Shown here: positions 1 through 46,426 of the stretch, one piece after another
Layout of the letters: every line of letters begins with the position of its first letter
Numbering within the stretch: the stretch's first letter is position 1
Assembly: GCA_016784945.1 (NCBI GenBank)
Contig: JADHTP010000001.1
Location: 1 to 46,426, forward strand
DNA: 46,426 nt
From: Deltaproteobacteria bacterium
GTDB taxonomy: Bacteria; Myxococcota_A; UBA9042; DTJE01
Reading direction: 5' to 3'
Translations under genes and position numbers: made by a program
Notes under the pieces: generated by a model
Told to the model about the DNA's origin: nothing
Database searches by the model: none
The model's input: only the letters and a program-made list of their open reading frames with translations

Positions 1-165
1 CCAGTGCCCGCCCGAGATTGGCGCCCGTAGCAGCGACGGAGTCGCCCCTACAAGGGGGGTCATAGGGGGGCTGCGCCCCCCTTGAGTAAGAGAAGCGCCA
101 AGCGCAGGGCGGCACGCCAGTGCCCGCCCGAGATTGGCGACTCGGGTGATTCGCCCCTACAAGGG
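1..165. repeat. Direct repeat at the window edge: two copies of a bipartite 23-nt + 15-nt element about 116 nt apart
   Basis: The identical 23-mer CCAGTGCCCGCCCGAGATTGGCG occurs at 1-23 and 117-139. Each copy is followed by TCGCCCCTACAAGGG (42-56 and 151-165). The internal spacer is 18 nt in one copy and 11 nt in the other, a 7-nt difference. A GGGGGG-CTGCG-CCCCCC hairpin lies at 65-81 between the copies. The element may continue upstream of the window. Confidence 0.7.
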
Positions 166-199
166 CAAGCGATGAACGATTGGCGATAAGCGATGGGCG
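165..199 (-). repeat. Tandem heptanucleotide repeat, 5 units
   Basis: Read on the minus strand: CGCCCAT CGCTTAT CGCCAAT CGTTCAT CGCTTGC. It lies just upstream of the ATG at 216. Same CGYNNAY-type family as the loci at 8301, 19462, 25727, 27813 and 33553. Confidence 0.7.
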
Positions 200-215
200 G
201 TTGTAGACTCGGACC

Positions 216-1691
216 ATGGTTGATCAAGCAAGGTCCGTTAAGAAGCTCCTGTTCGCCGGATTCTGGCTGCTGACGGCGGGACTGTTGTTCTTCAATGCAT
301 GGACCGGCAGCCAGTTCCCCAGTGACGATTGCGTGTACGCGGTGACCGCCCGGGAGGCTCTCCAGGACAATGGATGGCTGGAACCCACCTGGCAGCGGAG
401 CCCGTTCCTGGAAAAAGGACCCCTGTTGCCGTGGGCCCTGGCGGGATCCCTTTCCCTCCTGGGCGAGACCGACCTGGCTCTGCGCCTGCCCGGTATCCTG
501 GCTGCCCTGCTGTTTCTGGCCTGCCTGTACCGGTTGGGACGCAGGCTGGGTCTTCATCCCCCCGCCGCCCTGGTGGCCGTGGCCCTCGCCATGGCCCTCC
601 ACGTCTTCTTCCTGACGGCCCGCCGACCCATGACGGACGTGCCAGGCATGGCCCTGGGACTCGCCGGTTTCCTGCTGGCGGCGTTCCCCGGCAGTCGCGG
701 TCGGGGCCACGGAAGGGCCGTGGCAGGGGGAGTCCTGTTGGGACTGTCGCTGCTGACCAAGCTGACGGCGCCCGCACCCTTCCTGTTCGGACTCCTGGTC
801 CTGCAGGCTTCCCGGCCTTTCCGCAATACAAGGGGACTCCTGGTGACACTGGGCGCCACGGCCGTCACGGCCATCCCATGGCACGCCTTCATGGTGGCTC
901 AGCACGGCCAGACCTTTATCGACACCTACTTCCTGTTCCACCTGCTGGAGCGGGCCTCCCGGGCCGTCGTGGGGGATGCCGCCGCCCAGACCTACGTCGC
1001 CTGGGCCCTGGAACGGGAAGGTCTGGCAGCCGTTCTCGTGGCGGTCTCCATTCCCCTGACGGGGGTCCTGGCCCTGCGTCGGAACCGGGCCGCCCTGTGC
1101 ATCTGTGCCCTGGGATTCGGAGCCCTGGCGCCACTGGCCATCTCCGCCACGGCATTGCCACACTACCTGGTGACCCTGGTGCCCGCCGCCGCCCTTTCGG
1201 TGGGCCTCCTTGCCCATGGTGCGGGCCAGGATCCTGCCGCGTGCTGGCTTCCCTCCTCCCTGGCCTTCCTCGCCGCCCTGGCCTTCGGTCTCAACAACTG
1301 CCGAGAAGTCCTCGACCCGGACCATGGCCCCGGCGCACGATCGGCCTGCGAAGCCCTGACCTTCGAAGGGACCGCGGCCCGACTCACGGCCACCTTCGAT
1401 CTCCACGATCCCTGTGTTGCCTGGTATTGCGGGACCCGGGTCCATTTCCTCGGGGCCGACCCGGGCTTCCTCCAGGCCACCAGGGACATCCCCATGCTCC
1501 AAGGCTTCGTGAAGGCCGTGGAGCCTGGGACAATCCGCGAACTCACCCGCAACGGCACACTGGTACTCACCCGGAGCGACCGGCTGGATTCCCTGGGCGA
1601 CCTGGCCCAAAAAGAGGGCGTGGAAATAACGACCCGGGAATTCGGTCATCGCGTGGTGGTGGAATTCACTTCAGGCGAGCGGTCGAGATAG
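216..1691 (+). CDS. Polytopic membrane glycosyltransferase, ArnT/PMT_2-like (GT-C fold)
   Basis: ATG at 216, 491 aa, many hydrophobic segments. The N-terminal region SDDCVYAVTAREALQDNGWLEPTW...EKGPLLPWALAGSLSLLGETDLALRLPGILAALLFLACLYRLGRRLG fits the ArnT/PMT_2 pattern: an acidic DD/DE motif in the first loop, then K/E-G-P-L, then an LxxRLPS-like helix. The overlapping minus-strand 529-aa ORF is R/G/P-rich and judged a shadow. Confidence 0.65.
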   Translation: MVDQARSVKKLLFAGFWLLTAGLLFFNAWTGSQFPSDDCVYAVTAREALQDNGWLEPTWQRSPFLEKGPLLPWALAGSLSLLGETDLALRLPGILAALLFLACLYRLGRRLGLHPPAALVAVALAMALHVFFLTARRPMTDVPGMALGLAGFLLAAFPGSRGRGHGRAVAGGVLLGLSLLTKLTAPAPFLFGLLVLQASRPFRNTRGLLVTLGATAVTAIPWHAFMVAQHGQTFIDTYFLFHLLERASRAVVGDAAAQTYVAWALEREGLAAVLVAVSIPLTGVLALRRNRAALCICALGFGALAPLAISATALPHYLVTLVPAAALSVGLLAHGAGQDPAACWLPSSLAFLAALAFGLNNCREVLDPDHGPGARSACEALTFEGTAARLTATFDLHDPCVAWYCGTRVHFLGADPGFLQATRDIPMLQGFVKAVEPGTIRELTRNGTLVLTRSDRLDSLGDLAQKEGVEITTREFGHRVVVEFTSGERSR

Positions 1692-1697
1692 ACCGGA

Positions 1698-4322
1698 TCA
1701 GTCCCGGCGCCGACGGCCCAGGAAGGCCGCCCCGAGACCCGTGAGGAGCAGGGCGAAGGGAAGGGCACTGGCACCCACGCCGAAGCCGGCGCTGCACTTG
1801 CTGCTGCTTCCGTCCGAGGACTCGTCGCCGCCGTTGGTCGGGTCGGCCGTGATGGCGTCCACCGTATCCGGGACCAACGCTTCGCACTGACCGGCAACGC
1901 ACTGGGCGCCCAGCCCGCAACCTGGCAGACACTGCTTGCCGCAACCGTCGTCGCCGCATTCCTTGCCCGCACAATCCGGCACGCACTTGGCTTCGCATTT
2001 CCAGGTGGTCACGTTGCAGGTCTCGTCCGCACCGCAGACCCCGCAGTCGCCGCCACACCCGTCGTCGCCGCAGCTCTTTCCGGTGCAATTCGGCACGCAG
2101 ATGACCTCGCACAGGCCCTCGGCGCTGCAGGTTTCACCGGGATCGCAGACGCCGCAATTGCCCTGGCAGCCGTCATCGCCGCATTCCTTGTCCGTGCAGT
2201 CGGGCACGCAGTCGTCGGGGACGCAGGCACCGGCCACGCACTTGAATCCGGCGCCGCAGGGCGGGTCACAGCCCACCGGGGGCTCGGGACAGTCGATGGG
2301 GAATTCGGCGGGAGGCACGTCCGCCCCACCACAGTCATAGAAACCCGCGTCCGCCTTCCACCCGCACTGGTCGTCGGGCGGCTGGTTGCCGCTGCAGTCG
2401 ATCTCGAGGATCTCGTCGTCCTCGCAGTACTTGAGCACTTGTCCATCACAACAGCCCTCGAAGGTGATGTCGCCGCAACCGCCGGCGCCAGGAACGCACG
2501 CCCCGTCCACGCAGCCTTCGCCCGCGGCGCAGGCCCCGCAGCTGCCGCCGCAGCCATTGTCGCCGCAGACCTTGCCGGTGCAGTCAGGGGTGCAGGCATT
2601 GCAACAGGCATCGATATCGGCACAACAATCGCCGTAGCCCACGCAGGCCTCGTCGCAGTAGCAGCTGCCGGACTCACCGCCGCACAGCCCCATACAGGAA
2701 TCCGGGCCCGCCGGGCCGCATGCGCCCTGTTCCACGCAGACGCCATTGGCATCGCACATCATGTCCGGGCCGCACTGGCCACACGTACCGCCGCAGCCAT
2801 CGTCGCCGCAGACCTTGCCCACGCAATCGGGCATGCACACCACGCACAGCCCGTCCTCGCACAGGAAGCCGGGATCGCAGTCGCCGCAGGAATTGAAGCA
2901 CTCGTCGAAGCCGCAATCCATGCCTTCGCAGCTGCAGTCCTGGCAGTTCTGGGTCTCGTCGCAGAACTGGACATCGGTGCAATCGCCGCAGGTCCCGCCG
3001 CATCCGTCGTCGCCGCAGGTCTTGCCTTCGCAGGACGGCGTGCAGCAGTTGCTCAGGTAACAGATGGCGGGTTCCGTGCAGGTCCCGCAGGAGCCGTCAC
3101 ATCCGTCGCTGCCGCAGGTGGCATCCACGCAGTCGGGGAAGCAGGGGCACTGGGCGCCGCATTCGGCACATTCACCCGTACAGATGGCATCCCACTCGTT
3201 TTCGCAACAGTAGGGGTCCATGGCGCAGACGCAGGCCTCGCAGTCGCAGCCCGGGCATCCGGGGCTCGCCATGGGCGTACAGCCGTCGTCCACCACGTCG
3301 GTGCAGATCCCGAACAGGCAGCCCAGGCCGCCGGTGCAGGTGCCGCAGGCATTGCCACAGCCGTCGCCGCCGCACTCCTTATCCGCGCAGGAGCAGTCCT
3401 GGCAGTTCTGGGTTGCGTCGCAGAACTGGGTCTCCAGGCATTCCCCACAGGACGCGCCACATTCGTCCACGCCGCAGGTCATGCCTTCGCAACTGCAGTC
3501 CTGGCAGTTGTCCGTGTCGTCGCAGAACTGGGTTTCGAGGCAGTCACCACAGGACGCGCCGCATTCATCCACGCCGCAGGTCATGCCTTCGCAGCTGCAG
3601 TCCTGGCACTCGAACATGTCGTTGCAGAACGCATCGAAGGCACAGGAACCGCAAGAAAGACCGCACTCGTTGAGGCCACATTCCATACCTTCGCAGGTGC
3701 AGTCCTCGCAATTCTGGGTGTCGTTGCAGAACTGGACATCGGTGCAGGCGCCGCAATCCCCGCCGCATCCGTCTTCGCCGCAGGTCTTGCCGTCGCAATC
3801 GGGCATGCAGCACAGGTCCATGAAGCAGACCAGGCCGTCAGTGCAGTCGCCGCAACTGCCGCCGCAACCGTCCTCCCCGCAGTCCTTGTCAGTGCACTCC
3901 GGGACACAGCAGCTTCCGTCGGGCTGACACACGGTGCCTTCCAGGCAATCACAGGCCGTGCAGGTGTCCCCATCGCACCAGAAGCCCTCGGTGCACTCCG
4001 GTTCGCAGGAAAGGCAATCCTTGGGGAAATCCGGGCTCTCTTCCGTATGTCCGCAGTCGTAGAAGAACGCCTCCGCGTTCCAACCGCAGGTGTTGGCGGG
4101 CGGCTCGTTGTCCTGGCAGGGGATGCCGCAGATCCAGCCTCCCTCGCACCACTGGAGGGAGCCGTCGTCGGCGCAGCAACCCTCGTATGTCACGACCCCG
4201 CAACCCTCCTCCACGGGCGTGCCCGCGGAACACTGGGCCTGGGCATCGCCGACCATCGCAAACTGGGTAGCGAACAACGCCACCACGAGGGCCGTGAAAC
4301 CCGAATACAACCTCACAGACAT
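1698..4322 (-). CDS. Secreted cysteine-rich repeat protein with a MYXO-CTERM-like C-terminal sorting/anchor signal
   Basis: ORF 1698..4472 trimmed to the ATG at 4322, which follows AGGAGG (GTCCAGGAGGTATCAGC-ATG). It opens a signal peptide MSVRLYSGFTALVVALFATQFAMVGDAQA. There are 14 copies of the motif CG-x-[DN]-[GE]-C-x-x-x-CG-x-C (e.g. CGEDGCGGSCGDC, CGVDECGASCGDC). Two copies of a roughly 70-aa module are present (GCGVVTYEGCCADDGSLQWCE... and GCGDITFEGCCDGQVLKYCE...). The C-terminus SSSKCSAGFGVGASALPFALLLTGLGAAFLGRRRRD is Cys, then a Gly/Ala stretch, a hydrophobic helix and an Arg cluster. Confidence 0.8.
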   Translation of the reverse strand: MSVRLYSGFTALVVALFATQFAMVGDAQAQCSAGTPVEEGCGVVTYEGCCADDGSLQWCEGGWICGIPCQDNEPPANTCGWNAEAFFYDCGHTEESPDFPKDCLSCEPECTEGFWCDGDTCTACDCLEGTVCQPDGSCCVPECTDKDCGEDGCGGSCGDCTDGLVCFMDLCCMPDCDGKTCGEDGCGGDCGACTDVQFCNDTQNCEDCTCEGMECGLNECGLSCGSCAFDAFCNDMFECQDCSCEGMTCGVDECGASCGDCLETQFCDDTDNCQDCSCEGMTCGVDECGASCGECLETQFCDATQNCQDCSCADKECGGDGCGNACGTCTGGLGCLFGICTDVVDDGCTPMASPGCPGCDCEACVCAMDPYCCENEWDAICTGECAECGAQCPCFPDCVDATCGSDGCDGSCGTCTEPAICYLSNCCTPSCEGKTCGDDGCGGTCGDCTDVQFCDETQNCQDCSCEGMDCGFDECFNSCGDCDPGFLCEDGLCVVCMPDCVGKVCGDDGCGGTCGQCGPDMMCDANGVCVEQGACGPAGPDSCMGLCGGESGSCYCDEACVGYGDCCADIDACCNACTPDCTGKVCGDNGCGGSCGACAAGEGCVDGACVPGAGGCGDITFEGCCDGQVLKYCEDDEILEIDCSGNQPPDDQCGWKADAGFYDCGGADVPPAEFPIDCPEPPVGCDPPCGAGFKCVAGACVPDDCVPDCTDKECGDDGCQGNCGVCDPGETCSAEGLCEVICVPNCTGKSCGDDGCGGDCGVCGADETCNVTTWKCEAKCVPDCAGKECGDDGCGKQCLPGCGLGAQCVAGQCEALVPDTVDAITADPTNGGDESSDGSSSKCSAGFGVGASALPFALLLTGLGAAFLGRRRRD
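3405..3710 (-). repeat. Intragenic tandem 102-nt (34-codon) module repeats in the Cys-rich gene
   Basis: Residues 289-322 (CQDCSCEGMTCGVDECGASCGDCLETQFCDDTDN, 3507-3608) and 323-356 (CQDCSCEGMTCGVDECGASCGECLETQFCDATQN, 3405-3506) are near-identical. The DNA is also near-identical at a 102-nt offset (ATGCCTTCGCA[A/G]CTGCAGTCCTGGCA at 3481 and 3583). A more diverged unit CEDCTCEGMECGLNECGLSCGSCAFDAFCNDMFE lies at 3609-3710. Confidence 0.85.
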
Positions 4323-4412
4323 GCTGATACCTCCTGGACTACCTGCTCCGTTACCGGAGACCACTCCTACAAAGTACAAGAGTTTCGCAGACACACCCTT
4401 AATAGTCAAGGA

Positions 4413-4583
4413 AAAATAGAGGCCGGATGCAAAGTAGCGATCGGGTCTCGCTGCAAACGGGCTGGGATGCACTGGACCGTCGCGGATGCCGACGCGATCA
4501 TCGCTTTGCGTTGCTGCAAACTCAGTGGCCGCTTCGAGGACTTCTGGGAACGCCGTTCAATCGGTCGGGTGGCGGACGGATGA
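4413..4583 (+). mobile_element. C-terminal relic of a transposase gene, possibly ISKra4-like (about the last 56 codons only)
   Basis: The tail of the otherwise antisense 714-aa plus-strand ORF reads KIEAGCKVAIGSRCKRAGMHWTVADADAIIALRCCKLSGRFEDFWERRSIGRVADG*. From memory, the pattern CK-x-x-IG-x-R-x-K-R-x-GM-x-W-x(4-5)-A-x-x-I-x-x-LR-x-x-x-LSGR-x-x-x-FW is the conserved C-terminus of a transposase family. No upstream transposase body or inverted repeats are visible. Confidence 0.4.
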
Positions 4584-4647
4584 AATCATCTCACAAATTT
4601 GACGTGCGCCCCTGGGCCTTGAGAGCCTGTGGCAGGGGGGGGGCGGC

Positions 4648-6618
4648 CTACCAGAAGACACGGACGAAAAACGCGGCCGCGAGGGCGATGCCGGTATTCA
4701 ATGCGGTGCTGACCCCGGCCCACCGCCATCCCACTTCCCGCACCAGGGTGGCGATGGTGGCCACGCACGGGACATAGAAGGTAACGAAGAGACTGAAGCC
4801 CAGTATCTGTGCCGGGGACATGACCGCGGCCACGTCGTCGGTCCCCAGGGCCTGGAACAGCAGGATCAGTGAAAGTTCCTTGCGCAGGACCCCGAAGAAC
4901 AGGGTCACGCCCACAGCCTCGGGCAGACCCAGAAGGCCCACAGTGAGGGGTCTCAGGACGGCGTTCATCCAGTTGTTTATGCCCACGTACTCCAGGATGC
5001 CCATGATCACGGAGGCCACGATGAGGATGGGCCAGGCCGCCACCAGGAACTCGTAGGTGCGGAACCAGACCTTCTTCAGCACGGACCTCAGCGGCGGCAC
5101 CCGGTAGGGGGGCACGTCCATCAGGAGCCCGGCCTGGGATCCCTTCACCATGGACGACAGGATCCGGCCGGCCACGGCGGCCACCACGATGTTCAGCGCG
5201 TAGACCCCCAGGGCGTACAGTGGCCCCAGAAGCGCGGCCACCAGAGCCAGGATCACCACGGTCCTGGCGGAGCACGGTATGAGGGGAACGAGGAGCGACG
5301 TGAGGATCCGGTCCCGCGGCGTTTCCAGGATCCGGGTGCCCATGATGGCCGGGACGTTGCAGCCATATCCCAGGATCAGCGGTATGACGCTCTTGCCGTG
5401 CAGGCCGATGCGGTGAAGGGCGCCGTCCACCATGTACGCGGCCCGTGGCAGGTAACCCACGTCCTCGTAGAGGGACATCATGAAGAGCAGGGGCAGAAGG
5501 TAGGGCAGCACGATACCCACGCCGCCGGCCACCCCTTCCACGAATCCCCGGAGCATGGCCCAGATGAAACTCTCGGACGCCCGGGGCGACAGGACCTCCA
5601 GCAGGGACTCGAAGGGGGCGGACACCACGCCCGCCAGCAGGTCTCCGAACAGGAAGGCCACGAGGAAAAGCGACGCAATGGCCGCCCCGGCCACCCCCAG
5701 GCCCAGCACGGGGTGCATGACCACGCCGTCCAGGCGGTCCCGCAGGGTCATCTTCCGCCGTGGCACCACCCGCGCTACCGCTTCGAAGAGGTCCATGGCC
5801 ACAGCATGGCGGTGGGATGACAGGGTGGTCTCTTCGGGCCAGTCATGGAGCACAGCGAGCCGTTTCCTTTCGTCCAGCGCGAAGCGCAGGAATTCCGGGT
5901 CGGCATTGCCCGCCACTTCTTCGATAACCGGGTCGCCCTCCAGCAGGCGCAGGGCCACGAATCGCTCAGGCGCCCCGATCCCGTCGGCCAGGCCGCCGGG
6001 CATCCGGTCCAGGATTCCGCGGACCGTCTCTTCCACGTCGCGATCGTAGATGGGCGGCGTGCCCAGGGAGGGGCGATCCGCCATATCCAGGGCCCGGGAC
6101 ACCACGGACACCACGCCCTTGCCCCGGATGGCAATGGTGGGGACCACGGGGATGCCCAGTCGCTTTTCCAACCGGGCCACGTCCACGTCGATTCCCTTGC
6201 GCTCGGCCTCGTCCAGCATGTTGAGGGCCAGCACCATGGGGACGCCCATTTCCAGCAACTGGAGTGTCAGTTCGATGCTGCGGGCCAGAACGGAGGCATC
6301 CACCACGGCCACAAGCACGTCCGCCTTGCCCGACAGGAGATAGTCCCTCGTCACCCGCTCGGCCGCGTCGTGGGGTGATATGGAGTAGGTCCCCGGCAGG
6401 TCGATGATCCGGGCACGCCGGCCATCGGCCACCACCTCGCTGGAGGTGTAGGACACGGTGGACCCGGGGAAGTTGCCCGTGTCGGCCTTGAAACCCGCCA
6501 GGGCATTGAACAGGGTGCTTTTGCCGCAGTTCGGCTGCCCGGCCAGGGCAATCACAGGAAGGCCGGCATCCTCTCGAGCACGGTCCATGTGGATTCCTCT
6601 GTCCTTTCGGGAGGACAC
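4648..6618 (-). CDS. feoB: Ferrous iron transporter FeoB (N-terminal G-domain plus membrane permease)
   Basis: 656-aa ORF with P-loop GQPNCGKSTLFNALAG, DLPGTYS and NMLDEAE G-protein motifs, followed by a polytopic membrane domain. The GTG at 6618 or the ATG at 6588 (MDRAREDAGLPVIALAG...) are both possible starts. It lies directly downstream of feoA. Confidence 0.92.
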   Translation of the reverse strand: MSSRKDRGIHMDRAREDAGLPVIALAGQPNCGKSTLFNALAGFKADTGNFPGSTVSYTSSEVVADGRRARIIDLPGTYSISPHDAAERVTRDYLLSGKADVLVAVVDASVLARSIELTLQLLEMGVPMVLALNMLDEAERKGIDVDVARLEKRLGIPVVPTIAIRGKGVVSVVSRALDMADRPSLGTPPIYDRDVEETVRGILDRMPGGLADGIGAPERFVALRLLEGDPVIEEVAGNADPEFLRFALDERKRLAVLHDWPEETTLSSHRHAVAMDLFEAVARVVPRRKMTLRDRLDGVVMHPVLGLGVAGAAIASLFLVAFLFGDLLAGVVSAPFESLLEVLSPRASESFIWAMLRGFVEGVAGGVGIVLPYLLPLLFMMSLYEDVGYLPRAAYMVDGALHRIGLHGKSVIPLILGYGCNVPAIMGTRILETPRDRILTSLLVPLIPCSARTVVILALVAALLGPLYALGVYALNIVVAAVAGRILSSMVKGSQAGLLMDVPPYRVPPLRSVLKKVWFRTYEFLVAAWPILIVASVIMGILEYVGINNWMNAVLRPLTVGLLGLPEAVGVTLFFGVLRKELSLILLFQALGTDDVAAVMSPAQILGFSLFVTFYVPCVATIATLVREVGWRWAGVSTALNTGIALAAAFFVRVFW

Positions 6619-6656
6619 AATGCGACCTTCGCGAAGTGGATGGGTTCTGGACCGGG

Positions 6657-6893
6657 TCAGGCTTCCACGGGCTCGACATGGAGCTTTTCCGCCATGCCCC
6701 GGCCCAGGGCCACGCGGACACCCGATGAAGGAATTTCCACCAGGATGGGCCCATGAAATGGCGCGTATCCCACCACCAGCAGTTCGTCGCCCACGTGGAT
6801 TCCCATGCCGTCCAGGCTCGAGGCGAACCGGTGTCCGCTCGCTCGTTTCAACACCCGCACACGGGATCCTTTGGAGGCCTGCTCAAGGGTCAT
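6657..6893 (-). CDS. feoA: FeoA family iron transport protein
   Basis: 78 aa. MTLEQASKGSRVRVLKR...GMGIHVGDELLVVGYAPFHGPILVEIPSSGVRVALGRGMAEKLHVEP matches the small SH3-like FeoA pattern. It lies immediately upstream of feoB. Confidence 0.88.
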   Translation of the reverse strand: MTLEQASKGSRVRVLKRASGHRFASSLDGMGIHVGDELLVVGYAPFHGPILVEIPSSGVRVALGRGMAEKLHVEPVEA

Positions 6894-6927
6894 GACGACT
6901 CCGTGCCTGGAAAGGCGCGCTTCACTT

Positions 6928-6959
6928 ATAAATGATAATGGTTATCACTTTACTGTCAA
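6928..6959 (-). promoter_or_regulatory. Fur-box-like operator overlapping a candidate feoAB promoter
   Basis: This is the only AT-rich patch in the region. ATAAATGATAATGGTTATC (6928-6946) matches 14 of 19 positions of the classical Fur box GATAATGATAATCATTATC and lies 35-53 nt upstream of the feoA ATG. On the minus strand a perfect TTGACA hexamer (6954-6959) lies just upstream of it. Confidence 0.6.
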
Positions 6960-6995
6960 GGCCCGATTCCGACCAGAACACGGGTAGCTCGGCGA

Positions 6996-8288
6996 TCACG
7001 CCGGCCCCTCGACGCGCTCGATCCGGGCGCCGATGGCCTTCAGCTTATCGTCGATGCGTTCGTATCCCCGATCGATCTGTTCGATATTGTGCATGACCGA
7101 CCGGCCCGATGCGGCCAGGCAGGCGATGAGCAGCGCCATTCCGGCCCGGATGTCGGGACTGCGCAGGGTCGCCCCGAAGAGGTTCGACGGCCCGGCCACC
7201 ACCACCCGGTGTGGGTCGCAGAGGATGATGGATGCCCCCATGCTGATGAGCGAATCCACGAAGAACATGCGGCCCTCGTACATCTTTTCGAAGAACAGCA
7301 CCGTCCCCTTCGACCGGGTGGCGGTCACGATGGCGATGCTCATGAGGTCCGTGGGGAACTGGGGCCATGGGGCATCGTCGATCTGGGGGACCACGCCGTG
7401 GAGATCGGTCCGGATGGCGGGCGCCTGCCCCCCCTTCACCAGGCAGTCGGTCCCGGACAACTCGATGCCCACGCCCAGCTTGTCGAACACGGTCCGGATC
7501 TTCCGAAGATCCCGGGGGATCACGTCGTGGATGACCAGGCCGTCGCCCATGATCCCGGCCAGGCCGATAAAGGACCCCACCTCGAGGTAATCGGGGCCGA
7601 TGCGGTGGGTGGTGCCGTGGAGCCTGTCCACCCCCGTTACGGTCAGGATGTTGGTCCCGATCCCGCTGATCCGGGCCCCCATGGATTCGAGCATCCGGCA
7701 CAGGCCCTGAACGTGGGGCTCGCAGGCGGCGTTCTCTATAACCGTGGTCCCGCAGGCCAGGACCGCGGCCATGAGGGCGTTCTCCGTGCCCGTGACGCTG
7801 GCCTCGTCCAGGAACATTTCGGCCCCTTCGAGCCGGGACGCGTGCAGCCGGTAGGACTCGCCTACCTCCAGTTGGGCCCCGAGGGACTGGAAAGCGGTAA
7901 AATGGGTATCGAGCTTCCTGCGGCCGATGACGTCACCCCCCGGCGGGGGCAGTTCCACCTCGCCCAGGCGGGCCATCACGGGCCCCGCGAACAGGACGGA
8001 GGCCCGGACCCGGCCACACAATTCCCGGTCCAGCACGGACTTGTTGACCTGGGATGCCGTGATGCTGGCCTGGTTGGGCCCGGTCCATTCCACCCCGGCG
8101 CCAAGATCCCGCAGGACCTCGCACATCACCAGTACGTCACGGATGCGCGGCAGGTTATCCAGGACCACCGTTTCTTCCGTGAGGAGGCAGGCGGCCAGCG
8201 TGGGCAACGCCTCGTTCTTGTTCCCGGAAGGCGTGACCTCCCCGGACACCCGGTTTCCCCCTTCGATGATGAATCGGCCCATGGGCAC
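6996..8288 (-). CDS. murA: UDP-N-acetylglucosamine 1-carboxyvinyltransferase MurA (Asp-type active site)
   Basis: 430 aa, GTG start at 8288 preceded by GGGAGG. The N-terminus FIIEGGNRVSGEVTPSGNKNEALPTLAACLLTEE is typical MurA. The active-site loop reads PPGGDVIGRRKLDTH, with Asp119 (codon 7932-7934) where E. coli has Cys115. Confidence 0.9.
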   Translation of the reverse strand: MPMGRFIIEGGNRVSGEVTPSGNKNEALPTLAACLLTEETVVLDNLPRIRDVLVMCEVLRDLGAGVEWTGPNQASITASQVNKSVLDRELCGRVRASVLFAGPVMARLGEVELPPPGGDVIGRRKLDTHFTAFQSLGAQLEVGESYRLHASRLEGAEMFLDEASVTGTENALMAAVLACGTTVIENAACEPHVQGLCRMLESMGARISGIGTNILTVTGVDRLHGTTHRIGPDYLEVGSFIGLAGIMGDGLVIHDVIPRDLRKIRTVFDKLGVGIELSGTDCLVKGGQAPAIRTDLHGVVPQIDDAPWPQFPTDLMSIAIVTATRSKGTVLFFEKMYEGRMFFVDSLISMGASIILCDPHRVVVAGPSNLFGATLRSPDIRAGMALLIACLAASGRSVMHNIEQIDRGYERIDDKLKAIGARIERVEGPA

Positions 8289-8300
8289 CTCCCTTCGGGG

Positions 8301-8342
8301 CGTCTACCGTCTACCGTCTATCGTCTGCCGTCCGCCGTCAAG
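8301..8342 (+). repeat. Tandem heptanucleotide repeat, 6 units
   Basis: CGTCTAC CGTCTAC CGTCTAT CGTCTGC CGTCCGC CGTCAAG, filling the 62-nt gap between the recF stop (8351) and the murA start (8288). Confidence 0.85.
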
Positions 8343-8350
8343 AAAACAGG

Positions 8351-9454
8351 TCAATCCCTGGACGTGAACCGCCCGGCCTCCGTGTGGAATACCCGACATC
8401 CGGTCGGCTGACCACCCGGCACCGAGGTCCCGGTGAGGAAACTCTGGCCCGGATAGGCAGCCAGGTACTCCACCACCCGATCCTGGCGCGTGGCGTCCAG
8501 GTCCGCCAGGGCGTCATCCAGGACCAGCACGGGATCCACCTGGAGGTTGACGCGGAAGACCCGCGTCTCCGCCGCCTTCCAGGCCAGCATCAGCACCTTC
8601 CTCTGGCCCCGGCTGGCGTGCCCTCGCGCACGGTGGCCCAGCAGGTCCACCCGGAGGTCATCGGTATGGGGCCCCACGGTGGTCCGGCCCAGGGTCGTGT
8701 CCGTTGACCTCCGCTCGTGCAGACGCCGGCGAAGCAGGGCCCCGATGTCACCCCGGCCCGTGCCCTCGGGGATCCAGCGGGAGGCATACGACACCGCCAC
8801 TGACAGGTCTTCACCGGCCATGTCGTCCAGCGTTCCGGGCAGGTGCTCCAGGAGGCTGTCGAGGGCCTCCTTGCGGGCCAGAACCACCTGGCCTCCGGCC
8901 TCGGCCATGGCCTCCTCGCAGGCGTCCAGCACCCCAACGTCGAAGGACCCGCCCGGGGACTTCAGGATCTCGTTCCTTTCTCGAACCAGCTTGGAATACC
9001 GGCCTATCAGGGCCGTCCGGGACGGATCCAGGAGCACGGCGAACCGGTCCACCAGGGTCCGGCGTCCATCGGGACCGCCCTCGAGGATGGCCGGATCGTC
9101 GGGACTTAGAAAGGCCACGGTGACCCTGGACAGACATTCCCGCGATGAACGGACGGGATGGTCGTCCAGGGTGACCCGTCTGAAACCGCGCCCCACCCCG
9201 ATCTCGATGGTGTGCTCCCCCCGGTCGCCGGAGACCGACCCCAGCAGGTGGGCCGACTCGCTGTCGTGGGAAACCAGGTCCGTGGTCCGTGAGGTCCTGA
9301 AGGACCTGAGCCAGGACAGGAAGGTGATGGCCTCCACCAGGTTGGTCTTGCCCTGACCGTTGGCCCCCACCACGAGGTTCATGCCGGGACCGGGGGACAC
9401 GTCGGCCTGTCCGATGTTTCGAAAGTCGGTGACCTGGAGGCGGGTGATTCGCAC
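8351..9454 (-). CDS. recF: DNA replication and repair protein RecF
   Basis: 367 aa. MRITRLQVTDFRNIGQADVSPGPGMNLVVGANGQGKTNLVEAI is the RecF N-terminus with its Walker A motif. The C-terminal Walker B/D-loop is LVLDDALADLD. It lies directly downstream of dnaN. Confidence 0.92.
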   Translation of the reverse strand: MRITRLQVTDFRNIGQADVSPGPGMNLVVGANGQGKTNLVEAITFLSWLRSFRTSRTTDLVSHDSESAHLLGSVSGDRGEHTIEIGVGRGFRRVTLDDHPVRSSRECLSRVTVAFLSPDDPAILEGGPDGRRTLVDRFAVLLDPSRTALIGRYSKLVRERNEILKSPGGSFDVGVLDACEEAMAEAGGQVVLARKEALDSLLEHLPGTLDDMAGEDLSVAVSYASRWIPEGTGRGDIGALLRRRLHERRSTDTTLGRTTVGPHTDDLRVDLLGHRARGHASRGQRKVLMLAWKAAETRVFRVNLQVDPVLVLDDALADLDATRQDRVVEYLAAYPGQSFLTGTSVPGGQPTGCRVFHTEAGRFTSRD

Positions 9455-9480
9455 AGTGCGTGCGCCTGTGGGCGAAAGGC

Positions 9481-10602
9481 CTAGACCCTGACGGGCATGA
9501 TGAGTTGCAGTATCCCCTCGTCCTCGGGCGACACCAGCGCCGTGGCCGAGGAGTGGTCCTTGATCTTGACCGTGACCTCCTTGCCGGGCAGGGCGTTCAG
9601 GGCTTCGATGAGATACCGGTTGTTAAAGGCAATCTCCAGGGGTTCCCCGGTGTACTCCAGGTCCACCTCGCTGTGGGCGTCCCCCTTGTCCGGGTCCTGG
9701 GCCATGATCTGGATTCGACCGGCCTCCAGGGTCAGCTTGATCAGCGGGGTCTTTTCGGCGGAGATCACCACCGCGGCCCGCTGCACGGCCCGCACGATCT
9801 CCGAGCGATCCACGGTGAAGGACCACTTGAACTCGTCGGGCAGGACCCGCATGTAGTCGGGGTACTCCAGTTCCACCTGGCGGACCAGGAGGTACCCCGA
9901 CTCCACCAGGAAGACCACGGCGTTCCTCTGGAAGCCCAGGGTGACGTCGCCATCCACGTCGGCCAGGAACCTCTTCAACTCGTTGACACCCTTGCGGTGG
10001 ATGATCACCTCCAGGGCCTGCTCCACCTTGGCGTTTTCCACCAGGCGGGACAACCGGGATAACCGGTGGCCGTCCGTGGCCACCATGTCCATCCGCACGC
10101 CCCCGTCCGCGGATGCCACCTTCATGCAGATGCCGTTCAGATTCGGGCGCCCTTCGTCCGCCGACATGGTGAAGCCCACACGCTCCGACATCTCCAGCAG
10201 GAGGTCGCAGGACACCTTGACCTGGTCCGTTATCTTCGGTTCCTGCCGTTCGGGCAGGTTGGCCGGCAGGATTCCCGGCACCTTGTAGTCCGTGCGCCCG
10301 GCCACCAGTTTCGCCCAGTCATTGTCCATGGCCTTGAGGGTAACGGGCGCATCTGGAAGCATCCGGGAAGCGTCGAACAGGCTCCGCCCGGACAGGGCCA
10401 TCTGGCCTTCCGTCTTGACTTCGGCCGGGAAGGTGGTGACCAGGGTCACCTCGTATGATTGAGCCGTCAGGCGCACCGACTCCTTGCCAACGGATTCCAG
10501 TTGCACGTTCGCCATGACGCTGGACAGGTTCTTCTGTTCCGGGATGCCCTGCGCCTTGTTCAACGCGGTATTGAAATCCTTCTTTGCTGCGATGAATTCC
10601 AT
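9481..10602 (-). CDS. dnaN: DNA polymerase III beta sliding clamp
   Basis: ORF 9481..10734 trimmed to the ATG at 10602 (MEFIAAKKDFNTALNKAQGIPEQKNLSSVMANVQLE...). At 373 aa it has typical DnaN length and N-terminus. The dnaN-recF order is canonical. Confidence 0.9.
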   Translation of the reverse strand: MEFIAAKKDFNTALNKAQGIPEQKNLSSVMANVQLESVGKESVRLTAQSYEVTLVTTFPAEVKTEGQMALSGRSLFDASRMLPDAPVTLKAMDNDWAKLVAGRTDYKVPGILPANLPERQEPKITDQVKVSCDLLLEMSERVGFTMSADEGRPNLNGICMKVASADGGVRMDMVATDGHRLSRLSRLVENAKVEQALEVIIHRKGVNELKRFLADVDGDVTLGFQRNAVVFLVESGYLLVRQVELEYPDYMRVLPDEFKWSFTVDRSEIVRAVQRAAVVISAEKTPLIKLTLEAGRIQIMAQDPDKGDAHSEVDLEYTGEPLEIAFNNRYLIEALNALPGKEVTVKIKDHSSATALVSPEDEGILQLIMPVRV

Positions 10603-10754
10603 GATCCAGACCACCGTTGAAGACCTGGCTAATCCTAGTCTCAATTCTTCGACTCCGTCAACCGACGTGACCGACGGGGTCGATGGCCTGTCGCGGCCCC
10701 GGAGACGGGTCTTCTGTTTCGCGTTATCCGGCATCCCTGCTAATATGGAGCGCC

Positions 10755-12059
10755 ATGTCGGAACGCCAGCGATACCGGGTCATAGAGAAAATCGATTCAG
10801 GGGGTATGGCCGAGATCTACAAGGCCAAGGCCTTCACCATGGACGGTTTTGAAAAGACCGTCGCCATCAAGCGGATCCTGCCCTCCCTGTGCAACCGCCC
10901 CAAGTTCGTGAACATGTTCCTGGACGAAGCGCGGCTCGCCATGCACCTGAACCACGCCAACATCGTCCAGGTGTTCGACGTGGGAAGGGCGCAAGGGACC
11001 TATTTCATCGTCATGGAGATGGTGGAAGGATCAAACCTCCGCCGGCTCTTCCAGCGCCTGACCGAGGTTGGCGCCCGCTTCCCCGTGCCCGTGGCCCTGT
11101 TCGTCATCACCGAGGCCCTCCAGGGCCTGGCCCACGCCCATGAACGCCGGGACTCCCACGGGAATCTCCTGGGCATCGTCCACCGGGACATTTCACCGCC
11201 CAACACCCTGATTTCCCAGGCCGGTGAGGTCAAGATCACCGATTTCGGCCTGGCCAAGGCGGTGACCCAGGTGGAGCTCACGGACCCGGGCATCGTGAAG
11301 GGCAAGTTCTCGTACCTGTCGCCCGAGGCCATGGACGGCCGCGCCGTGGACCATCGCACGGACATCTTTTCCCTGGGCGTGGTCCTGTGGGAGCTGCTGG
11401 CCAACCGCCGCCTGTTCCTGGGCAAGACCGAAATGGAAACGGTGGGACTGGTCCAGAAGACCGACGTCCCGGCCCTGACCCTGTTGAATCCGGACATGAC
11501 CGACGGCCTGGACAAGCTGGTCCGGAAATCACTGCACAGGGATCCCAGGAAGCGCTTCCATTCGGCCCGGGAAATGGGCGACGAGCTCATGGCCTACCTG
11601 TTCAAGAAGGGTCTCAAGGTCACCTCCTATGACCTGGCCGAGTTCATCCGCTCGGTGTTCGAAGCCCAGGCGGTGCGGGAAGAAGGGGCCACTCAGGAAC
11701 AGATCGGGATGCTTATTTCCGACGAGATCCTGAGCCTCTCCATGCTCCGGTACGCGGGACAGCCCCTGCCCGTGGAAGGCAGCGTGCCGGTCAGCGTGGA
11801 ACGTATCCAACTGGGTGGCCGGATCTCGGCGGAGGACATCAAGGGCTCACCCAATCCCAATGCCGAACCCCCCGTCGAACGCCCCCAGAGGACCGCCCTG
11901 GTGGAAATGCTGGAGGGTCGCGAGACCACCCCCATGTCGGCGGTGACCATTCCCAAAAGGAGCCCATGGACCTTGATCCTGTGGATCATGCTGGGTGTGG
12001 TGGGCGTGGGGACCATCAGTGCCGGGGCCTATTTCATCTGGGACATCTTCTTCAGCTGA
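10755..12059 (+). CDS. Hanks-type Ser/Thr protein kinase with a C-terminal transmembrane anchor
   Basis: ATG at 10755 after GGAG. Motifs present are GSGGMAEIYKA (G-loop), VAIKRI (the catalytic Lys), HRDISPPN, DFGLAK and SPE. The C-terminal hydrophobic helix is WTLILWIMLGVVGVGTISAGAYFIW. Confidence 0.9.
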   Translation: MSERQRYRVIEKIDSGGMAEIYKAKAFTMDGFEKTVAIKRILPSLCNRPKFVNMFLDEARLAMHLNHANIVQVFDVGRAQGTYFIVMEMVEGSNLRRLFQRLTEVGARFPVPVALFVITEALQGLAHAHERRDSHGNLLGIVHRDISPPNTLISQAGEVKITDFGLAKAVTQVELTDPGIVKGKFSYLSPEAMDGRAVDHRTDIFSLGVVLWELLANRRLFLGKTEMETVGLVQKTDVPALTLLNPDMTDGLDKLVRKSLHRDPRKRFHSAREMGDELMAYLFKKGLKVTSYDLAEFIRSVFEAQAVREEGATQEQIGMLISDEILSLSMLRYAGQPLPVEGSVPVSVERIQLGGRISAEDIKGSPNPNAEPPVERPQRTALVEMLEGRETTPMSAVTIPKRSPWTLILWIMLGVVGVGTISAGAYFIWDIFFS

Positions 12060-12083
12060 CCCGGATCAATCCCGAACACGGCG

Positions 12084-13238
12084 TTATTTCCTTTGGGTCT
12101 TTCCGGGCGGAGGCCGGCGCATCTTCACGGGCTGGGGGATCCGTTTCACACGGGATCGAATGCCTGATCGCGTGCGGGCCCCCGACCCACGGCCCAGGGT
12201 ATAGGGCACCTCGATGACAGGTTGGTCCTTCCGGTTCGTCCGGACCTGGACCTTGCCGCTGGTCTTGTCGGGCTTTGTCGCAAGGGTCAGATGCGCGACC
12301 CACTGGCCGTTCACCTGCTCCACCTTGCCGGTCACGAAGCCCGCCGGGTCCTTGACGCCCTTCAGCTTGAAGGCCTTCTTCGACAGGGAAGAAACGCGCA
12401 CGTCCACGATCTGCGCCTGTTTTTCCTTGAAATCGGAAAAGAAGACCCGGGGCGGGTCGGTCCACAGGTCGTTCGAAACCGTCCCGCTCACCGTGAGCCG
12501 CAGGGTCTTGGGATTGTCCAGGTTGGTGGTGGCCATCACGCTTTCCGAGAGCCGGCCGGGCTTGTCGCCGGCGGTCACGGTGACCTCCAGAGTGGGTCCA
12601 CCCTTGCCTTCCACCAGTTTGGCGGACACCCTCCCGGGATTGGACGGCTTGATCTGGGTGATCTTGAACTTGCCCGGATCACGGGCCACCACCTTCACGG
12701 TCTGGGTCTTCTTCTCGCCCCGCGCCACCCGCCCCAGCCTGACATAGGCCGGTTCGAAGGCGGCGATGACTTCCACGTCCCCGCTGAGCGTGAGCGTGAA
12801 CTTCGGTTGCTTGGGGTCGTTGGACGACACCGTCACCGACTTCTTGAGCTTGCCCTTGCGTCCACGGGAACTGACCTTGACTTCGATTTTTCCTTCCCCG
12901 CCCGGGGGAACGTCGGTCGCCGAAACGACGGCCGCCGTACAGCCTCAACCACCCCTCGCGGACAGGATGTTGAGCACGTCGTCACCCACGTTCCTGATGG
13001 TGAACACATGCTTCATTTCATCGCCCTGGACCACCTTCCCGTACTCGTGAAGTGGTTTGTCGCAGGCAATCACGGGGCCCTTCTTGCCGGCCTTGTCCGT
13101 CTTGGCGGGCGCGGACGCCTTGGGGGGCGCCTTGTCGGGCGGGTCGGACTTGGGGGTTTCGCCGCCCTTGCAGCCCCACAGCCCGGCCAGGGCCAGGGCG
13201 CCGGCCGCCAGCCACGGCATCATTCTTTTCAGTCTCAA
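12084..13238 (-). CDS. DUF1573-repeat lipoprotein with an in-frame TGA at 12945-12947; candidate selenoprotein, otherwise a nonsense pseudogene
   Basis: Track ORFs 12945..13340 and 12084..12836 are in the same frame, separated only by the TGA at 12945-12947 and 36 open codons. The read-through sequence is ...KHVFTIRNVGDDVLNILSARGG-[TGA]-GCTAAVVSATDVPPGGEGKIEVKVSSRGRKGKLKKSVTVSSNDPKQPKFTLTLSGDV. This follows the DUF1573 pattern (N-x-G, L-x-I, CGCT, PG, G-x-I-x-V, V-x-SND), with the TGA at the first Cys of CGCT. The N-terminus is a lipoprotein signal (M)RLKRMMPWLAAGALALAGLWGC. The candidate start is the TTG at 13238, 5 nt after GGAGGTG, or the ATG at 13223. Two further DUF1573-like domains without the Cys motif follow. 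Confidence 0.65.
12910..12938 (-). promoter_or_regulatory. SECIS-like mRNA hairpin downstream of the in-frame UGA
   Basis: The mRNA reads UGA GGCUGU [ACGGCGGCCGUCG] UUU [CGGCGACCGACGU]. The two 13-nt arms form 11 pairs (including one G-U) with 2 mismatches. The stem starts 7 nt after the UGA and the apical loop is about 20-22 nt after it. That is within the range described for bacterial SECIS elements. Confidence 0.45.
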
Positions 13239-13278
13239 TTTCACCTCCGCATTCCCTCGAGGCCCGGACTCCGGAACC

Positions 13279-13803
13279 TCAGTCGTTGAAGATGTAGTCA
13301 TACCAGAACCGCTTGCTTCTGTCCTGCGTGAGATCCACATGGATGTGCTTGATCTGGGTGTAGGCCAGCGGTCCCTGGGGCCCCAGTTCCCTGCCCACCA
13401 CGGAACCGGCGCCGATGAGCACGTTGAGCACGCCTTCCGGCAACCCGGCCTCCATGGCGCATGATGACCATCATGGTGGTCTTCCGGATGGTTGCCCCAC
13501 CGTCTTTCGCTTCCAGTTGCGCCAGCTCGAATTACTTTTCCTTCAGCTTTTCACACACATTGTACAGGATCCGGGTAGAGGATCCGGGTACAGGATCCGG
13601 GCCCTCTCCTTTGGCTCCAGTCCGCTCCAAACGCCGGAGTCGAAGGACTTTCGGGCGGCCTCCACCGCCCGCTTCGCATCGCCCTCGGTGGCCACCGGTA
13701 CTTCGGCAATGGGTTCCTCGGTGGCAGGGTTGAAGGTGGGCCTGGTCTCCCCGGATTCGGCGTCCACGAACTGGCCGTCGATCAGCATCCGGTAGCGATC
13801 CAT
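13279..13803 (-). pseudogene. Decayed aldehyde dehydrogenase (ALDH superfamily) pseudogene
   Basis: The ATG at 13803 after GAGGAAAGG opens MDRYRMLIDGQFVDAESGETRPTFNPATEEPIAEVPVATEGDAKRAVEAARKSFDSGVWSGLEPKERARIL, a typical ALDH N-terminus. The frame is then broken by a 13-nt triplication. The next fragment, YNVCEKLKEK-TAA-FELAQLEAKDGGATIRKTT, contains a stop. A third frame gives MEAGLPEGVLNVLIGAGSVVG fused directly to the C-terminal motif GRELGPQGPLAYTQIKHIHVDL...IFND* (stop at 13279-13281). About 525 nt remain of an expected gene of roughly 1.45 kb. Confidence 0.8.
13563..13601. repeat. 13-nt perfect or near-perfect tandem triplication inside the ALDH pseudogene
   Basis: TACAGGATCCGGG TAGAGGATCCGGG TACAGGATCCGGG. 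The two extra copies add 26 nt and shift the reading frame. Removing them restores ...ERARILYNVCEKLKEK. Confidence 0.85.
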
Positions 13804-13971
13804 GACCTTTCCTCGACAGTGATTCAGTTCGCATTCTATCCAGTCCACGAACCCTGATCAACGCCGGTGGATTCGGATTCCACTTGCTCCACTGTGCCCT
13901 GGAACCGTAGAATGGCATCCTCCGAACCTTAGCGGCGCCCGGGAAACGGTTGGCCCTTCAGGAGGACCGAA

Positions 13972-16900
13972 ATGAACTGGATGGACTTGCAGCGAAACCT
14001 GCCCGCGCACCTCGGGGTGCCGTTTAGGCTTTCCTTCGAAGCCGCCACGGGACGCTACGCCTGCGCCTGCCTGCTGTTTGGCGGGCACCGGCTCCTGAGG
14101 TGGGTCCTGGCCTGTCGGGACGGCTGGTCCGCCGACGGACTCGTCAAGCCCCGCATGGAGGATCTGGGCAAGGCCTTGCTCAAGGCCGGAAAGAAAAAGA
14201 AGAAAGGCGCCAAGGGACCCTTGACCGCGGCGGTGAAGAAGGCCCTGAAGGACAAGGACGCGGAACAGGCGATCAACGACCTCCTGACCGCGACCGAACT
14301 GTTCCTTTCACCCGACATGGTATCGGGAACGGAAGACGCCACCGCGCTGGCCGGCGAATGCGGCGATATCCTCCACCGCCTCGCCACCGCGTTCGAGCCG
14401 GTGCTGGAAGTGACGCCCGTGACCGGCGGCCCCAAGGGACCGGACACCCTCTTCGGCTGGTCGGGACCCGGCGGGCACGGCGCCTCACGGGCGACCCACG
14501 GCTTCACGTCCCCGGTCACGGCCCTGCTCCTGCCCGGCAGCGACGAACCGGCGGAACAGGGTCCAGCCACGGCCACCGAGCCCCCTGCCCCCCTGCTGCC
14601 CTGCGCGGGGCCGAAAGGCGGAGGCTGGTGGGAATGCCCCAACGGCCGGGTGTACGACGCCGACGGCCTGCCGGCGGCGCCACTCATGAACCTTACGCCG
14701 GCGGGCGCCCTGGGGCGGCTCCTGTTCTGGAACCTGTCATCCGACGAGAACCCCGTCCACTTGGCCGATAGGCTGGTGGACACGGGGTCTCCCGAAGCGG
14801 GCGGCGTTCTCCTGGTGACCGCGGTGGCGACCCAGGCGGAAACCGTGTCTCCCGAGTCCTTCGAGGAGGCGGTCCATTTCCTGGCGGAAAACGAACTGCA
14901 GGAGCAGGGTGAGGCCCTCACCGCCTTCTTCGTGGAAGGTATGGAAGCCCTTGAGGCCCGGCTCCGCGAAGCCGACGACCTGAAGGGTGTGTCCGACGTC
15001 CTGCTGAAACGACAGCAGCTCGAAAAAGGTCCGCAGAAGGTCCTGACCCTGTCCCGTCTGGCGAACCTGTTCCGCGAGAAGCTCGATGATCCGGATGCCG
15101 GATTCGTCTGCCTGGTGAGCGCCCTGGAGGAGGCCCCGGATGACGACACCATCCTCGGGGACCTGGTGGAGGAAGCGGGTCGGTCCGGCAAGGAAAAAGA
15201 GGCCGCAGAGCGCCTGTTGGAGCTGGCCGGCGAACAGGCGGGAGACGGACGGGAGGCCCTGTCGCGGGCCGCGGGGCAACTGTACATGGCGGGGGAACCG
15301 GACCCCGAAAAGGCCGCGGCGGCCATGAAGATCGCCCTTGAATCCGCTCCCGAGGACATAGACCTGCTTCAGGCGGCTTCCGACGTAGCAATCAAACTGG
15401 GAGACCACACCTGGCTGGAGGAGCTTTTCGTCGGGCGTCGGGACCACGCCGCAGACAACGCGTCGCGCCTGGAGGCCGTGCTGGCCCTGGCCCTGCTGTA
15501 CCAGGAGGAGCGGCCGGAAGAGGCTGCGGACCTGTATCACCAGGCCCTGATCCTGGACCCGAATCACCAGGAGTCCTTCGAGGCCCTGGTGGCCATCCGA
15601 CTGAAGATGGGCAAACCCGAGGTTGTCCGGGAGGAATGCGAGGGCCTCCTCACCAGGACCTTCGACCCGGCCATGCGCGCCGACATCCTGAAGCGGTACG
15701 CCTCGCTGATGATGGACGTGTTCAAGGACGAAGCGGCGGCGGCCAGGGCACTGTCCGAGGCCCTGCTGCTGGACCCCGAGGATGGCACCATCCCGGACCT
15801 GCTGGGCACCCTGTACGAGGGCCTGGGCGAATGGAGACGACTCATCGGTTTCCTGCGCCGCCGGGCCAACGCGGAGCCGGACAACGCCACCCATCACCTC
15901 CTGCAAATGGCCGAGATCGCCCGCCGGAACCTGGAGGACACGGACGCGGCACTGGGATTCCTGACAGAGGCGGCGGCCCTGGCGCCCGACGATCAGGAGC
16001 CGCGCAGACTCATCCGGACCCTCCACGAGGAACTGGGACTCTGGGCCGACGTGGCCCGGGACCTGGAAGAATCGGCCGGCAAGGCCCCGGCGGAAGACCG
16101 GATGGAGATCCTGACGAACCTGGGCACGCTGTATCTCGATCGCCTGTCACTGAGGGGGCGGGCCAAGGACACCTTGTGGCGGGCCCTGGAATCGGCCCCG
16201 TCCGCCGCCAGGGCGGACCTGGCGGGACGGTTGGCGGCCCTGCACCGGGAGGACGGCGAGAACGAACGGGAATTCGACGCGCTGAAGGCCGCCGTGGAGG
16301 CCATGGGCGATGACGAAAAGGCCGCGGACCTCTACGCGGAGATGGGCCGCCTGGCCATGGAACCGCCACAGGACGAGGAATCCGCGCGTAAGTCCCTGGA
16401 AAAGGCCGTGGCATTGAACCCGGTCCACACGGAAGCCGTGGAACGCCTGGCGGGCATGCTGCTGGAACATAACGAGCCCGAAAGGGTGATCACCCTGGTC
16501 GAACCACTGGCAGCCAAGGCCGCACAGGACGAAGACTCCGACGCGGAACGCCGCCTGAGGCTCCTGGGCGCCGGGGCCGCCATGAAATGCGCCGACCACG
16601 AGGCCGCAGCGGCCCAGTACGCGAGGGCCGTGGAACTGGACCCGGCGGACCACCGGACCCAGGTCATCCTGGGGCGACTCCAGGCCCAGGCGGGCCAGGA
16701 CAAGGAGGCATCCGAACTGCTGACGGCCGTGCTGGAGGAGGCCGGTGAATCGCTGACTCCCATGGACCGGATCGAAGTGCTCCACACGGTGGCGGGTTGC
16801 GCCACGCGCCAGGGAGACCATGCCAAGGCACTGGACATGCTGGACTCTGCCTACCGCCTGAGAGGCACGGTGGACGGGCAGTCCCTGAGGGACCTCGCTG

Positions 16901-18612
16901 TCGCTTCCCAGGAGGCCGGCGCCCACGAAAAGACCGTGGGCTACCTGCAGGAATTGGTGAGCGTTGAAACCAAGGGCCCTCAGCGTTTCGCGGACAAGAT
17001 GCAATTGGGAGACCTCCTGAGGGGGCCGCTGGAAGATCCGGCCAGGGCCCTTGCCTGGTACATGGAGGCCACCGAAGAAGGGGTTTCACCCAAGGCGGCC
17101 CTGCACAAAGCCCTGGACGCGGCGGTTACGGCCGGTGAAAACGAACAGGCCAAGACCATTCTGGAACGCGTGCTGGACCTGGAGCAGGACGGTGCCAAAC
17201 GGGCCCAATACCACTATGCTCTGGCCCTGCACGTCATGGAGCACCTGAAGGACTCGGCCACGGCCCGTCAGCACCTGTGGACGGCCCTGGAGACCCACCC
17301 CGATCAGGAAGACGCAGTGAAGGCACTGGAAAACATCCTGTCCGCCGAAAAGGACGAAGAGGGTCTTGCCAGATTGTTCCAGCTGCTGGCCCGGCACTAC
17401 CGGCTCACGGGGCAGGAAGACAAGCTGCAGCACACCTTGAGGAGGCTGGCCGAGGGCTACGACGAGCGATTGGACAATCCCCTGCTGGCCGCCGAGGCCC
17501 TGCAGCAGATGCTGAAGAACAAACCCGACGACCTGGATGCCACCATCCGTCTGGCCGAGGTGCTGACCCGGGCCCCCGGGAAGGAAAACGAGGCACTGGG
17601 GGCGCACCGCCGGGTGCTCGAAATCGACCCCACCAGCGATGGGTCCTACCGGGCCATTCGCGACCTCTGCGTGGTGATGGGCGACGAGGACGGGGCCTGG
17701 ACCGCGGCGTCGGCCTTGAGGGTGCTGGGCAACGCCACCGAGGCCGACAAGGCGGCCTTCGAGGCGGGCAGGCACCCGGCCCTCCTGCTCAAGCGCGACT
17801 CGCTGCCCGAAGGCACCTTCGAAAAGTTGATCACCGACCGGCGGGCGGACCCGGGCATGGCCAGGGTCCTCGATATCCTGTACGACCCCCTGCGGTCACT
17901 CCTGCCCTGGAAGAAGCCCGCCGACCTCGGGCTTTCCTACGGCGACCTCATGGACATGGGTCAGCGGGGCATGTTCCAGAACATGGCCGCCGCCGGGTCC
18001 AAGGTGCTGGGAATCCCGCTGCCCCGGGTCTACCGGACCAAGGGCCGGAACGGCCTGACCAAGCTGGCCTTCGATCCGCCGGCGCTGGCCGCCGGTGACG
18101 ACGTGGTGGAGGGCTGGAGGGGCAAGGAACTGCGATTCGGGCTGGGCCGAGCGCTGGTGACCTTTGCGCCGGGATTCCAGCTCACGGGAATATCCGAGGT
18201 GGAGACCCTCCGACTGTTCTTCCTGGCCGCCCTGCAGATTGCCTTTGACGACTACCCGGTTCCAGAGGACGCCGTGGGCGTCAAGGAAATGGCAAAGGAC
18301 CTGTCAAAGAAACTGACGCCGGAGATGCGGACCGAGATCCACGCCATCCTGACCGTGTTCCGCCGGGACCAGAAACACATCGATACCCAGGCCTTCCTCC
18401 AGGGTGTGGACCTCACGGCCTCGCGAGCCGGCCTGTTCCTGGCCAATGACCTCTACGTGGCGGCGGGCCTCCTGTCGGAGGACGCCATCTTCCTGAGCGA
18501 CCTGGAATACGGGGACAGGGTCACGGACCTGTGTGCCTGGACGGTCTCCGCCCGTTACGCGCAACTGCGACGCAGGATGCTCCGGTCAGGCTCGGACCCG
18601 GAGAAAGGCTGA
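13972..18612 (+). CDS. Very large TPR-repeat protein (1546 aa) with a conserved-looking non-TPR C-terminal domain
   Basis: ATG at 13972 after AGGAGG. The central roughly 1000 aa carry many 34-aa TPR-like units (e.g. AADLYHQALILDPNHQESFEALVAI, AAAQYARAVELDPADHRTQVILG, ALGAHRRVLEIDPTSDGSYRAI). The N-terminus has a Lys-rich tract, KAGKKKKKGAKG. Confidence 0.75.
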   Translation: MNWMDLQRNLPAHLGVPFRLSFEAATGRYACACLLFGGHRLLRWVLACRDGWSADGLVKPRMEDLGKALLKAGKKKKKGAKGPLTAAVKKALKDKDAEQAINDLLTATELFLSPDMVSGTEDATALAGECGDILHRLATAFEPVLEVTPVTGGPKGPDTLFGWSGPGGHGASRATHGFTSPVTALLLPGSDEPAEQGPATATEPPAPLLPCAGPKGGGWWECPNGRVYDADGLPAAPLMNLTPAGALGRLLFWNLSSDENPVHLADRLVDTGSPEAGGVLLVTAVATQAETVSPESFEEAVHFLAENELQEQGEALTAFFVEGMEALEARLREADDLKGVSDVLLKRQQLEKGPQKVLTLSRLANLFREKLDDPDAGFVCLVSALEEAPDDDTILGDLVEEAGRSGKEKEAAERLLELAGEQAGDGREALSRAAGQLYMAGEPDPEKAAAAMKIALESAPEDIDLLQAASDVAIKLGDHTWLEELFVGRRDHAADNASRLEAVLALALLYQEERPEEAADLYHQALILDPNHQESFEALVAIRLKMGKPEVVREECEGLLTRTFDPAMRADILKRYASLMMDVFKDEAAAARALSEALLLDPEDGTIPDLLGTLYEGLGEWRRLIGFLRRRANAEPDNATHHLLQMAEIARRNLEDTDAALGFLTEAAALAPDDQEPRRLIRTLHEELGLWADVARDLEESAGKAPAEDRMEILTNLGTLYLDRLSLRGRAKDTLWRALESAPSAARADLAGRLAALHREDGENEREFDALKAAVEAMGDDEKAADLYAEMGRLAMEPPQDEESARKSLEKAVALNPVHTEAVERLAGMLLEHNEPERVITLVEPLAAKAAQDEDSDAERRLRLLGAGAAMKCADHEAAAAQYARAVELDPADHRTQVILGRLQAQAGQDKEASELLTAVLEEAGESLTPMDRIEVLHTVAGCATRQGDHAKALDMLDSAYRLRGTVDGQSLRDLAVASQEAGAHEKTVGYLQELVSVETKGPQRFADKMQLGDLLRGPLEDPARALAWYMEATEEGVSPKAALHKALDAAVTAGENEQAKTILERVLDLEQDGAKRAQYHYALALHVMEHLKDSATARQHLWTALETHPDQEDAVKALENILSAEKDEEGLARLFQLLARHYRLTGQEDKLQHTLRRLAEGYDERLDNPLLAAEALQQMLKNKPDDLDATIRLAEVLTRAPGKENEALGAHRRVLEIDPTSDGSYRAIRDLCVVMGDEDGAWTAASALRVLGNATEADKAAFEAGRHPALLLKRDSLPEGTFEKLITDRRADPGMARVLDILYDPLRSLLPWKKPADLGLSYGDLMDMGQRGMFQNMAAAGSKVLGIPLPRVYRTKGRNGLTKLAFDPPALAAGDDVVEGWRGKELRFGLGRALVTFAPGFQLTGISEVETLRLFFLAALQIAFDDYPVPEDAVGVKEMAKDLSKKLTPEMRTEIHAILTVFRRDQKHIDTQAFLQGVDLTASRAGLFLANDLYVAAGLLSEDAIFLSDLEYGDRVTDLCAWTVSARYAQLRRRMLRSGSDPEKG

Positions 18613-18631
18613 TTTCCGGAGTTCCACGAAC

Positions 18632-19459
18632 ATGAAGGGACGGCTCGATCTTTCCACCCATGGAGATGTCCGGGTCCTGAGACTCTCCACCAGGGTCTCA
18701 CGTCTGGTGGGTTACTCCGTGTGTTGCTTCCAGTGGGACGATGTGCTGGTGGATTCCGGTTTCCTCCACGCCTGGAACGTGTTCGAGCCCCACCTCCGGC
18801 GACACCCGGTCCGTCTGCTCCTACACACCCACTCCCACGAGGACCACGCGGGCAACTCGGCGGCCGTGATGCGGTTGACCGGGGCCAAGGCCCCGGCGCC
18901 GGCAAACCTGGTGGACGACCTGGAACACCTGGAACGGGATCACTATCGCTGGTTCCGGAAAATCACCTGGGGCGCCCCCCCGGAACCCTGCCCCGCCACC
19001 GTCCTGGACGGGGATCTCGTTAAATGGGGCTGCCGCCGTTTCCGTTACATAGCCACGCCGGGGCACTGTTCTTCCCACCACGTCGTGTTCGAGGAGACCA
19101 CCCGGATGGTCTTCACCGGAGACCTGTACCTGGCCCCGGTCATCCGGTTCGCCTCCCGGCACGAAGAACTGGACCAGACCCTGGCGTCACTGCACCGGGT
19201 GGCCGACCTGGAGCCCGAAGTGATGTTCGATTCACACCTCGGCCCCCTGCGAGAGCCATCGAAACTGCTTCGCGAGAGGGCCCGGAACATGGAAGATGTC
19301 CGTCAGCGCATTCTGGATCTGCACGCACAGGGCCTGTCGCCCCGGGTCATCGCCAGGCGCCTTTTCGGGCCCGAGAACCACCTGCGATTGATCACCGGGG
19401 GCGATTTCAAGAAGCAGAACGTGGTGTGGTCGTTCCTGAAAGGGGCGGGAAAGGGATGA
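18632..19459 (+). CDS. MBL-fold metallo-hydrolase
   Basis: ORF trimmed to the ATG at 18632 (MKGRLDLSTHGDVRVL...), 275 aa. The HxHxDH motif is LLHTHSHEDHAGN and a later metal ligand is TPGHCSSH. Confidence 0.8.
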   Translation: MKGRLDLSTHGDVRVLRLSTRVSRLVGYSVCCFQWDDVLVDSGFLHAWNVFEPHLRRHPVRLLLHTHSHEDHAGNSAAVMRLTGAKAPAPANLVDDLEHLERDHYRWFRKITWGAPPEPCPATVLDGDLVKWGCRRFRYIATPGHCSSHHVVFEETTRMVFTGDLYLAPVIRFASRHEELDQTLASLHRVADLEPEVMFDSHLGPLREPSKLLRERARNMEDVRQRILDLHAQGLSPRVIARRLFGPENHLRLITGGDFKKQNVVWSFLKGAGKG

Positions 19460-19461
19460 GT

Positions 19462-19491
19462 CGCTGATAGCCTATCGCCTATCGCTTGTCG
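19462..19491 (+). repeat. Tandem heptanucleotide repeat, about 4 units
   Basis: CGCTGAT AGCCTAT CGCCTAT CGCTTGT CG, between the convergent stops of the MBL gene (19459) and the HAD gene (stop codon 19479-19481). It overlaps the last HAD codons. Confidence 0.7.
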
Positions 19492-20513
19492 AGGGGAGGG
19501 CCCGAATCGCAGGGGGACCATTTCGGTTCGTCGGGAAAACGGGGCTGGACGGCGACCCCGGATTCCCTGGCGGCCTGGTTCAGGTCGGCCTTGTCCCGGT
19601 CGATGAGCACCCCGTGCTCGGCCCACTTCAGCATCTCCCAGTCGGTCCAGGCATCCCCGAAAACCAGCGCCGGCCTGCGACCGATGAACTGCCGGATGGC
19701 GTCTACCTTGCCCTGCCGGTAGGTGACGGGCGTCAGAAGGTCTCCCGTGAGCCGCCCGTCCTTTTCCGAACTCCGGTTGCCCAGAACCTTTTCGGGTGGG
19801 ACCCCGTAGGCTCGGACGGCCTCCTCCACGAGCCACTCCGGTGAAGCGCTCACGACCCAGAGGTCGAATCCCGCGTCCCGGAGGCGGCGGATCATCTTGT
19901 CCATGGCCGGCCGGAGCCGGATGCCTTCCTGGACCTTTACGGGCTCACCCGAAAGTCCGTGGGGCTCGTGGGTCCGCAGGCAACGGGCCATGTTCAGGGC
20001 CCTGTCCATGGCGTCCCGGGTCAACCGGTACACCTCTTCCCGGGTGAGGCCCTTCAGGACCTGCACGAGGAAGGCCAGGCCGGCTTCCTTTCCCCCTTCC
20101 TTCCACAATTCGTAGTACCGCTGAAGAACCTTGAAGCGGATCTGGCGTCGCAGCCTCTCCCGCAGGCCGGCCTCGGGGTCATTGCCCAGGGTTTTGAAAA
20201 GCGCCGCCGTCGCCGCGGGGAACACCCGGGACTCGGGATCGGCGGGGTCGAATCCGTACCGCAGGTGGTCCGCCTGGAAGGTCAGCAGGGTGTGGGAGAT
20301 GTCACCGTCGATCAGGGTATTGTCGAAGTCGAAAACCGCCAGGGGTCGGGGGGACGTCCGGTCCGGTGAATCCTTCCTGGCCTCGATGAGGCCCGCAACC
20401 AGCCCGTCCACTTCAGGGGACCACCCGCCCGTGCTCCGGCACGCCCCGAAAAGGAAGAGAACCGACAGGAACAGGGCCTGTCGCTGCACGACTCGACTCC
20501 TCCGGTGGCTCAA
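19479..20513 (-). CDS. HAD-superfamily (subfamily IB-like) phosphatase/hydrolase, probable lipoprotein
   Basis: 344 aa. The signal/lipobox-like N-terminus is ALFLSVLFLFGAC. HAD motif I is LAVFDFDNTLIDGD, and the later motifs are VVSASPEWLV and GDAWTDWEML. The 4-nt overlap with the upstream slt-like gene suggests an operon. Confidence 0.75.
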   Translation of the reverse strand: MSHRRSRVVQRQALFLSVLFLFGACRSTGGWSPEVDGLVAGLIEARKDSPDRTSPRPLAVFDFDNTLIDGDISHTLLTFQADHLRYGFDPADPESRVFPAATAALFKTLGNDPEAGLRERLRRQIRFKVLQRYYELWKEGGKEAGLAFLVQVLKGLTREEVYRLTRDAMDRALNMARCLRTHEPHGLSGEPVKVQEGIRLRPAMDKMIRRLRDAGFDLWVVSASPEWLVEEAVRAYGVPPEKVLGNRSSEKDGRLTGDLLTPVTYRQGKVDAIRQFIGRRPALVFGDAWTDWEMLKWAEHGVLIDRDKADLNQAARESGVAVQPRFPDEPKWSPCDSGPPLDKR

Positions 20514-22741
20514 TAGTCGATCCCGGTCCCGAGATCATAATCGACCTGGTCGGGAAACAGCCTATCGTACAGCTTTTCCCGTTCCCCGGGATCAAGGTGC
20601 AGGTAAGCGTAACGCACCAGGTGACCGGCCACCAGCCGGCAGTAGTTCCTGCCTTCGTTGTAGGAGATATGCTCCACCATCTCGTCGAAGGGCAGGCCCC
20701 GGTTCTGTGTCAGGAACCGCTTGATGGGCGGAGCGCCGGCGTTGTAGGCCGCCGAGGCGAACACCATCTGACCCTTGAAGTCCTGCAGCAGGCCGCCCAG
20801 GTAACAGGTGCCGAAAAGCAGGTTGCGCCCCGGTCCGAAGAAGGATTCCACCTCGAAGGGAACGCCCAGTGCCCGGGACACCACCTCGGCCGTCTTGGGG
20901 ATCATCTGCATGATGCCGAGGGCCGCGGTGTGGGACACCTGTCGGGGGTCGTACCGGGATTCCTGGCGCATGATGGAGTAGATCCAGTGCTCCGGGAGGT
21001 GGAACCTCTGCGACAGGACCCGGGCCATGTCCCGGTGTGCCCGGGGGTACCGGACCATCCAGTACAGCGACTGCCCGCGATCCGGTTTCTTTGACATGCG
21101 GTTCGCAAAGTCGCTCGACGCCTTCCGATGAAGCGTGTTGTAGTCCTCGATGGCGGTATAGACCGTCAGCAGGAACCGGGTCCGATCGGTCCCCTTGAGA
21201 CGCCTTTCCACGGATCGGGCGATGGGCCGGTAGGCGCGGCGCGCCCGTCCCGTTTCCCCCACGTCCGAATAATCCTTGACCAGGCGCAACGTCGACCGAA
21301 GTGATGCCGGCAAACGGTCCAGGGCCCACAGGGGCTCGGGTTCCCGGGGCACAAGAGCCTCACCCGTCATCCATGGCGGCAGGGGCGCGGCCCCCCACAG
21401 GTGGAGACGCTTGGCCGCCAGGACCGCGTAATAGGTCATTGGGTAGCGATCCAGGGCCATCTGCATCCAGCGAACGGACTCGGCCTCGTTGCCCAGGGCC
21501 CGATGGGACATGCCGCCCCAGTACATGGCCTTTCCCGCCACCAGCTTGTTGCCCATCTTGAGCATCCGATCGAAGACCTTGAGCGCCTCGCTGTGTCGTT
21601 GCAGCTTGTAGAGGGACCAGGCTTTGGCCCACACGATGTAGGACCGGAGCTTATGCCTCTTCACCCGGCGCAGGAACTGTTCCAGCAGGGGCAGGGCCTC
21701 CTGGTAGCGGCCGTGGTCATAGGGGAGCCAACCCAGGTAATACAGGGCCTTGACCCTTCTCTTTCCCCGCGGGGCCAGCCTCAGGCACTCCCGATACTGG
21801 TCGGCCGCCCGGTCGTACTCCTCGAGCTTGGCAAAGGCCCGGGCCTTCTGATAGGCGGCTTCGGCGGCCTCCAGTGCGCCCCCGCGGCGGGCAAGGTCCA
21901 GGAAATGGATGGCCTTGCGGGCATCGTCCCTGACGTAGTTCAGATGGGACATGGCCAGGCGGTAGGCGAGGGATGCACCGTGATCGCCGCCGGACCAGAG
22001 TTTCTGCAACAGGCGCTGGTAGTTCGCGTAGTCCATGGCTTGGAAGAACCCGTGGGCGCGTTTTCTCAAACGATCCCGGTCCAGTTCGGCCTCGGTGAGA
22101 CCCGTGCGCCGGGCGGCCGCCGTGGCGGGAAACTCGATGTACAACCTGACCAGCAGTTCCCGTCGCCTGGATTCGGGTGAAGCCCGGGCCAGGAGATACA
22201 GGGCCTCGGACCGGTGCCGGTCCAGGGACGCCGAATCCAGGATCGATCGCGCCACCTTCCGGGCCTCCACGTCATCGCCGGCCTTTTGGGCCTGCTGGGC
22301 CAGCATCAGTCGGGCCTCGTCCCGCCGGTCCGACAGGGGGTACCGGGCCAGGTAGCGTCGGATTTCGTCGCGCGCCGTCTCGTGGTCCGTGGCGTTTTTG
22401 GCGACAAGACGTTCGAATGCGGGGAGGTCGCGAAGCCCCGGGGCCAGCCACTCCACGTCCAGTCGATCCAGGGCCGCCAGTGCCTCTCCCGGCCGCTTCG
22501 CCCCGTTGAGGGCACGGGCCAGAAGGAGGAGGGTCTTGGCCTGTTCGCGGCGTGGCATGGGACGGGCCTCGGCGGCAGACAGGAAGGCTTCGGCCCTCAG
22601 GGGGTCCAGGAGCCTCAGGTGGACCAGGCCCCGCCGGCGGGTCTCCTCCCACGGGGCGTCAGGGACCGGGACGGGCGCGCCGGTGGACAGGGTCGCCATA
22701 ACCGCTAGCAACGCAATCGGTGATAAGGCCACCAGCACCAC
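20510..22741 (-). CDS. slt: Soluble lytic murein transglycosylase (Slt70-like: superhelical/TPR-like N-domain plus SLT catalytic domain)
   Basis: 743 aa. The signal peptide is [22 protein letters not shown]. The C-terminal SLT domain is [35 protein letters not shown]...ASAAYNAG, containing the catalytic Glu-Ser, GxMQ and AYNAG motifs. Confidence 0.85.
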
Positions 22742-22841
22742 CTTTCAAGGCATGGAGAAGGAAATCGTATCACGTTCACTGGTTGACAACGGGGGCCGGT
22801 GGATGGAATGGTGTGGCTGGTTGAATGCTGGAGGAGACCCC

Positions 22842-23399
22842 ATGTTCAAGATTCGATGGATGACCCCGATCCTGTGCGTGCTGTTCCTGGCGGCCGGCTG
22901 CAAGGCCGCACCGGGCGAGCAGAAGAAGGAGGCACCCAAACCCGCTGCCAAGACCGCGGTGAAGGCGGAAGAGCCGGCCAAGAAGGCGCCCAAGGCCGAA
23001 ATGCCGTCGGAGAAACCGGCCCCCAACCCGGCCAAGGAAGCGCCGAAAGCGGAGGCAAAGAAAGTGAAGACCGAAACGGGACTGGAATACGAGATCATCA
23101 AGGAAGGCACCGGCGCGGCCCCCAAGGCGGGGCAGACCGTGGTGGTGCACTACACCGGCTGGCTCACGGACGGAAAGAAGTTCGACAGTTCCGTGGACCG
23201 GGGCAAGCCCTTCAAGTTCCAGCTGGGAGCAGGCCGGGTCATCCGGGGCTGGGACCAGGGACTGGCCCTCATGAAAGTGGGTGACAAGCGCAAGCTCACC
23301 ATCCCGCCGGAACTGGGCTACGGCGCCCGCGGGGCCGGCGGGGCCATTCCCCCCAACGCCACGCTGATCTTCGAAGTGGAACTGCTCGGTATCGAGTAG
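22842..23399 (+). CDS. FKBP-type peptidyl-prolyl cis-trans isomerase, lipoprotein
   Basis: ATG at 22842 after GGAGGAG. The lipobox is [20 protein letters not shown], followed by an Ala/Pro/Lys-rich linker. The FKBP core is [62 protein letters not shown]...[10 protein letters not shown]. Confidence 0.9.
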
Positions 23400-23412
23400 G
23401 CAACCAGCCTAC
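23396..23412. terminator. Short bidirectional hairpin spanning two convergent stop codons
   Basis: GTAGGC-AACCA-GCCTAC, a 6-bp stem with a 5-nt loop. It includes the TAG of the FKBP gene (23397-23399) and the TAG of the minus-strand gene (23409-23411). The stem is short and there is no clear U-tract. Confidence 0.3.
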
Positions 23413-23955
23413 ATCTTCGTCAGGAACATGTAGATCTTTCCCGTTCCTTCCCCGAACATGTTCTCGTTCAGGGAAATGACCATGTCCCCCTGTACGCAGT
23501 AAGGCTCACGGGTATCGCCCGACTCCTCCGGTATCACGATCTCGTTCCCGTCGACGGTGTATTCCTGGACCGTGGGCTCCTCGCCCGGATTGGTCTGGGT
23601 CTTTGTGCAGATGCAGTTGTCTCCTCCCACCGCACAGGTAAGGTCGTCCGTCAGGTCGGCGCATTGCGCCTCCAGCTCGGTCCCGCAGGTCATGGGGACG
23701 GTGACCTCCTGGATGATGGTCTGGGAATTCAGGGTCATGGTCATGGTGGAGCCATCGAAGGTCGCCGCCACAGGGCGTGAAATCCTTCACGGCGTTGGAA
23801 CAGTCCGAGATCAGGACCGCCTTGTCGTCCACGAAGATGACTGTGAACTTCGAGAAGTGCTTGGTGTGCCCGCTGAAAACGCCGTTACCGGCTACAAAGG
23901 CCGAAAACATAGTTGTTCGTGCGACAACTATCGAAGTGAACGGGCAAGCTGTCAA
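23409..23955 (-). pseudogene. Hypothetical Cys-containing protein split by a 1-nt frameshift; lower-GC segment
   Basis: Frame A (23506..23955) reads ...GVFSGHTKHFSKFTVIFVDDKAVLISDCSNAVKDFTP. Frame B (23409..23771) continues VAATFDGSTMTMTLNSQTIIQEVTVPMTCGTELEAQCADLTDDLTCAVGGDNCICTK...GKIYMFLTKM. The junction is at a CCC run near 23772-23776, and removing one C joins the two frames. The region is visibly less GC-rich than its neighbours. I recognise no family. Confidence 0.4.
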
Positions 23956-23992
23956 GGTGGTGGCAACGCGGGATTTCCGCTATCCTCCGGAC

Positions 23993-24895
23993 ATGGGCAC
24001 GGCATGGTTTTCTCCCATCACGACCTTCCTGCTGGTTTCCCGCCTGCACATCGTGACCATCGCCGCCCTGGGCACGCTCACCTTCGGGTGGCTGTTCACC
24101 GGGGAGTACCTGTGGACCCTCCCTCTCATCGCCGCCGTGGACTGGTTCCTGGTCAACCTCGTGAACCGGGTGGTGGACCTCCCCGAAGACCGCGCCAACC
24201 GCATCACCGGCACGGACTGGGTGGCCCGGCACTCGAAAATTCTGCTGGCCCTGTCGGTGGGAGTCCTGGCGACCTCCTTCGTGGTTGTCCAGTGCCTGCA
24301 ACCCGCCCTGTGGCCGCTGCGGGCCGGCTACCACCTGCTGGGCTTCGCCTACAACTATCCCCTGCTGCCCCTGGGGCGCGAACGGCGCATCCGGCTGAAG
24401 GAAATCTACGGCGTCAAGAACACGGCCAGCGCCATGGGCTTCCTGATCACGGTGTTCGGTTACCCCCTGGCGTCGTCGTGGGGCGGCCTGCAGGTGGGTT
24501 GGGACTACGTGATCACCATGGCGCTGTTCTTCTTCTTTTCCGAGCTGAGCTACGAAGTGGTCTACGACCTGCGCGACATCCCCGGGGACCGCGAGGCGGG
24601 AATCCCCACATTCCCCGTGGTGCACGGGCTGGAAGTGACGCGGTCCATCGTGTACGGACTGCTGGCCCTGAGCGCCATGGCCCTGATCACGGGCTACGCG
24701 GCCGACCTGATCGACTGGCCGGCCTTCATCATGATCGTCGGTCTGGGCGTCCAGTTGGCCGCCTACCAGTACTTCCAGCGTCGCGGAGTCACGGCCACGG
24801 ACTGCATCCTGCTCACCCTGACCGGCGCCGGCCTGCTTCTGGCCTACAACCTGTGGGTCTGGTCAGGCTTGCCCCTGAACCCGTTTTCCTCCTGA
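23993..24895 (+). CDS. UbiA-family aromatic/isoprenoid prenyltransferase
   Basis: ORF trimmed to the ATG at 23993 (MGTAWFSPITTFLLVSRLHIV...), 300 aa, about 8 TM segments. The first Asp-rich motif is NLVNRVVDLPEDRAN (NxxxDxxxD). The second is YDLRDIPGDREAGIPTFPVV (DxxDxxxD...G-x-x-T-x-P). Confidence 0.8.
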   Translation: MGTAWFSPITTFLLVSRLHIVTIAALGTLTFGWLFTGEYLWTLPLIAAVDWFLVNLVNRVVDLPEDRANRITGTDWVARHSKILLALSVGVLATSFVVVQCLQPALWPLRAGYHLLGFAYNYPLLPLGRERRIRLKEIYGVKNTASAMGFLITVFGYPLASSWGGLQVGWDYVITMALFFFFSELSYEVVYDLRDIPGDREAGIPTFPVVHGLEVTRSIVYGLLALSAMALITGYAADLIDWPAFIMIVGLGVQLAAYQYFQRRGVTATDCILLTLTGAGLLLAYNLWVWSGLPLNPFSS

Positions 24896-25720
24896 TTTCC
24901 AGGTCACGAGGGACATCCAGGGCAGGGCGAAGCTGAAGGCGAACACCATCAAGGGAACGTCGTCGCTGTTGTACAGGAGCAGCAACCAGAAGAAATAGGA
25001 CGCGGCCACCATCCTGGACACCATTTCGTCCAGGGGTAGTGCGGCCCGGTGCCGCAGGCGGCGACAAGGAATCACCAGCAACCCGCACAGGGCGGCCACG
25101 AACCCCGCATAGATGCCGTCCGACACGGGGCCCGTCACCCACTTGAAGAAGCCCCACCAGCAGGCCATCAGAAGGACGTGAGTGACCAACGGCGCCCCGA
25201 ACACGGTCAAGGGTTTCATTTGGCCTGGGACGACCCCGAGAAACAGGAGGCAGGCCGCCGCAAAGCAGCCCCAGCCGAAGAATCCCATGAAAGGCACCCC
25301 GAAGGGGCCGGGCTCTAACCAGTGCCACAGACCGGTGGAAGTGGCCACGGCCTCGATGAGGGCCGCGTCGAAGATCACGATGGCGCTCCCCAGCCCGATG
25401 GCCGCGACCCGACCGCGGCACAGCCGGGAGGCCACGTCCCGGGCCGACAGGATTACGAAGGGCCAGATGGCCGCCACCATCACCGGCACCCGGTCCAGGA
25501 AGAGGTGCCACCCGGGCGCGTACTCGTAGAACCCGAAAAGGCGGATGCAGGAATCCTCCGCCAGCCAGGCCGCCGGTGCGATGAGGGCGTAATCCCTCAT
25601 GAAGGCCCAACCGGCGGACCGCCCCCGGCGGAACCGTATACCTAAATAGGCCAGGATGATGACGAGGGCCGCGGGTTCGACCCAGGTGAACGGATCAGGC
25701 ATGGGTGGAATGAGTAGCAT
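24863..25720 (-). CDS. Polytopic membrane protein resembling the carotenoid-biosynthesis DUF422/CruF family
   Basis: 285 aa, about 7 TM segments. WLAEDSCIRLFGFYEYAPGWHLFLDRVPVMVAAIWPF fits my recollection of the DUF422 signature (AE...G-x-x-FG-x-Y-x-Y...VP-x-x-x-x-x-W). Size is appropriate. The 3' end overlaps the UbiA gene by 33 nt in convergent orientation. Confidence 0.4.
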   Translation of the reverse strand: MLLIPPMPDPFTWVEPAALVIILAYLGIRFRRGRSAGWAFMRDYALIAPAAWLAEDSCIRLFGFYEYAPGWHLFLDRVPVMVAAIWPFVILSARDVASRLCRGRVAAIGLGSAIVIFDAALIEAVATSTGLWHWLEPGPFGVPFMGFFGWGCFAAACLLFLGVVPGQMKPLTVFGAPLVTHVLLMACWWGFFKWVTGPVSDGIYAGFVAALCGLLVIPCRRLRHRAALPLDEMVSRMVAASYFFWLLLLYNSDDVPLMVFAFSFALPWMSLVTWKSGGKRVQGQA

Positions 25721-25726
25721 GGAGAG

Positions 25727-25768
25727 CGTCTACCGTCCACCGTCCACCGTTGATCGTTGATCGTTTGC
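25727..25768 (+). repeat. Tandem heptanucleotide repeat, 6 units
   Basis: CGTCTAC CGTCCAC CGTCCAC CGTTGAT CGTTGAT CGTTTGC, starting 7 nt beyond the start codon of the minus-strand CruF-like gene, in a divergent intergenic region. Confidence 0.85.
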
Positions 25769-25955
25769 AGGGGATGGATCCTGGAGTGCGCAAGCTTGCG
25801 CTTTCCGAGGCGGAGCAGCTCCGCCGGATCCACAGCGGCAGCAAGCAGCCGCACTCCAAAACACGACACGGCCCATCCGGGTAGATGACGTCCACGTTCA
25901 CGGAAGACGCCCCCCATGGTTGACATCTCCCACGCGACTGCGGGATACACAAGAT

Positions 25956-27818
25956 ATGGCAGGGGACGACACGCCGGGCACGGGCTTGCTGGAAAAGCTC
26001 TCGGGGGGCCTCGAACACGATCTTCTTCGGGACGCCTTGGTCCAACCCATGTCCCCGGTCGGTGCGCCCGACCCGGGTGACTACGCCACCGTGGCCTTTC
26101 ACCTCCTCCTGATGGGCGCCCTCGCGACGGCCCTCCTCCTGTGGCGGGATTCCGGACCCGCCTTGCGACACACCCGGTGGTTGGTGGCCGGGTTCGCGCT
26201 GGCCTTCCTGGCGACGGCCTGGACCGCCCTGGCTGGGCTCACCGATCCGTTCATCATCGACCAGATGGTGGTGTCCGTGGATGGAAATACGGGCAAGAAC
26301 CTCACCCTCCTTTATCATCTCTTCCATCCCGAACCGGTTCGGACCAGCCTCATTGCCGTGGTCCGGCACCTGTCCGGTGCCGACGGCCTTCCCCCCATGG
26401 TCACGGTGGCCCGCCTGTCGTTCCTGTGCTCCGTGGCATCGCTTCTGGGACTGGTCCTGGCCGGGATCCTGTGTCGCGCCGGCCTGGCGGTCACCGTGAT
26501 GGCGATCGGCGCCTGGGGACTCAGTTCCCTGTTCCTGGTCAACGCCTTCTCCGACAGTCCCCTGCCCTTCGTGGCGTTCTACGCCGCAGGCGTGCACCTG
26601 GCCGGGGCCGTGATGATGGATCGGCGGGCGCCCCTGTTGCCCCGGGCTGCGGCCCTGTTGCCGTTTATCGGCTTTCAGTTCCTGGTGGCCGACATGAGAC
26701 CGGAACTCCTGGTGGTCTGGATCCCGGCGGACGCCCTGCTCCTGGCCTCCTGGGTGAGCCGCCAGGGACCGACGGACCTGGTGGAGCGCCTGGCCGAAGG
26801 TCTGTTCGGCTTCGCGCGCCTGGTGGCCGGCCACTGGAAAAGGATGGCCCTGGTCCTGCCCGTTGTCGCCGTGGTCCTGATCGCACCGGCCCTGCTGGTG
26901 AAGGCGCCGTTCAGCCTGTACGACGAGCCCAGGACCGCCCAGTGCTTCCCGTTCTTCCTGTCCACCGTGCTGTGGGGCTACTTCGTCCCGACCCTGGCCA
27001 GGATGGCCTTCTGGGTGACTCCGGCGCTCTTCTTGTTCCTGGTGGCGGGACTCCTGTGGAGCCTGGTCAGACCCCGGGTCATGCTCGGGGCCGGACTGGG
27101 GGTGGCCGCCGTACTGTCCGCCCACTGGATGCTGGCACTGTCACACACAGAGTTCAACTTCATCCGGGTGGTGGGGCCGGTGGTCCCCGTACTGGTCCTC
27201 CTGGGACTGTCGGCCGCCGGGTCGTGGAACCGGAACCAGCGCCTGCTGGCGGCCGGATTGTGCGGCGCCGTCCTCCTGTCCTCCTACGGAATGCCCGACA
27301 CGCTCCACTGGGCCGGGGAGCCGTCCCGGGGACTGGAACACCCCCTGAGCGGCCAGGACAACGTGGGGGAGGCCCGTTTCGTATCCCGATACCTGTCTCA
27401 GAATCCGGGCGTGTGTCTCATCGCGCCGGTGCTGGTGGACGAATATTACGGCCGGGACGAGGTCCCGCGCCATCGGCAACTGGTGGACCTGCTGGTGCTC
27501 CGGAACGGGTCAGCGGTCCGTTTCGGCAAGGCGCTGGGCACGGCGGACCACCCACAACTCATGGAGGCCGTCAGGGCCGTGGCGTCTGGCTGTCGGGAAA
27601 GCCGGGTCTACCTGGGACTGGACTGTACCCTCCAGGGGGTGACGTATTGTGATGCCCTGCGTCCTCACCTGGCCTATCACCGGGGCGAAAACTTCCAGGG
27701 ACCTCAGTACAGCGCCCCCCGCTACGGCCGCCGGACCCTGCGCCGGGACATCGGCGCCTACTTCATCAACGATCCCTCCGTGGGACCGCCGTCGGTGGTG
27801 CCATCGGAGGACCGTTGA
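25956..27818 (+). CDS. Large polytopic membrane protein with a C-terminal soluble domain, function unknown
   Basis: ORF 25920..27818 with the first ATG at 25956 (620 aa from there). At least 10 hydrophobic segments are followed by a soluble tail of about 170 aa (GEPSRGLEHPLSGQDNVGEARFVSRYL...). The overlapping minus-strand 476-aa ORF has biased H/Q/G/R composition and is judged a shadow. Confidence 0.55.
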   Translation: MAGDDTPGTGLLEKLSGGLEHDLLRDALVQPMSPVGAPDPGDYATVAFHLLLMGALATALLLWRDSGPALRHTRWLVAGFALAFLATAWTALAGLTDPFIIDQMVVSVDGNTGKNLTLLYHLFHPEPVRTSLIAVVRHLSGADGLPPMVTVARLSFLCSVASLLGLVLAGILCRAGLAVTVMAIGAWGLSSLFLVNAFSDSPLPFVAFYAAGVHLAGAVMMDRRAPLLPRAAALLPFIGFQFLVADMRPELLVVWIPADALLLASWVSRQGPTDLVERLAEGLFGFARLVAGHWKRMALVLPVVAVVLIAPALLVKAPFSLYDEPRTAQCFPFFLSTVLWGYFVPTLARMAFWVTPALFLFLVAGLLWSLVRPRVMLGAGLGVAAVLSAHWMLALSHTEFNFIRVVGPVVPVLVLLGLSAAGSWNRNQRLLAAGLCGAVLLSSYGMPDTLHWAGEPSRGLEHPLSGQDNVGEARFVSRYLSQNPGVCLIAPVLVDEYYGRDEVPRHRQLVDLLVLRNGSAVRFGKALGTADHPQLMEAVRAVASGCRESRVYLGLDCTLQGVTYCDALRPHLAYHRGENFQGPQYSAPRYGRRTLRRDIGAYFINDPSVGPPSVVPSEDR

Positions 27819-27861
27819 TCGTGTAGAAGGCGACGGGGCGTGGAGCGTCTACCGTCTACCG
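27813..27861 (+). repeat. Heptanucleotide repeat locus (2 + 2 units)
   Basis: CGTTGAT CGTGTAG (27813-27826), then a 19-nt gap, then CGTCTAC CGTCTAC (27846-27859). It lies between convergent stops at 27818 and 27870. It shares the 12-mer GCGTCTACCGTC with the loci at 8300 and 25726. Confidence 0.7.
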
Positions 27862-27869
27862 AAAGTGAA

Positions 27870-30449
27870 TCACTCCGCGCTCTTCTTGCCGACCCGGTGT
27901 TCGGGGTGGTCATAGAGCCGGACGAAGTCGGCGGGCACGAATTCGGTGTCGTAGGCCCTGGACAGGATCTCGTGGGGTCGCCCCTCTGGTCGGCCCTGAT
28001 CGGGCCAGCCCAGGACGCAGGAGGTCCCCTGTTCCGGCGCTCCCAGAAGGGTCAGGGCCACTTCTTCCTCTTCGGGCAGAAGGTCCAGGGTCAGGGGGGC
28101 TTCCAGGAGGCCCCGCGCAACCTCCAGATCCACCGGGCAGATGAATGCAAGTCGGGTGGGGCCCGGTTTCGGGCGCCGCACGGGCACCTGGCGGGCCTCC
28201 ATGAAGGTCATCCCTTCCACGCTCGCTCGGTTGATGGCCTCGAGGTCCGGGGGGTTGTCATCCCGGGTGAGGAGGACCGCCGTGATCCACTCGCCGGCGC
28301 CCCGGTATCCCACGGGCAGGGGCGGGCGGTAGGTGATCCGGGGCTGCGGGTGATATCCGCCGGACAGGGCCGACTTCAGCCCAGCACGCCGCAGGATGCG
28401 CGGTATATGCTTGACCAGGTCCTTCTGGGACAGCCAGGCCGAGCGGCCGTTCCGAGTGAACACGAAGTGCCAGAAAGTTACGTCATCGGCCGGCGCATCC
28501 ATGGTCGGTGCAACGGTGCCGATGTCGCCTTCCACCAGGGACGCCGCGTCCCTCACCGTGGCTGCGCGTTCGACGGCCAGGGCCTTGGCGTCGCAGGGGG
28601 TGCCGCACTGATAGCAGAGGACCTTTTTCGCCGACTCGAAATCCGCGGCCTCGGGCCGGCGTCCCGGCGTGGACGGCTTCTCGCAGGGGGCGAGAGGCTT
28701 GCCCTTGAAGGCCCGCTCCCTTTCCGCCAGCAGAAACTCGCGGGTCACCAGGGGATCCACCACTTCCCAGGGCAGGGGGGCTCCCGTGGGGAGAGGACCG
28801 AGGAAGGCCTCCCGGTCCACGCCCGCCTCCTCGAAGGCCTCGTCCCACCAGTCGTAGCGGACGATCTCGTCCCAGTTGTCGAACCGGCACCCCTTGAGGA
28901 AGGCCCGCCGTATCACGTCACCCACGCGTCGGTCCCCCCGGGCCATGACACACTCTAGCCGGGACATGGGTCCGCTGGAAAACTTGAGGTGCACGCCCTT
29001 GCCCAGGGCCTCGCGCAACAGGGTACGACGGTCATCGATCACCCGGATCGAAGCCATGCCCTCCCATTGGAAGGGGGTGTGGGGGCGGGGCACGAAGAGG
29101 CCCACGGCGGCTGTAACCCTGGCCCGCGGGGTGATCTGCCGTCCCGTCTTCAGCACCTCGCGGCATAGACGGGCCACGGCCATCACGTCGTCTTCCGTCT
29201 CCGTGGGCAGACCGATCATGAAGTAGAGCTTGATTCGCTGCCAACCCGACCCGAAGGCCCGCCGGGCCGCCTCCACCAGGTCTTCGTCCCTCACGTTCTT
29301 GTTGATCACGTCCCGCAGGCGCTGTGACCCGGCCTCCGGTGCAAGGGTCAGCCCCGTAGCCCGGACCGCCCGCAGGTCTTCCAACACCTGATCGGACAGC
29401 CCGTAGGCCCGCAGGGAGGACACCGTCAGTGTCACGCCCGTGGGGGACAGGGCGCTCGAAAGGGCATGCACCAGGGGTTCGAGGCCCGGGTGATCCGAGG
29501 GCGACAGGGACCCAAGGGACACCTCCTCGTATCCCTGGGCCTTCACGTTTTCCAGCGTGGTGTGAAGCACATTGGACGGCGAACGGTCCCTCAGGGGCCG
29601 GTAGGTGTATCCCGCTTCGCAGAACCGACACCCCTCGGAGCACCCGCGGGATATCTCCACGGAAGTGCGGTCGAACACGGCCCGGTTCCAGGGCACCACG
29701 GTTCCCAGCGGCTGGGGAAAGCGGTCCAGGTCGTCGATGAAAAGCCGGGTCACGCGTTCCGGGGCCCCCGACTTTGGGCTCGCCTGCAGCCAGCCCGTCC
29801 CGGAGTCGGGCCTGGCGTCGTACAGGGAAGGGCAATAGATGCCCGGCCGACGAGCCAGCGCTTCCAGTCGTTCGGACCGGGAAGCGCCTTCCCGCCGCAT
29901 CCGGCCCGCCAGCCTCAGCACGTCGGGCAGGTCGTCTTCGGCCTCGCCCACCAGGAAGGCATCGAAGAAGTCCGCCATGGGCTCGGGCCGCAGGGCACAG
30001 GGTCCTCCACCCAGAATGACGGGGCCGCTTTCATCCCGGTCCGCCGTGGTCAGGGCGATCCCGGACAGGTCCAGCACGTTGAGCACGTTCGTGTAGGACA
30101 ATTCGTGCTGCAGGGAGAAGCCCACCACGTCGAACTCGGCCAGGGGCAGGTGGTTCTCCAGCGAGACCAGGGGCAATCCCCGTTCCCTCAACTCGGCCTC
30201 CATGTCCGCCCAGGGGGCATAGCACCGCTCCAGTCGAAGGTCCGGCTCCCGGTTCACCAGGTCGTAGAGGATCTGGGAACCGGTGTGGGACATACCCACT
30301 TCATAGACGTCGGGGAACACCAGAACCATGGAGGACCGGTCCCCGACGGGCGCCTTGACCAGGGTGCCGAACTCGCCGCCTGCGTAGCGGGAAGGCGAAC
30401 GGACCCGGTGTAGAAAACCGGCCCAGGGATGTGATGGATTCACCTTCAT
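27870..30449 (-). CDS. Radical SAM protein fused to a radical-SAM-associated C-terminal domain (TIGR03960-like + DUF2344-like)
   Basis: 859 aa. The CxxxCxxC cluster is EISRGCSEGCRFCEAGYTYRP, in a B12-binding-like/radical SAM N-terminal half. The long C-terminal extension resembles the partner protein usually encoded next to this family. The 4-nt overlap with the upstream RNase gene suggests an operon. Confidence 0.7.
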   Translation of the reverse strand: MKVNPSHPWAGFLHRVRSPSRYAGGEFGTLVKAPVGDRSSMVLVFPDVYEVGMSHTGSQILYDLVNREPDLRLERCYAPWADMEAELRERGLPLVSLENHLPLAEFDVVGFSLQHELSYTNVLNVLDLSGIALTTADRDESGPVILGGGPCALRPEPMADFFDAFLVGEAEDDLPDVLRLAGRMRREGASRSERLEALARRPGIYCPSLYDARPDSGTGWLQASPKSGAPERVTRLFIDDLDRFPQPLGTVVPWNRAVFDRTSVEISRGCSEGCRFCEAGYTYRPLRDRSPSNVLHTTLENVKAQGYEEVSLGSLSPSDHPGLEPLVHALSSALSPTGVTLTVSSLRAYGLSDQVLEDLRAVRATGLTLAPEAGSQRLRDVINKNVRDEDLVEAARRAFGSGWQRIKLYFMIGLPTETEDDVMAVARLCREVLKTGRQITPRARVTAAVGLFVPRPHTPFQWEGMASIRVIDDRRTLLREALGKGVHLKFSSGPMSRLECVMARGDRRVGDVIRRAFLKGCRFDNWDEIVRYDWWDEAFEEAGVDREAFLGPLPTGAPLPWEVVDPLVTREFLLAERERAFKGKPLAPCEKPSTPGRRPEAADFESAKKVLCYQCGTPCDAKALAVERAATVRDAASLVEGDIGTVAPTMDAPADDVTFWHFVFTRNGRSAWLSQKDLVKHIPRILRRAGLKSALSGGYHPQPRITYRPPLPVGYRGAGEWITAVLLTRDDNPPDLEAINRASVEGMTFMEARQVPVRRPKPGPTRLAFICPVDLEVARGLLEAPLTLDLLPEEEEVALTLLGAPEQGTSCVLGWPDQGRPEGRPHEILSRAYDTEFVPADFVRLYDHPEHRVGKKSAE

Positions 30450-32491
30450 GCCAGCTGCACGGACACCCGATCCCTTCGAGGGTCCGCCTCCAGGATCCTG
30501 AGCATCACCTTGGCGCCCGGATTCAATCTTCCGCCGCCGGGTATGTGCACCTCCAGCCCGGTCACGTCCAGTGCCACCACGGCCCGCGATCCCTGGGTGG
30601 CCAGCACCTCGCCGATCTCCACGGCGCCTTCCGATGCCTTGAGAGACTTGAGCTGGAAGTAGCGCCTTGCCTCCCTCTCGGTCCGGCTGACGGCCTCCCC
30701 TCGGGTCTCGAGATCACCGAAGATCCGCAGGATCCGTTCCGTGTCCATGGGGGCCTTGCCGTCTTTGAGGAAGCCTTTCAACTGGACCTGCACCGCGAAG
30801 TCCTGAAACCGTCTCAGCGGGGAGGTGACCTGGGTGTAGCCCACCACGCCCATACCGTAGTGGAAGTCGGGCTGGGTGGTGATCTCGGCCCGGTGCAGCG
30901 ACCTCACCATCCGGTAGAAGTAGGGTCGCGTTCCCGGCTTGAGTTCCGAGGCGGCGTCCGGATCATCGGGCGGATTCTGGCGGCGATAAACGGCCGGGAT
31001 CCCGTTCTGCCGCGCGAACCGGCCCACCTGGGTGCAGGCCAGCACCATGAACTCCGCCACCATGCGCCTCGACGGAGAGGCCCAGGGCAGGCGGCGGATC
31101 ACGATCTCGCCCTCTTCCACCCTGACCGAAATGTCGTCCTTGGCCAGGATCAGAGCCCCGGCTTCCTCGCGCCGGCGCCGCAGCAGGACGGCCAGGTCGT
31201 TCAGAATCTTCAGGGCGTTGGTCGTGGGGTCCGGCGAACCGGCCTCGACCCCGATGAGGCCGTCCGACTCTTCGTAGGAAAGTTGCCGCTGAACCCGGGC
31301 CAGGACCGGCTCGAACCTGAAGGCCGACACCGTCCCGCCGATGGTGAGGTCGCAGGCAAAGTCCAGCATGGGCCTGAGTGCGCCCTCGTTGAGCGAAAAC
31401 GCATCTTCTGAAAGCACCGGGGGAAACATGTGCACCTTGCCGTTGGGCAAGTACAGGGTGGCCGCCCGGGCCATGCCCTCCACGGCGGTGAGGGAGTCGA
31501 GATTCATTCCGGCGGAGGGGTCCGCGATGAGCACGTGCACCCGGTATCCCGATTCCAGGTCCTCCACCATGAGGGCGTCATCGACCTCGGTGGTCCATGG
31601 ATCGTCCACGGCCACCGGGCCGCAGTGGCCTTCGGTGGGCTCCAGGGTGCGGCGCAGACCCAGTTCACCGTCGGTCAGGGACATCCCGGCGAGGATGGCT
31701 GCCTCGGCTTCCACCTCCGCCGGAAAACGGAAACGGATATGATTGCGGTGCAGGGCCAGGATCTCGTCTTCCTCGTAGACCCCCAGGCGGGTCAGGAGAT
31801 ACACGGCCTGGTTGCCCGGATCGGACATCTTTCCACCCAGGACCTTCTCCAGGACACGGACTCCCCTGGCCCCGTTCCGGGTGTCCGGACCGTCCACCGC
31901 CAGATCCTGAAGCCAGGTCGAACCCAGGGCGCGATCCGGGTGGGACAGGTCCACGGCCGGCCCATCCCCCAGTGCGGACTCCAGGCTTTGGGCCACCCTT
32001 TCCAGCAGGGCGGTCTCCTGCTCCTCGCGCTCCAGGCGTTTGAGCGCCGAGTCCACGGCCTCGCGGGAGTACGGGGTGAAGCTGCGGCCCCGACCTTCCT
32101 TGAAATAGGTCCCGTCCTCTGCGAGGACGCACGCCACGGCGGAACGGTGCTCGGGACCGGCCTCGGGGAACAGGATCTCTGCCAGATCCTCTACCTGGTG
32201 GGAGCCACCCTCCCCGGACAGCAGGTCCCACAGGGCGGACAGGTCCACCTCTTCCATGGATTCGGATACCCGGTCGTGGAAGGCGCCCATGGCATCCACG
32301 GCGGCATCGGCGGCGTGCAGGGGGGCCCTGGCTTCGGATAACCAGAATATCCGGTCTTCGAGCCAGGTCTCTCGACCTCCCGACTCCACCAGCACACGGA
32401 CGCGATCACCGGACCACTCCACCACCACTCCCGGGGTCACTCCCCGGCTGGTGAGCGCGTAGGCGATCTTTCCCACTTCGTTGGACGCCAT
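30446..32491 (-). CDS. rnr: RNase II/R family 3'-5' exoribonuclease
   Basis: 681 aa. RNB domain motifs are VAVDDPWTTEVDDALMVE, HVLIADPSA and YTQVTSPLRRFQDFAVQ. The C-terminal segment is S1-like. Confidence 0.85.
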   Translation of the reverse strand: MASNEVGKIAYALTSRGVTPGVVVEWSGDRVRVLVESGGRETWLEDRIFWLSEARAPLHAADAAVDAMGAFHDRVSESMEEVDLSALWDLLSGEGGSHQVEDLAEILFPEAGPEHRSAVACVLAEDGTYFKEGRGRSFTPYSREAVDSALKRLEREEQETALLERVAQSLESALGDGPAVDLSHPDRALGSTWLQDLAVDGPDTRNGARGVRVLEKVLGGKMSDPGNQAVYLLTRLGVYEEDEILALHRNHIRFRFPAEVEAEAAILAGMSLTDGELGLRRTLEPTEGHCGPVAVDDPWTTEVDDALMVEDLESGYRVHVLIADPSAGMNLDSLTAVEGMARAATLYLPNGKVHMFPPVLSEDAFSLNEGALRPMLDFACDLTIGGTVSAFRFEPVLARVQRQLSYEESDGLIGVEAGSPDPTTNALKILNDLAVLLRRRREEAGALILAKDDISVRVEEGEIVIRRLPWASPSRRMVAEFMVLACTQVGRFARQNGIPAVYRRQNPPDDPDAASELKPGTRPYFYRMVRSLHRAEITTQPDFHYGMGVVGYTQVTSPLRRFQDFAVQVQLKGFLKDGKAPMDTERILRIFGDLETRGEAVSRTEREARRYFQLKSLKASEGAVEIGEVLATQGSRAVVALDVTGLEVHIPGGGRLNPGAKVMLRILEADPRRDRVSVQLA

Positions 32492-32494
32492 GAA

Positions 32495-33451
32495 TCAATT
32501 GCCCCGCGCAGTGGCCGCGAGCCCGCGGTGCCGCCAGTACATGAAGGCGCCATAGGCAAACAGGGGGATACCGATGAGCTGGGAGGTGGAAAGACCCAGG
32601 AGGTCCCCGCGAGGGTCAGCGCGCCAGAATTCGATGACGAACCGCAGGACCGCGTACTGCATGAGGAACGTGAAGAACAGCTGGCCATCGAACCGGGCCC
32701 GGGTCCGGCGCCAGAAGTACAGGTAGAGGAAGATTGCCATACACCCGATGGCCTCCCAGAGCTGGGTGGGATACACCGGCAGCGACTCTGTGGCCGCCCG
32801 ATTGATGAGGCCTTCGGTCAGGTGATGGTCCCAGACCGGGCTTCCGCGGGGAAAGGACAGGCCGCCGTGGGCGGGCGTGGGACAGACTTGCCCCCAGCAG
32901 CAACCGGACAGGAAGCAGCCCATGCGGCCGAAGACCAGGCCGAGAGGTATGGCGTAGCCGGCCAGGTCGCCCACCTTCCAGACGGGCATTCCGAAGCGCC
33001 TGACGAACCAGATGCCCAACGGGATGGCCAGGGCCAGACCACCGTAGTAGACGAGCCCTCCGTACCAGAACTTGAAGGCCCGAAAACAGTCCTTTGCGTG
33101 GCACGTGCCCTTTTCCGGGTGGCAGAGGTCCCCCTTTTCCGCCTCCACGCAGTCCCCGTCGTCCTTGCACCTGACGCCCCCGGGCAGGGCTTCACCCTTG
33201 ACCAGCAGGGGCGCCACGCACAGGTTCTTGTAGTCCTCCCAGTACCCGTCGGCGGCCACGTGCAGCACCCGCGCGCCCACGATGCCCGCGATGATCATCA
33301 CCAATCCCAGGTCCAGGAAGCGGTTCCCGTCCACGCCTCCCCGTCTCAGCACGTCCCGGTGGGCCAGCAACACCACGAAGGTGTATCCCACCATGAGGAA
33401 AGTGAAATAGGCGGGGAACTCGATGAAGCCCAGGTCGAAGGTGGGGAACAA
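32495..33451 (-). CDS. lgt: Prolipoprotein diacylglyceryl transferase with Cys-rich periplasmic insertions
   Basis: Lgt motifs are present: GARVLHV, FWYGGLVYYGG, GRMGCFLSGCCWG (aligning with GRxGNFxNxELxG), YPTQLWEA and SQLIGIPL. The start is uncertain. The track ORF runs to 33571, but the TTG at 33451, 6 nt after GGAGA, gives a typical N-terminus (M)FPTFDLGFIEFPAYF and 318 aa. Confidence 0.8.
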   Translation of the reverse strand: MFPTFDLGFIEFPAYFTFLMVGYTFVVLLAHRDVLRRGGVDGNRFLDLGLVMIIAGIVGARVLHVAADGYWEDYKNLCVAPLLVKGEALPGGVRCKDDGDCVEAEKGDLCHPEKGTCHAKDCFRAFKFWYGGLVYYGGLALAIPLGIWFVRRFGMPVWKVGDLAGYAIPLGLVFGRMGCFLSGCCWGQVCPTPAHGGLSFPRGSPVWDHHLTEGLINRAATESLPVYPTQLWEAIGCMAIFLYLYFWRRTRARFDGQLFFTFLMQYAVLRFVIEFWRADPRGDLLGLSTSQLIGIPLFAYGAFMYWRHRGLAATARGN

Positions 33452-33552
33452 GGGGTTTCTCCAGCAGGTCCGCCGGGGATTGTACCACCGGGGGGAATGG
33501 GTGCGCCTCAATAGGCGTTGCGGATGAGGATTGGATGAATCGAGGTTGAAGG

Positions 33553-33582
33553 ATGAACGACAAACGTCCAACGACGATGGGT
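33553..33582 (-). repeat. Weaker heptanucleotide repeat locus
   Basis: The minus strand reads CCATCGT CGTTGGA CGTTTGT CGTTCAT. It lies in the lgt upstream region, divergent from tolQ. It is more degenerate than the other loci. Confidence 0.4.
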
Positions 33583-33720
33583 GCCCGAACCAGGACAGGA
33601 CGCCGTTTGACGATGGACCTTTGACGTTAAACCGGGTAAATCCAACGACCGACGCTGTCTTATTGGTCCCAGAGCCCCTGTGATATCATCATCGGGCCCT
33701 TCGGTCTGGTGGAGGAAGAT

Positions 33721-34425
33721 ATGCCCCCGGGACCTGAAACCATCTATGGAATCAACGTGTTCGAACAGGTGATCCAGTCCCGGGGAATGGTCCTCGCGGT
33801 GCTGGTCCTTCTCATCGGACTGTCCGTGTTCTCGTGGTTTGTCATCGGCTACAAATGGCTGCTCTTCCGCCGGATCAGGAAGGATACCGAGCGGTTCTTC
33901 GACATCTTCTGGCGCTCCGAGACCCTGGATGCCGTGGAGAGCGCCAGTGAAGGCCTGCCCCGGTGCCCGACAGCCCGCCTCTTCCACGCCGCCTATACCG
34001 AGTTGAACCGGTTCAAGGGCACGGGCAAGGAGGACAGCGACGGGAGCACGCACCTGGGCGGCGGGTTCGAGAACATCGAGCGGGCCCTGAGGCGGGCGGT
34101 TCAGGACGAGATATCCCACCTCGAGCACCTGGTCGGATTCCTGGCGACCACGGGCTCGGCCGCCCCCTTCATCGGGCTCTTCGGCACGGTCTGGGGCATC
34201 ATGAACGCCTTCGCCTACATCCACCCCGATCGGCCCATCCTGGAGACGGTGACACCCCACATCGCGCAGGCCCTGGTGGCCACGGCCATCGGGCTGCTGG
34301 CGGCCATTCCCGCCGTGATGGCGTACAACTATTTCACCGGGCGGATCAGGAACTTCACCGTGGAGATGGACAACTTCTCCATCGATTTCCTGAATATCCT
34401 CAAGCGACACTTCTTCAAGGACTGA
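33721..34425 (+). CDS. tolQ: MotA/TolQ/ExbB-family proton channel, TolQ by context
   Basis: ATG at 33721 directly after GGAGGAAG (the track ORF starts at GTG 33709). Three TM segments are present. Characteristic segments are LATTGSAAPFIGLFGTVWGIMNAF and ALVATAIGLLAAIPAVMAYNYF. Confidence 0.85.
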   Translation: MPPGPETIYGINVFEQVIQSRGMVLAVLVLLIGLSVFSWFVIGYKWLLFRRIRKDTERFFDIFWRSETLDAVESASEGLPRCPTARLFHAAYTELNRFKGTGKEDSDGSTHLGGGFENIERALRRAVQDEISHLEHLVGFLATTGSAAPFIGLFGTVWGIMNAFAYIHPDRPILETVTPHIAQALVATAIGLLAAIPAVMAYNYFTGRIRNFTVEMDNFSIDFLNILKRHFFKD

Positions 34426-34427
34426 GC

Positions 34428-35012
34428 ATGCAGGGGCCCGGAAACAGAGGCGCCATGCTGTCCGAGATCAACGTGACGCCCCTGGTGGACGTCATGCTGG
34501 TCCTGTTGATCATCTTCATGATCTCGTCTTCCATCGAAACACTGCAGGTGCAGCAGGAAAAACAGCGAATCGAGAAGGAATTCGAAATCGACGACATGCC
34601 GGATCAGAAGGTGCCGGTCAACCTTCCCAAGACCAATGCCGAGCCGGTGAACCTGGCCGAGGACAGGAAACTGGTGATGACCATCAACGAGCGGGCCGAG
34701 TTCTTCATCGGGCCCACGAAGATCCTCTCGTGCCTGGACCTGGCGCCCCGTCTGGACAAGGTACTGGGGACACGCCGCTCGGCCTGGGGACCCAACGAGG
34801 ACAAGGCCTTCAAGCTCTGCCTCGATGCCCTGGAAGCCAAACTGTCGAAGAACGCCAAGCTCAAGGCCGACAAGGAGATGTATCTGAGGGCCGACGAAGG
34901 CATTCCCTATGGCATGGTCCTCAAGGTGATGGCCCGGATCCGGGCGTCGGGCGTGGCCAAGTTCGGGCTGGTGGCGGAGCCCGAAGAGGCCCCGAAAGGG
35001 GCGGCGCAGTGA
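34428..35012 (+). CDS. tolR: ExbD/TolR-family protein
   Basis: ATG at 34428, 2 nt after the tolQ stop. MQGPGNRGAMLSEINVTPLVDVMLVLLIIFMI is the canonical ExbD/TolR N-terminus. At 194 aa it is longer than typical. Confidence 0.85.
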   Translation: MQGPGNRGAMLSEINVTPLVDVMLVLLIIFMISSSIETLQVQQEKQRIEKEFEIDDMPDQKVPVNLPKTNAEPVNLAEDRKLVMTINERAEFFIGPTKILSCLDLAPRLDKVLGTRRSAWGPNEDKAFKLCLDALEAKLSKNAKLKADKEMYLRADEGIPYGMVLKVMARIRASGVAKFGLVAEPEEAPKGAAQ

Positions 35013-35905
35013 CCGATGCTCTTCTACAGACCCCCGGCAGGGACTTGGGCGGCGGTTGGGCGCTGTGGTTCGGCGGGACCGTGACCCTGGGCGTTCACGG
35101 GATCATCGTCACGGTGCTGGCCACGGCCACGGGCGCGGCGGACCTGGATGCCGTGACCTTTCCAGTGAGCCGCCGCCTGTGCGACGACATCCGCTGCGCC
35201 GAAAAGGCCCGCACGGACCGTCGACGGGGCCTGGACGAGGAAGCGGTGGACGTGGGAATCATCGAAGCCACGGTGATCCCCCGACTCGGTCTGGCGGAAC
35301 CCAAGGCTCGCAAGCTCCCCAAGCTGATCAAGTACGAACAGCCTGAAAAGATCGAGGAGGCCGTCAACGTCATCAGGGACAATCCCATCGTCAAGAAAAT
35401 CAAGCACAAGGACGTGAAGCCCAAGAAGGCGGAACTGGACCGCCGGCGCAAGAAGAAGTCCCTGGTGGCCATCCTGGGCTCGCCCGAAGACGACGACCCG
35501 CGCAAGCGAGCCACCTCCCTGGACCGAATCATCGGGTCAAAGTCAGGGATCGTCACCGGGGTGGGAACGGACAAGATCGAAGGCAACGTCTATGCCGGCA
35601 AGGTGGCGGGCGCCATCCACCAGCGGTTCACCGTGCCCCCGTTCCTGGGCGAGTCCGAATTGAAGAAACTTCGCATGAGGATCCGCATCACGCGGATGAA
35701 CGAGGGCGGACAGATCGTCAAATACAAGGTCATGAGGAAGTCCCGCACCCGGGCGTTCGACGAGGCGGCCATAAGGGCCATTCGTCAGTTCATGCCCAGT
35801 GAAGGCGGGGTGGCGCACCTGCCGGCCCCCGATGCCAGGACCCTCAAGTACATCAACGCCCGGGGCATGGTGGTGGACCTGGACGGGGCCCTGTTCCGGA
35901 AGTGA
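35009..35905 (+). CDS. TolA/TonB-like energy-transducer protein
   Basis: The GTG at 35009 overlaps the tolR stop (GTGA). There is an N-terminal TM segment WALWFGGTVTLGVHGIIVTVLATA and a charged Lys/Glu/Pro-rich linker. The C-terminal domain YAGKVAGAIHQRFTVPPFL...IRITRMNEGGQIVKYKVMRKSRTRAFDEAAIRAI resembles the TonB_C/TolA fold. Confidence 0.7.
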   Translation: MTDALLQTPGRDLGGGWALWFGGTVTLGVHGIIVTVLATATGAADLDAVTFPVSRRLCDDIRCAEKARTDRRRGLDEEAVDVGIIEATVIPRLGLAEPKARKLPKLIKYEQPEKIEEAVNVIRDNPIVKKIKHKDVKPKKAELDRRRKKKSLVAILGSPEDDDPRKRATSLDRIIGSKSGIVTGVGTDKIEGNVYAGKVAGAIHQRFTVPPFLGESELKKLRMRIRITRMNEGGQIVKYKVMRKSRTRAFDEAAIRAIRQFMPSEGGVAHLPAPDARTLKYINARGMVVDLDGALFRK

Positions 35906-37334
35906 TCGGGGGACTTGGGACATCAACGCAACGTCATCAGTCACGGGCCGAGGGGTCCTGTTCCAGGCCCTGGTGGTGCTCCTGCTCACGGCCCTTGCCC
36001 TAACAGCCATGGCCCGTGGCGGGGACCGCACCAGGCCCGTTCCCGACGACCCGAGATGCGGACGTTTCGGTTATGCCCGGAGCGTTCCCATGCCTCTCAT
36101 TCCCGTCGCCTGGCCCCTGATCCAGGACCTCAGCCGGCACGGAGAACTGGAAGGGGTGACCGAAAGGCTCTCCCGGGCCATCGCCAATGACCTGGGTCTC
36201 TCCGGCGTCTTCCTGATCCGCTCCCGCGAGTCCCGCCCCACGTCATCCATGATCACCTGGAACTCGGCGCTGGCCTTCGACTACCTGGGATGGCGACAGG
36301 CCAGGGCCTGGATGGTGGTGGTGGGCGAGGTCGCACCGAACGGTGATGGCAACCTGCGGGTCCGGCTGGATGGGTACCTGACCGAAGAAGCCGACATCCT
36401 CGGGATCGGAAACGCTGAAAAAGTGCTTTCCCCGGCAAACGTGGAGGACTTCGGTCACCAGTATGTCAACGCTCTGCTCCAGTGCATCACGGGACTGTCG
36501 GGCACCTTTGGCAGCCGGATCACCTATTCCCACCGGCCCCGCGCCGGTGCGGCCAAGGAAATCTTCTTCGTGGAGTTCGGGTCCACCGATCCGGTCCAGG
36601 TGAGCCGGGACGGGTCCGTGGCCATGCTGCCCGCCTGGGCCCCCGGTGGGGGTATCGCCTTCACCGGTTTCCAGGAGGGCAACCCTGACGTGTACCTGGC
36701 CGACTGCCCCGGATGCCCCCAAGGGGGGGTCCGGCAACTGTCCGCCCGACAGGGGATGAACTCGGGCATCGCGTTTTCCCCCAGGGGTGGTCTGGCGGCC
36801 CTCACCATGGCGCCAGACGGCAACCCGGACATCTACCTTATCGACGGGAAGACGGGGGACGCCATGGCGCGCCTGACCACCTCGGGGTCCATCGACACGA
36901 GCCCGGCCTGGTCACCGGACGGCCGGCGGATCGCCTTCGTTTCCGACCGTCGCGGGAGCCCCCAGATCTGGGTCATGAACTCCGATGGCACGGAGCAGCG
37001 GCCACTGCCCCTGTCCGGCAGTTACAACACCAGTCCGGACTGGTCCCCCGACGGCGCGGAGATCGTCTACCAGTGCCGGGTGGGCGGCAGACGCTTTACA
37101 ATAAAGGTCTACAATCTCCTGACCGGCGCGGTGAGAGTCCTCACGAGGGGCGCGAGCAGCGAGGAACCGTCCTGGTCACCGGACGCGCGAATGATCGTGT
37201 ACACGCACCAGGCCCGGGGTCCCAAGGAACTCTGGATGATGACCCGGGACGGAACCGGGGCCCGACCCCTCCTCGACGGCCCCGGGGAGTATTTCACGCC
37301 GGCCTGGGAGCGACCCTTCTCCGGGAACCGCTGA
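35799..37334 (+). CDS. tolB: Tol-Pal system beta-propeller protein TolB (start uncertain)
   Basis: Beta-propeller repeats are present: PAWAPGGGIAFTG, GNPDIYLIDGKTG, SPAWSPDGRRIAFVSDRRGSPQIWVMNSDGT, SPDWSPDGAEIVY and EPSWSPDARMIVY. The signal-like segment is VLFQALVVLLLTALALTAMA. No ATG/GTG/TTG lies in frame between the tolA-like stop (35905) and this segment. The options are the GTG at 35799 or the ATG at 35832 (about 100 nt overlap with the upstream gene), or the GTG at 35973 inside the hydrophobic core. Confidence 0.8.
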   Translation: MKAGWRTCRPPMPGPSSTSTPGAWWWTWTGPCSGSDRGTWDINATSSVTGRGVLFQALVVLLLTALALTAMARGGDRTRPVPDDPRCGRFGYARSVPMPLIPVAWPLIQDLSRHGELEGVTERLSRAIANDLGLSGVFLIRSRESRPTSSMITWNSALAFDYLGWRQARAWMVVVGEVAPNGDGNLRVRLDGYLTEEADILGIGNAEKVLSPANVEDFGHQYVNALLQCITGLSGTFGSRITYSHRPRAGAAKEIFFVEFGSTDPVQVSRDGSVAMLPAWAPGGGIAFTGFQEGNPDVYLADCPGCPQGGVRQLSARQGMNSGIAFSPRGGLAALTMAPDGNPDIYLIDGKTGDAMARLTTSGSIDTSPAWSPDGRRIAFVSDRRGSPQIWVMNSDGTEQRPLPLSGSYNTSPDWSPDGAEIVYQCRVGGRRFTIKVYNLLTGAVRVLTRGASSEEPSWSPDARMIVYTHQARGPKELWMMTRDGTGARPLLDGPGEYFTPAWERPFSGNR

Positions 37335-37346
37335 GGGAGGCCGACG

Positions 37347-38693
37347 GTGCGCCTGAAATGGCCCGATATCCTGAAACACGACGCAACCGGGAAGGCACAG
37401 CCCCTTTGGGTGCGGGCCGTGGTGGTGTCCGTATGGGCCCTGTGCGCCTCCCAGGTTCTGTGGACCGCCCGACGGTTCCTCGTGGAGGACCTCTGGCGAC
37501 CCGATCCCGGGGCCGATATCCTGGTGATGGCCGCGTTGGCCGCGGGATGCGCCCTGGCCCTGGCTTCAAGGAAACGGGCCGCCGCGGAACTGGCCGGTTG
37601 GGCGGCCCTGTCCGAAGTGGTCCTGGTGGACTGGACCCAGGGCGCCCGGCTCTGGTCCCGGGTGCCCGAGGCCGTCGGATGGCTGCTGGCGGCGGTCCTT
37701 CTCCTGCTGGCCGGCAAACGGATTTTCGTCAGAAAGGCCCCCCGGGTGCGGAACACTCTGGGGGACCTGGCAGGGGCATTGCGGGCGACACTCGCCCTCT
37801 TCCTGGTCCTCGATCTCGCCGCCGCCGCGTGGATCCACGGTAACAACCCGCGGGCCATGATCACCACGGAGCCACCCCCGACCATGACCACCGTGCAAGT
37901 GGAAGGCCTGCCCACGGTCGCCACCCTGGGCAGTTCACCGGCCAACTACGAACGGGATTTCCAGAAACCCTTCAGCCTGATCCTGGCCCATCGCTTCCAG
38001 GGCCGTCTCAACTTCGTAAGTTCCGGGGAAGGCGGCGTGAATTCGGACAAGCTGGTGGCCATGGCCCGCCGACTGGTGGACTCGGACCAACGGCCCGATG
38101 GCTTTCTGGTCTACGCCGGGCACGAGGATTTCGACGACTATGCCGGCCTCAAGTTCCTGGTGGACCTGGACCCCGTGGGGCGTTCCGAGGCGACCCGGGC
38201 CGCAGTGGCCTGGGTGCTCCGCCATTCGGCCCTTGTCAGATTGAGCCTCTTCCACCTGTGGATGTGGAACTTCGACTTCTTCGCCGCGCCCGCCGGGGAG
38301 CGGGCCCGGGCCGTATTCCCCCACATGCGGGACAACCTGGAGGCCATACTGGGACTCGCCGCGGACCACGGGATACGGGTTTTCGTGGTCACGCTCCACG
38401 CCGACTGGTCCCTCACGCCCCTGGGGCATCGCGAATACGTGGGACTGTTGAACGACTGGTACCGATCCCTTCTCGCACGGTACCCCCACGTGTCCCTGGT
38501 GGACTTCGAACAGGCCGCCCGGACGCGTTATCCCGACGGGCCGCTGGCCGATTGCGAACCCTTTGAAACCCCACTGCCCGGCAGGGACGGTTGCACCAAC
38601 GCCTTCCACATGAGTTCCGTGGGACACACCCTGATCGCCGACCTCGTGGAACCCGTCCTCGACCATTGGGTGGAGTCCAGGCAGTCGCCATGA
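37347..38693 (+). CDS. Membrane-anchored SGNH/GDSL-hydrolase-like protein
   Basis: GTG at 37347 after GGAGG, 12 nt after the tolB stop. It has about 4 N-terminal TM segments. The soluble domain has SGNH-like blocks: TLGSSPA (block I Ser), SSGEGGVNS (block II Gly), VYAGHEDF (block III) and NAFHMSSVGH (block V His). The blocks are degenerate, so the call is tentative. Confidence 0.4.
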   Translation: MRLKWPDILKHDATGKAQPLWVRAVVVSVWALCASQVLWTARRFLVEDLWRPDPGADILVMAALAAGCALALASRKRAAAELAGWAALSEVVLVDWTQGARLWSRVPEAVGWLLAAVLLLLAGKRIFVRKAPRVRNTLGDLAGALRATLALFLVLDLAAAAWIHGNNPRAMITTEPPPTMTTVQVEGLPTVATLGSSPANYERDFQKPFSLILAHRFQGRLNFVSSGEGGVNSDKLVAMARRLVDSDQRPDGFLVYAGHEDFDDYAGLKFLVDLDPVGRSEATRAAVAWVLRHSALVRLSLFHLWMWNFDFFAAPAGERARAVFPHMRDNLEAILGLAADHGIRVFVVTLHADWSLTPLGHREYVGLLNDWYRSLLARYPHVSLVDFEQAARTRYPDGPLADCEPFETPLPGRDGCTNAFHMSSVGHTLIADLVEPVLDHWVESRQSP

Positions 38694-38759
38694 GAAGGTC
38701 TGTGCCCGGGCTGGGCAATCCGGGTTAAGATGTCCCGGTGATTTTTTTGGGAGGCGGCG

Positions 38760-38921
38760 GTGGGCCGACGGCTCGATCTGGTCAGGGACCTGGGACGCAT
38801 GGTGTGGCGCCGCAAGCTCTGGATCATGGTCCCTTTCCTGTCGTTCCTGCTGTTCGGCATGTTCCTCCTGGTGGTGGTGGAGTCCCCCGCACTCCTCCCC
38901 TTCTTCTATGCCATTTTCTGA
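38760..38921 (+). CDS. 53-aa DUF5989/SxtK-like small membrane protein (below the ORF-track length cutoff)
   Basis: The GTG at 38760 is 5 nt after TGGGAGG, with an in-frame stop upstream at 38739-38741. The translation is (M)GRRLDLVRDLGRMVWRRKLWIMVPFLSFLLFGMFLLVVVESPALLPFFYAIF*. A basic amphipathic N-terminus with W-x-R-R-K-x-W, one TM segment and a C-terminal P-F-x-Y-x-x-F match my recollection of the DUF5989 family. That family is typically encoded beside carbamoyltransferase and SxtJ genes. Confidence 0.6.
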   Translation: MGRRLDLVRDLGRMVWRRKLWIMVPFLSFLLFGMFLLVVVESPALLPFFYAIF

Positions 38922-38934
38922 AGGCAGGTGACCC

Positions 38935-39717
38935 TTGGCGTCGGACGGAACGCTCGACACAGCCGTTGTTCTCTTTTCCGGCGGTCCCCGCTCCACCCTG
39001 GCGGCCATCCGTACGGGCCTGCGCTTTCAACGGGTTCACCTGGTCACCATGACGCACAAGGGGTATTCGGGCTCCACGCACCTGGCTGCCCAGGCCCAGG
39101 GGATCGCCCGCTTCTTTGGCGACCCGGACCGTTTCGTCCACCGGCGAGTCCCCGTGGACCGCCTCGTGAGACTGGTGACCAACGGTCATCGGTGGCGGAA
39201 TCTGAAACGACACGGACTGCTGTCCCTGGCGCCCTGCGGCCTGTGTCGACTGGCGGTCCACTGGCGCGCCCTGGTCTACTGCCTGGACAACGGCATCGGA
39301 CACCTGGCTGACGGCCTGGTTCCCGGGGTGGGCACGCGTCCCGGCGGCTATGGCCCCATCGGCCTTGACCGGCTGCGCGAGGTACACGGGGATTTCGGTG
39401 TCCATTACGAAACGCCCCTTTACGACCTGGGTGTTCAGGCCGAAAAGGAACTGGAAAGACTGCGTTTTACCGGTGCGCCGGGGGAAGGAACCGGGACCGG
39501 CGGCCACCACGGGTTCTGCAAACTGGAGAAACTGGATGCCCTGTTCAGGCGCGCCTGCATCGGCTATCAGCGTCTCGATCGCATGGAAAGCCGGATGACA
39601 GCCGTGGTGGACGACGGTCTGGCCCGCATCCGGGACTGGACCAGGGAATACGCGGAGTCCGGCGCACGGTCCCGACTCGCGGCCTGCCTCGACCAGGGGG
39701 GGCCATGGGCACCATGA
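38935..39717 (+). CDS. PP-loop (adenine nucleotide alpha-hydrolase superfamily) ATP-pyrophosphatase-like protein
   Basis: TTG at 38935 after AAGGCAGG, 260 aa. The N-terminus TAVVLFSGGPRSTLAA resembles the PP-loop SGGxDS, but with Arg in place of Asp. A downstream PCGLCRLAVHWRALVYCLDNGIGHLADG resembles the CxxC...(A/G)xGH segment of TilS/TtcA/QueC-type enzymes. Confidence 0.5.
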   Translation: MASDGTLDTAVVLFSGGPRSTLAAIRTGLRFQRVHLVTMTHKGYSGSTHLAAQAQGIARFFGDPDRFVHRRVPVDRLVRLVTNGHRWRNLKRHGLLSLAPCGLCRLAVHWRALVYCLDNGIGHLADGLVPGVGTRPGGYGPIGLDRLREVHGDFGVHYETPLYDLGVQAEKELERLRFTGAPGEGTGTGGHHGFCKLEKLDALFRRACIGYQRLDRMESRMTAVVDDGLARIRDWTREYAESGARSRLAACLDQGGPWAP

Positions 39718-40043
39718 GGACCGGCGCATACAGGGGGTGGGCTACGGCCGTCTGCCTTGTGGCGGTGATGCTGCCCTTTGGTCCACGGCTCGTCCTGTCC
39801 AGGGTCCTGGGCTTTCTGTCGAATCCATCTTCAGCCCGTTCTTCGCCCCTGTTCCAGCGCCACATGCGGCTGTGGAACCGGGTGGTGCTGGGCTTCGTGT
39901 TCGTTCTGGGCTTCCCCCTGGCGCGGATCTTCTATCCACTCTGGTCCCGATCACGCCTGTCCCCGGGACCGGGCGCCCATAGCTACTGGATCCGGCGCCC
40001 ACCGCCGGAGGAGTTCGAAAAAGGGATCAAGGACCCGTTCTGA
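39705..40043 (+). CDS. SxtJ-like small membrane protein
   Basis: The ATG at 39705 overlaps the PP-loop gene by 13 nt. It is 112 aa with two hydrophobic segments (WATAVCLVAVMLPFG and WNRVVLGFVFVLGFPLARIF). The C-terminal HSYWIRRPP fits my recollection of the SYW motif of the SxtJ family. It sits immediately upstream of the carbamoyltransferase. Confidence 0.5.
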   Translation: MGTMRTGAYRGWATAVCLVAVMLPFGPRLVLSRVLGFLSNPSSARSSPLFQRHMRLWNRVVLGFVFVLGFPLARIFYPLWSRSRLSPGPGAHSYWIRRPPPEEFEKGIKDPF

Positions 40044-40052
40044 GGTGACCGT

Positions 40053-41795
40053 GTGAACGTCCTGGGGCTCTCGTTCATGTACCACGACTCAGCCGCCTGC
40101 CTGCTGAAGGACGGCATCGTGGTGGCCGCGGCCGCAGAGGAACGATTCTCCCGCAAGAAGCACTCCCTGGATTTCCCCACCGGCGCCATCCGGTCGTGCC
40201 TATCCCTGGGCGATGTCCCCGTGGACGCCCTGGATGCCGTGGTGTTCTACGAAAAGCCTCTGCTCAAGTTCGAGCGCATCGTGACCATGAACTCGGGCGC
40301 CTTTCCCCGTGGCTTCGCCCTGTTCGCCGATGCCATGCCCCTGTGGCTCAAATACAAGCTGTTCATCCGAGAGATGATCCGCACCAACCTGGGGTATGGG
40401 GGCGACGTGTTCTTCGCCGACCACCACTATGCCCACGCATCCAGCGCGTTCTTCCCATCGGGCTTCGACGAGGCGGCCGTCCTGACCATGGACGGCGTGG
40501 GCGAGTGGGCCACCATGACCCGGGGACGGGGGGAGGGCAACCGGATCCACCTGACCCACGAACTCCGATACCCCCACAGCCTGGGGCTGCTGTACAGCAC
40601 CGTGACCGCCTTCCTGGGATTCAGGGTGAACAGCGGCGAAGGCAAGGTCATGGGCCTGTCGTCCTACGGGAATCCGACCTTCCGGGACCGACTGCTGGAC
40701 AGGGTGATCGACCTGCGGGACGACGGAAGCTTCCGCCTCAACCTGGACTATTTCTCGTTCCACCGGGACCTGGTGATGTACAGCCCCCGTTTCGTGGACG
40801 AGTTCGGCGAGCCCCGCAAGCCCGAATCGGACATCACGGCCCGGGACGAGGACCTGGCCTGCTCCCTCCAGGACGTGGTCAACACCGCGTGTCTCAATGC
40901 CGCCGCCCACGTGGGTCGTGAAACCGGTTCCCGGCGCCTCTGCATCGCCGGCGGCGTGGGCCTGAACAGCGTGGCCAACGGGCGGATCCTGGAAGAGGGG
41001 GACTTCGACGAGGTCTTCATCCAGCCCGCCTCCGGCGACGACGGCGGGGCCATCGGGAGTGCGCTGTTCTACTATCACCAGGTGCTCGGGAACCCCCGCC
41101 GGTGGCACATGGAACACGCCTTCCTGGGTTCCGCCGACGACCCCGACGAGGTTCAGCGGTTTCTGGATGCCAGGGGAATGCCCTACCGCCGGTTCGAACG
41201 GACAGAGGATCTCGTGGAACGGGCGGCCTCGGACCTGGCCCGAGGACGGATCGTGGGGTGGTGCCGGGGAAGGATGGAGTATGGCCCCCGGGCCCTGGGC
41301 AATCGGTCCATCCTGGCCAGCCCCACCATCGACGGAATGCAGGACGTGATGAACGAGCGGGTCAAGCACCGCGAGTCGTTTCGGCCCTTTGCGCCCGCCG
41401 TGCTGCTGGAACGGGTGGGGGAATTCTTCGACCCGCCCTTCGGAAGCCCATTCATGCTGCTCGTGGCTCGCACACGGCCCGACAAGAAAGACGTCCTGGG
41501 CGCCGTCACCCACGTGGACGGGACGGCGCGCCTCCAGACCGTGGACAAAACACACAATCCCCGTTTCCACGACCTGATCGCACGTTTCGGTGAAACGACC
41601 GGGGTCCCCGTGCTCCTGAACACCTCCTTCAACATCCGCGGGGAACCCATCGTCCGTGACTGCGGCGACGCCCTGACCTGTTTCCTGAACACGGGCATTG
41701 ACTGCCTGGCCCTGGAGGACTGTTACCTCGTCAAGGAAGAGGACCCCGGCGACGGGAAGACCCGGCGACTGCTGCCGCCCCTGGAGTGGGAATGA
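40053..41795 (+). CDS. NodU/CmcH/SxtI-family carbamoyltransferase
   Basis: GTG at 40053 after GAGGTG, 580 aa. (M)NVLGLSFMYHDSAACLLKDGIVVAAAAEERFSRKKH is the hallmark N-terminus. Also present are HHYAHASSAF, LTMDGVGEW, GKVMGLSSYG, GGVGLNSVANG, the C-terminal domain RMEYGPRALGNRSILA and LLNTSFNIRGEPIV. Confidence 0.9.
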   Translation: MNVLGLSFMYHDSAACLLKDGIVVAAAAEERFSRKKHSLDFPTGAIRSCLSLGDVPVDALDAVVFYEKPLLKFERIVTMNSGAFPRGFALFADAMPLWLKYKLFIREMIRTNLGYGGDVFFADHHYAHASSAFFPSGFDEAAVLTMDGVGEWATMTRGRGEGNRIHLTHELRYPHSLGLLYSTVTAFLGFRVNSGEGKVMGLSSYGNPTFRDRLLDRVIDLRDDGSFRLNLDYFSFHRDLVMYSPRFVDEFGEPRKPESDITARDEDLACSLQDVVNTACLNAAAHVGRETGSRRLCIAGGVGLNSVANGRILEEGDFDEVFIQPASGDDGGAIGSALFYYHQVLGNPRRWHMEHAFLGSADDPDEVQRFLDARGMPYRRFERTEDLVERAASDLARGRIVGWCRGRMEYGPRALGNRSILASPTIDGMQDVMNERVKHRESFRPFAPAVLLERVGEFFDPPFGSPFMLLVARTRPDKKDVLGAVTHVDGTARLQTVDKTHNPRFHDLIARFGETTGVPVLLNTSFNIRGEPIVRDCGDALTCFLNTGIDCLALEDCYLVKEEDPGDGKTRRLLPPLEWE

Positions 41796-43132
41796 GGAAG
41801 AAACCGGCCACCGGCGCCTTTGGACAGCAGCACGGAACCCGGCGATCGCGGTCCCTGCTGCGCGCTCTGTCGGGTCTCGAGGCCCCGGAGGTCATGGATC
41901 ACCAGTCCGACTTCCCAGTGGTCCTGAGCAAGGCCACGGGCGCCCGGGTCCAGGACGTGGACGGCAACCGCTATATCGACCTAGGCGGCTTCTTCGGCGT
42001 GGCCGTGGCGGGCCACCGGAACCGGGCCGTGGTGGCGGCCCTGCGTAAACAGGCGGGACGCCTGCTCCACGGCATGGGCGACGTACATCCCACGGACACC
42101 AAGGCCCGCTTCCTGTCCAGACTGTCCCGGTGCCTGCCCGCCTCCGACTATCGAGCGGTGTTGTCCCTCAACGGGTCCGACGCCGTGGAGTGCGCACTCA
42201 AGTTCGCCGCCGCGGCCACGGGCCGCCCCGGGGTCATCGCCTTTGAGGGCGCCTACCACGGCCTCACTGCCGGTGCCCTGGAGGTCACCGCCCACGACAT
42301 GTTCCGGCGACCCTTCGCGCCCACCCTGCAGGGACGCGGGTCCTTCGTGCCCTTCCCCACGGACGAGGGGGAGGCCCGGGCCGACAGGGTGCTGAAGACC
42401 ATCCGGGAAAAGGCCAGGTCGGGGGAAAAGAAGAGTCATCCCATAGGCGCCATCATCGTGGAGCCCATCCAGGGCCGGGGGGGAATCCGCGTCCCGCCTC
42501 CGGGATTCCTGGCCGACCTGTCGGACCTGGCGGGCCGGGAAGGCCTGGTGCTCATCGCGGACGAGATCTACTCCGGCGTGGGGCGGACCGGGACCTTCCT
42601 CGCCGGCGACCACGAGGGCCTGGTCCCCGACGTGGTCTGCCTGGGAAAGTCACTGGGCGGCGGGATGCCCCTGTCGGCCTGCCTGCTGAGGCAGCCCGTG
42701 GCCGAGGCGGTCCAGGGCACGCCCACGGAGGCGGTACATACTTCCACCTTCCTGGGCCATCCCCTGGCCTGCGCCGCGGGACTGGCCGTACTGGGCGAAA
42801 TGGAACGAAGGGACCTCTACACAGCGGCAACCCGGATCGGGACCTCCCTGATGTGGCGGGCCCGGTCCTGGAAGGAGCGCTTCGCCGGGGTGCGGGACGT
42901 ACGGGGCAGGGGCGCCATGGTGGGGGTGGAACTGGCCGACAGGGACGGCGGACCCGGCTCGGACGCCGCCATGGCGGTCTGCGACAGGGCCCTCAACCAG
43001 GGCGTGATCCTGCTCCCCGCCGGCGGGGAAGGGAACGTGCTGACCTTCACCCCTCCCCTGGTGATCACCGGAAAGGATCTGGACAGGGCCCTGGACACGG
43101 TGGAAGAAGGTCTGAAAGAGGTCCTGGACTGA
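41792..43132 (+). CDS. Class-III (omega-type) PLP-dependent aminotransferase
   Basis: The ATG at 41792 overlaps the carbamoyltransferase stop (ATGA). Motifs are GARVQDVDGNRYIDLGGFFGVAVAGHRN, NGSDAVECALKFA, AFEGAYHG, EPIQGRGG and LIADEIYSGVGRTGTFLAGDHEGLVPDVVCLGKSLGGGMPLSA (the Schiff-base Lys is in LGKSLGGG). Confidence 0.88.
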   Translation: MRKKPATGAFGQQHGTRRSRSLLRALSGLEAPEVMDHQSDFPVVLSKATGARVQDVDGNRYIDLGGFFGVAVAGHRNRAVVAALRKQAGRLLHGMGDVHPTDTKARFLSRLSRCLPASDYRAVLSLNGSDAVECALKFAAAATGRPGVIAFEGAYHGLTAGALEVTAHDMFRRPFAPTLQGRGSFVPFPTDEGEARADRVLKTIREKARSGEKKSHPIGAIIVEPIQGRGGIRVPPPGFLADLSDLAGREGLVLIADEIYSGVGRTGTFLAGDHEGLVPDVVCLGKSLGGGMPLSACLLRQPVAEAVQGTPTEAVHTSTFLGHPLACAAGLAVLGEMERRDLYTAATRIGTSLMWRARSWKERFAGVRDVRGRGAMVGVELADRDGGPGSDAAMAVCDRALNQGVILLPAGGEGNVLTFTPPLVITGKDLDRALDTVEEGLKEVLD

Positions 43133-43144
43133 CGGCGGGCGCCA

Positions 43145-44182
43145 ATGATCGATCCAACACTGGTGAATCGGATACGCGAGTTCATCGGGTCGGCACGGGA
43201 CCCGGATGACGGGGCCTTCGTGACCCTGTGCCGTGCCGTGGCCCGTGCCCAGGGCCGCCTTGGCGCCGGGTCCGGTCTCGAAGCCATCGAGCCGGTCCCC
43301 GAAGGGGCCTTCAAGCTGTCAGATGTGGCCCACTTCCCCAGGTCCCGGGCCCAGGCCACTTTTCGGACGTCGGGCACCACCACGGGACGGCCCGGCCTTC
43401 ACCTGGTGCGGGACATGGACCTCTACCGCCGTTCTGCCCTGGCGGGATTCGAGCGCTACCTCCTGTATCCCCCCCGGCCCGGCCGGTTCGTCAGCCTCAT
43501 TCCCCCGGCCCCACAACGGCCCGGCTCCTCCCTGTCCCACATGGTGTCCATGGTGATGGAGGCCTTTGCCGGTGAGCAGGCCACCTTCGCGAGGAAAGGC
43601 AACGCACTGGCTCTGACACCCCTGATGGCCGCGGTCCGGGAGGCGGTGGATTCCCGTGAACCACTGGTGCTCCTGGGAACAAGCCTGGATTTACTTACCC
43701 TGTTCGAGGCTCTGGAACATTCGAACACGGCAAACGTGGCCCTCCCACGGGGCAGCCGGGTCATGCACACCGGGGGTGACAAGGCCAGCGGGCGGGCCAT
43801 CACACGGGAGAAAATCTGGCAGGGTCTTGACCGTTATTTCCAGATCCCACCGGAGGACGTGGTGGAAGAGTTCGGCATGACCGAACTTTTGTCCCAGGCC
43901 TACGATGCGCCCCGCGTGGTCCCCGGACAGCGACGACTGGTGCCGGTCCCTTGGATGCGCACCCGCGTGCTGGATCCCACAACCTTCACCGAGGTGGATT
44001 CGGGCAGCCGCGGCCTGCTGTGCCACTACGACCTGGCCAACTGCCACACAGCGGTGGCCGTGCTCACCAGCGACCTGGGGCTGCGGATCAACGAAGGCTT
44101 CAGTCACATCCACCGGGTGCCCGGGTCCACGCCCAGGGGCTGCTCACACGAGGCCGCTCGAGGGGTTCGTACCCATGTCTGA
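43145..44182 (+). CDS. LuxE-like acyl-protein synthetase (adenylate-forming, PaaK/LuxE clade)
   Basis: ATG at 43145, 345 aa. The TSGTTG-type motif is FRTSGTTTGRPGLHLVRDMDLY. Also present are GGDKASGR and EEFGMTELLSQAY. Length and motif order fit the LuxE family as I remember it. Its end overlaps the next gene by 8 nt. Confidence 0.6.
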   Translation: MIDPTLVNRIREFIGSARDPDDGAFVTLCRAVARAQGRLGAGSGLEAIEPVPEGAFKLSDVAHFPRSRAQATFRTSGTTTGRPGLHLVRDMDLYRRSALAGFERYLLYPPRPGRFVSLIPPAPQRPGSSLSHMVSMVMEAFAGEQATFARKGNALALTPLMAAVREAVDSREPLVLLGTSLDLLTLFEALEHSNTANVALPRGSRVMHTGGDKASGRAITREKIWQGLDRYFQIPPEDVVEEFGMTELLSQAYDAPRVVPGQRRLVPVPWMRTRVLDPTTFTEVDSGSRGLLCHYDLANCHTAVAVLTSDLGLRINEGFSHIHRVPGSTPRGCSHEAARGVRTHV

Positions 44183-45374
44183 CGTGCCACGGCCCGAACC
44201 GCTGCCTCCCCTCTCCGAGGAGGAAATCGCAGGCAGGCTCTTCGCCCTGCGGGAACGCTGGCGCAACCCCGGAAAGGAAGCCGGCCAAAAGGGCATGGCC
44301 ACCCTGTCACGCCAGACCGGATTCCCCCCTGCGCACGTTCACGAAGCCCTGAAGAGGGCCTTTGCGCCCTTCACTCAACGCTCCATCCGTCGCCTCGTCC
44401 GCCTTGGCAGGGGACCTCGCGCCGGCTCACCGTGGCTCCTGGCCATCCTGGCGGGCCGGATCCCCGCCGTGGCTGTCAACGCCCTGTTCTGGTCCCTGGC
44501 CGCCCGGGTGCCCCTGGCCGTGAAATCCCCGGGCGCCCTGGACGCCTTCACGGCCCTGCTGGTCCGGTCCCTGGCCCGCATGGGGGGATCTCTGGGCCCC
44601 TGCGTCACCCACCTGACATTCCCTTCCGGCACCGGTCCCATGGCACGGCTGGTGGAGTCGGCGCCCCTGTGCCTGGCCTACGGCAGCGACCACACATTCC
44701 GCGCCGTGACGGAGGCTCGCCGGGGGCGTCCCACGCTGGGAGGTGGGCACCGCGAGTCCTTCGTTGTCGTGTTCCGGGAGGCCCTGGAACGGGACGGGGT
44801 GTCCCACCTCGCCCGCGCCATCGCCCGGGACAGCGCCGTCTATGACCAGGACGGCTGCCTTTCACCCCAGGCGGTGCTGGTGGAGGAAGGGGGCGGGACG
44901 AGCCCGAGGGAACTGGCCCGACGAATTCACGACGAGCTGGTCGGAATGGCCAGGCCCCTGCCACCGTCGATACCCCCGCTGGAGGAGGCCGCTCGGCTCC
45001 GGATCTTTGCCGAGGAGTGCCGGTACACGGCGCGGGCTTCGGGTGGGCGGGTCTTTCCCGAAAGAGGCGCACCGATCCCCCTGGTGGCGGTGCTCCCGGG
45101 CCAGCCCTACCGGACGGGACCGGGTCATCGCGTCCTCCAGGTACTGCCCTTTTGCGACGAGCCCGATCCCGCCCGCCTTCTTCCGTCGATGTCGGGCCAT
45201 GTTCAAGGGGTGGCAGTGGCCGGCCCGAGGGCTCGCCTGGAATCTCTGTTCGAGGCCGATCCCGGCTACCGGGCCGGATACGTCTGTGCCCCGGGCCGGC
45301 TGCAGCGTCCCCCGGCCGTGTGGGCCGAGAACGGCATCATCATCACAAAGGAACTGGCCCGCCTGGCTCGCTGA
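44175..45374 (+). CDS. LuxC-like acyl-CoA (acyl-protein) reductase
   Basis: ORF 43905..45374 trimmed to the ATG at 44175 (MSDVPRPEPLPPLSEEEIAGRL...), 399 aa. LAGRIPAVAVNALFWSLAARVPLAVKSP resembles the LuxC G-N-[IV]-P...K-x-[SP] segment. AVYDQDGCLSPQAVLVEEGG supplies a candidate catalytic Cys in a Q-x-x-C-x-S-P context. The pairing with the LuxE-like gene supports the call. Confidence 0.6.
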   Translation: MSDVPRPEPLPPLSEEEIAGRLFALRERWRNPGKEAGQKGMATLSRQTGFPPAHVHEALKRAFAPFTQRSIRRLVRLGRGPRAGSPWLLAILAGRIPAVAVNALFWSLAARVPLAVKSPGALDAFTALLVRSLARMGGSLGPCVTHLTFPSGTGPMARLVESAPLCLAYGSDHTFRAVTEARRGRPTLGGGHRESFVVVFREALERDGVSHLARAIARDSAVYDQDGCLSPQAVLVEEGGGTSPRELARRIHDELVGMARPLPPSIPPLEEAARLRIFAEECRYTARASGGRVFPERGAPIPLVAVLPGQPYRTGPGHRVLQVLPFCDEPDPARLLPSMSGHVQGVAVAGPRARLESLFEADPGYRAGYVCAPGRLQRPPAVWAENGIIITKELARLAR

Positions 45375-45777
45375 CCGGCCCGAGGACACCATCCAGAACC
45401 ATCGGCGAATTCCCCGAAGCGTCGTCCAGATCAATGGACACCATCTCATCGTGGAACCGCAAGCTCACCGACCATCGGCTTATCAGACCCAGTTCATCGA
45501 TCTCGATCCGGAGTTCGCCGGGCGTTTCCCATCGCCCCCGCGCCCGGGCCAGGGCGATGCCCACCAGTGTCCCGGTGATGCTCTTGGTGACCGATGCCAC
45601 GTCGTGCAGGTCATCGGGACCAAAGGGGTGAAAGGCCGCATCCAGGTCCACGGTTCCTTGGCGAACCACCAGGACGCCATGAACCGGCAGGCCCTCGTCC
45701 ATGACGGTCTCCAGGAACCGGGCCAGCCGGACGGGATCCACGCCCAGGGCTTCGGGGGTGGAACGAGGCCATTCCAC
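45343..45777 (-). pseudogene. Truncated serine hydrolase / beta-lactamase-family remnant
   Basis: The GTG at 45777 opens EWPRSTPEALGVDPVRLARFLETVMDEGLPVHGVLVVRQGTVDLDAAFHPFGPDDLHDVASVTKSITGTLVGIALAR. This is the typical N-terminal third of a class-C beta-lactamase/PBP-like esterase, including the SxxK motif (SVTK). Recognisable similarity stops after about 80 residues. The ORF ends at 144 aa inside the 3' end of the LuxC-like gene, against an expected length above 350 aa. Confidence 0.5.
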
Positions 45778-45952
45778 GTCGGGCCAACTCTGGATCGCGG
45801 GCCAGGGTCCCTTCAGGGTTCCACCGTCGCGCAGGCACTCAGAACAAGAAGAATGGTCAGCGGGGCCTTGAAAACGATTCGCGACTCAGACATTCAGTTC
45901 AACCCAAGTCGGGGTTGTTCAGGATGATTCGTTGCGAGACACCGGACGGACC

Positions 45953-46426
45953 CTATCCACTCCAGGGGTAGAGGCCGTTGGAGATCTCGATCTGGTATGA
46001 CTCGCAGATGGCGGGCTTGGTCTTGTCCCGCGAGATCTTGATGTAGTACTTCGCCGAGTTGTTCGAACAGGAATTGACGCCCGGCGCCGCCTCTCCGGGA
46101 CAGGATCCACACTCCTGGGGATCGCCCGTGGTGGCGATGCAGTGGTTGTAATCCGGGGGTGGCCCGCAACTGTTGGAGGCCGTTGAGCACCCGCACTCGC
46201 CCTTGCCGCCGGCGTAGAAGTTGGTCGCCCACTCGGAGATGTTGCCTTCCTTGCAGATGTTGTTCGTGTCGGCGCAGGACCCCCGGTACACGTCCAGCAC
46301 GAAACTGTTGCCCGGGTTCTGGGTGAACACGACCTTCATGTTGTAGAGGTCGCAGGCGTTCGGCTCGTTCTTCCAGGTGGGGTCCGAGGCGTCCACTACG
46401 TACCAGTCATCGTCGTCGTTGGGCAC
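45953..46426 (-). CDS. C-terminal part of a secreted Cys-rich protein with a PPC-like (pre-peptidase C-terminal) domain; 5'-truncated by the window edge
   Basis: The ORF runs off the window. DDDDWYVVDASD...FVLDVYRGSC...AKYYIKISRDKTKPAICESYQIEISNG resembles the D-x-D-W-Y ... Y-Y-[IV]-x-[IV] ... Y-x-[IL]-x-[IV] jelly-roll pattern. A Cys-rich insertion is present (GECGCSTASNSCGPPPDYNHCIATTGDPQECGSCPGE). Confidence 0.4.
   Translation of the reverse strand: MPNDDDDWYVVDASDPTWKNEPNACDLYNMKVVFTQNPGNSFVLDVYRGSCADTNNICKEGNISEWATNFYAGGKGECGCSTASNSCGPPPDYNHCIATTGDPQECGSCPGEAAPGVNSCSNNSAKYYIKISRDKTKPAICESYQIEISNGLYPWSG

Follow-up and report, generated by a model that had tools for sequence, protein, structure and literature searches.

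The OS_HP2 selenoprotein family goes back to a 2007 description by Zhang and Gladyshev, based on the metagenome of the Olavius symbionts (PMC1976440). In the GOS survey the family corresponds to pfam07610 and carries the motif UxC, and DsbA-like and DsbG-like UxxC selenoproteins stand beside it in the same table (PMC2398784); two later reviews, from 2022 and 2026, list DUF1573, with the motif UGC, among selenoproteins (PMC9312934, PMC13188914). We found no drawing of a SECIS element for the family in these publications (PMC1976440, PMC2398784 and the reviews) and, as far as we found, the OS_HP2 literature reports no experimental selenium incorporation for any member. In the published consensus for bacterial SECIS (bSECIS) elements, an upper stem of 4-16 bp carries an apical loop of 3-9 nt, the minimum free energy (MFE) is at most -7.5 kcal/mol, and the distance from the UGA to the apical loop is 16-37 nt "for most" elements (PMC13188914).

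The window analysed here is the whole stretch of 46,426 nucleotides from an uncultured Myxococcota/'Deltaproteobacteria' source. Its minus strand contains a reading frame that extends from TTG 13238-13236 to TAA 12086-12084, and the sole in-frame stop is the TGA at 12947-12945. This reading of the sequence agrees with the initial annotation, in which two ORFs were taken as one frame interrupted only by the TGA at 12945-12947. The gene at 13238..12084 (minus strand) very probably encodes a selenoprotein of the already described OS_HP2/DUF1573 family. Its features are as follows.

12084..13238, minus strand: gene of the probable OS_HP2/DUF1573 selenoprotein, complete, 384 codons including Sec
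13244..13248, minus strand: Shine-Dalgarno-like GGAGG, 5 nt 5' of the TTG start, read from the sequence
13170..13238, minus strand: predicted signal peptide, MRLKRMMPWLAAGALALAGLWG followed by Cys, with a lipobox-like L-W-G-C at 13181-13170 (Cys codon 13172-13170)
12774..13064, minus strand: DUF1573/OS_HP2 Ig-like domain, first member of a tandem array of three such domains (PF07610, PF22544, NF041425)
13062..13064, minus strand: extra, clade-specific Cys (I-A-C-D), 39 codons upstream of Sec
12945..12947, minus strand: putative Sec codon UGA, first position of U-G-C, from the orthologue comparison
12939..12941, minus strand: partner Cys (TGT) of U-G-C; this +2 Cys is kept in all listed Sec and Cys forms

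Alternative ATG starts are present at 13223 and 13220, and database gene callers took ATG 13223. When the stop is replaced by Cys, residues 54-150 of the read-through translation match positions 3-98 of the 98-position PF07610 profile (E=3.8e-25; 88.2 bits, cutoff 26.1), and this match spans the stop, as expected from the original claim that the read-through text follows DUF1573. The first Ig-like domain also matches PF22544 (E=5.6e-18). The score against NCBIfam NF041425, "OS_HP2 family (seleno)protein", is borderline, at 100.3 bits with a cutoff of 100; for the Cys homologues the scores are 95.9 bits (P0003) and 98.6 bits (P0006). Locally, the read-through reads ...SARGG-U-GCTAAVVSATDVPPGGEGK, and the window sequence ...ARGG-U-G-C-T... 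is matched in these two full-length homologues by ...ARGS-C-G-C-T...; the stop was indeed correctly placed at the first Cys of S-C-G-C-T. The proposal that this is a new selenoprotein family did not hold up, given the 2007 description of OS_HP2 (PMC1976440) and the NF041425 match. The window gene has the PF07610 domain and the U-G-C at the first Cys of the family, along with abundant Cys homologues, and there is no difference in kind between it and other members. It is a real but ordinary representative of a family catalogued since 2007; with DUF1573/OS_HP2 already on the lists of selenoprotein families, the catalogue gains little from it. The window copy is a predicted lipoprotein, with an additional Cys located 39 residues before Sec and with two more Ig-like domains behind the first.

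We scanned a genome collection for orthologues using a nine-sequence alignment as the query. The peptide patterns used to find loci included PPGGE, which biases the amino-acid conservation of this motif and leaves its synonymous sites unaffected. The homologous codon is TGA in 54 orthologous loci and TGC or TGT in 11. Identities of the TGA orthologues range from 27 to 82%, and they belong to Myxococcota, Zixibacteria, Ignavibacteria, Gemmatimonadota, Thermodesulfobacteriota and other groups. Both the exchange of Sec for Cys among orthologues and the conserved RNA structure downstream of the codon had been anticipated in the initial annotation. The comparison of sequences indicates that the UGA at 12947-12945 functions as a sense codon through which translation continues, and that this is conserved across phyla; we infer that it is decoded as selenocysteine at the first Cys position of the CGC motif.

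Two hairpins are located directly downstream of the UGA.

12914..12931, minus strand: hairpin H1, core of the 12910-12938 hairpin, variable in sequence and covarying; its loop is some 20 nt downstream of the UGA
12910..12894, minus strand: hairpin H2, UUCCCC-CGGGC-GGGGAA (loop 12904-12900), encoding (I/V)-P-P-G-G-E, proposed SelB-binding SECIS core

The proximal 29-nt hairpin (12938..12910) begins at the seventh nucleotide after the UGA and consists of 11 pairs, two mismatches and a UUU loop; energies of the extended H1 are as low as -12.5 kcal/mol. When the single sequence (66% G+C) was folded around the UGA, no hairpin was exceptional relative to dinucleotide shuffles (z from +0.54 to -1.09), and the shuffle scores for three stretches of the window sequence alone (+0.54, -0.76 and -0.03) are at chance level for high G+C. 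Support for H1 comes only from the orthologue comparison. In this comparison we counted 25 double-change cells, compared to 9.1+-2.5 in shuffles, with none of 500 shuffles as high. The MFE of H1 relative to synonymous recoding has a mean z of -1.74 in the 54 Sec forms versus +0.10 in the 11 Cys forms (Mann-Whitney p=1.3e-4). By these comparative measures, H1 is a real, covarying helix specific to Sec forms. This hairpin had been proposed as the SECIS element on account of its position; its existence and its restriction to Sec forms are borne out, but its loop (UUCG/UCGUUU in the window, AACA or UUCU in some orthologues) has no conserved G, and the hairpin with an invariant GGG loop is H2, which the initial annotation does not mention.

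All 54 Sec forms retain the six pairs of H2 together with frozen synonymous sites (NTT CCC CCG GGN GGG GAA), and the GGG of its CGGGN loop is invariant among them (54/54). In the 11 Cys forms two to five pairs are present, the codons vary, and the hairpin is complete in none (0/11). The RNAalifold consensus contains no helix other than H2, which has a 6-bp stem, a 5-nt loop and an energy of -8.2 kcal/mol. The motif occurs once in the window, and of its 63 matches in 1.37 Mb of loci, 62 have their start precisely 37 nt downstream of the U in a TGA. We considered ascertainment bias as a source of H2 and excluded it, because the peptide pattern is codon-degenerate and the Cys forms that it likewise retrieved have different codons. 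Both H1 and H2 represent structure that is kept beyond the needs of the protein, and this is the case in UGA forms only.

Neither hairpin satisfies all published bSECIS constraints. The loop size, stem, energy and loop G of H2 agree with the consensus, but its loop is found 40 nt from the UGA, which is 3 nt beyond the range; the loop spacing of H1, 20 nt, is within the range, but neither of the two nucleotides that open its loop is a G. Similarly to bSECIS elements of the E. coli fdhF type, H2 is a small stable stem-loop that follows the UGA directly within the coding region and has G residues in its apical loop. The window differs from them in that the hairpin with the G-containing loop is at 40 nt and is preceded by the covarying H1, a tandem arrangement which is absent from the consensus description. 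Rfam returned no family at the gathering threshold over the whole window, nor at E<=10 around the site.

In the main reading, a coding-region SECIS composed of two tandem hairpins would direct SelB and Sec-tRNA(Sec) to decode the UGA. The likely SelB-binding element is H2, which begins 37 nt downstream of the U in the UGA and has an invariant loop containing GGG; H1, of variable sequence and with no conserved loop G, is probably a structured spacer by which the through-space distance is set. Beyond family membership we make two independent proposals, for which our joint confidence is somewhat short of even: that OS_HP2 uses a distinct, tandem-hairpin class of bacterial SECIS, and that the protein is an extracytoplasmic selenoprotein handling arsenic or soft metal(loid)s. 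The SECIS class may be defined by the invariant distal UUCCCC-CGGGN-GGGGAA as the element bound by SelB, whose fixed spacing from the UGA (37 nt) falls outside the loop-spacing rule, with H1 as a structured spacer. If this is true, an RNA requirement freezes I-P-P-G-G-E in the protein of every Sec form. The analysis provides a comparative SECIS definition for OS_HP2, with two hairpins of which the invariant one is past the usual spacing, and predictors that enforce 16-37 nt would select the wrong hairpin.

Because TGA terminates 22 of the 27 genes in the window, UGA is not reassigned in this genome, and genome-wide reassignment is ruled out. A scan of the window for further in-frame TGA genes returned ordinary gene boundaries only and no second candidate. 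Just upstream of the OS_HP2 gene, only fragments of an aldehyde dehydrogenase gene remain in the source species.

The alternative that fares best, although we regard it as improbable, is that the UGA is recoded site-specifically without selenocysteine, for instance if the hairpins stimulate a near-cognate tRNA to insert Trp, Cys or Arg. It is consistent with the imperfect fit of the hairpins to the bSECIS consensus and with the gene content of the locus: Pfam annotation, which covered the 46-kb window plus the 8 kb that adjoin its right end, revealed no selA, selB or selD; a tRNA scan of the window detected nothing, and the adjoining 8 kb contained no tRNA-Sec either. On the other hand, a Sec/Cys pair in a C-x-C motif is the classical selenoprotein signature, OS_HP2 is accepted as a selenoprotein family, and the apical loop of H2 is small and contains G, as is typical of SECIS elements that bind SelB. 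Furthermore, tRNA-Sec genes adjoin the orthologue in 12 related loci, where they share its strand and are found 0.2-4.4 kb downstream of it. In one of these loci (L009), the genes between the orthologue and tRNA-Sec look, by their sequences, like those for a DUF47/PhoU-like protein, a PitA-like phosphate transporter and an FHA-domain protein, and none of their translations resembles selA, selB or selD. The frequent proximity of the gene to tRNA-Sec in Myxococcota is possibly a useful side result.

We assign only a very slight probability to the locus being a pseudogene or an artefact, in which a Cys-type DUF1573 gene acquired its TGA by nonsense mutation or through faulty sequencing or assembly. 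TGA is one substitution away from TGC or TGT, and the fragmented aldehyde dehydrogenase gene indicates some gene decay nearby. However, the contig is carried by five metagenome assemblies from different runs (SRR8062321, SRR8062320, SRR19040528, ERZ24794656 and ERZ23498983), and the 1,177-nt gene region has no differences among them. The same codon is TGA in the 54 orthologues, down to 27% identity, and is followed by RNA hairpins specific to Sec forms. The 286 downstream codons are open, and close relatives exhibit neither neutral evolution nor frameshifts: dN/dS is 0.31 upstream of the UGA and, downstream of it, 0.21 against the relative with 82% identity and 0.26 against the relative with 62% identity. 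The nonsense decay or base-call error that the initial annotation had named among the cases against selenocysteine was not found, and the dN/dS comparison indicates that the protein 3' of the UGA is under purifying selection.

Equally negligible is the division of the locus into two genes, a 92-aa lipoprotein ending at the TGA and a 250-aa protein restarting at GTG 12836, which is how public gene calls cut it (92-aa and 250-aa ORFs) in every assembly seen, since the 37 codons from the TGA to this first possible restart codon (GCTAAVVSATDVPPGGEGKIEVKV...) would be untranslated and yet are the best-conserved segment of the protein and complete the DUF1573 domain, the restart positions differ among orthologues (N-termini of P0002, P0004, P0007 and P0014), and the split would halve one Ig-like domain. 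Recognition of the UGA as a Sec codon restores one exported protein of 384 codons from the split gene calls.

The window protein is predicted to be exported and lipid-anchored, based on a signal peptide with the lipobox-like L-W-G-C. In MRLKRMMPWLAAGALALAGLWG a positive n-region and a hydrophobic core precede the Cys, and the W at position -2 is non-canonical for the lipobox [LVI][ASTVI][GAS]C. Orthologues of the Myxococcota clade have an equivalent Cys after a hydrophobic stretch; those of Zixibacteria and Ignavibacteria have an N-terminal transmembrane anchor in place of the lipobox-like Cys. The AF2 model of the Cys homologue P0003 (mean pLDDT 84) consists of three beta-sandwich domains, and the U-G-C motif is in the loop that joins two beta-strands of the first Ig-like domain. 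Apart from the uncharacterised protein 2qsv, sequence and fold searches of the PDB yielded only generic matches of the Ig/ASH-like kind. The protein resembles the DsbA-like and DsbG-like selenoproteins in being exported and in having Sec and Cys a few residues apart; those proteins combine a thioredoxin fold with UxxC, whereas here an Ig-like beta-sandwich carries UxC.

Outside the cytoplasm, the selenol/thiol pair could, speculatively, form a redox centre (selenenylsulfide) or a site that binds soft metal(loid)s. The second idea is suggested because ars-type clusters surround orthologues in other phyla: in Ignavibacteria and Zixibacteria the orthologues are encoded within co-directional clusters of the order ArsR-ABC-OS_HP2-ArsR-ArsC-ACR3. 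The As(III)-binding site of ArsR is of the C-x-C type. The window protein carries a motif of this type as well, and its orthologues in these two phyla are clustered with ArsR, ArsC and ACR3; it is unlike ArsR in fold and cellular location, and the window gene itself has no ars neighbours. By analogy with the clusters in Ignavibacteria and Zixibacteria, the protein may be an extracytoplasmic selenoprotein that handles arsenic or soft metal(loid)s, and this context in other phyla offers a first testable hint to the function of U-G-C/C-G-C.

The additional Cys of the I-A-C-D motif is found in the Sec forms of the Myxococcota clade and in most of their Cys forms, and in other clades the position is occupied by Phe or another residue.

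The minus strand from 13238 to 12084 is a single reading frame whose sole break is the TGA at 12947-12945, as was proposed in the initial annotation, where two ORFs were read as one frame split only by this codon. Translation would begin at a TTG start (13238-13236) located 5 nt after GGAGG, and the predicted signal peptide at the resulting N-terminus, MRLKRMMPWLAAGALALAGLWG|C, contains a lipobox-like L-W-G-C; in database annotations the start is the ATG at 13223 and the locus is divided into ORFs of 92 and 250 aa. With Cys written for the stop, the match to the Pfam DUF1573 domain (PF07610) spans the stop codon, covering residues 54-150 and profile positions 3-98 of 98 (E=3.8e-25). The window sequence ARGG-U-G-C-T aligns with ARGS-C-G-C-T of full-length homologues, which agrees with the earlier placement of the TGA at the first Cys of the S-C-G-C-T motif.

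We scanned one genome per species, which yielded 80 loci, and added three metagenome relatives. TGA is present at exactly the homologous codon in 54 distinct orthologues (Sec forms; 27-82% identity) from Myxococcota/'Deltaproteobacteria', Zixibacteria, Ignavibacteria, Gemmatimonadota, Thermodesulfobacteriota and others, and TGC or TGT in eleven (Cys forms), so that the mixture of Cys and UGA homologues expected in the initial annotation was found. A nonsense mutation in a Cys-type gene is ruled out by the retention of TGA in these 54 orthologues and by the protein search, in which close relatives are present only as C-terminal fragments (P0002, 82%; P0004, 62%; P0005, 52%); many more distant relatives start directly after the motif. 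A reading as two separate genes is excluded, since no part of the protein is better conserved than the segment from the TGA to the first codon at which translation could restart, and this segment completes the domain. The frame stays open for 286 codons downstream of the UGA, and dN/dS against the 82% and 62% relatives is 0.31 upstream and 0.21 or 0.26 downstream; as judged from sequence comparison, the downstream part is translated. A sequencing or assembly error is ruled out because the gene region (1,177 nt) has the same sequence in five assemblies that derive from different runs, and genome-wide reassignment of UGA because TGA terminates 22 of the 27 window genes.

We conclude that this is very probably a true selenoprotein gene and that the first-stage reading of the sequence was correct. 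The family itself is already known. The supposition in the initial annotation that DUF1573 lies outside the well-known selenoprotein families was wrong. Zhang and Gladyshev described OS_HP2 ("Olavius symbiont hypothetical protein 2") as a new selenoprotein family in 2007 (PMC1976440), and the GOS survey lists it under pfam07610, giving UxC as its motif and counting 354 Cys homologues (PMC2398784). The window protein also matches an NCBIfam model built for this family (NF041425, "OS_HP2 family (seleno)protein"), at 100.3 bits versus a curated cutoff of 100. The modestly new elements are the comparative definition of the OS_HP2 two-hairpin SECIS, the adjacency of selC and the ars-cluster context.

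Two RNA hairpins follow the UGA in an alignment of 51 distinct Sec forms that runs from the UGA to +66:

12931..12914, minus strand, alignment columns 17-34: H1, core of the hairpin at 12938..12910 described in the initial annotation
12910..12894, minus strand, alignment columns 38-54: H2, UUCCCC-CGGGC-GGGGAA

The RNAalifold consensus contains H2 as its sole helix, with 100% pairing. It encodes the peptide (I/V/L)-P-P-G-G-E, with the codons NTT CCC CCG GGN GGG GAA in 54/54 Sec forms except for one CCT and one GAG, both of which retain pairing; synonymous sites within the stem are therefore essentially frozen, and the loop synonymous site (GGN) and the next site downstream vary freely. Each of the 11 Cys forms has only 2-5 of the 6 stem pairs, and those sharing the peptide use other codons (e.g. 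CCG, GGT, GGC, GAG). The motif occurs once in the window. Fetched loci totalling 1.37 Mb contain 63 matches, of which 62 begin exactly 37 nt downstream of the U of a TGA and the remaining one at 34 nt. At columns 37-54 of alignment A3 (window 12911-12894) this peptide is present in all 54 Sec forms and the Cys forms have variable peptides (APGQHG, PPGTKA, APGAKG and others), an amino-acid contrast that carries ascertainment bias, the loci having been retrieved partly with the PPGGE pattern. The RNA hairpin appears to constrain the protein sequence here.

The hairpin at 12938..12910 is present (11 pairs, 2 mismatches, UUU loop), and it does not stand out from shuffles when the G+C-rich window sequence is considered by itself, so comparative support was needed. 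H1 is variable in sequence and partly so in register, yet it covaries, with stem variants such as CCGUCGU/GCGACGG, CCCUGGU/ACCAGGG and CUCUGUC/GACAGAG. We counted 25 double-change cells versus 9.1+-2.5 in shuffles (0/500 as high), which is also above all slid controls. When compared with synonymous recodings drawn from the codon usage of the gene concerned, the Sec forms have a more stable H1 (mean z -1.74; 44/54 below -1), versus a mean z of +0.10 in Cys forms (Mann-Whitney p=1.3e-4).

Both helices exist and are Sec-specific. The published bSECIS consensus comprises a loop of 3-9 nt with a G in its first two positions, a stem of 4-16 bp, a UGA-to-loop distance of 16-37 nt and an MFE <= -7.5 kcal/mol. 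Because H2 (-8.2 kcal/mol) agrees with it in everything except spacing, which is 40 nt, and H1 has suitable spacing (20 nt) but lacks a conserved loop G (its loop is AACA or UUCU in some orthologues), we propose that H2 would bind SelB and that H1 would act as a structured spacer. The hairpin originally put forward as the SECIS is real, covarying and Sec-specific, with its loop at 20 nt, but the SelB-binding core of the SECIS is now tentatively placed in H2.

A tRNA scan of the window returned none, selA, selB and selD were absent from it, and neither these genes nor tRNA-Sec were found in the 8 kb past its right end. Indirect support for Sec decoding comes from 12 related loci, mostly from Myxococcota, in which the orthologue is followed on its own strand by tRNA-Sec at a distance of 0.2-4.4 kb (L009, L010, L011, L014, L015, L016, L018, L020, L023, L024, L041, L056), for example:

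L011, 7824-7921: tRNA-Sec
L015, 8720-8817: tRNA-Sec

Judging by translations alone, the intervening ORFs in L009 resemble DUF47/PhoU-like, PitA-like transporter and FHA proteins and are not sel genes.

In Ignavibacteria/Zixibacteria/Gemmatimonadota clade MAGs, which are clades other than the window's own, the OS_HP2 gene is found inside a tight co-directional cluster, most clearly at L030 and similarly at L026, L028, L033, L034, L037, L044, L045, L047 and others:

L030, 6497-13734, in order: ArsR, thioredoxin-like Cys-rich protein, FtsX/MacB-type permease, ABC ATPase, OS_HP2, 128-aa ORF, ArsR, two LMWP-type phosphatase/ArsC-like genes, SBF/ACR3-type transporter

In 17 loci the OS_HP2 gene has a homologue of either ArsR copy nearby, and in 12 an ACR3-type transporter; these neighbors suggest, as a lead, a role in handling arsenic or another soft metal(loid), or in a linked redox step. 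Since the cluster proteins are 60-90% identical between phyla, the cluster may have spread horizontally.

An AlphaFold2 model of the full-length Cys homologue P0003 (49% identical; mean pLDDT 84) shows three tandem Ig-like beta-sandwiches, with C-G-C in a loop of the first domain that joins two strands; PDB hits are to generic Ig/ASH-type repeats. In the Myxococcota clade, to which the window protein belongs, the putative lipobox Cys is accompanied by a further Cys 39 residues upstream of Sec; proteins of the Zixibacteria/Ignavibacteria clade instead carry a transmembrane anchor at the N-terminus and Phe in place of this further Cys. Given either form of N-terminus, the domain is expected to be extracytoplasmic in both clades.

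The neighbors of the window gene are uninformative (Ser/Thr kinase, dnaN, recF, TPR protein). Directly upstream, at 13279-13848, are two aldehyde dehydrogenase fragments; the 62%-identity relative L089 has an intact gene of 494 aa at this position and the 82%-identity relative L086 lacks it, which looks like a deletion in progress. Elsewhere in the window are Lgt, the enzyme expected to attach the lipid to the predicted lipoprotein, and a Tol/ExbB-ExbD-TonB-TolB cluster, an ordinary housekeeping context, and a co-directional cluster that may be a small biosynthetic operon:

13543-13848, minus strand: aldehyde dehydrogenase, N-terminal ORF
13279-13455, minus strand: aldehyde dehydrogenase, C-terminal piece
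32495-33571, minus strand: Lgt
33709-37334, plus strand: Tol/ExbB-ExbD-TonB-TolB cluster
40053-45374, plus strand: carbamoyltransferase, class-III aminotransferase, LuxE-like acyl-protein synthetase, LuxC-like acyl-CoA reductase

Past the right end of the window on the same contig (L091, 12809-21038) are encoded a 742-aa protein with a MopE-type copper-binding domain, a PP2C phosphatase and a UvrA-like protein, after which a contractile-sheath (Pvc16_N / phage sheath) gene set starts.

Follow-up and report, generated by a model that had tools for sequence, protein, structure and literature searches.

Oriented heptanucleotide arrays between the genes of a deltaproteobacterium and their possible relationship to IVS-like selfish cassettes

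The intergenic DNA of a Deltaproteobacteria bacterium (assembly GCA_016784945.1, here G000) contains a large dispersed family of short heptanucleotide arrays. They are a further instance of the established intergenic heptamer repeats of Xanthomonas, Nostoc/Calothrix (STRR), and Beggiatoaceae: their units are arranged head to tail, period 7 is in excess, and they are strongly restricted to non-coding DNA. As to their origin, there is about an even chance that IVS-like selfish cassettes and their gene-less derivatives gave rise to the arrays, as arms or as single arms that survive, and that the arrays grow by slippage. The single arms are probably without function.

Sequence data and array definition

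The window, meaning the whole stretch of 46,426 nucleotides that was analysed, belongs to contig C167 of the 2.73-Mb G000 MAG (247 contigs, 63.7% GC, 68% complete). Gene boundaries were obtained with our own crude caller (2,179 genes, 90% coding). Arrays were defined by period 7, at least 3 units, and at least 85% self-identity. With an incomplete MAG and 52 arrays situated at contig edges, all array counts are lower bounds. No rRNA, including 16S, is present in the assembled part of the MAG. The best distant protein match of G000 is to Sandaracinaceae, and MYXO-CTERM sorting tails scored above the cut-off in at least 7 G000 proteins and in none of the proteins of 14 control genomes. Both observations are indicative of Myxococcota. 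Exact-protein look-ups for relatives of G000 retrieved near-identical assemblies only, and contig scans of genomes and metagenomes for relatives of intermediate divergence gave only proteins at most 47% identical.

Abundance and unit consensus

A period scan of the whole genome detected 218 period-7 arrays, 199 of them intergenic. With our own gene calls the density is 0.72 per kb in intergenic DNA and 0.008 per kb in coding DNA (a ratio of ~90). In intergenic DNA the periods 5, 6, and 8-15 are 10-100 times rarer than period 7, with 6 arrays at period 8, 18 at period 9, and 1-18 at each of the periods from 8 to 15. The pattern (CGYNNRY)x3+ occurs 151 times, against 6-10 times in six third-order Markov genomes; a second flavour, (NGACYAT)x3+, has 40 occurrences in G000 and none in the simulated genomes. 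The difference between intergenic and coding densities, together with the Markov simulations, rules out chance or a codon-usage artefact. A first-pass annotation of the window had proposed a dispersed, degenerate, intergenic heptamer family, and both of the genome-wide checks that it named, excess over random expectation and intergenic bias, came out in its favour.

The arrays span ~11.8 kb, or 0.43% of the assembly, and typically consist of 3-4 units (mode). The unit consensus, read in a fixed direction, is 5'-[C/A]G-[T/C]-[C/T]-N-A-[T/C]-3', with G2, A6, and T7 as the most constant positions. Nearly all unit consensuses fit [C/A]G-Y-Y-N-A-Y (CGTTGAT, CGCCTAT, CGTCTAC, CGTCGAT, CGCCCAT, AGTCNAT, and others), and CGTTGAT, CGCCTAT, CGTCTAC, and AGTCNAT contain no GGG runs. 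One larger conserved element around every array was ruled out, the pooled flanks being uninformative beyond a trailing CG.

Arrays in the window

All heptamer sites of the first-pass annotation were found in the window with the sequences it had read (Table 1), including the weak one at 33553. Its four units at 19462 are as read, with the end of the array two nucleotides earlier than the 19491 it gave. The 12-mer it had reported as common to three loci is GCGTCTACCGTC and is present at 8300, 25726, and 27845. Its 7-nt indel between the repeat copies at 1-165 does appear as a 7-column alignment gap; it is not a clean heptamer slip, however, because two different REP-stem variants flank the gap. 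No Rfam family was detected in the window, and there is no ORF between the window's own arrays. The view that a simple promoter or terminator role is insufficient is supported, as no promoter-like or terminator-like sites lie beside the arrays at 25.5-28.1 kb.

Table 1. Heptamer arrays and associated repeat elements in the window
Feature	Position	Strand	Units or sequence	Context
Mosaic element copy	34..109	-	GGGGGGCGCAGCCCCCC hairpin + REP head	One copy of a dispersed GC-hairpin mosaic element; identity to the ~128-nt consensus 94.7%
GTAG-type REP hairpin	136..160	-	GTAGGGG head (cccctac at 154-160, + strand) + palindrome GGCGAATCACCCGAGTCGCC	Directly 3' of the 165-199 array; order array> then REP>
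Array, 5 units	165..199	-	CGCCCAT CGCTTAT CGCCAAT CGTTCAT CGCTTGC	5' end 16 nt upstream (antisense) of PMT_2 glycosyltransferase gene start at 216; 3' end passes straight into the REP hairpin
Array, 6 units	8301..8342	+	CGTCTAC x2, CGTCTAT, CGTCTGC, CGTCCGC, CGTCAAG	Occupies the 62-nt recF-aroA spacer; 5' end 12 nt from aroA start, antisense, just upstream of the RBS
Array, 4 units	19462..19489	+	CGCTGAT AGCCTAT CGCCTAT CGCTTGT	Begins 3 nt past the TGA stop of a co-oriented metallo-beta-lactamase-fold gene
Array, 6 units	25727..25768	+	CGTCTAC CGTCCAC CGTCCAC CGTTGAT CGTTGAT CGTTTGC	5' end 6-24 nt from the start codon of a minus-strand membrane-protein gene (24863-25702/25720), on the antisense strand of that gene; 187-nt spacer with palindromes on the 3' side
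Two units	27813..27826	+	CGTTGAT CGTGTAG	The TGA in unit 1 serves as stop codon of gene 25956-27818
Three units	27839..27859	+	CGTGGAG CGTCTAC CGTCTAC	Convergent spacer before radical-SAM gene 27870-30449 (minus strand)
Weak degenerate array, 3 units	33553..33582	-	CGTTGGA CGTTTGT CGTTCAT	Divergent spacer upstream of a tolQ-like gene

Polarity and placement relative to genes

The arrays are oriented with respect to the neighbouring genes. In 95 of 120 arrays (p = 8e-11) the closest gene boundary is on the side of the CGYNNAY strand's 5' end, and the median distance to the gene is 21.5 nt for the 5' end and 79 nt for the 3' end. In the window the rule is followed by all five clear arrays. Polarity is present in every subfamily. 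It is not an ORF-calling artefact of stop codons within the arrays, because the bias persists (31:3) where the CG-strand contains no stop. As a consequence of this polarity the arrays are co-oriented with genes near stop codons (57 in the same orientation and 17 in the opposite one within 30 nt) and antisense near starts (4 in the same orientation and 17 antisense within 30 nt). There is no overall strand bias of arrays relative to genes.

Placement is also uneven. Within 30 nt, arrays are enriched near stops (76 observed, 50.4 expected) and depleted near starts (26 observed, 34.8 expected), and within 10 nt of a stop there are 44 against 20.7 expected from random placement in their own spacers. 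Array density is highest in convergent spacers (1.1 per kb), followed by tandem (0.62) and divergent (0.52) ones. In ten cases the stop codon of the gene is the TGA of the first unit. Beside array 5' ends, 29 of 41 stop codons are TAG, against 32% genome-wide; this enrichment is left unaccounted for by the IVS-cassette reading and is counted against it. An exact GTAG target or cleavage site bordering the array on its 5' side is not supported: adjacent TAG stops are preceded by G and by C in roughly equal numbers, and they lie anywhere from 0 to 19 nt from the first unit. The first-pass annotation had placed the arrays in every kind of intergenic context, which is correct as far as the variety of spacers goes; the placement is nevertheless not indifferent, with its fixed polarity, convergent pairs, and composite elements.

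These distributions bear on the possibility that the arrays act in cis as direct repeats to which a regulator of transcription or translation binds, as was proposed for the TAACTGA repeats of Beggiatoaceae and for heptamers upstream of Nostoc recF/recO. Three window arrays do end 6-24 nt from a start codon, and deletion of heptamers in Nostoc reporters had modest effects (bioRxiv 10.1101/2022.06.06.494920). The genome-wide preference for stops over starts and for convergent spacers argues against such a role, as do the functionally unrelated neighbouring genes and the orthologues in a sister species that do without arrays. Regulation of this kind is therefore a decidedly improbable explanation of the family.

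Where two arrays lie close together in inverted orientation, they are convergent (10 pairs) and never divergent (0 pairs). Pairs with interiors of 150-1500 nt show the same tendency, with 9 inward-pointing and 2 in the opposite geometry. Eight array pairs fold with dG from -27 to -46 kcal/mol (z from -2 to -5.5); for single arrays, folding does not exceed that of shuffled sequences (z from +2 to -2).

Composite elements on the 3' side

The two sides of an array differ in what adjoins them. Of 149 arrays, 48 have a 3' flank that recurs at other places in the genome, and 5 have such a 5' flank. A module occupies the 3' side of about one third of arrays; it is an inverted array, a GTAG-type REP hairpin, a mosaic element of ~128 nt, or a conserved core of ~35 nt. 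Intergenic GTAGGGG heads number 121, with at least two palindrome types that show compensatory stem changes. Arrays point toward REP heads, in a ratio of 20:0 upstream and 15:2 downstream. The mosaic element combines REP heads, a GC hairpin, and a fixed module of four heptamer units, and is itself tandemly repeated.

The ~35-nt core (AAGGTACCAGATCCCTTCACGAGATCCC...) is found in at least 12 copies with two inward-pointing arms of 1-16 units, and in the core-bearing copies the unit flavour tends to agree between both arms. Together with ~17 close pairs, these copies display terminal inverted repeats, a feature of MITEs and foldback elements. About 85% of arrays are single, which is counted against the IVS-cassette reading. 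It was considered whether most single arrays might be hidden foldbacks; the excess of complementarity on their 3' side is weak and confounded by composition. Neither target-site duplications nor a conserved flank were seen at the arrays. In the 68% complete G000 MAG there was no match to RAYT/IS200-IS605 Y1 transposase (PF01797) or to TnpB.

Growth and stability of the arrays

Neighbours within an array are the same unit 27% of the time, where 3.3% would be expected. The order of units in CG-type arrays is specific to each locus, so these arrays were not copied from one master. The identical neighbouring units and the presence of arms of 1-16 units in the same composite therefore show that arrays lengthen and shorten by local duplication of units (slippage). 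Only in the AGTC-type module does the same unit order recur, at 15-17 loci; here the order is fixed because the module is carried inside the mosaic element.

Across near-identical assemblies the arrays are stable. They are identical at 11 loci in at least 6 independent samples (assemblies 99.8-100% identical), with no movement and no change of length, even where two of the compared samples differ by 10-12 SNPs over 7 kb. The unit-number polymorphism between strains that the first-pass annotation had suggested looking for is thus absent at this level of identity, and the arrays are not hypervariable. This rules out hypervariable contingency loci, and it is hardly credible that the arrays serve as contingency loci at all, with a hypermutable unit number that switches the expression of the adjacent gene. 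Such loci would fit short tandem repeats near gene starts and a unit number that varies among paralogous copies and in the Coxiella IVS. The units are however degenerate, the arrays are short, and most of them follow stop codons.

A PF05635 gene between inward-pointing arms

The PF05635 four-helix-bundle protein is related to Avd, a DGR accessory protein that binds both nucleic acid and a reverse transcriptase. An intact gene for a four-helix-bundle protein of 122 aa (C168:18851-19168; PF05635 131 bits, TIGR02436 127 bits), with a weak match to Avd, lies exactly between two inward-pointing AGTCGAT/AGTCAAT arms in G000. The cassette is 516 nt long, opens with TAG-AGAAGAG-(heptamers), and has a GC content of 51.5%, against 63.7% for the genome. 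Its ends form a stem of ~34 bp (dG -165 kcal/mol, z -3.4). It is located after ssb and before the next protein gene, and not in helix 25/45 of 23S rRNA. After a second PF05635 copy in G000 come a period-7 array and a pair of REPs, and three further copies, degraded, lie between inverted hexamer arrays (CGTGGA/CGTCCA), which correspond to the heptamer minus one base. The intact cassette is AGTC-armed, and none with CG-type arms, the type seen in the window, is present in the assembled 68% of the genome.

Protein-coding IVS of 23S rRNA, to which this cassette may be compared, are known from Leptospira as well as from Coxiella burnetii. The Coxiella IVS is a selfish insert with an S23p (PF05635-family) ORF and a terminal stem of ~28 bp that is cut by RNase III (PMC4990558). 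Its 5' arm consists of AGAAGA and then 2-3 tandem GACAGAT heptamers, the number of which varies between strains, and the cut falls at the first repeat (PMC4990558). It shares with the G000 cassette the PF05635 ORF, the terminal inverted repeats, and a GC content below that of the host, and its AGAAGA-(heptamers) arm resembles the G000 opening. There are also differences: the Coxiella IVS sits in helix 45 of 23S rRNA and the G000 cassette between protein genes, the arms in G000 are wholly made of heptamers, and hundreds of gene-less arrays exist alongside. Cleavage by RNase III has been shown for the Coxiella IVS and is inferred for G000 by analogy.

The arrays would, in the preferred reading, be terminal inverted arms or surviving single arms of small selfish cassettes akin to these IVS. 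The cassette family would have expanded recently in the G000 lineage, settling at gene ends as the least harmful place. By analogy with the IVS, paired arms may form a stem of 25-35 bp in the transcript, and since RNase III would be expected to cut this stem, the insert could be removed or insulated at the RNA level. Also weighing against this reading are the locus-specific unit orders of the CG-type arrays, the lack of an intact CG-armed cassette in the assembled sequence, the negative results for transposases and target-site duplications, the absence of movement or length change among near-identical assemblies, and the only slight excess of tandem repeats beside PF05635 genes in relatives.

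Other contents, for example an orphan ORF of 129 aa, are also found between inward-pointing arms. Because the contents vary so much, the arms could be a target for inserts and not a part of the insert. The arrays might then be hairpin-forming landing pads on the host side, used by unrelated small mobile elements (REPs, the 35-nt core, the PF05635 gene, other cargo); they would be born by slippage and kept for a use by the host at gene ends, for instance binding of a single-strand nucleic-acid-binding protein or protection of mRNA 3' ends. This alternative is considered unlikely. It agrees with the stability of arrays across near-identical assemblies, with the same polarity in Xanthomonas, and with the REP dimers found inside longer palindromes in some species (PMC3733652). 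Conservation of unit positions 2, 6, and 7 with variability at 4-5, also within arrays, points the same way, but it was measured after the phase had been chosen by those positions. The sister species does without arrays, a candidate binding protein was not found, and the orientation of single arrays is left unaccounted for.

Distribution among relatives

The sister species G001, of the same genus, has ~70% nucleotide identity to G000 and a similar GC content. It is without arrays at 3 of 3 orthologous junctions, where exact borders are not placeable at ~70% identity. The orthologous recF-aroA junction lacks the array at 8301-8342. At the 19462 site G001 has two proto-unit-like heptamers in place of the four units of G000, and the array there corresponds to an insertion or expansion of ~27 nt. 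Period-7 arrays occur at 3.6 per Mb in a 278-kb sample of G001 and at 80 per Mb in G000, a 22-fold difference. REP-A is present in 31 copies in G000 and in none of 40 relatives, and no match to PF05635 was obtained in G001.

Among 95 genomes of the class, multi-locus families with the CGYNNAY pattern were found only in G000 (~16 loci with at least 5 units) and in G028 (~7 loci, CGCYGAC). A further genome, G038, has ~30 loci of CGCTAAC/CGCTAAT. Its PF05635 homologue is 50% identical to that of G000, with no nucleotide similarity, and is equipped with heptamer arms of its own. All 4 genomes with multi-locus arrays have PF05635, compared with 9 of the 37 remaining ones (Fisher p = 0.007, calculated on related and hence non-independent genomes). 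Three genomes rich in PF05635 have no CGYNNAY arrays, which is counted against the IVS-cassette reading. By a crude measure, tandem-repeat bases near PF05635 genes in relatives are not significantly enriched (7.1% vs 5.2%), because period-6 repeats are also found in coding DNA. The hexamer "arms" at PF05635 genes in other relatives are only suggestive for the same reason.

The contrast with G001 is relevant to another explanation, that the arrays are plain simple-sequence repeats produced by slippage of DNA polymerase. They would have neither mobility nor function and, 7 not being divisible by 3, would be tolerated outside genes only. Heptamer over-representation in bacteria was noted in 2007, and a preference of polymerase slippage for 7-nt units has been suggested (Mrazek 2007, as cited in PMC4692102). 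The frequent identity of adjacent units, the locus-specific unit orders, the very strong intergenic restriction, and the proto-units of the sister genome at the 19462 site are all consistent with slippage. Slippage of this kind does not, however, explain ~200 loci in one unit frame, a strict polarity toward gene ends, pairs that are only convergent, the recurrence of 3' flanks only, or the gap to a sister species of similar GC content. As a complete account of the arrays it is improbable.

Comparison with published heptamer repeats

A close published parallel is in Xanthomonas, and the anatomy of the G000 arrays matches it exactly. GGGAATC heptamers occur in Xanthomonas campestris and X. axonopodis, and GGGGA(C/T)T heptamers in Nostoc PCC 7120 (Rehm et al. 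2015, PMC4692102). Like those of G000, they form dispersed intergenic arrays of ~4 heptamer units (PMC4692102). In Xanthomonas, as in G000, the arrays lie on the sense strand up to 50 bp after stops, often overlapping them, and antisense upstream of ORFs, and nearby pairs are convergent only (PMC4692102). X. campestris has ~70 such convergent GGGAATC pairs, and transcription of most arrays is a further trait of the Xanthomonas type. GGGAATC turned by one base is CGGGAAT, which has the CG-NNN-AT frame and polarity of the G000 units. The closest PDB entry to the C168 protein is XCC0516 of X. campestris (2GSC, E = 1e-22). The gene for this PF05635-family protein abuts an array as well: GGGAATC repeat #15, between XCC0517 and XCC0516, overlaps the XCC0516 start codon (Rehm et al. 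supplementary table, PMC4692102). Unlike in Xanthomonas, the G000 units have no G-tracts and hence no G-quadruplex, so the Xanthomonas-type anatomy is independent of G4. G000 also differs in having many unit variants side by side, and the association with REPs, the core, and bracketed genes seen in G000 is unreported for Xanthomonas.

The STRR have been known since 1990, with the units TGGGGAC, TGGTCAT, and TGTTGAC, and to our knowledge no polarity or pairing rules have been described for them. They are heptamers of heterocystous cyanobacteria, among them Calothrix PCC 7601 (cited in PMC4692102). The likeness to STRR that the first-pass annotation had pointed out holds: several heptamer families are dispersed in the non-coding DNA of one genome, here in a GC-rich genome of another phylum. 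The STRR units fit NG-NNN-AY in one rotation or strand, and TGTTGAC differs from CGTTGAT/C at the first base only. This fit is post hoc and of modest weight, as up to ~36% of random heptamers would fit as well. In marine Beggiatoaceae, TAACTGA direct repeats form ~170 intergenic sets of 2-6 heptamers in one genome and have a patchy phylogenetic distribution (MacGregor 2015, PMC4679880). The unit fits the shared frame as TGATAAC. The Beggiatoaceae repeats lie mostly a few nt upstream of starts and almost never form inverted pairs, whereas the G000 arrays favour stops and pair convergently.

REP, REPIN, and BIME sequences (PMC3733652, PMC3116915) resemble the arrays in their position after genes and in convergent spacers, their lineage-specific abundance, and their mosaic combination with other motifs. 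The arrays are nonetheless tandem direct repeats and not palindromes, and the GTAG head and palindrome are seen only in the neighbouring modules. These neighbours are genuine GTAGGGG-headed REPs that adjoin the arrays under fixed orientation rules. A RAYT gene had no match in the 68% complete genome. An association of REPs with heptamers is unreported in PMC3733652 and PMC3116915.

Discussion

We know of no accepted origin or function for the bacterial heptanucleotide excess and the STRR. No literature was found that links what is known of PF05635 and IVS with genome-wide heptamer families. A common cause may be conjectured, in which the PF05635 protein recognises, maintains, or spreads (NG-NNN-AY)n arms. 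The excess would then derive from its cassettes and their gene-less descendants in Xanthomonas (GGGAATC), the STRR, Beggiatoaceae (TAACTGA), the Coxiella IVS arm, and the G000 family, with one unit frame and, where tested, one polarity. In this general form the idea is doubtful.

G000 and its sister species offer a natural contrast, with ~80 arrays per Mb, a REP family, and PF05635 cassettes in the former, and 3.6 arrays per Mb, no REP-A, and no PF05635 in the latter. The recurrence of the Xanthomonas-type anatomy in another phylum, with units that are not G4-forming, removes the G4 explanation of that anatomy. The link to IVS-type cassettes draws support from published Xanthomonas and Coxiella data that had never previously been connected, and it makes the question experimentally approachable in a tractable organism.

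Repeat families combined with the heptamers

GTAG-type REP/REPIN elements form a lineage-specific family that is spread across the whole MAG of the source organism (G000), with 121 intergenic GTAGGGG heads. The two main REP palindromes are ACGGTCTCCAGACCGTCCC and CGACTCACCCGAGTCGCCC, and their stem variants are compensatory. One palindrome type, REP-A, occurs 31 times in G000 and is missing from 40 relatives. A search of the 68%-complete MAG turned up no RAYT gene.

A REP head is also one part of a mosaic element of ~128 nt, arranged in tandem with a period of 127-130, in which it is joined by a hairpin (GACGACTCCGTCGTC), a set of four heptamers (ATGGACT ATTGACT ATCGACT ATGGACT) and another hairpin (GGGGGGCGCAGCCCCCC). 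The core is present in ~60 copies across G000. A second element resembles a foldback: a pair of heptamer arms, 1-16 units long and pointing inward, flanks a conserved core of ~35 nt, AAGGTACCAGATCCCTTCACGAGATCCC, in which AGATCCC stands twice in direct orientation. Within one copy, both arms tend to be of the same flavour, AG- or GG-type.

Positions of the repeat elements and associated loci (C-numbers are G000 contigs)
Feature	Contig	Positions	Strand
Mosaic element	window	34-109	
Mosaic element	C59	27568	
Mosaic element	C84	24	
Mosaic element	C89	2854	
Mosaic element	C99	13434	
Mosaic element (and others in G000)	C110	17248	
GTAG-type REP/REPIN element	window	136-160	-
GTAG-type REP/REPIN element	window	44-50	
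Foldback-like element	C17, C41, C51, C60, C70, C154, C163, C211, C215, C216, C228, C240		
Partial PF05635 in hexamer brackets	C57	1584-2258	
Partial PF05635 in hexamer brackets	C122	14763-15437	
Partial PF05635 in hexamer brackets	C145	11668-12391	
Orphan ORF	C208	5034-5554	
Main heptamer array	window	25727-25768	+
Palindromes GCGCAAGCTTGCGC and GGCGGAGCAGCTCCGCC	window	25775-25832	
Hexamer units	window	25877-25903	
dnaN and recF (followed by aroA)	window	8351-10614	

Bracketed gene copies and array surroundings

Partial copies of PF05635, the 23S rRNA intervening-sequence (IVS) family, are flanked in G000 by inverted hexamer arrays (CGTGGA/CGTGAA ... CGTCCA/CGTTCA). Upstream of them lies a conserved leader, CAGGGCAAACGCATCAAAATGTTGAAACAGAAGCTACGCACGACC, which some heptamer arrays also adjoin. 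An orphan ORF of 129 aa, which matches no Pfam family and is predicted to contain two hydrophobic segments, has inward-pointing CGTTGAT arrays on both sides and may be a further cargo of the same cassette kind as the PF05635 cassette.

Directly 3' of the main array the two perfect palindromes are surrounded by a direct GGATCC...GGATCC pair, and the far end of this spacer carries three hexamer units (GACGTC CACGTT CACGG), possibly a further site of the PF05635-associated hexamer-array kind.

Of the 41 stop codons in G000 that precede the 5' end of an array by 0-20 nt, 29 are TAG, versus 32% genome-wide; TAG is likewise enriched upstream of arrays adjoining gene starts.

In the window dnaN is adjacent to recF, followed by aroA, with no dnaA beside dnaN/recF. 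A heptamer array makes up nearly the whole recF-aroA spacer.

A possible unit frame shared across phyla

In one rotation or strand, the frame NG-NNN-AY fits the units of two relatives with multi-locus heptamer families, CGCTAAC (G038) and CGCTGAC (G028). The Calothrix units TGGGGAC, TGGTCAT and TGTTGAC all fall within it. As in this genome, the published units of Xanthomonas (CGGGAAT) and Nostoc (TGGGGAT; PMC4692102), Beggiatoaceae (TGATAAC; PMC4679880) and the Coxiella IVS (AGATGAC; PMC4990558) follow NG-NNN-AY, whereas Nostoc TTTTGAA lies outside. Because a unit would fit by chance in ~36% of cases or less, and the comparison was post hoc, the match is suggestive of one NG-NNN-AY frame common to the heptamer families of distant phyla.

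Follow-up and report, generated by a model that had tools for sequence, protein, structure and literature searches.

An eight-gene run behind tolQRAB in a deltaproteobacterial genome joins two separately inherited modules

The window analyzed is a 46,426-nucleotide stretch of DNA from a Deltaproteobacteria bacterium (GCA_016784945.1, JADHTP010000001.1:1-46426). The ORF listing and the sequence place eight plus-strand genes (37347-45374, numbered here g1 to g8) after tolB; pal and cpoB are absent after tolB. The same-strand run is composed as follows.

33721..34425, plus strand: tolQ, MotA/TolQ/ExbB channel (Pfam MotA_ExbB, E = 2e-32; start from the public gene call); opens the same-strand run
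34428..35012, plus strand: tolR, ExbD/TolR (Pfam ExbD, E = 5e-20; gene call)
35009..35905, plus strand: tolA-like, TonB_2 C-terminal domain (Pfam TonB_2, E = 3e-6) and one N-terminal TM helix (hydropathy)
36090..37334, plus strand: tolB, TolB_N (E = 2e-6) plus PD40 beta-propeller (Pfam PD40, E = 1e-27)
37347-38693, plus strand: g1, membrane-anchored SGNH/GDSL-superfamily protein, 448 aa
38760-38921, plus strand: g2, DUF5989 (SxtK-type) peptide, 53 aa
38935-39717, plus strand: g3, PP-loop ATP-pyrophosphatase-fold protein, 260 aa
39705-40043, plus strand: g4, SxtJ-like protein, divergent and shortened, 112 aa
40053-41795, plus strand: g5, NodU/CmcH/TobZ-family carbamoyltransferase, 580 aa
41792-43132, plus strand: g6, class-III PLP enzyme of the GabT/ArgD type, 446 aa
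43145-44182, plus strand: g7, LuxE-like adenylating acyl-protein synthetase, 345 aa
44175-45374, plus strand: g8, LuxC-like acyl-thioester reductase (ALDH-like), 399 aa

From the tolB stop (37334) onward, neighboring genes are separated by gaps of 12, 66, 13, 9 and 12 nt or overlap by 13, 4 (ATGA) and 8 nt. The coordinates and junction sizes given for the eight genes in the initial annotation match the ORF listing and sequence exactly, and Pfam matches to tolQ, tolR, the tolA-like gene and tolB immediately 5' on the same strand bear out the tol adjacency it described. An independent gene caller found the same eight products on the public contig, and all eight frames have a coding-type composition, with a third-position GC of 0.76-0.87 versus 0.35-0.56 at position 2. 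The identical arrangement came out of five samples or assemblies (L001-L005), which excludes an assembly chimera. Sigma-70-like promoters were not detected anywhere in 33000-46426. The 8 terminator-like sites in this interval are not an excess over the shuffle mean of 8.5, and none lies in the intergenic gaps of the eight-gene run. The absence of these signals appears compatible with co-transcription, short of proof, and the run is probably co-transcribed behind tolQRAB.

All eight family assignments made in the initial annotation stand at the superfamily level. The carbamoyltransferase, class-III aminotransferase, LuxC, LuxE and DUF5989 proteins pass Pfam thresholds, and the SGNH, PP-loop and SxtJ-like calls are upheld solely by family-level profile or structure evidence. 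The g6 protein matches Pfam Aminotran_3 (E = 2e-92) and GabT in the PDB (E = 4e-68), and its nearest relatives are GabT, PuuE and the acetylornithine/acetyl-lysine, putrescine and DABA aminotransferases. The PLP lysine is kept and the canonical Arg of the GNVxRxxPPL motif is replaced by Thr. This Arg binds the α-carboxylate of glutamate/2-oxoglutarate in all five best PDB matches, and a non-Arg residue occupies the position in every aminotransferase located directly upstream of LuxE-LuxC. Since g6 lacks the residue that binds the donor α-carboxylate, it may be something other than a standard transaminase. The g7 protein scores 37.1 bits against Pfam LuxE (cut-off 24.9), matches LuxE in the PDB (7xc6_E, E = 4e-8) and contains the conserved motifs SGTT and YGMTE; the cysteine of its RGCS motif, about 12 residues before the C-terminus, is invariant. 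The g8 protein matches Pfam LuxC (E = 1.5e-23), and its cysteine motif, YDQxGCLSP, is invariant in 23 homologues. A Phycisphaerae MAG (L079) encodes LuxE and LuxC as a fusion, and plasmid-borne LuxE-LuxC-SDR triads point to the pair as a modular acid reductase. The adjacent, overlapping g7 and g8 resemble the LuxC-LuxE pair of bioluminescent bacteria (PDB 7xc6) in combining an adenylating LuxE-like protein that has a near-C-terminal cysteine with an ALDH-like LuxC that has a catalytic-cysteine motif. They differ in that both are 30-80 residues shorter, score far under the NCBIfam lux equivalog cut-offs (24 vs 550 and 16 vs 750) and are accompanied by a PLP enzyme, whereas luxD, luxAB and luxG are absent.

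The probable function of the g6-g8 unit is to convert an acid to an amine. LuxE-like g7 would adenylate a carboxylic acid and hold the thioester on its C-terminal cysteine, LuxC-like g8 would reduce the thioester to the aldehyde, and g6 would convert the aldehyde to the primary amine. The Tam and Tab pathways are established examples of this acid-to-aldehyde-to-amine logic, and the same order of carboxylate activation, reduction and transamination is found in TamA/TamH and TabQ/TabE/TabA, which make the alkylamine tails of tambjamines, and in ArgB/C/D-type triads. These routes differ from g6-g8 in using an ACP or adenylation domain in place of LuxE for activation, and g6-g8 have no natural-product cluster around them and no canonical carboxylate-binding Arg in g6. 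The substrates of characterized LuxE/LuxC proteins are fatty acids. This argues against a small-acid, amino-acid-type route, in which LuxE/LuxC replace a kinase/dehydrogenase pair like ArgB/ArgC, ProB/ProA or Ask/Asd and a GabT/ArgD-like enzyme aminates the semialdehyde to a diamino or ω-amino acid. The missing g6 Arg also argues against a standard 2-oxoglutarate-dependent enzyme. The relatives of g6 listed above and the location of the trio among housekeeping genes in several phyla favor the small-acid route, and we consider it a tentative alternative with perhaps a modest chance of being correct.

The eight genes are a mosaic. The g6-g8 trio (module A) follows tolQRA(B) in 11 of the 16 informative relatives, which are loci from Myxococcota-type MAGs, and is the ancestral partner of tolB. 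L011 and L012, at 54-87% identity across these proteins, share both flanks with the window, one comprising radical-SAM, RNase II, lgt and tolQRAB genes and the other MopE, PP2C and UvrA; their trio starts 8 nt after tolB and g1-g5 are absent. In other phyla the trio is found by itself, surrounded by housekeeping genes, in one of them between def-fmt and grpE-dnaK-dnaJ. Genes g1-g5 (module B) are a rare cassette of fixed order present with unrelated flanks on about ten other contigs, among them L006, L007, L015, L016, L017 and L103-L106. Neither tol nor aminotransferase/LuxE/LuxC genes occur near g1-g5 at these roughly ten loci, and none of the best 80 of 458 species-representative loci has g1-g5 within 10 kb of the LuxC-like gene. 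The full set is adjacent only in the species of the window and the sister lineage L108, where g3-g6 alone are visible, the overlap of the g5 stop and g6 start is kept and dN/dS is 0.14-0.24. A decayed cassette remnant occurs in L107. Between tolB and the aminotransferase gene lies a variable slot, in which relatives have nothing or glycosyltransferases: a PMT_2 GT-C enzyme in L021/L023, and a MurG-like GT28 with a WecA/MraY-like GT4 in L018/L020. Module B would thus be a rare mobile cassette inserted exactly between the tolB stop and aminotransferase start codons. The initial annotation had treated the eight genes as one cluster and proposed a survey of their co-occurrence and tol linkage; the neighborhoods support neither a single co-conserved cluster nor a tol linkage of all eight genes, with tol linkage confined to module A in the relatives. 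Its statement that the combination matches no characterized pathway agrees with the literature searched, in which no pathway with this gene set or with either module was found. Both modules are separately inherited and uncharacterized.

These distributions make it unlikely that the eight genes encode one integrated pathway, in which an amine from LuxE/LuxC and the aminotransferase (for example, a fatty amine or amino-lipid precursor) is carbamoylated by the cassette to a urea or carbamate and handled at the membrane to give a Tol-associated envelope lipid. An amine is a chemically sensible carbamoyl acceptor, the junctions are tight and the g5-g6 ATGA overlap is kept in L108. One MAG has the two modules on separate contigs (L016, L022), and it is the only MAG in which both could be checked; it carries both, and therefore module B could depend functionally on module A. 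Against integration are the restriction of adjacency to the lineage of the window, the counts of zero in both directions, the syntenic relatives without g1-g5 at the site, the trio alone in another phylum, and carbamoyltransferase-SxtJ-DUF5989 sets without LuxE/C in planctomycetes, Sinorhizobium and cyanobacteria.

Judged by its sequences, module B is a divergent SxtI/J/K/L-type set with a PP-loop protein closest to YcfA. The cytoplasmic g5 protein matches Pfam Carbam_trans_N (E = 6e-76) and Carbam_trans_C (E = 1e-68), contains HHYAH, DGVGE and SGDDG motifs and is about 50% identical to carbamoyltransferases adjoining annotated SxtJ/DUF5989 genes. It belongs to the two-domain family of the O-carbamoyltransferases WapO (PA5005), NodU/NolO and TobZ, for which SxtJ, DUF5989, SGNH and PP-loop partners are not described. 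The g2 protein scores 28.0 bits against PF19451 (cut-off 27), with stronger DUF5989 matches for its orthologues in L015-L017, and hydropathy predicts a single-pass peptide with a basic N-terminus and a TM helix at 22-40. The g4 protein has two TM helices and no Pfam or NCBIfam match. In hhalign its family matches four PF19588 SxtJ proteins across the final TM helix and the GRxxL..(S/T)YW..P tail (probability 90.9%, E = 1e-6), whereas reversed and 30 shuffled controls all gave ≤2.5% probability. Hydropathy and the positive-inside rule place about four TM helices in residues 1-155 of g1, and the catalytic-type domain that follows probably faces the periplasm. The SGNH blocks of g1 are GSS (I), GHED (III) and NAFH..GH (V), and those of III and V deviate from the family consensus. 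The window protein is under the Pfam threshold (Lipase_GDSL, E = 0.006-0.011); 12 of 21 family members match Lipase_GDSL_2 (best 3.9e-13), and the family profile retrieves only SGNH esterases from the PDB. The family is small, with 22 representatives among 1.84 billion.

The g3 family profile matches YcfA (PDB 9kq6, E = 1e-7) and QueC (E = 2e-3), and the AF2 model of g3 (pLDDT 69.5) retrieves YcfA best in Foldseek (E = 5e-8), followed by QueC, TrmU, TtuA and ArgG. YcfA belongs to the YcfA-YcfC 6-thioguanine system (PMC12494993). The PP-loop fold is common to both proteins, and g3 relatives keep the SGGxDS and PEQ motifs equivalent to YcfA Asp19, Glu134 and Gln135. In the alignments, three catalytic positions of the window protein are substituted (SGGSDS to SGGPRS and YPEQNE to RPGGYG), with Arg for Asp19 and Gly-Gly for Glu134-Gln135, and the same substitutions are present in L108. 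A D19A change inactivates YcfA (PMC12494993), and g3 in this lineage would be catalytically disabled. The PP-loop assignment of the initial annotation holds for the fold, but the loss of the catalytic residues had escaped it. A dN/dS of 0.24 indicates purifying selection on g3 despite this loss. Other differences from YcfA are 17-21% identity, four conserved cysteines in the g3 family and the lack of a YcfC-type C-S lyase in the cassette.

The SxtI-J-K-L-type association of a NodU/CmcH carbamoyltransferase, a DUF5989 peptide, an SxtJ-type small membrane protein and a GDSL/SGNH protein is known from saxitoxin clusters, where sxtI, J, K and L are listed and sxtL is a GDSL lipase, and from similar annotated sets; J/K/L-like genes are also present in the suomilide cluster. 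It recurs on plasmids of Planktothrix (SxtJ-DUF5989-SGNH, with an SxtD-like sterol-desaturase neighbor), Rhodobacteraceae (SxtJ-carbamoyltransferase-SGNH) and planctomycetes, where carbamoyltransferase-SxtJ-DUF5989 sets lie inside exosortase/EPS loci on three plasmids. The SGNH protein is thus a recurrent SxtJ/DUF5989 partner, a relationship missed initially, and all SGNH proteins of the Planktothrix and Rhodobacteraceae sets have an N-terminal TM anchor. Module B differs in its gene order, the inserted PP-loop gene, the lack of toxin core genes, a g4 that the Pfam SxtJ model does not recognize and whose similarity is confined to the C-terminal half, and a multi-helix anchor in g1, which has no detectable homology to the other SGNH partners beyond block I and no detectable orthology to them.

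From these neighborhoods in other lineages, we infer, as a best guess, that module B most likely acts on an envelope glycan, either lipid-linked or at the surface; WapO, which carbamoylates LPS core heptose, is a precedent. Soluble g5 would make carbamoyl-adenylate and transfer the carbamoyl group, g4 and g2 would tether g5 at the inner membrane, and the periplasm-facing SGNH domain of g1 would trim or relocate the ester or carbamate. In other carriers, the YcfA/QueC-like PP-loop protein probably prepares a carbonyl, by adenylation, for substitution with S or N. The cassette may work differently, or only in part, in this lineage because g3 lacks the PP-loop Asp and PEQ residues and g1 blocks III and V deviate. 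The complete reading, namely two independently inherited modules, tightly packed and probably co-transcribed behind tolQRAB, with the module chemistries and the envelope-glycan target proposed here, is one we regard as reasonably likely.

It is improbable that module B is instead a secondary-metabolite tailoring set acting on a soluble alkaloid or peptide in the manner of the saxitoxin and suomilide clusters. The naming of SxtI/J/K/L in the former, the J/K/L-like genes of the latter, the SxtD-like neighbor in Planktothrix and the antimetabolite made by YcfA, the closest solved relative of g3, would fit such a role. However, no core biosynthetic genes (PKS, NRPS or amidinotransferase) lie beside the g1-g5 loci, whose flanks are housekeeping genes, three of the five cassette products are located in the membrane, EPS/exosortase loci contain the nearest annotated carbamoyltransferase-SxtJ-DUF5989 sets, and glycosyltransferases occupy the same slot in relatives. 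A passenger cassette, partly inactivated and placed by chance in an intergenic site that tolerates insertions, with no functional tie to tol or the trio, is just as improbable: the g3 losses, the L107 remnant and the off-consensus g1 residues favor this, but each of the five ORFs is intact in both of two lineages about 80-90% identical (dN/dS 0.15-0.24), and cassette genes are preceded by Shine-Dalgarno-like sequences, with start and stop codons overlapping in places.

In architecture only, the cassette may be compared with the AT3-SGNH (OafA-type), PatA/PatB and AlgI/J/X polysaccharide O-acylation systems, in which a membrane component is paired with an SGNH domain that acts on a glycan outside the cytoplasm; AT3 and MBOAT domains are absent from the cassette. 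In S. meliloti, the carbamoyltransferase-DUF5989 set has an AT3-SGNH gene 3 kb away.

Eight plus-strand genes occupy 37347 to 45374 after tolB, as read from the ORF listing and the sequence. They encode an SGNH-like protein (g1), a DUF5989 protein (g2), a PP-loop protein (g3), an SxtJ-like protein (g4), a carbamoyltransferase (g5), a class-III aminotransferase (AT, g6), a LuxE-like protein (g7) and a LuxC-like protein (g8); g1-g5 are referred to as the cassette and g6-g8 as the trio. The junctions from tolB onward are gaps of 12, 66, 13, 9 and 12 nt and overlaps of 13, 4 (ATGA) and 8 nt. These values match exactly the run described in the initial annotation, and the public gene calls on a 77.6-kb ENA contig that includes the window contain the identical eight genes. 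Third-position GC was 0.76-0.87 across all eight frames, and the identical arrangement was assembled from five samples (L001-L005). The genes tolQ, tolR, a TolA-like TonB_2 protein and tolB lie upstream of g1 on the same strand. A consensus scan of 33000-46426 detected no promoter, and terminators did not rise above shuffled sequences. Co-transcription of the run is plausible. The classical tol-pal cluster carries pal and cpoB (ybgF) after tolB, whereas the window has neither at 37335-45374. A scan of the window apart from several ORFs at 19.5-25.7 kb found no pal or cpoB 3' of tolB before the strand switch at 45.3 kb, and in this clade the AT-LuxE-LuxC trio takes their position.

The initial annotation treated the eight genes as one cluster. 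The neighborhood survey does not support this view and reveals a mosaic in which two modules were inherited separately. The closest different lineage is represented by two syntenic relatives (L011 and L012) with the same flanks as the window:
One side: radical-SAM, RNase II, lgt, tolQRAB
Other side: MopE, PP2C, UvrA
In both loci AT-LuxE-LuxC starts 8 nt after tolB without g1-g5. Homologues of g8 were then surveyed with one genome per species (458 relatives), and tblastn located no g1-g5 within 10 kb in the best 80 of these relatives' loci. The order of the trio is kept in Myxococcota-type MAGs, and the trio follows tolQRA(B) in 11 of the 16 such loci with enough upstream sequence.

Arrangement of the trio relative to tol genes in related loci
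Trio directly after tolB: L011, L029, L030, L031, L032
tolB, a 1.7-kb PMT_2 GT-C glycosyltransferase (PMT_2/TMEM260-type), trio: L021, L023
tolB, a 3.3-kb pair of MurG-like GT28-HEAT and WecA/MraY-like GT4 genes, trio: L018 (4382-7589), L020
Trio after tolA with no tolB match: L027, L034

The position between tolB and AT is a variable slot, which is empty or filled with glycosyltransferases in the relatives and holds g1-g5 in the window. The cassette was found in the same order in L006, L007, L015, L016, L017 and L103-L106, where its flanks are unrelated (Na/Ca exchanger and RluA; MTHFR; ribosomal proteins; OTCase) and never include tol or the trio. Both modules were checkable in one MAG, JBBIPO01, and both are present on separate contigs, the cassette on L016 and the trio on L022. 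The only other meeting place of the two modules is L108, from a sister lineage (~80-90% identical), in which g3-g4-g5 are followed by an AT with an overlapping start as in the window. The cassette is bordered exactly by the tolB stop and Shine-Dalgarno region on one side and by the AT start on the other, and the window AT has gained five N-terminal residues. These comparisons establish the mosaic history of the locus. The base composition of g1-g5 gave no sign of foreignness. A decayed cassette copy was observed on a 67-kb metagenome contig (L107, 9254-10620), where g1 and DUF5989 are partial, g3 is cut to its first 100 residues and a short piece of the carbamoyltransferase remains.

The family calls of the initial annotation passed Pfam for five proteins (g2, g5, g6, g7 and g8), g2 marginally, and g1, g3 and g4 needed deeper tests. 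The carbamoyltransferase g5, of the NodU/CmcH/TobZ family, matched Carbam_trans_N (E 6e-76, 256.6 bits, cut-off 24) and Carbam_trans_C (E 1e-68, 230.7 bits, cut-off 27), and the two domains span its full length. Its HHYAH, DGVGE and SGDDG sequences are the metal-binding His/Asp motifs of the Kae1-like domain, which we take to correspond to residues of the TobZ structure. The g2 product is a ~50-aa peptide with one TM helix (residues 22-40) and matched DUF5989 (PF19451) at 28.0 bits against a cut-off of 27; its orthologues score higher. The g4 product had no Pfam or NCBIfam match, and neither g4 nor its orthologues hit the Pfam SxtJ model (PF19588) even at E <= 10, whereas genuine SxtJ proteins match this model at 4e-6 to 7e-17. 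Comparison of a ten-sequence g4 profile with four genuine PF19588 SxtJ proteins using hhalign gave a probability of 90.9% (E 1e-6) over 44 C-terminal columns that comprise the last TM helix and a GRxxL..(S/T)YW..P tail. The reversed and 30 column-shuffled controls were all <= 2.5%, which argues that g4 is a shortened, divergent SxtJ-like protein. The g4 gene is located directly 5' of g5, with DUF5989 in the same set.

The relatives of g5 place the cassette in a broader context. The g5 protein is ~50% identical to carbamoyltransferases of planctomycete plasmids. On these plasmids the exosortase/EPS loci contain genes that PGAP labels as a carbamoyltransferase, an "SxtJ family membrane protein" and a "DUF5989 family protein", alongside a tyrosine autokinase, EpsI and a sugar O-acetyltransferase. 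A comparable relationship links g5 to a DUF5989-carbamoyltransferase pair of S. meliloti pSymB. Membrane-anchored SGNH proteins of ~400 aa recur as a further partner of these sets:
Planktothrix plasmid: SxtJ-DUF5989-SGNH
Rhodobacteraceae plasmid: SxtJ-carbamoyltransferase-SGNH
L007, a cassette locus: SGNH protein at its head
All of these SxtJ-associated SGNH proteins have an N-terminal TM helix. The saxitoxin cluster lists the GDSL lipase gene sxtL alongside sxtI, J and K, and the suomilide cluster has J/K/L together.

The soluble domain of g1 defines a family of 22 representatives among 1.84 billion. Lipase_GDSL_2 was matched by 12 of 21 family members (best 3.9e-13); the window protein scored 17.3 bits against the Pfam GDSL cut-off of 23.6. 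All PDB matches of the family profile are SGNH esterases. Block I carries a nearly invariant GSS, and the block V His does not vary within the family; block III reads GH(Q/E)D instead of GxND, and the window protein has Asn for the block V Asp. About four hydrophobic helices lie in the N-terminal 155 residues, and by the positive-inside rule the SGNH domain is predicted outside the cytoplasm. A single-sequence AlphaFold2 model of the domain had a pLDDT of 52.7 and no Foldseek match below E 0.4. Comparison of the g1 family with the SGNH proteins of L007, Planktothrix and Rhodobacteraceae gave hhalign probabilities of 1-4%, with nothing significant. The similarity of g1 to SxtJ-associated SGNH proteins is confined to block I, and g1 is not claimed as an SxtL orthologue.

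The PP-loop protein g3 has no Pfam match itself; its relatives match QueC and DUF7411. The family profile identified YcfA (9kq6, E 1e-7) and also QueC in the PDB. An AF2 model of moderate quality (pLDDT 69.5) was searched with Foldseek, and YcfA was the best match (E 5e-8), followed by QueC, TrmU, TtuA, argininosuccinate synthetase (ArgG) and TilS; the full range including LarE was E 5e-8 to 5e-4. These searches assign the predicted structure to the Rossmann-like PP-loop fold. A Qat-like defense reading of this QueC-like protein was rejected, as PADLOC matched none of the eight proteins to a defense system.

In YcfA the PP-loop Asp19 is essential, with D19A abolishing activity, while Glu134 serves as the general base and Gln135 positions ATP and substrate (PMC12494993). 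The corresponding residues in the window g3 are Arg, Gly and Gly. The g3 proteins of the window and L108 have SGGPRS at the PP-loop, compared to SGGSDS in all five other family members, and RPGGYG where the others have YPEQNE, (Y)PEQ or PAQ. The substituted motifs are located as follows:
38977-38994, plus strand: g3 residues 15-20
39331-39351, plus strand: g3 residues 133-139
In this lineage g3 appears to be a disabled PP-loop enzyme. The ORF is intact in both the window and L108 lineages with a dN/dS of 0.24 (0.21 for g4, 0.15 for g5 and 0.14 for the g6 N-terminus), and g3 has therefore been retained, probably in a non-catalytic or altered role. YcfA, a thioamide synthetase, acts with the C-S lyase partner YcfC, whereas the cassette has no Aminotran_5-type gene. 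The most distant g3 relative, P0004 (L010, 1662-4523), lies two genes upstream of an Aminotran_5-family gene of the cysteine desulfurase/C-S lyase type, which recalls YcfA-YcfC; this locus has no carbamoyltransferase.

The SxtJ, DUF5989 and SGNH associations of the g5 relatives argue that g1-g5 are an SxtI/J/K/L-type set joined by a YcfA-like PP-loop protein. The set of carbamoyltransferase, SxtJ, DUF5989 and membrane-anchored SGNH protein recurs far outside toxin clusters, in planctomycete EPS loci, alphaproteobacterial and cyanobacterial plasmids and Myxococcota-type MAGs, and this recurrence points to a general membrane-associated carbamoylation system. The target of the cassette would be an envelope glycan, because the nearest annotated relatives have an EPS context, glycosyltransferases fill the slot between tolB and AT in relatives and WapO provides a precedent for LPS carbamoylation.

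The aminotransferase g6 matched Aminotran_3 (E 2e-92, 310 bits, Pfam) and conserves the PLP-lysine GK motif. Among solved structures, it is closest to GabT, PuuE, acetylornithine/acetyl-lysine aminotransferase and fold-type-I racemases. Arg occupies a GNV(I/L)R..PPL motif (GNVxRxxPPL) in each of the five best PDB matches, and g6 has Thr:
43019-43048, plus strand: g6 motif GNVLTFTPPL
GabT uses this Arg to hold the alpha-carboxylate of glutamate or 2-oxoglutarate, and loss of the residue suggests that the donor, or even the reaction type, of g6-type ATs may be unusual. Trio ATs were compared from L011-L034, L041, L053, L057, L081, L083, L084 and L090. The Arg is absent from every AT directly before LuxE-LuxC in Myxococcota, Verrucomicrobiota, Elusimicrobia, Armatimonadota and L053, and it is kept in GabT, ArgD, PuuE and the distal, unrelated aminotransferases of Binatia and Nitrospirota loci. 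By this motif, the Arg-less ATs before LuxE-LuxC define a distinct subfamily.

The LuxE-like g7 scored 37.1 bits against the Pfam LuxE cut-off of 24.9 and matched a solved LuxE (7xc6_E, E 4e-8). It keeps the adenylation motifs SGTT and YGMTE and has an invariant, putatively acylatable RGCS cysteine ~12 residues from its C-terminus. The LuxC-like g8 matched the acyl-CoA reductase family PF05893 (E 1.5e-23, 83.8 bits, cut-off 21), and its YDQxGCLSP motif with the predicted catalytic cysteine is invariant among 23 homologues. None of the proteins reached an NCBIfam equivalog cut-off, and the lux-operon equivalogs scored 24 bits against 550 and 16 against 750 for the pair; g7 and g8 therefore belong to the LuxE and LuxC families and are excluded as lux-operon orthologues. 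The lux operon also has luxA, luxB and luxD, whereas the window has no luciferase or LuxD genes. The LuxE-like and LuxC-like proteins are fused into one polypeptide in a Phycisphaerae MAG (L079, 8576-11146), which supports a functional pairing. In L053 the trio is flanked by def-fmt and grpE-dnaK-dnaJ, and LuxE-LuxC pairs on Lactiplantibacillus and Pantoea plasmids have an SDR, not an AT, in third place. LuxE-LuxC thus behaves as a transferable unit for acid-to-aldehyde conversion whose third enzyme varies. The Tam and Tab pathways are an established example of converting an acid through the aldehyde to an amine.

The observations of the initial annotation stood and its interpretation stood in part, including the statement that no characterised pathway matches the gene set. 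The literature searched assigned neither the DUF5989/SxtK/SxtJ set nor the LuxE, LuxC and aminotransferase set to a pathway. Two units are newly delimited, and neither is described in that literature: the Arg-less AT-LuxE-LuxC trio, a conserved 3' partner of tolQRAB in one clade, and the five-gene cassette that combines the carbamoylation set with a YcfA-like PP-loop enzyme. We infer the mechanism of either module. It is improbable that their juxtaposition is functional, such that the trio would equip an envelope precursor with a primary amine, the cassette would N- or O-carbamoylate it at the membrane, and the intact YcfA-like enzyme of other carriers would convert the carbamoyl carbonyl to a thiocarbamate/thiourea or guanidino-type group. 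If so, an envelope decoration of a kind not known before would be produced in co-expression with the Tol machinery, and SxtJ, SxtK and SxtL would be a general membrane scaffold of carbamoyltransferases; SxtJ and SxtK have lacked a defined role ever since the description of the saxitoxin cluster. Both modules are built from known protein families, the organism is uncultured and the functions are predicted, so the locus offers a well-delimited experimental target more than a surprise. It chiefly sharpens the definition of the SxtJ/K/L-carbamoyltransferase association and of the tol-linked AT-LuxE-LuxC unit.

Minor features were also recorded. The 66-nt g1-g2 spacer (38694-38759) is lineage-specific and has a T7 run before the Shine-Dalgarno sequence, compared to gaps of 8-11 nt at this junction in relatives; its folding was no better than shuffled sequence (z = 0.87). 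A 144-aa ORF on the minus strand (45343-45777) shares 32 nt with the 3' end of g8 and matches only the first ~70 of 329 positions of the Beta-lactamase (serine hydrolase) Pfam model (E 1e-6). L011 lacks this ORF at the corresponding position, so a gene fragment is a possible reading. Further features of the window are:
216-1691, plus strand: a further PMT_2-type glycosyltransferase
8351-10734, minus strand: recF-dnaN
27870-30449, minus strand: radical-SAM protein (Radical_SAM_N2 and DUF2344)
The radical-SAM protein keeps its synteny with the tol region in the relatives L011 and L024.

Follow-up and report, generated by a model that had tools for sequence, protein, structure and literature searches.

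The window, a 46,426-nucleotide stretch of contig JADHTP010000001.1 from a deltaproteobacterium (Myxococcota_A), carries a tol cluster with two groups of genes behind it. The genes tolQ-tolR-tolA-tolB (33709–37334, + strand) are recognised by the Pfam families ExbD, TonB_2, TolB_N and PD40. They are followed by five genes encoding an SGNH/GDSL-like membrane protein (37347–38693, +), a 53-residue DUF5989 (SxtK-type) membrane peptide (38760–38921, +), a PP-loop-fold protein (38935–39717, +), a 112-residue membrane protein (39705–40043, +) and a carbamoyltransferase of the NodU/CmcH/TobZ type (CT; 40053–41795, +). Three further genes, referred to here as the trio, encode a class-III (omega) aminotransferase (41792–43132, +), a LuxE-like adenylating acyl-protein synthetase (43145–44182, +) and a LuxC-like thioester reductase (44175–45374, +). 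All of these genes are present as intact open reading frames. The stop codon of the CT gene overlaps the start codon of the aminotransferase gene (ATGA), 12 nt separate the latter from the LuxE-like gene, and the LuxE-like and LuxC-like reading frames overlap by 8 nt, which bears out the tight coupling of the trio behind CT described in the initial annotation. The PP-loop-like and CT genes lie upstream of the interval 41792–45374, in which that annotation had centred its proposed pathway.

Also in agreement with the initial annotation, no luxA, luxB or luxD gene adjoins the trio, which lies between the CT cassette and a remnant of a beta-lactamase-family gene (45343–45777, − strand). The 144-aa reading frame of the remnant comprises the N-terminal 78 and C-terminal 68 residues of a 481-aa gene that is intact in locus L016, which amounts to an in-frame deletion of approximately 1 kb. 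The remnant marks the downstream edge and lies outside both modules.

Each protein of the trio belongs to a recognisable family, at some distance from its characterised members. The LuxE-like protein matches PF04443 with 37.1 bits (cut-off 24.9) and LuxE of PDB entry 7xc6 (7xc6_E) with a phmmer E-value of 3.6e-8, and scores 24.3 bits against the NCBIfam LuxE equivalog NF052244 (threshold 550), so it is not LuxE proper. Its ANL-type motifs S76-G77-T78, T209-G210-G211-x-K213 and E242-x-G244-M245-x-E247 (EYGMTE) are invariant in 24 homologues, as is the C-terminal RGCS (G332-C333-S334). Because the 7xc6 alignment stops before C333, it is the position of this residue that suggests it to be the counterpart of the acylated cysteine of LuxE. 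The LuxC-like protein matches PF05893 with 83.8 bits (cut-off 21), gives no phmmer match in the PDB and reaches 15.7 bits against the LuxC equivalog NF052251 (threshold 750), so it too falls outside LuxC proper; its motif DQxGC(L/V)SP, which includes Cys228, does not vary among 15 trio-type sequences drawn from several phyla. The aminotransferase is a full-length match to PF00202 (Aminotran_3; 310 bits, profile positions 5–400 of 403). It reaches no NCBIfam equivalog cut-off, and the solved structures closest to it are those of GabT, PuuE and acetylornithine aminotransferases.

CT contains both domains of its family, the Kae1-like N-terminal domain (Carbam_trans_N, PF02543; 257 bits) and the YrdC-like C-terminal domain (Carbam_trans_C, PF16861; 231 bits). 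Its solved relatives NovN, GdmN and TobZ (E-values 1e-81 to 1e-107) are all O-carbamoyltransferases, enzymes that carbamoylate hydroxyl groups. The SGNH-like protein gives a weak GDSL match in the window copy (E 0.011), and its orthologue in L018 matches Lipase_GDSL_2; its gene stands first in the cassettes of L008–L011, L018 and L020. The DUF5989 peptide, which belongs to the CT cassette and is of the SxtK type, matches PF19451 with 28 bits (cut-off 27) and is 57–64% identical to the copies in other cassettes. The 112-residue membrane protein is conserved in seven cassettes and is encoded at the position where other CT loci have SxtJ. It was considered as an SxtJ homologue and rejected: five copies gave no match to Pfam SxtJ (PF19588), and comparison by hhalign with a true SxtJ of the same genome returned a probability of 1.5%. 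That true SxtJ (45 bits against PF19588) is encoded beside a paralogous CT on contig C93 of genome G000.

The PP-loop protein reaches no Pfam or NCBIfam profile at cut-off. From a structure model of medium confidence (pLDDT 70), it is predicted to adopt the adenine-nucleotide alpha-hydrolase fold, with YcfA as the best Foldseek match (E 7.5e-9), followed by QueC and LarE; TtuA was also matched. An argininosuccinate-synthetase-like assignment was set aside, as there was no Pfam match and the TM-scores of 0.39–0.44 fell below those of YcfA and QueC, so that a generic YcfA/QueC-like fold is preferred. The nucleotide-binding motif reads SGGPRS in the window copy and SGGSDS or SAGSDS in the orthologues, the canonical Asp having been lost in the former. 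The window copy is 35–42% identical to its orthologues, which are 51–78% identical to each other; it sits on an accelerated branch and is unusually diverged. A word-based homologue search with this protein returned four matches.

The modular structure of the locus was observed directly. CT, the PP-loop protein, the SGNH-like protein, DUF5989 and the 112-residue membrane protein constitute a self-contained five-gene cassette, which is found intact and in identical gene order at unrelated sites in seven other loci (L008, L009, L010, L011, L018/L019, L020). There it is flanked by purL, a metH-like gene, eutBC or a pseudouridine synthase gene. Orthologues of CT with 69–74% identity lie within cassettes on other contigs of genomes G003, G008, G010 and G013, and in G003 and G010 the trio occupies contigs (L012, L013) other than that of the cassette. 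Nearly all relatives carry the trio without the cassette. In L007, L003 and L015, and in a genome of the same genus (G001, L131), the aminotransferase gene directly follows tolB; the tolQRAB region of the window is syntenic with L007 at 61–84% identity, and a position directly behind tolQRAB is ancestral for the trio. The CT–aminotransferase junction is shared with L017 alone (83% nucleotide identity), and cassette and trio are unlinked in the other genomes examined. No direct repeats flank the cassette as insertion scars, and its composition shows no anomaly.

It is proposed that two independent modules share one operon behind tolQRAB, the cassette having probably been inserted between tolB and the aminotransferase gene in this narrow lineage. 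For the cassette, we infer that CT would most likely carbamoylate a hydroxyl group of a putative acceptor, probably associated with the membrane or envelope and unrelated to the product of the trio.

The trio itself resembles a housekeeping unit: almost the entire class carries it, and its surroundings are free of natural-product genes. In Myxococcota, Methylomirabilota, Binatia, Nitrospirota and Chlamydiae, its aminotransferase gene is linked to LuxE- and LuxC-like genes, and the order of the three varies; the aminotransferase–LuxE pair of family f7 does not have the LuxC-like gene beside it, and a Pfam scan of the genes flanking that pair was uninformative. Linkage to tol is confined to the family of the source organism, and other neighbours are found elsewhere. 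In Gemmatimonadota, cluster representatives read without a profile search suggested that the neighbours of LuxE–LuxC are an ABC transporter, a GcvT-like protein, an amidohydrolase and a TgpA-type transglutaminase. Their recurrence looks like lineage synteny, which is uninformative on function.

From motifs and phyletic pattern, we infer the following chemistry and substrate for the trio. The LuxE-like enzyme would adenylate a carboxylic acid and then bind it in thioester linkage to its C-terminal cysteine. From there the acyl group would pass to Cys228 of the LuxC-like enzyme, which would reduce it to an aldehyde with NAD(P)H, and the aminotransferase would convert the aldehyde into a primary amine. 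This order of reactions, from activated carboxylate through aldehyde to primary amine, is that of TabE/TabA (tambjamine BE-18591), TamH and PigE (bioRxiv 10.1101/2025.08.11.669332). The first two steps of the earlier proposal, carboxylate to aldehyde to amine, thus fit the conserved trio, its invariant catalytic motifs and these precedents. The substrate is most likely 7-carboxy-7-deazaguanine (CDG), the product of QueE, in which case the trio would yield preQ1 (7-aminomethyl-7-deazaguanine), formed via 7-formyl-7-deazaguanine without QueC and QueF.

This substrate is suggested by the distribution of queuosine genes. Among 61 genomes of the class, TGT is present in 59, QueD in 60 and QueE in 59, and QueA and QueG were found in all five family genomes tested, including G000. 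Full-length QueC occurs in 10 of the 61 and QueF in two; most of the QueC-positive genomes also lack QueF, those of family f11 among them. The trio aminotransferase is present in 48 of the 61 and absent from all 10 with canonical QueC and from three others. This mutual exclusivity has a Fisher p-value of 3e-9 by genome and 4e-4 by family, and since the 61 genomes are related, no more than a small number of evolutionary events may lie behind it. One QueC copy lies within an apparent DNA-modification island.

A similar pattern was observed in 41 Methylomirabilota relatives, of which 10 have canonical QueC and 14 have the trio, with zero overlap; the trio-positive genomes retain a divergent QueC-like reading frame. 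In one lineage of this phylum, the gene immediately upstream of the trio is queG (L044, L048, L071 and L080). TGT occurs in each of five carriers of LuxE/LuxC from other phyla, as does a match to the QueE family, which is strong in three of them and weak or partial in the other two; three of the five have no QueC match.

In 76 of 80 loci, no queuosine gene was found up to 8 kb from the LuxE homologue, and tblastn found no queE, queD, queC or tgt beside LuxE homologues in any of the 80, even at E < 0.05. None of 30 queE loci in Gemmatimonadota has LuxE or LuxC within 1.5 kb, and no preQ1 riboswitch was detected when the window and seven trio loci were scanned with Rfam. A literature search yielded no publication describing a LuxE/LuxC route to preQ1, nor any on DUF5989.

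Two independent modules, a trio converting CDG to preQ1 and a cassette for an unrelated O-carbamoylation, constitute the reading favoured here, with a probability of roughly 0.5. On sequence evidence, the odds are even that the trio constitutes a previously undescribed way of making preQ1, one that would bypass QueC and QueF. Against it stands that the characterised LuxE and LuxC, to which the trio proteins are only distant matches with equivalog scores far below cut-off, are fatty-acid enzymes. Further points against it are the scarcity of queuosine genes near LuxE homologues, the lack of a preQ1 riboswitch in the loci scanned, the relatedness of the genomes compared, the QueC-positive genomes without QueF, the QueC copy in the apparent DNA-modification island, the divergent QueC-like frame of trio-positive Methylomirabilota and the gene arrangement of family f7.

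The same consideration underlies the strongest competitor, a less likely but still credible reading in which the trio produces an amine from another carboxylic acid, such as a fatty amine from a fatty acid, with an envelope role tied to Tol, and the cassette is again an independent insertion. The sole characterised LuxE and LuxC act on fatty acids, and a thioester reductase coupled to a transaminase, as in TabE/TabA, is known to yield alkylamines. In the source family, the genes of the trio follow tolQRAB at tight spacing and in the same orientation, and the tolB–aminotransferase junction of G009 holds genes for MurG-like GT28 and GT4 enzymes of envelope glycan synthesis. However, the Tol linkage is limited to that family and the neighbours differ elsewhere, no acyl-carrier, thioesterase or lipid genes lie beside the trio, and the exclusivity with QueC in two phyla and the adjacency of queG would be left unexplained. 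The fatty-acid substrate proposed in the initial annotation is unsupported, the phyletic data pointing to CDG instead.

Ornithine and lysine synthesis also proceed from a carboxylate to a semialdehyde and then by transamination. The trio could resemble them in logic and serve amino-acid or polyamine metabolism, converting a side-chain carboxylate to a semialdehyde for transamination in analogy to ArgB/ArgC/ArgD or the LysW pathway. The best named models and solved relatives of the aminotransferase, namely acetylornithine, GABA and putrescine aminotransferases, are consistent with such a role. We consider it improbable, as every equivalog score is far under its cut-off, G000 holds other class-III aminotransferases able to serve these pathways, and the phyletic pattern tracks QueC rather than any of the amino-acid pathways tested.

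The initial annotation had joined all of these genes into a single pathway from a fatty acid through aldehyde and amine to an N-carbamoyl product (urea) and, by the PP-loop enzyme, to a guanidine or amidine; since the genes form two independent units, this pathway is not supported and, taken whole, is very unlikely, its first two steps alone having stood. Contiguity of the genes and the CT stop/aminotransferase start overlap, here and in L017, would suit it, as would the ability of PP-loop enzymes to adenylate carbonyl or ureido oxygens, with argininosuccinate synthase among the weaker fold matches. Against the ureido step, CT belongs to a separate cassette that is independently conserved and intact elsewhere without the trio, and its solved relatives are O-carbamoyltransferases. 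The guanidino or amidine step is likewise unsupported: the PP-loop gene lies in the separate cassette, and its product in the window reads SGGPRS without the canonical Asp, sits on an accelerated branch and is nearer in fold to YcfA/QueC than to argininosuccinate synthase. The translational coupling of CT and the aminotransferase in this lineage makes a local functional link possible. That the adjacent cassette here further modifies a 7-deazapurine is a long shot.

If the trio makes preQ1, queuosine synthesis would gain a second, chemically different branch that has no nitrile intermediate. This would account for the QueD and QueE genes that occur without QueC in several phyla, would close the gap in the many bacteria with QueD, QueE, TGT, QueA and QueG that lack QueC, and would change how genomes are annotated for their own synthesis of queuosine versus salvage. 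It would also mean that LuxE/LuxC-type reductases can use a purine-like acid as substrate in place of lipids. At this locus, tight packing and even translational coupling are no proof of a shared pathway. The CT cassette is a portable unit that merits its own study because the class carries up to nine matches to CT per genome.

Among known systems, the PP-loop protein is comparable to YcfA of Erwinia amylovora and QueC, with which it shares the PP-loop fold (Foldseek E 7.5e-9 to 4e-6, TM 0.49–0.57) and a CxxC segment, whereas SGGxDS is replaced by SGGPRS in the window copy. The cassette as a whole recalls sxtI-sxtJ-sxtK-sxtL of cyanobacterial sxt clusters, in which SxtL is a GDSL/SGNH-type protein (PMC2679770). 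The CT family, common also to TobZ, NovN and GdmN, the DUF5989/SxtK-type peptide and the GDSL/SGNH-type protein are shared; in contrast to the sxt genes, the 112-residue protein is not detectably SxtJ, a PP-loop gene is added and no further sxt genes are present.

The closest counterpart of the LuxE-like and LuxC-like proteins is the LuxC–LuxE fatty acid reductase of Photobacterium phosphoreum (PDB 7XC6), which likewise combines an adenylating synthetase bearing a C-terminal cysteine with an ALDH-fold reductase bearing an active-site cysteine, and both of whose Pfam families are matched above cut-off. The two pairs are only very remotely related (24 of 550 bits and 16 of 750 bits against the NCBIfam equivalogs), and unlike LuxC–LuxE, the trio is coupled to an aminotransferase, lacks luxA, luxB and luxD and probably acts on a substrate other than a fatty acid. 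In proposed reaction order, the trio is identical to TabE/TabA, TamH and PigE, although those enzymes are encoded in natural-product clusters and take fatty acyl-ACP or acyl-CoA as substrate. Canonical preQ1 synthesis, as set out in PMC5372724, uses QueC, a PP-loop nitrile synthetase, and QueF, a nitrile reductase. The trio would share with that route its start at CDG and its end at preQ1, together with QueD, QueE, TGT, QueA and QueG, which are present. It would differ in employing other enzyme families and skipping the nitrile intermediate, and in the genomes searched it is mutually exclusive with canonical QueC.

In the window (GC approximately 65%), the genes tolQ-tolR-tolA-tolB (33709–37334) are followed, all on the forward strand, by a five-gene cassette and a trio of genes. 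The cassette encodes a membrane protein of 448 aa showing a weak GDSL signal (37347–38693), a 53-aa DUF5989 peptide (38760–38921; 28 bits, cut-off 27), a 260-aa PP-loop-like protein (38935–39717), a 112-aa membrane protein (39705–40043) and a NodU/TobZ-type carbamoyltransferase (CT; 40053–41795). The trio encodes a class-III aminotransferase (41792–43132), a LuxE-like protein (43145–44182) and a LuxC-like protein (44175–45374). The CT stop codon overlaps the aminotransferase start (ATGA), and the LuxE-like and LuxC-like genes overlap by 8 nt; the gene set and tight coupling described in the initial annotation are therefore real. Downstream, the end of the LuxC-like gene is overlapped by the 3′ end of a beta-lactamase-family gene, as it is in the relative L016. 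The window copy, a 144-aa ORF (45343–45777, reverse strand), has lost ~1 kb internally and in frame from a gene that is intact in L016 (481 aa), so that its N-terminal 78 aa and C-terminal 68 aa are joined. A cysteine-rich ORF (45953–46426, reverse strand) continues past the window end and is 73–93% identical to ORFs at the same place 3′ of the trio in L016 and a second relative, L007.

Both the LuxE-like and LuxC-like proteins are distant from true LuxE and LuxC. All 24 homologues compared keep the LuxE-like P-loop, GGxK, EYGMTE and C-terminal RGCS cysteine without variation, and the LuxC-like motif DQxGC(L/V)SP is likewise invariant across 15 sequences. The nearest relatives of the aminotransferase are omega-transaminases of the GabT, PuuE and ArgD type. 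Linkage of the three genes, whose order varies, occurs in Myxococcota, Methylomirabilota, Binatia, Nitrospirota and Chlamydiae; in one family of the class (f7) the LuxC-like gene is unlinked. With these invariant motifs and this linkage across phyla, conversion of an acid to an aldehyde and then an amine is well supported as the predicted chemistry, for which TabE/TabA provide a precedent (bioRxiv 10.1101/2025.08.11.669332). A single pathway from fatty acid to guanidine, as first proposed, is partly supported, for these two steps only.

The trio is a candidate route to the queuosine precursor preQ1 that would bypass QueC and QueF, a reading given about even odds (0.5) from comparative sequence analysis. 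Its proposed substrate, the QueE product 7-carboxy-7-deazaguanine (CDG), was assessed phyletically in 61 genomes of the class and in 41 relatives of a Methylomirabilota genome. TGT, QueD and QueE occur in 59, 60 and 59 of the 61 class genomes (the best NCBIfam model for QueE being TIGR04349), and QueA and QueG in all five family genomes tested, including that of the window. Full-length QueC was found in only 10/61 and QueF in only 2/61. The aminotransferase orthologue is present in 48/61 and absent from all 10 QueC-positive genomes and from three more, of which two have a completeness of 62% and 80%. At the family level, the split is 13 versus 4 with zero overlap (p = 4e-4); as the families are related to one another, this split may stem from few independent events. 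The Methylomirabilota set has canonical QueC in 10 genomes and the trio in 14, again with zero overlap (p = 0.0075), and queG lies directly 5′ of the trio. In five genomes of other phyla that carry LuxE/LuxC, TGT and a match to the QueE family (three strong, two weak or partial) are always present; a QueC match is lacking in three, divergent in one and split in one. Given this exclusivity and the near-universal QueD and QueE, the trio coincides with CDG producers lacking QueC, and its predicted product from CDG would be exactly preQ1. The phyletic tests strengthen the candidate route.

The split match belongs to a complete Candidatus Manganitrophus genome with a LuxE-LuxC-aminotransferase order, where the only QueC-like match is spread over two overlapping frames (G062:C1:3179662–3180272). 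This frame split may stem from an error in sequencing or mark a pseudogene. The window's own genome (G000) also encodes another LuxE/LuxC pair, distinct from that of the trio (32% and 24% identity) and lacking an aminotransferase (G000:C152:5634–8404), with B12/radical-SAM, HMGL-like, LeuD-like and flavin reductase lookalikes upstream, as judged by eye. Pairs 55–62% identical to it occur in two QueC-positive genomes (G046 and G058), so this pair looks like a separate system.

Several observations count against the preQ1 reading. No queE or queD was found next to LuxE homologues (tblastn, 80 loci), no LuxE/LuxC near queE in 30 Gemmatimonadota queE loci, and no preQ1 riboswitch in an Rfam scan of the window and seven trio loci. 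In families f11 and f3, the genomes positive for QueC have no detectable QueF. One locus (L101, G050:C8, 4076–8928) clusters queC, queE-like, queD, folE2, DUF6884 and TGT-like (434 aa) genes and resembles an island for 7-deazaguanine DNA modification of the dpdA type. A divergent QueC-like ORF is retained in trio-positive Methylomirabilota, and a literature search found no paper describing a trio-type route to preQ1.

The idea of a urea or guanidine head group arises from two modules that lie next to each other by chance. The loci with the closest long LuxE-like relatives (L007, 60% identical, L003 and L015) share the window's order of radical SAM, RNase II, lgt and tolQRAB, with the aminotransferase directly after tolB; in G001 (locus L131), from the window's own genus, the tolB-aminotransferase-LuxE arrangement is also uninterrupted. 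The cassette recurs in unchanged order at L008, L009, L010, L011, L018/L019 and L020, with unrelated flanks (purL, a metH-like gene, eutBC and a pseudouridine synthase gene), and two genomes (G003 and G010) carry trio and cassette on separate contigs. Among closer relatives, L017 alone (83% nucleotide identity) shares the CT-aminotransferase junction. Together with the direct tolB-aminotransferase junction of the other relatives, this places the entry of the cassette into that junction in a narrow lineage; a search for target-site repeats around it found none. Because the genome G009 instead holds two glycosyltransferase genes at this junction (L014, G009:C10, 3993–7200), one MurG-like (GT28) with HEAT repeats and one of GT4 (MraY/WecA-type), the junction appears to be an insertion-tolerant hot spot. 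In one relative (L001, 11139–12786), the LuxE-like and LuxC-like genes are separated by inserted genes, namely one hypothetical gene and a toxin-antitoxin pair of the PhdYeFM/ParE type.

A PP-loop step to guanidine is disfavoured, as the motif in the window copy is SGGPRS and the fold matches argininosuccinate synthase less well than YcfA, QueC, LarE or TtuA. Orthologues carry SGGSDS or SAGSDS, and further conserved blocks are also lost from the window copy, which is 35–42% identical to orthologues that share 51–78% among themselves. Since the adjoining CT is evenly 69–73% identical to its orthologues, the PP-loop gene is under relaxed or changed constraint. A paralogue in the same genome (G000:C38:2884–3753, reverse strand; 31% identity) has a canonical SGGVDS; by eye, the neighbouring genes look like those of a cysteine desulfurase and a protein similar to DsrE, a hint that this PP-loop family may act in sulfur transfer.

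Carbamoylation of the trio amine to a urea also finds no support: the CT belongs to the separate recurring cassette, and its solved relatives NovN, GdmN and TobZ are all O-carbamoyltransferases. As CT paralogues are numerous in the class (up to nine matches per genome), co-occurrence of CT and trio is uninformative. A true member of the SxtJ family (PF19588, 45 bits) is encoded after one paralogue (G000:C93:12573–14822, reverse strand; ~50% identity), where inspection showed no obvious DUF5989 peptide and no PP-loop gene. SxtJ homology is not detectable in the 112-aa cassette protein; in pairing its CT with a DUF5989 peptide and a GDSL protein, the cassette recalls sxtI/K/L (PMC2679770).
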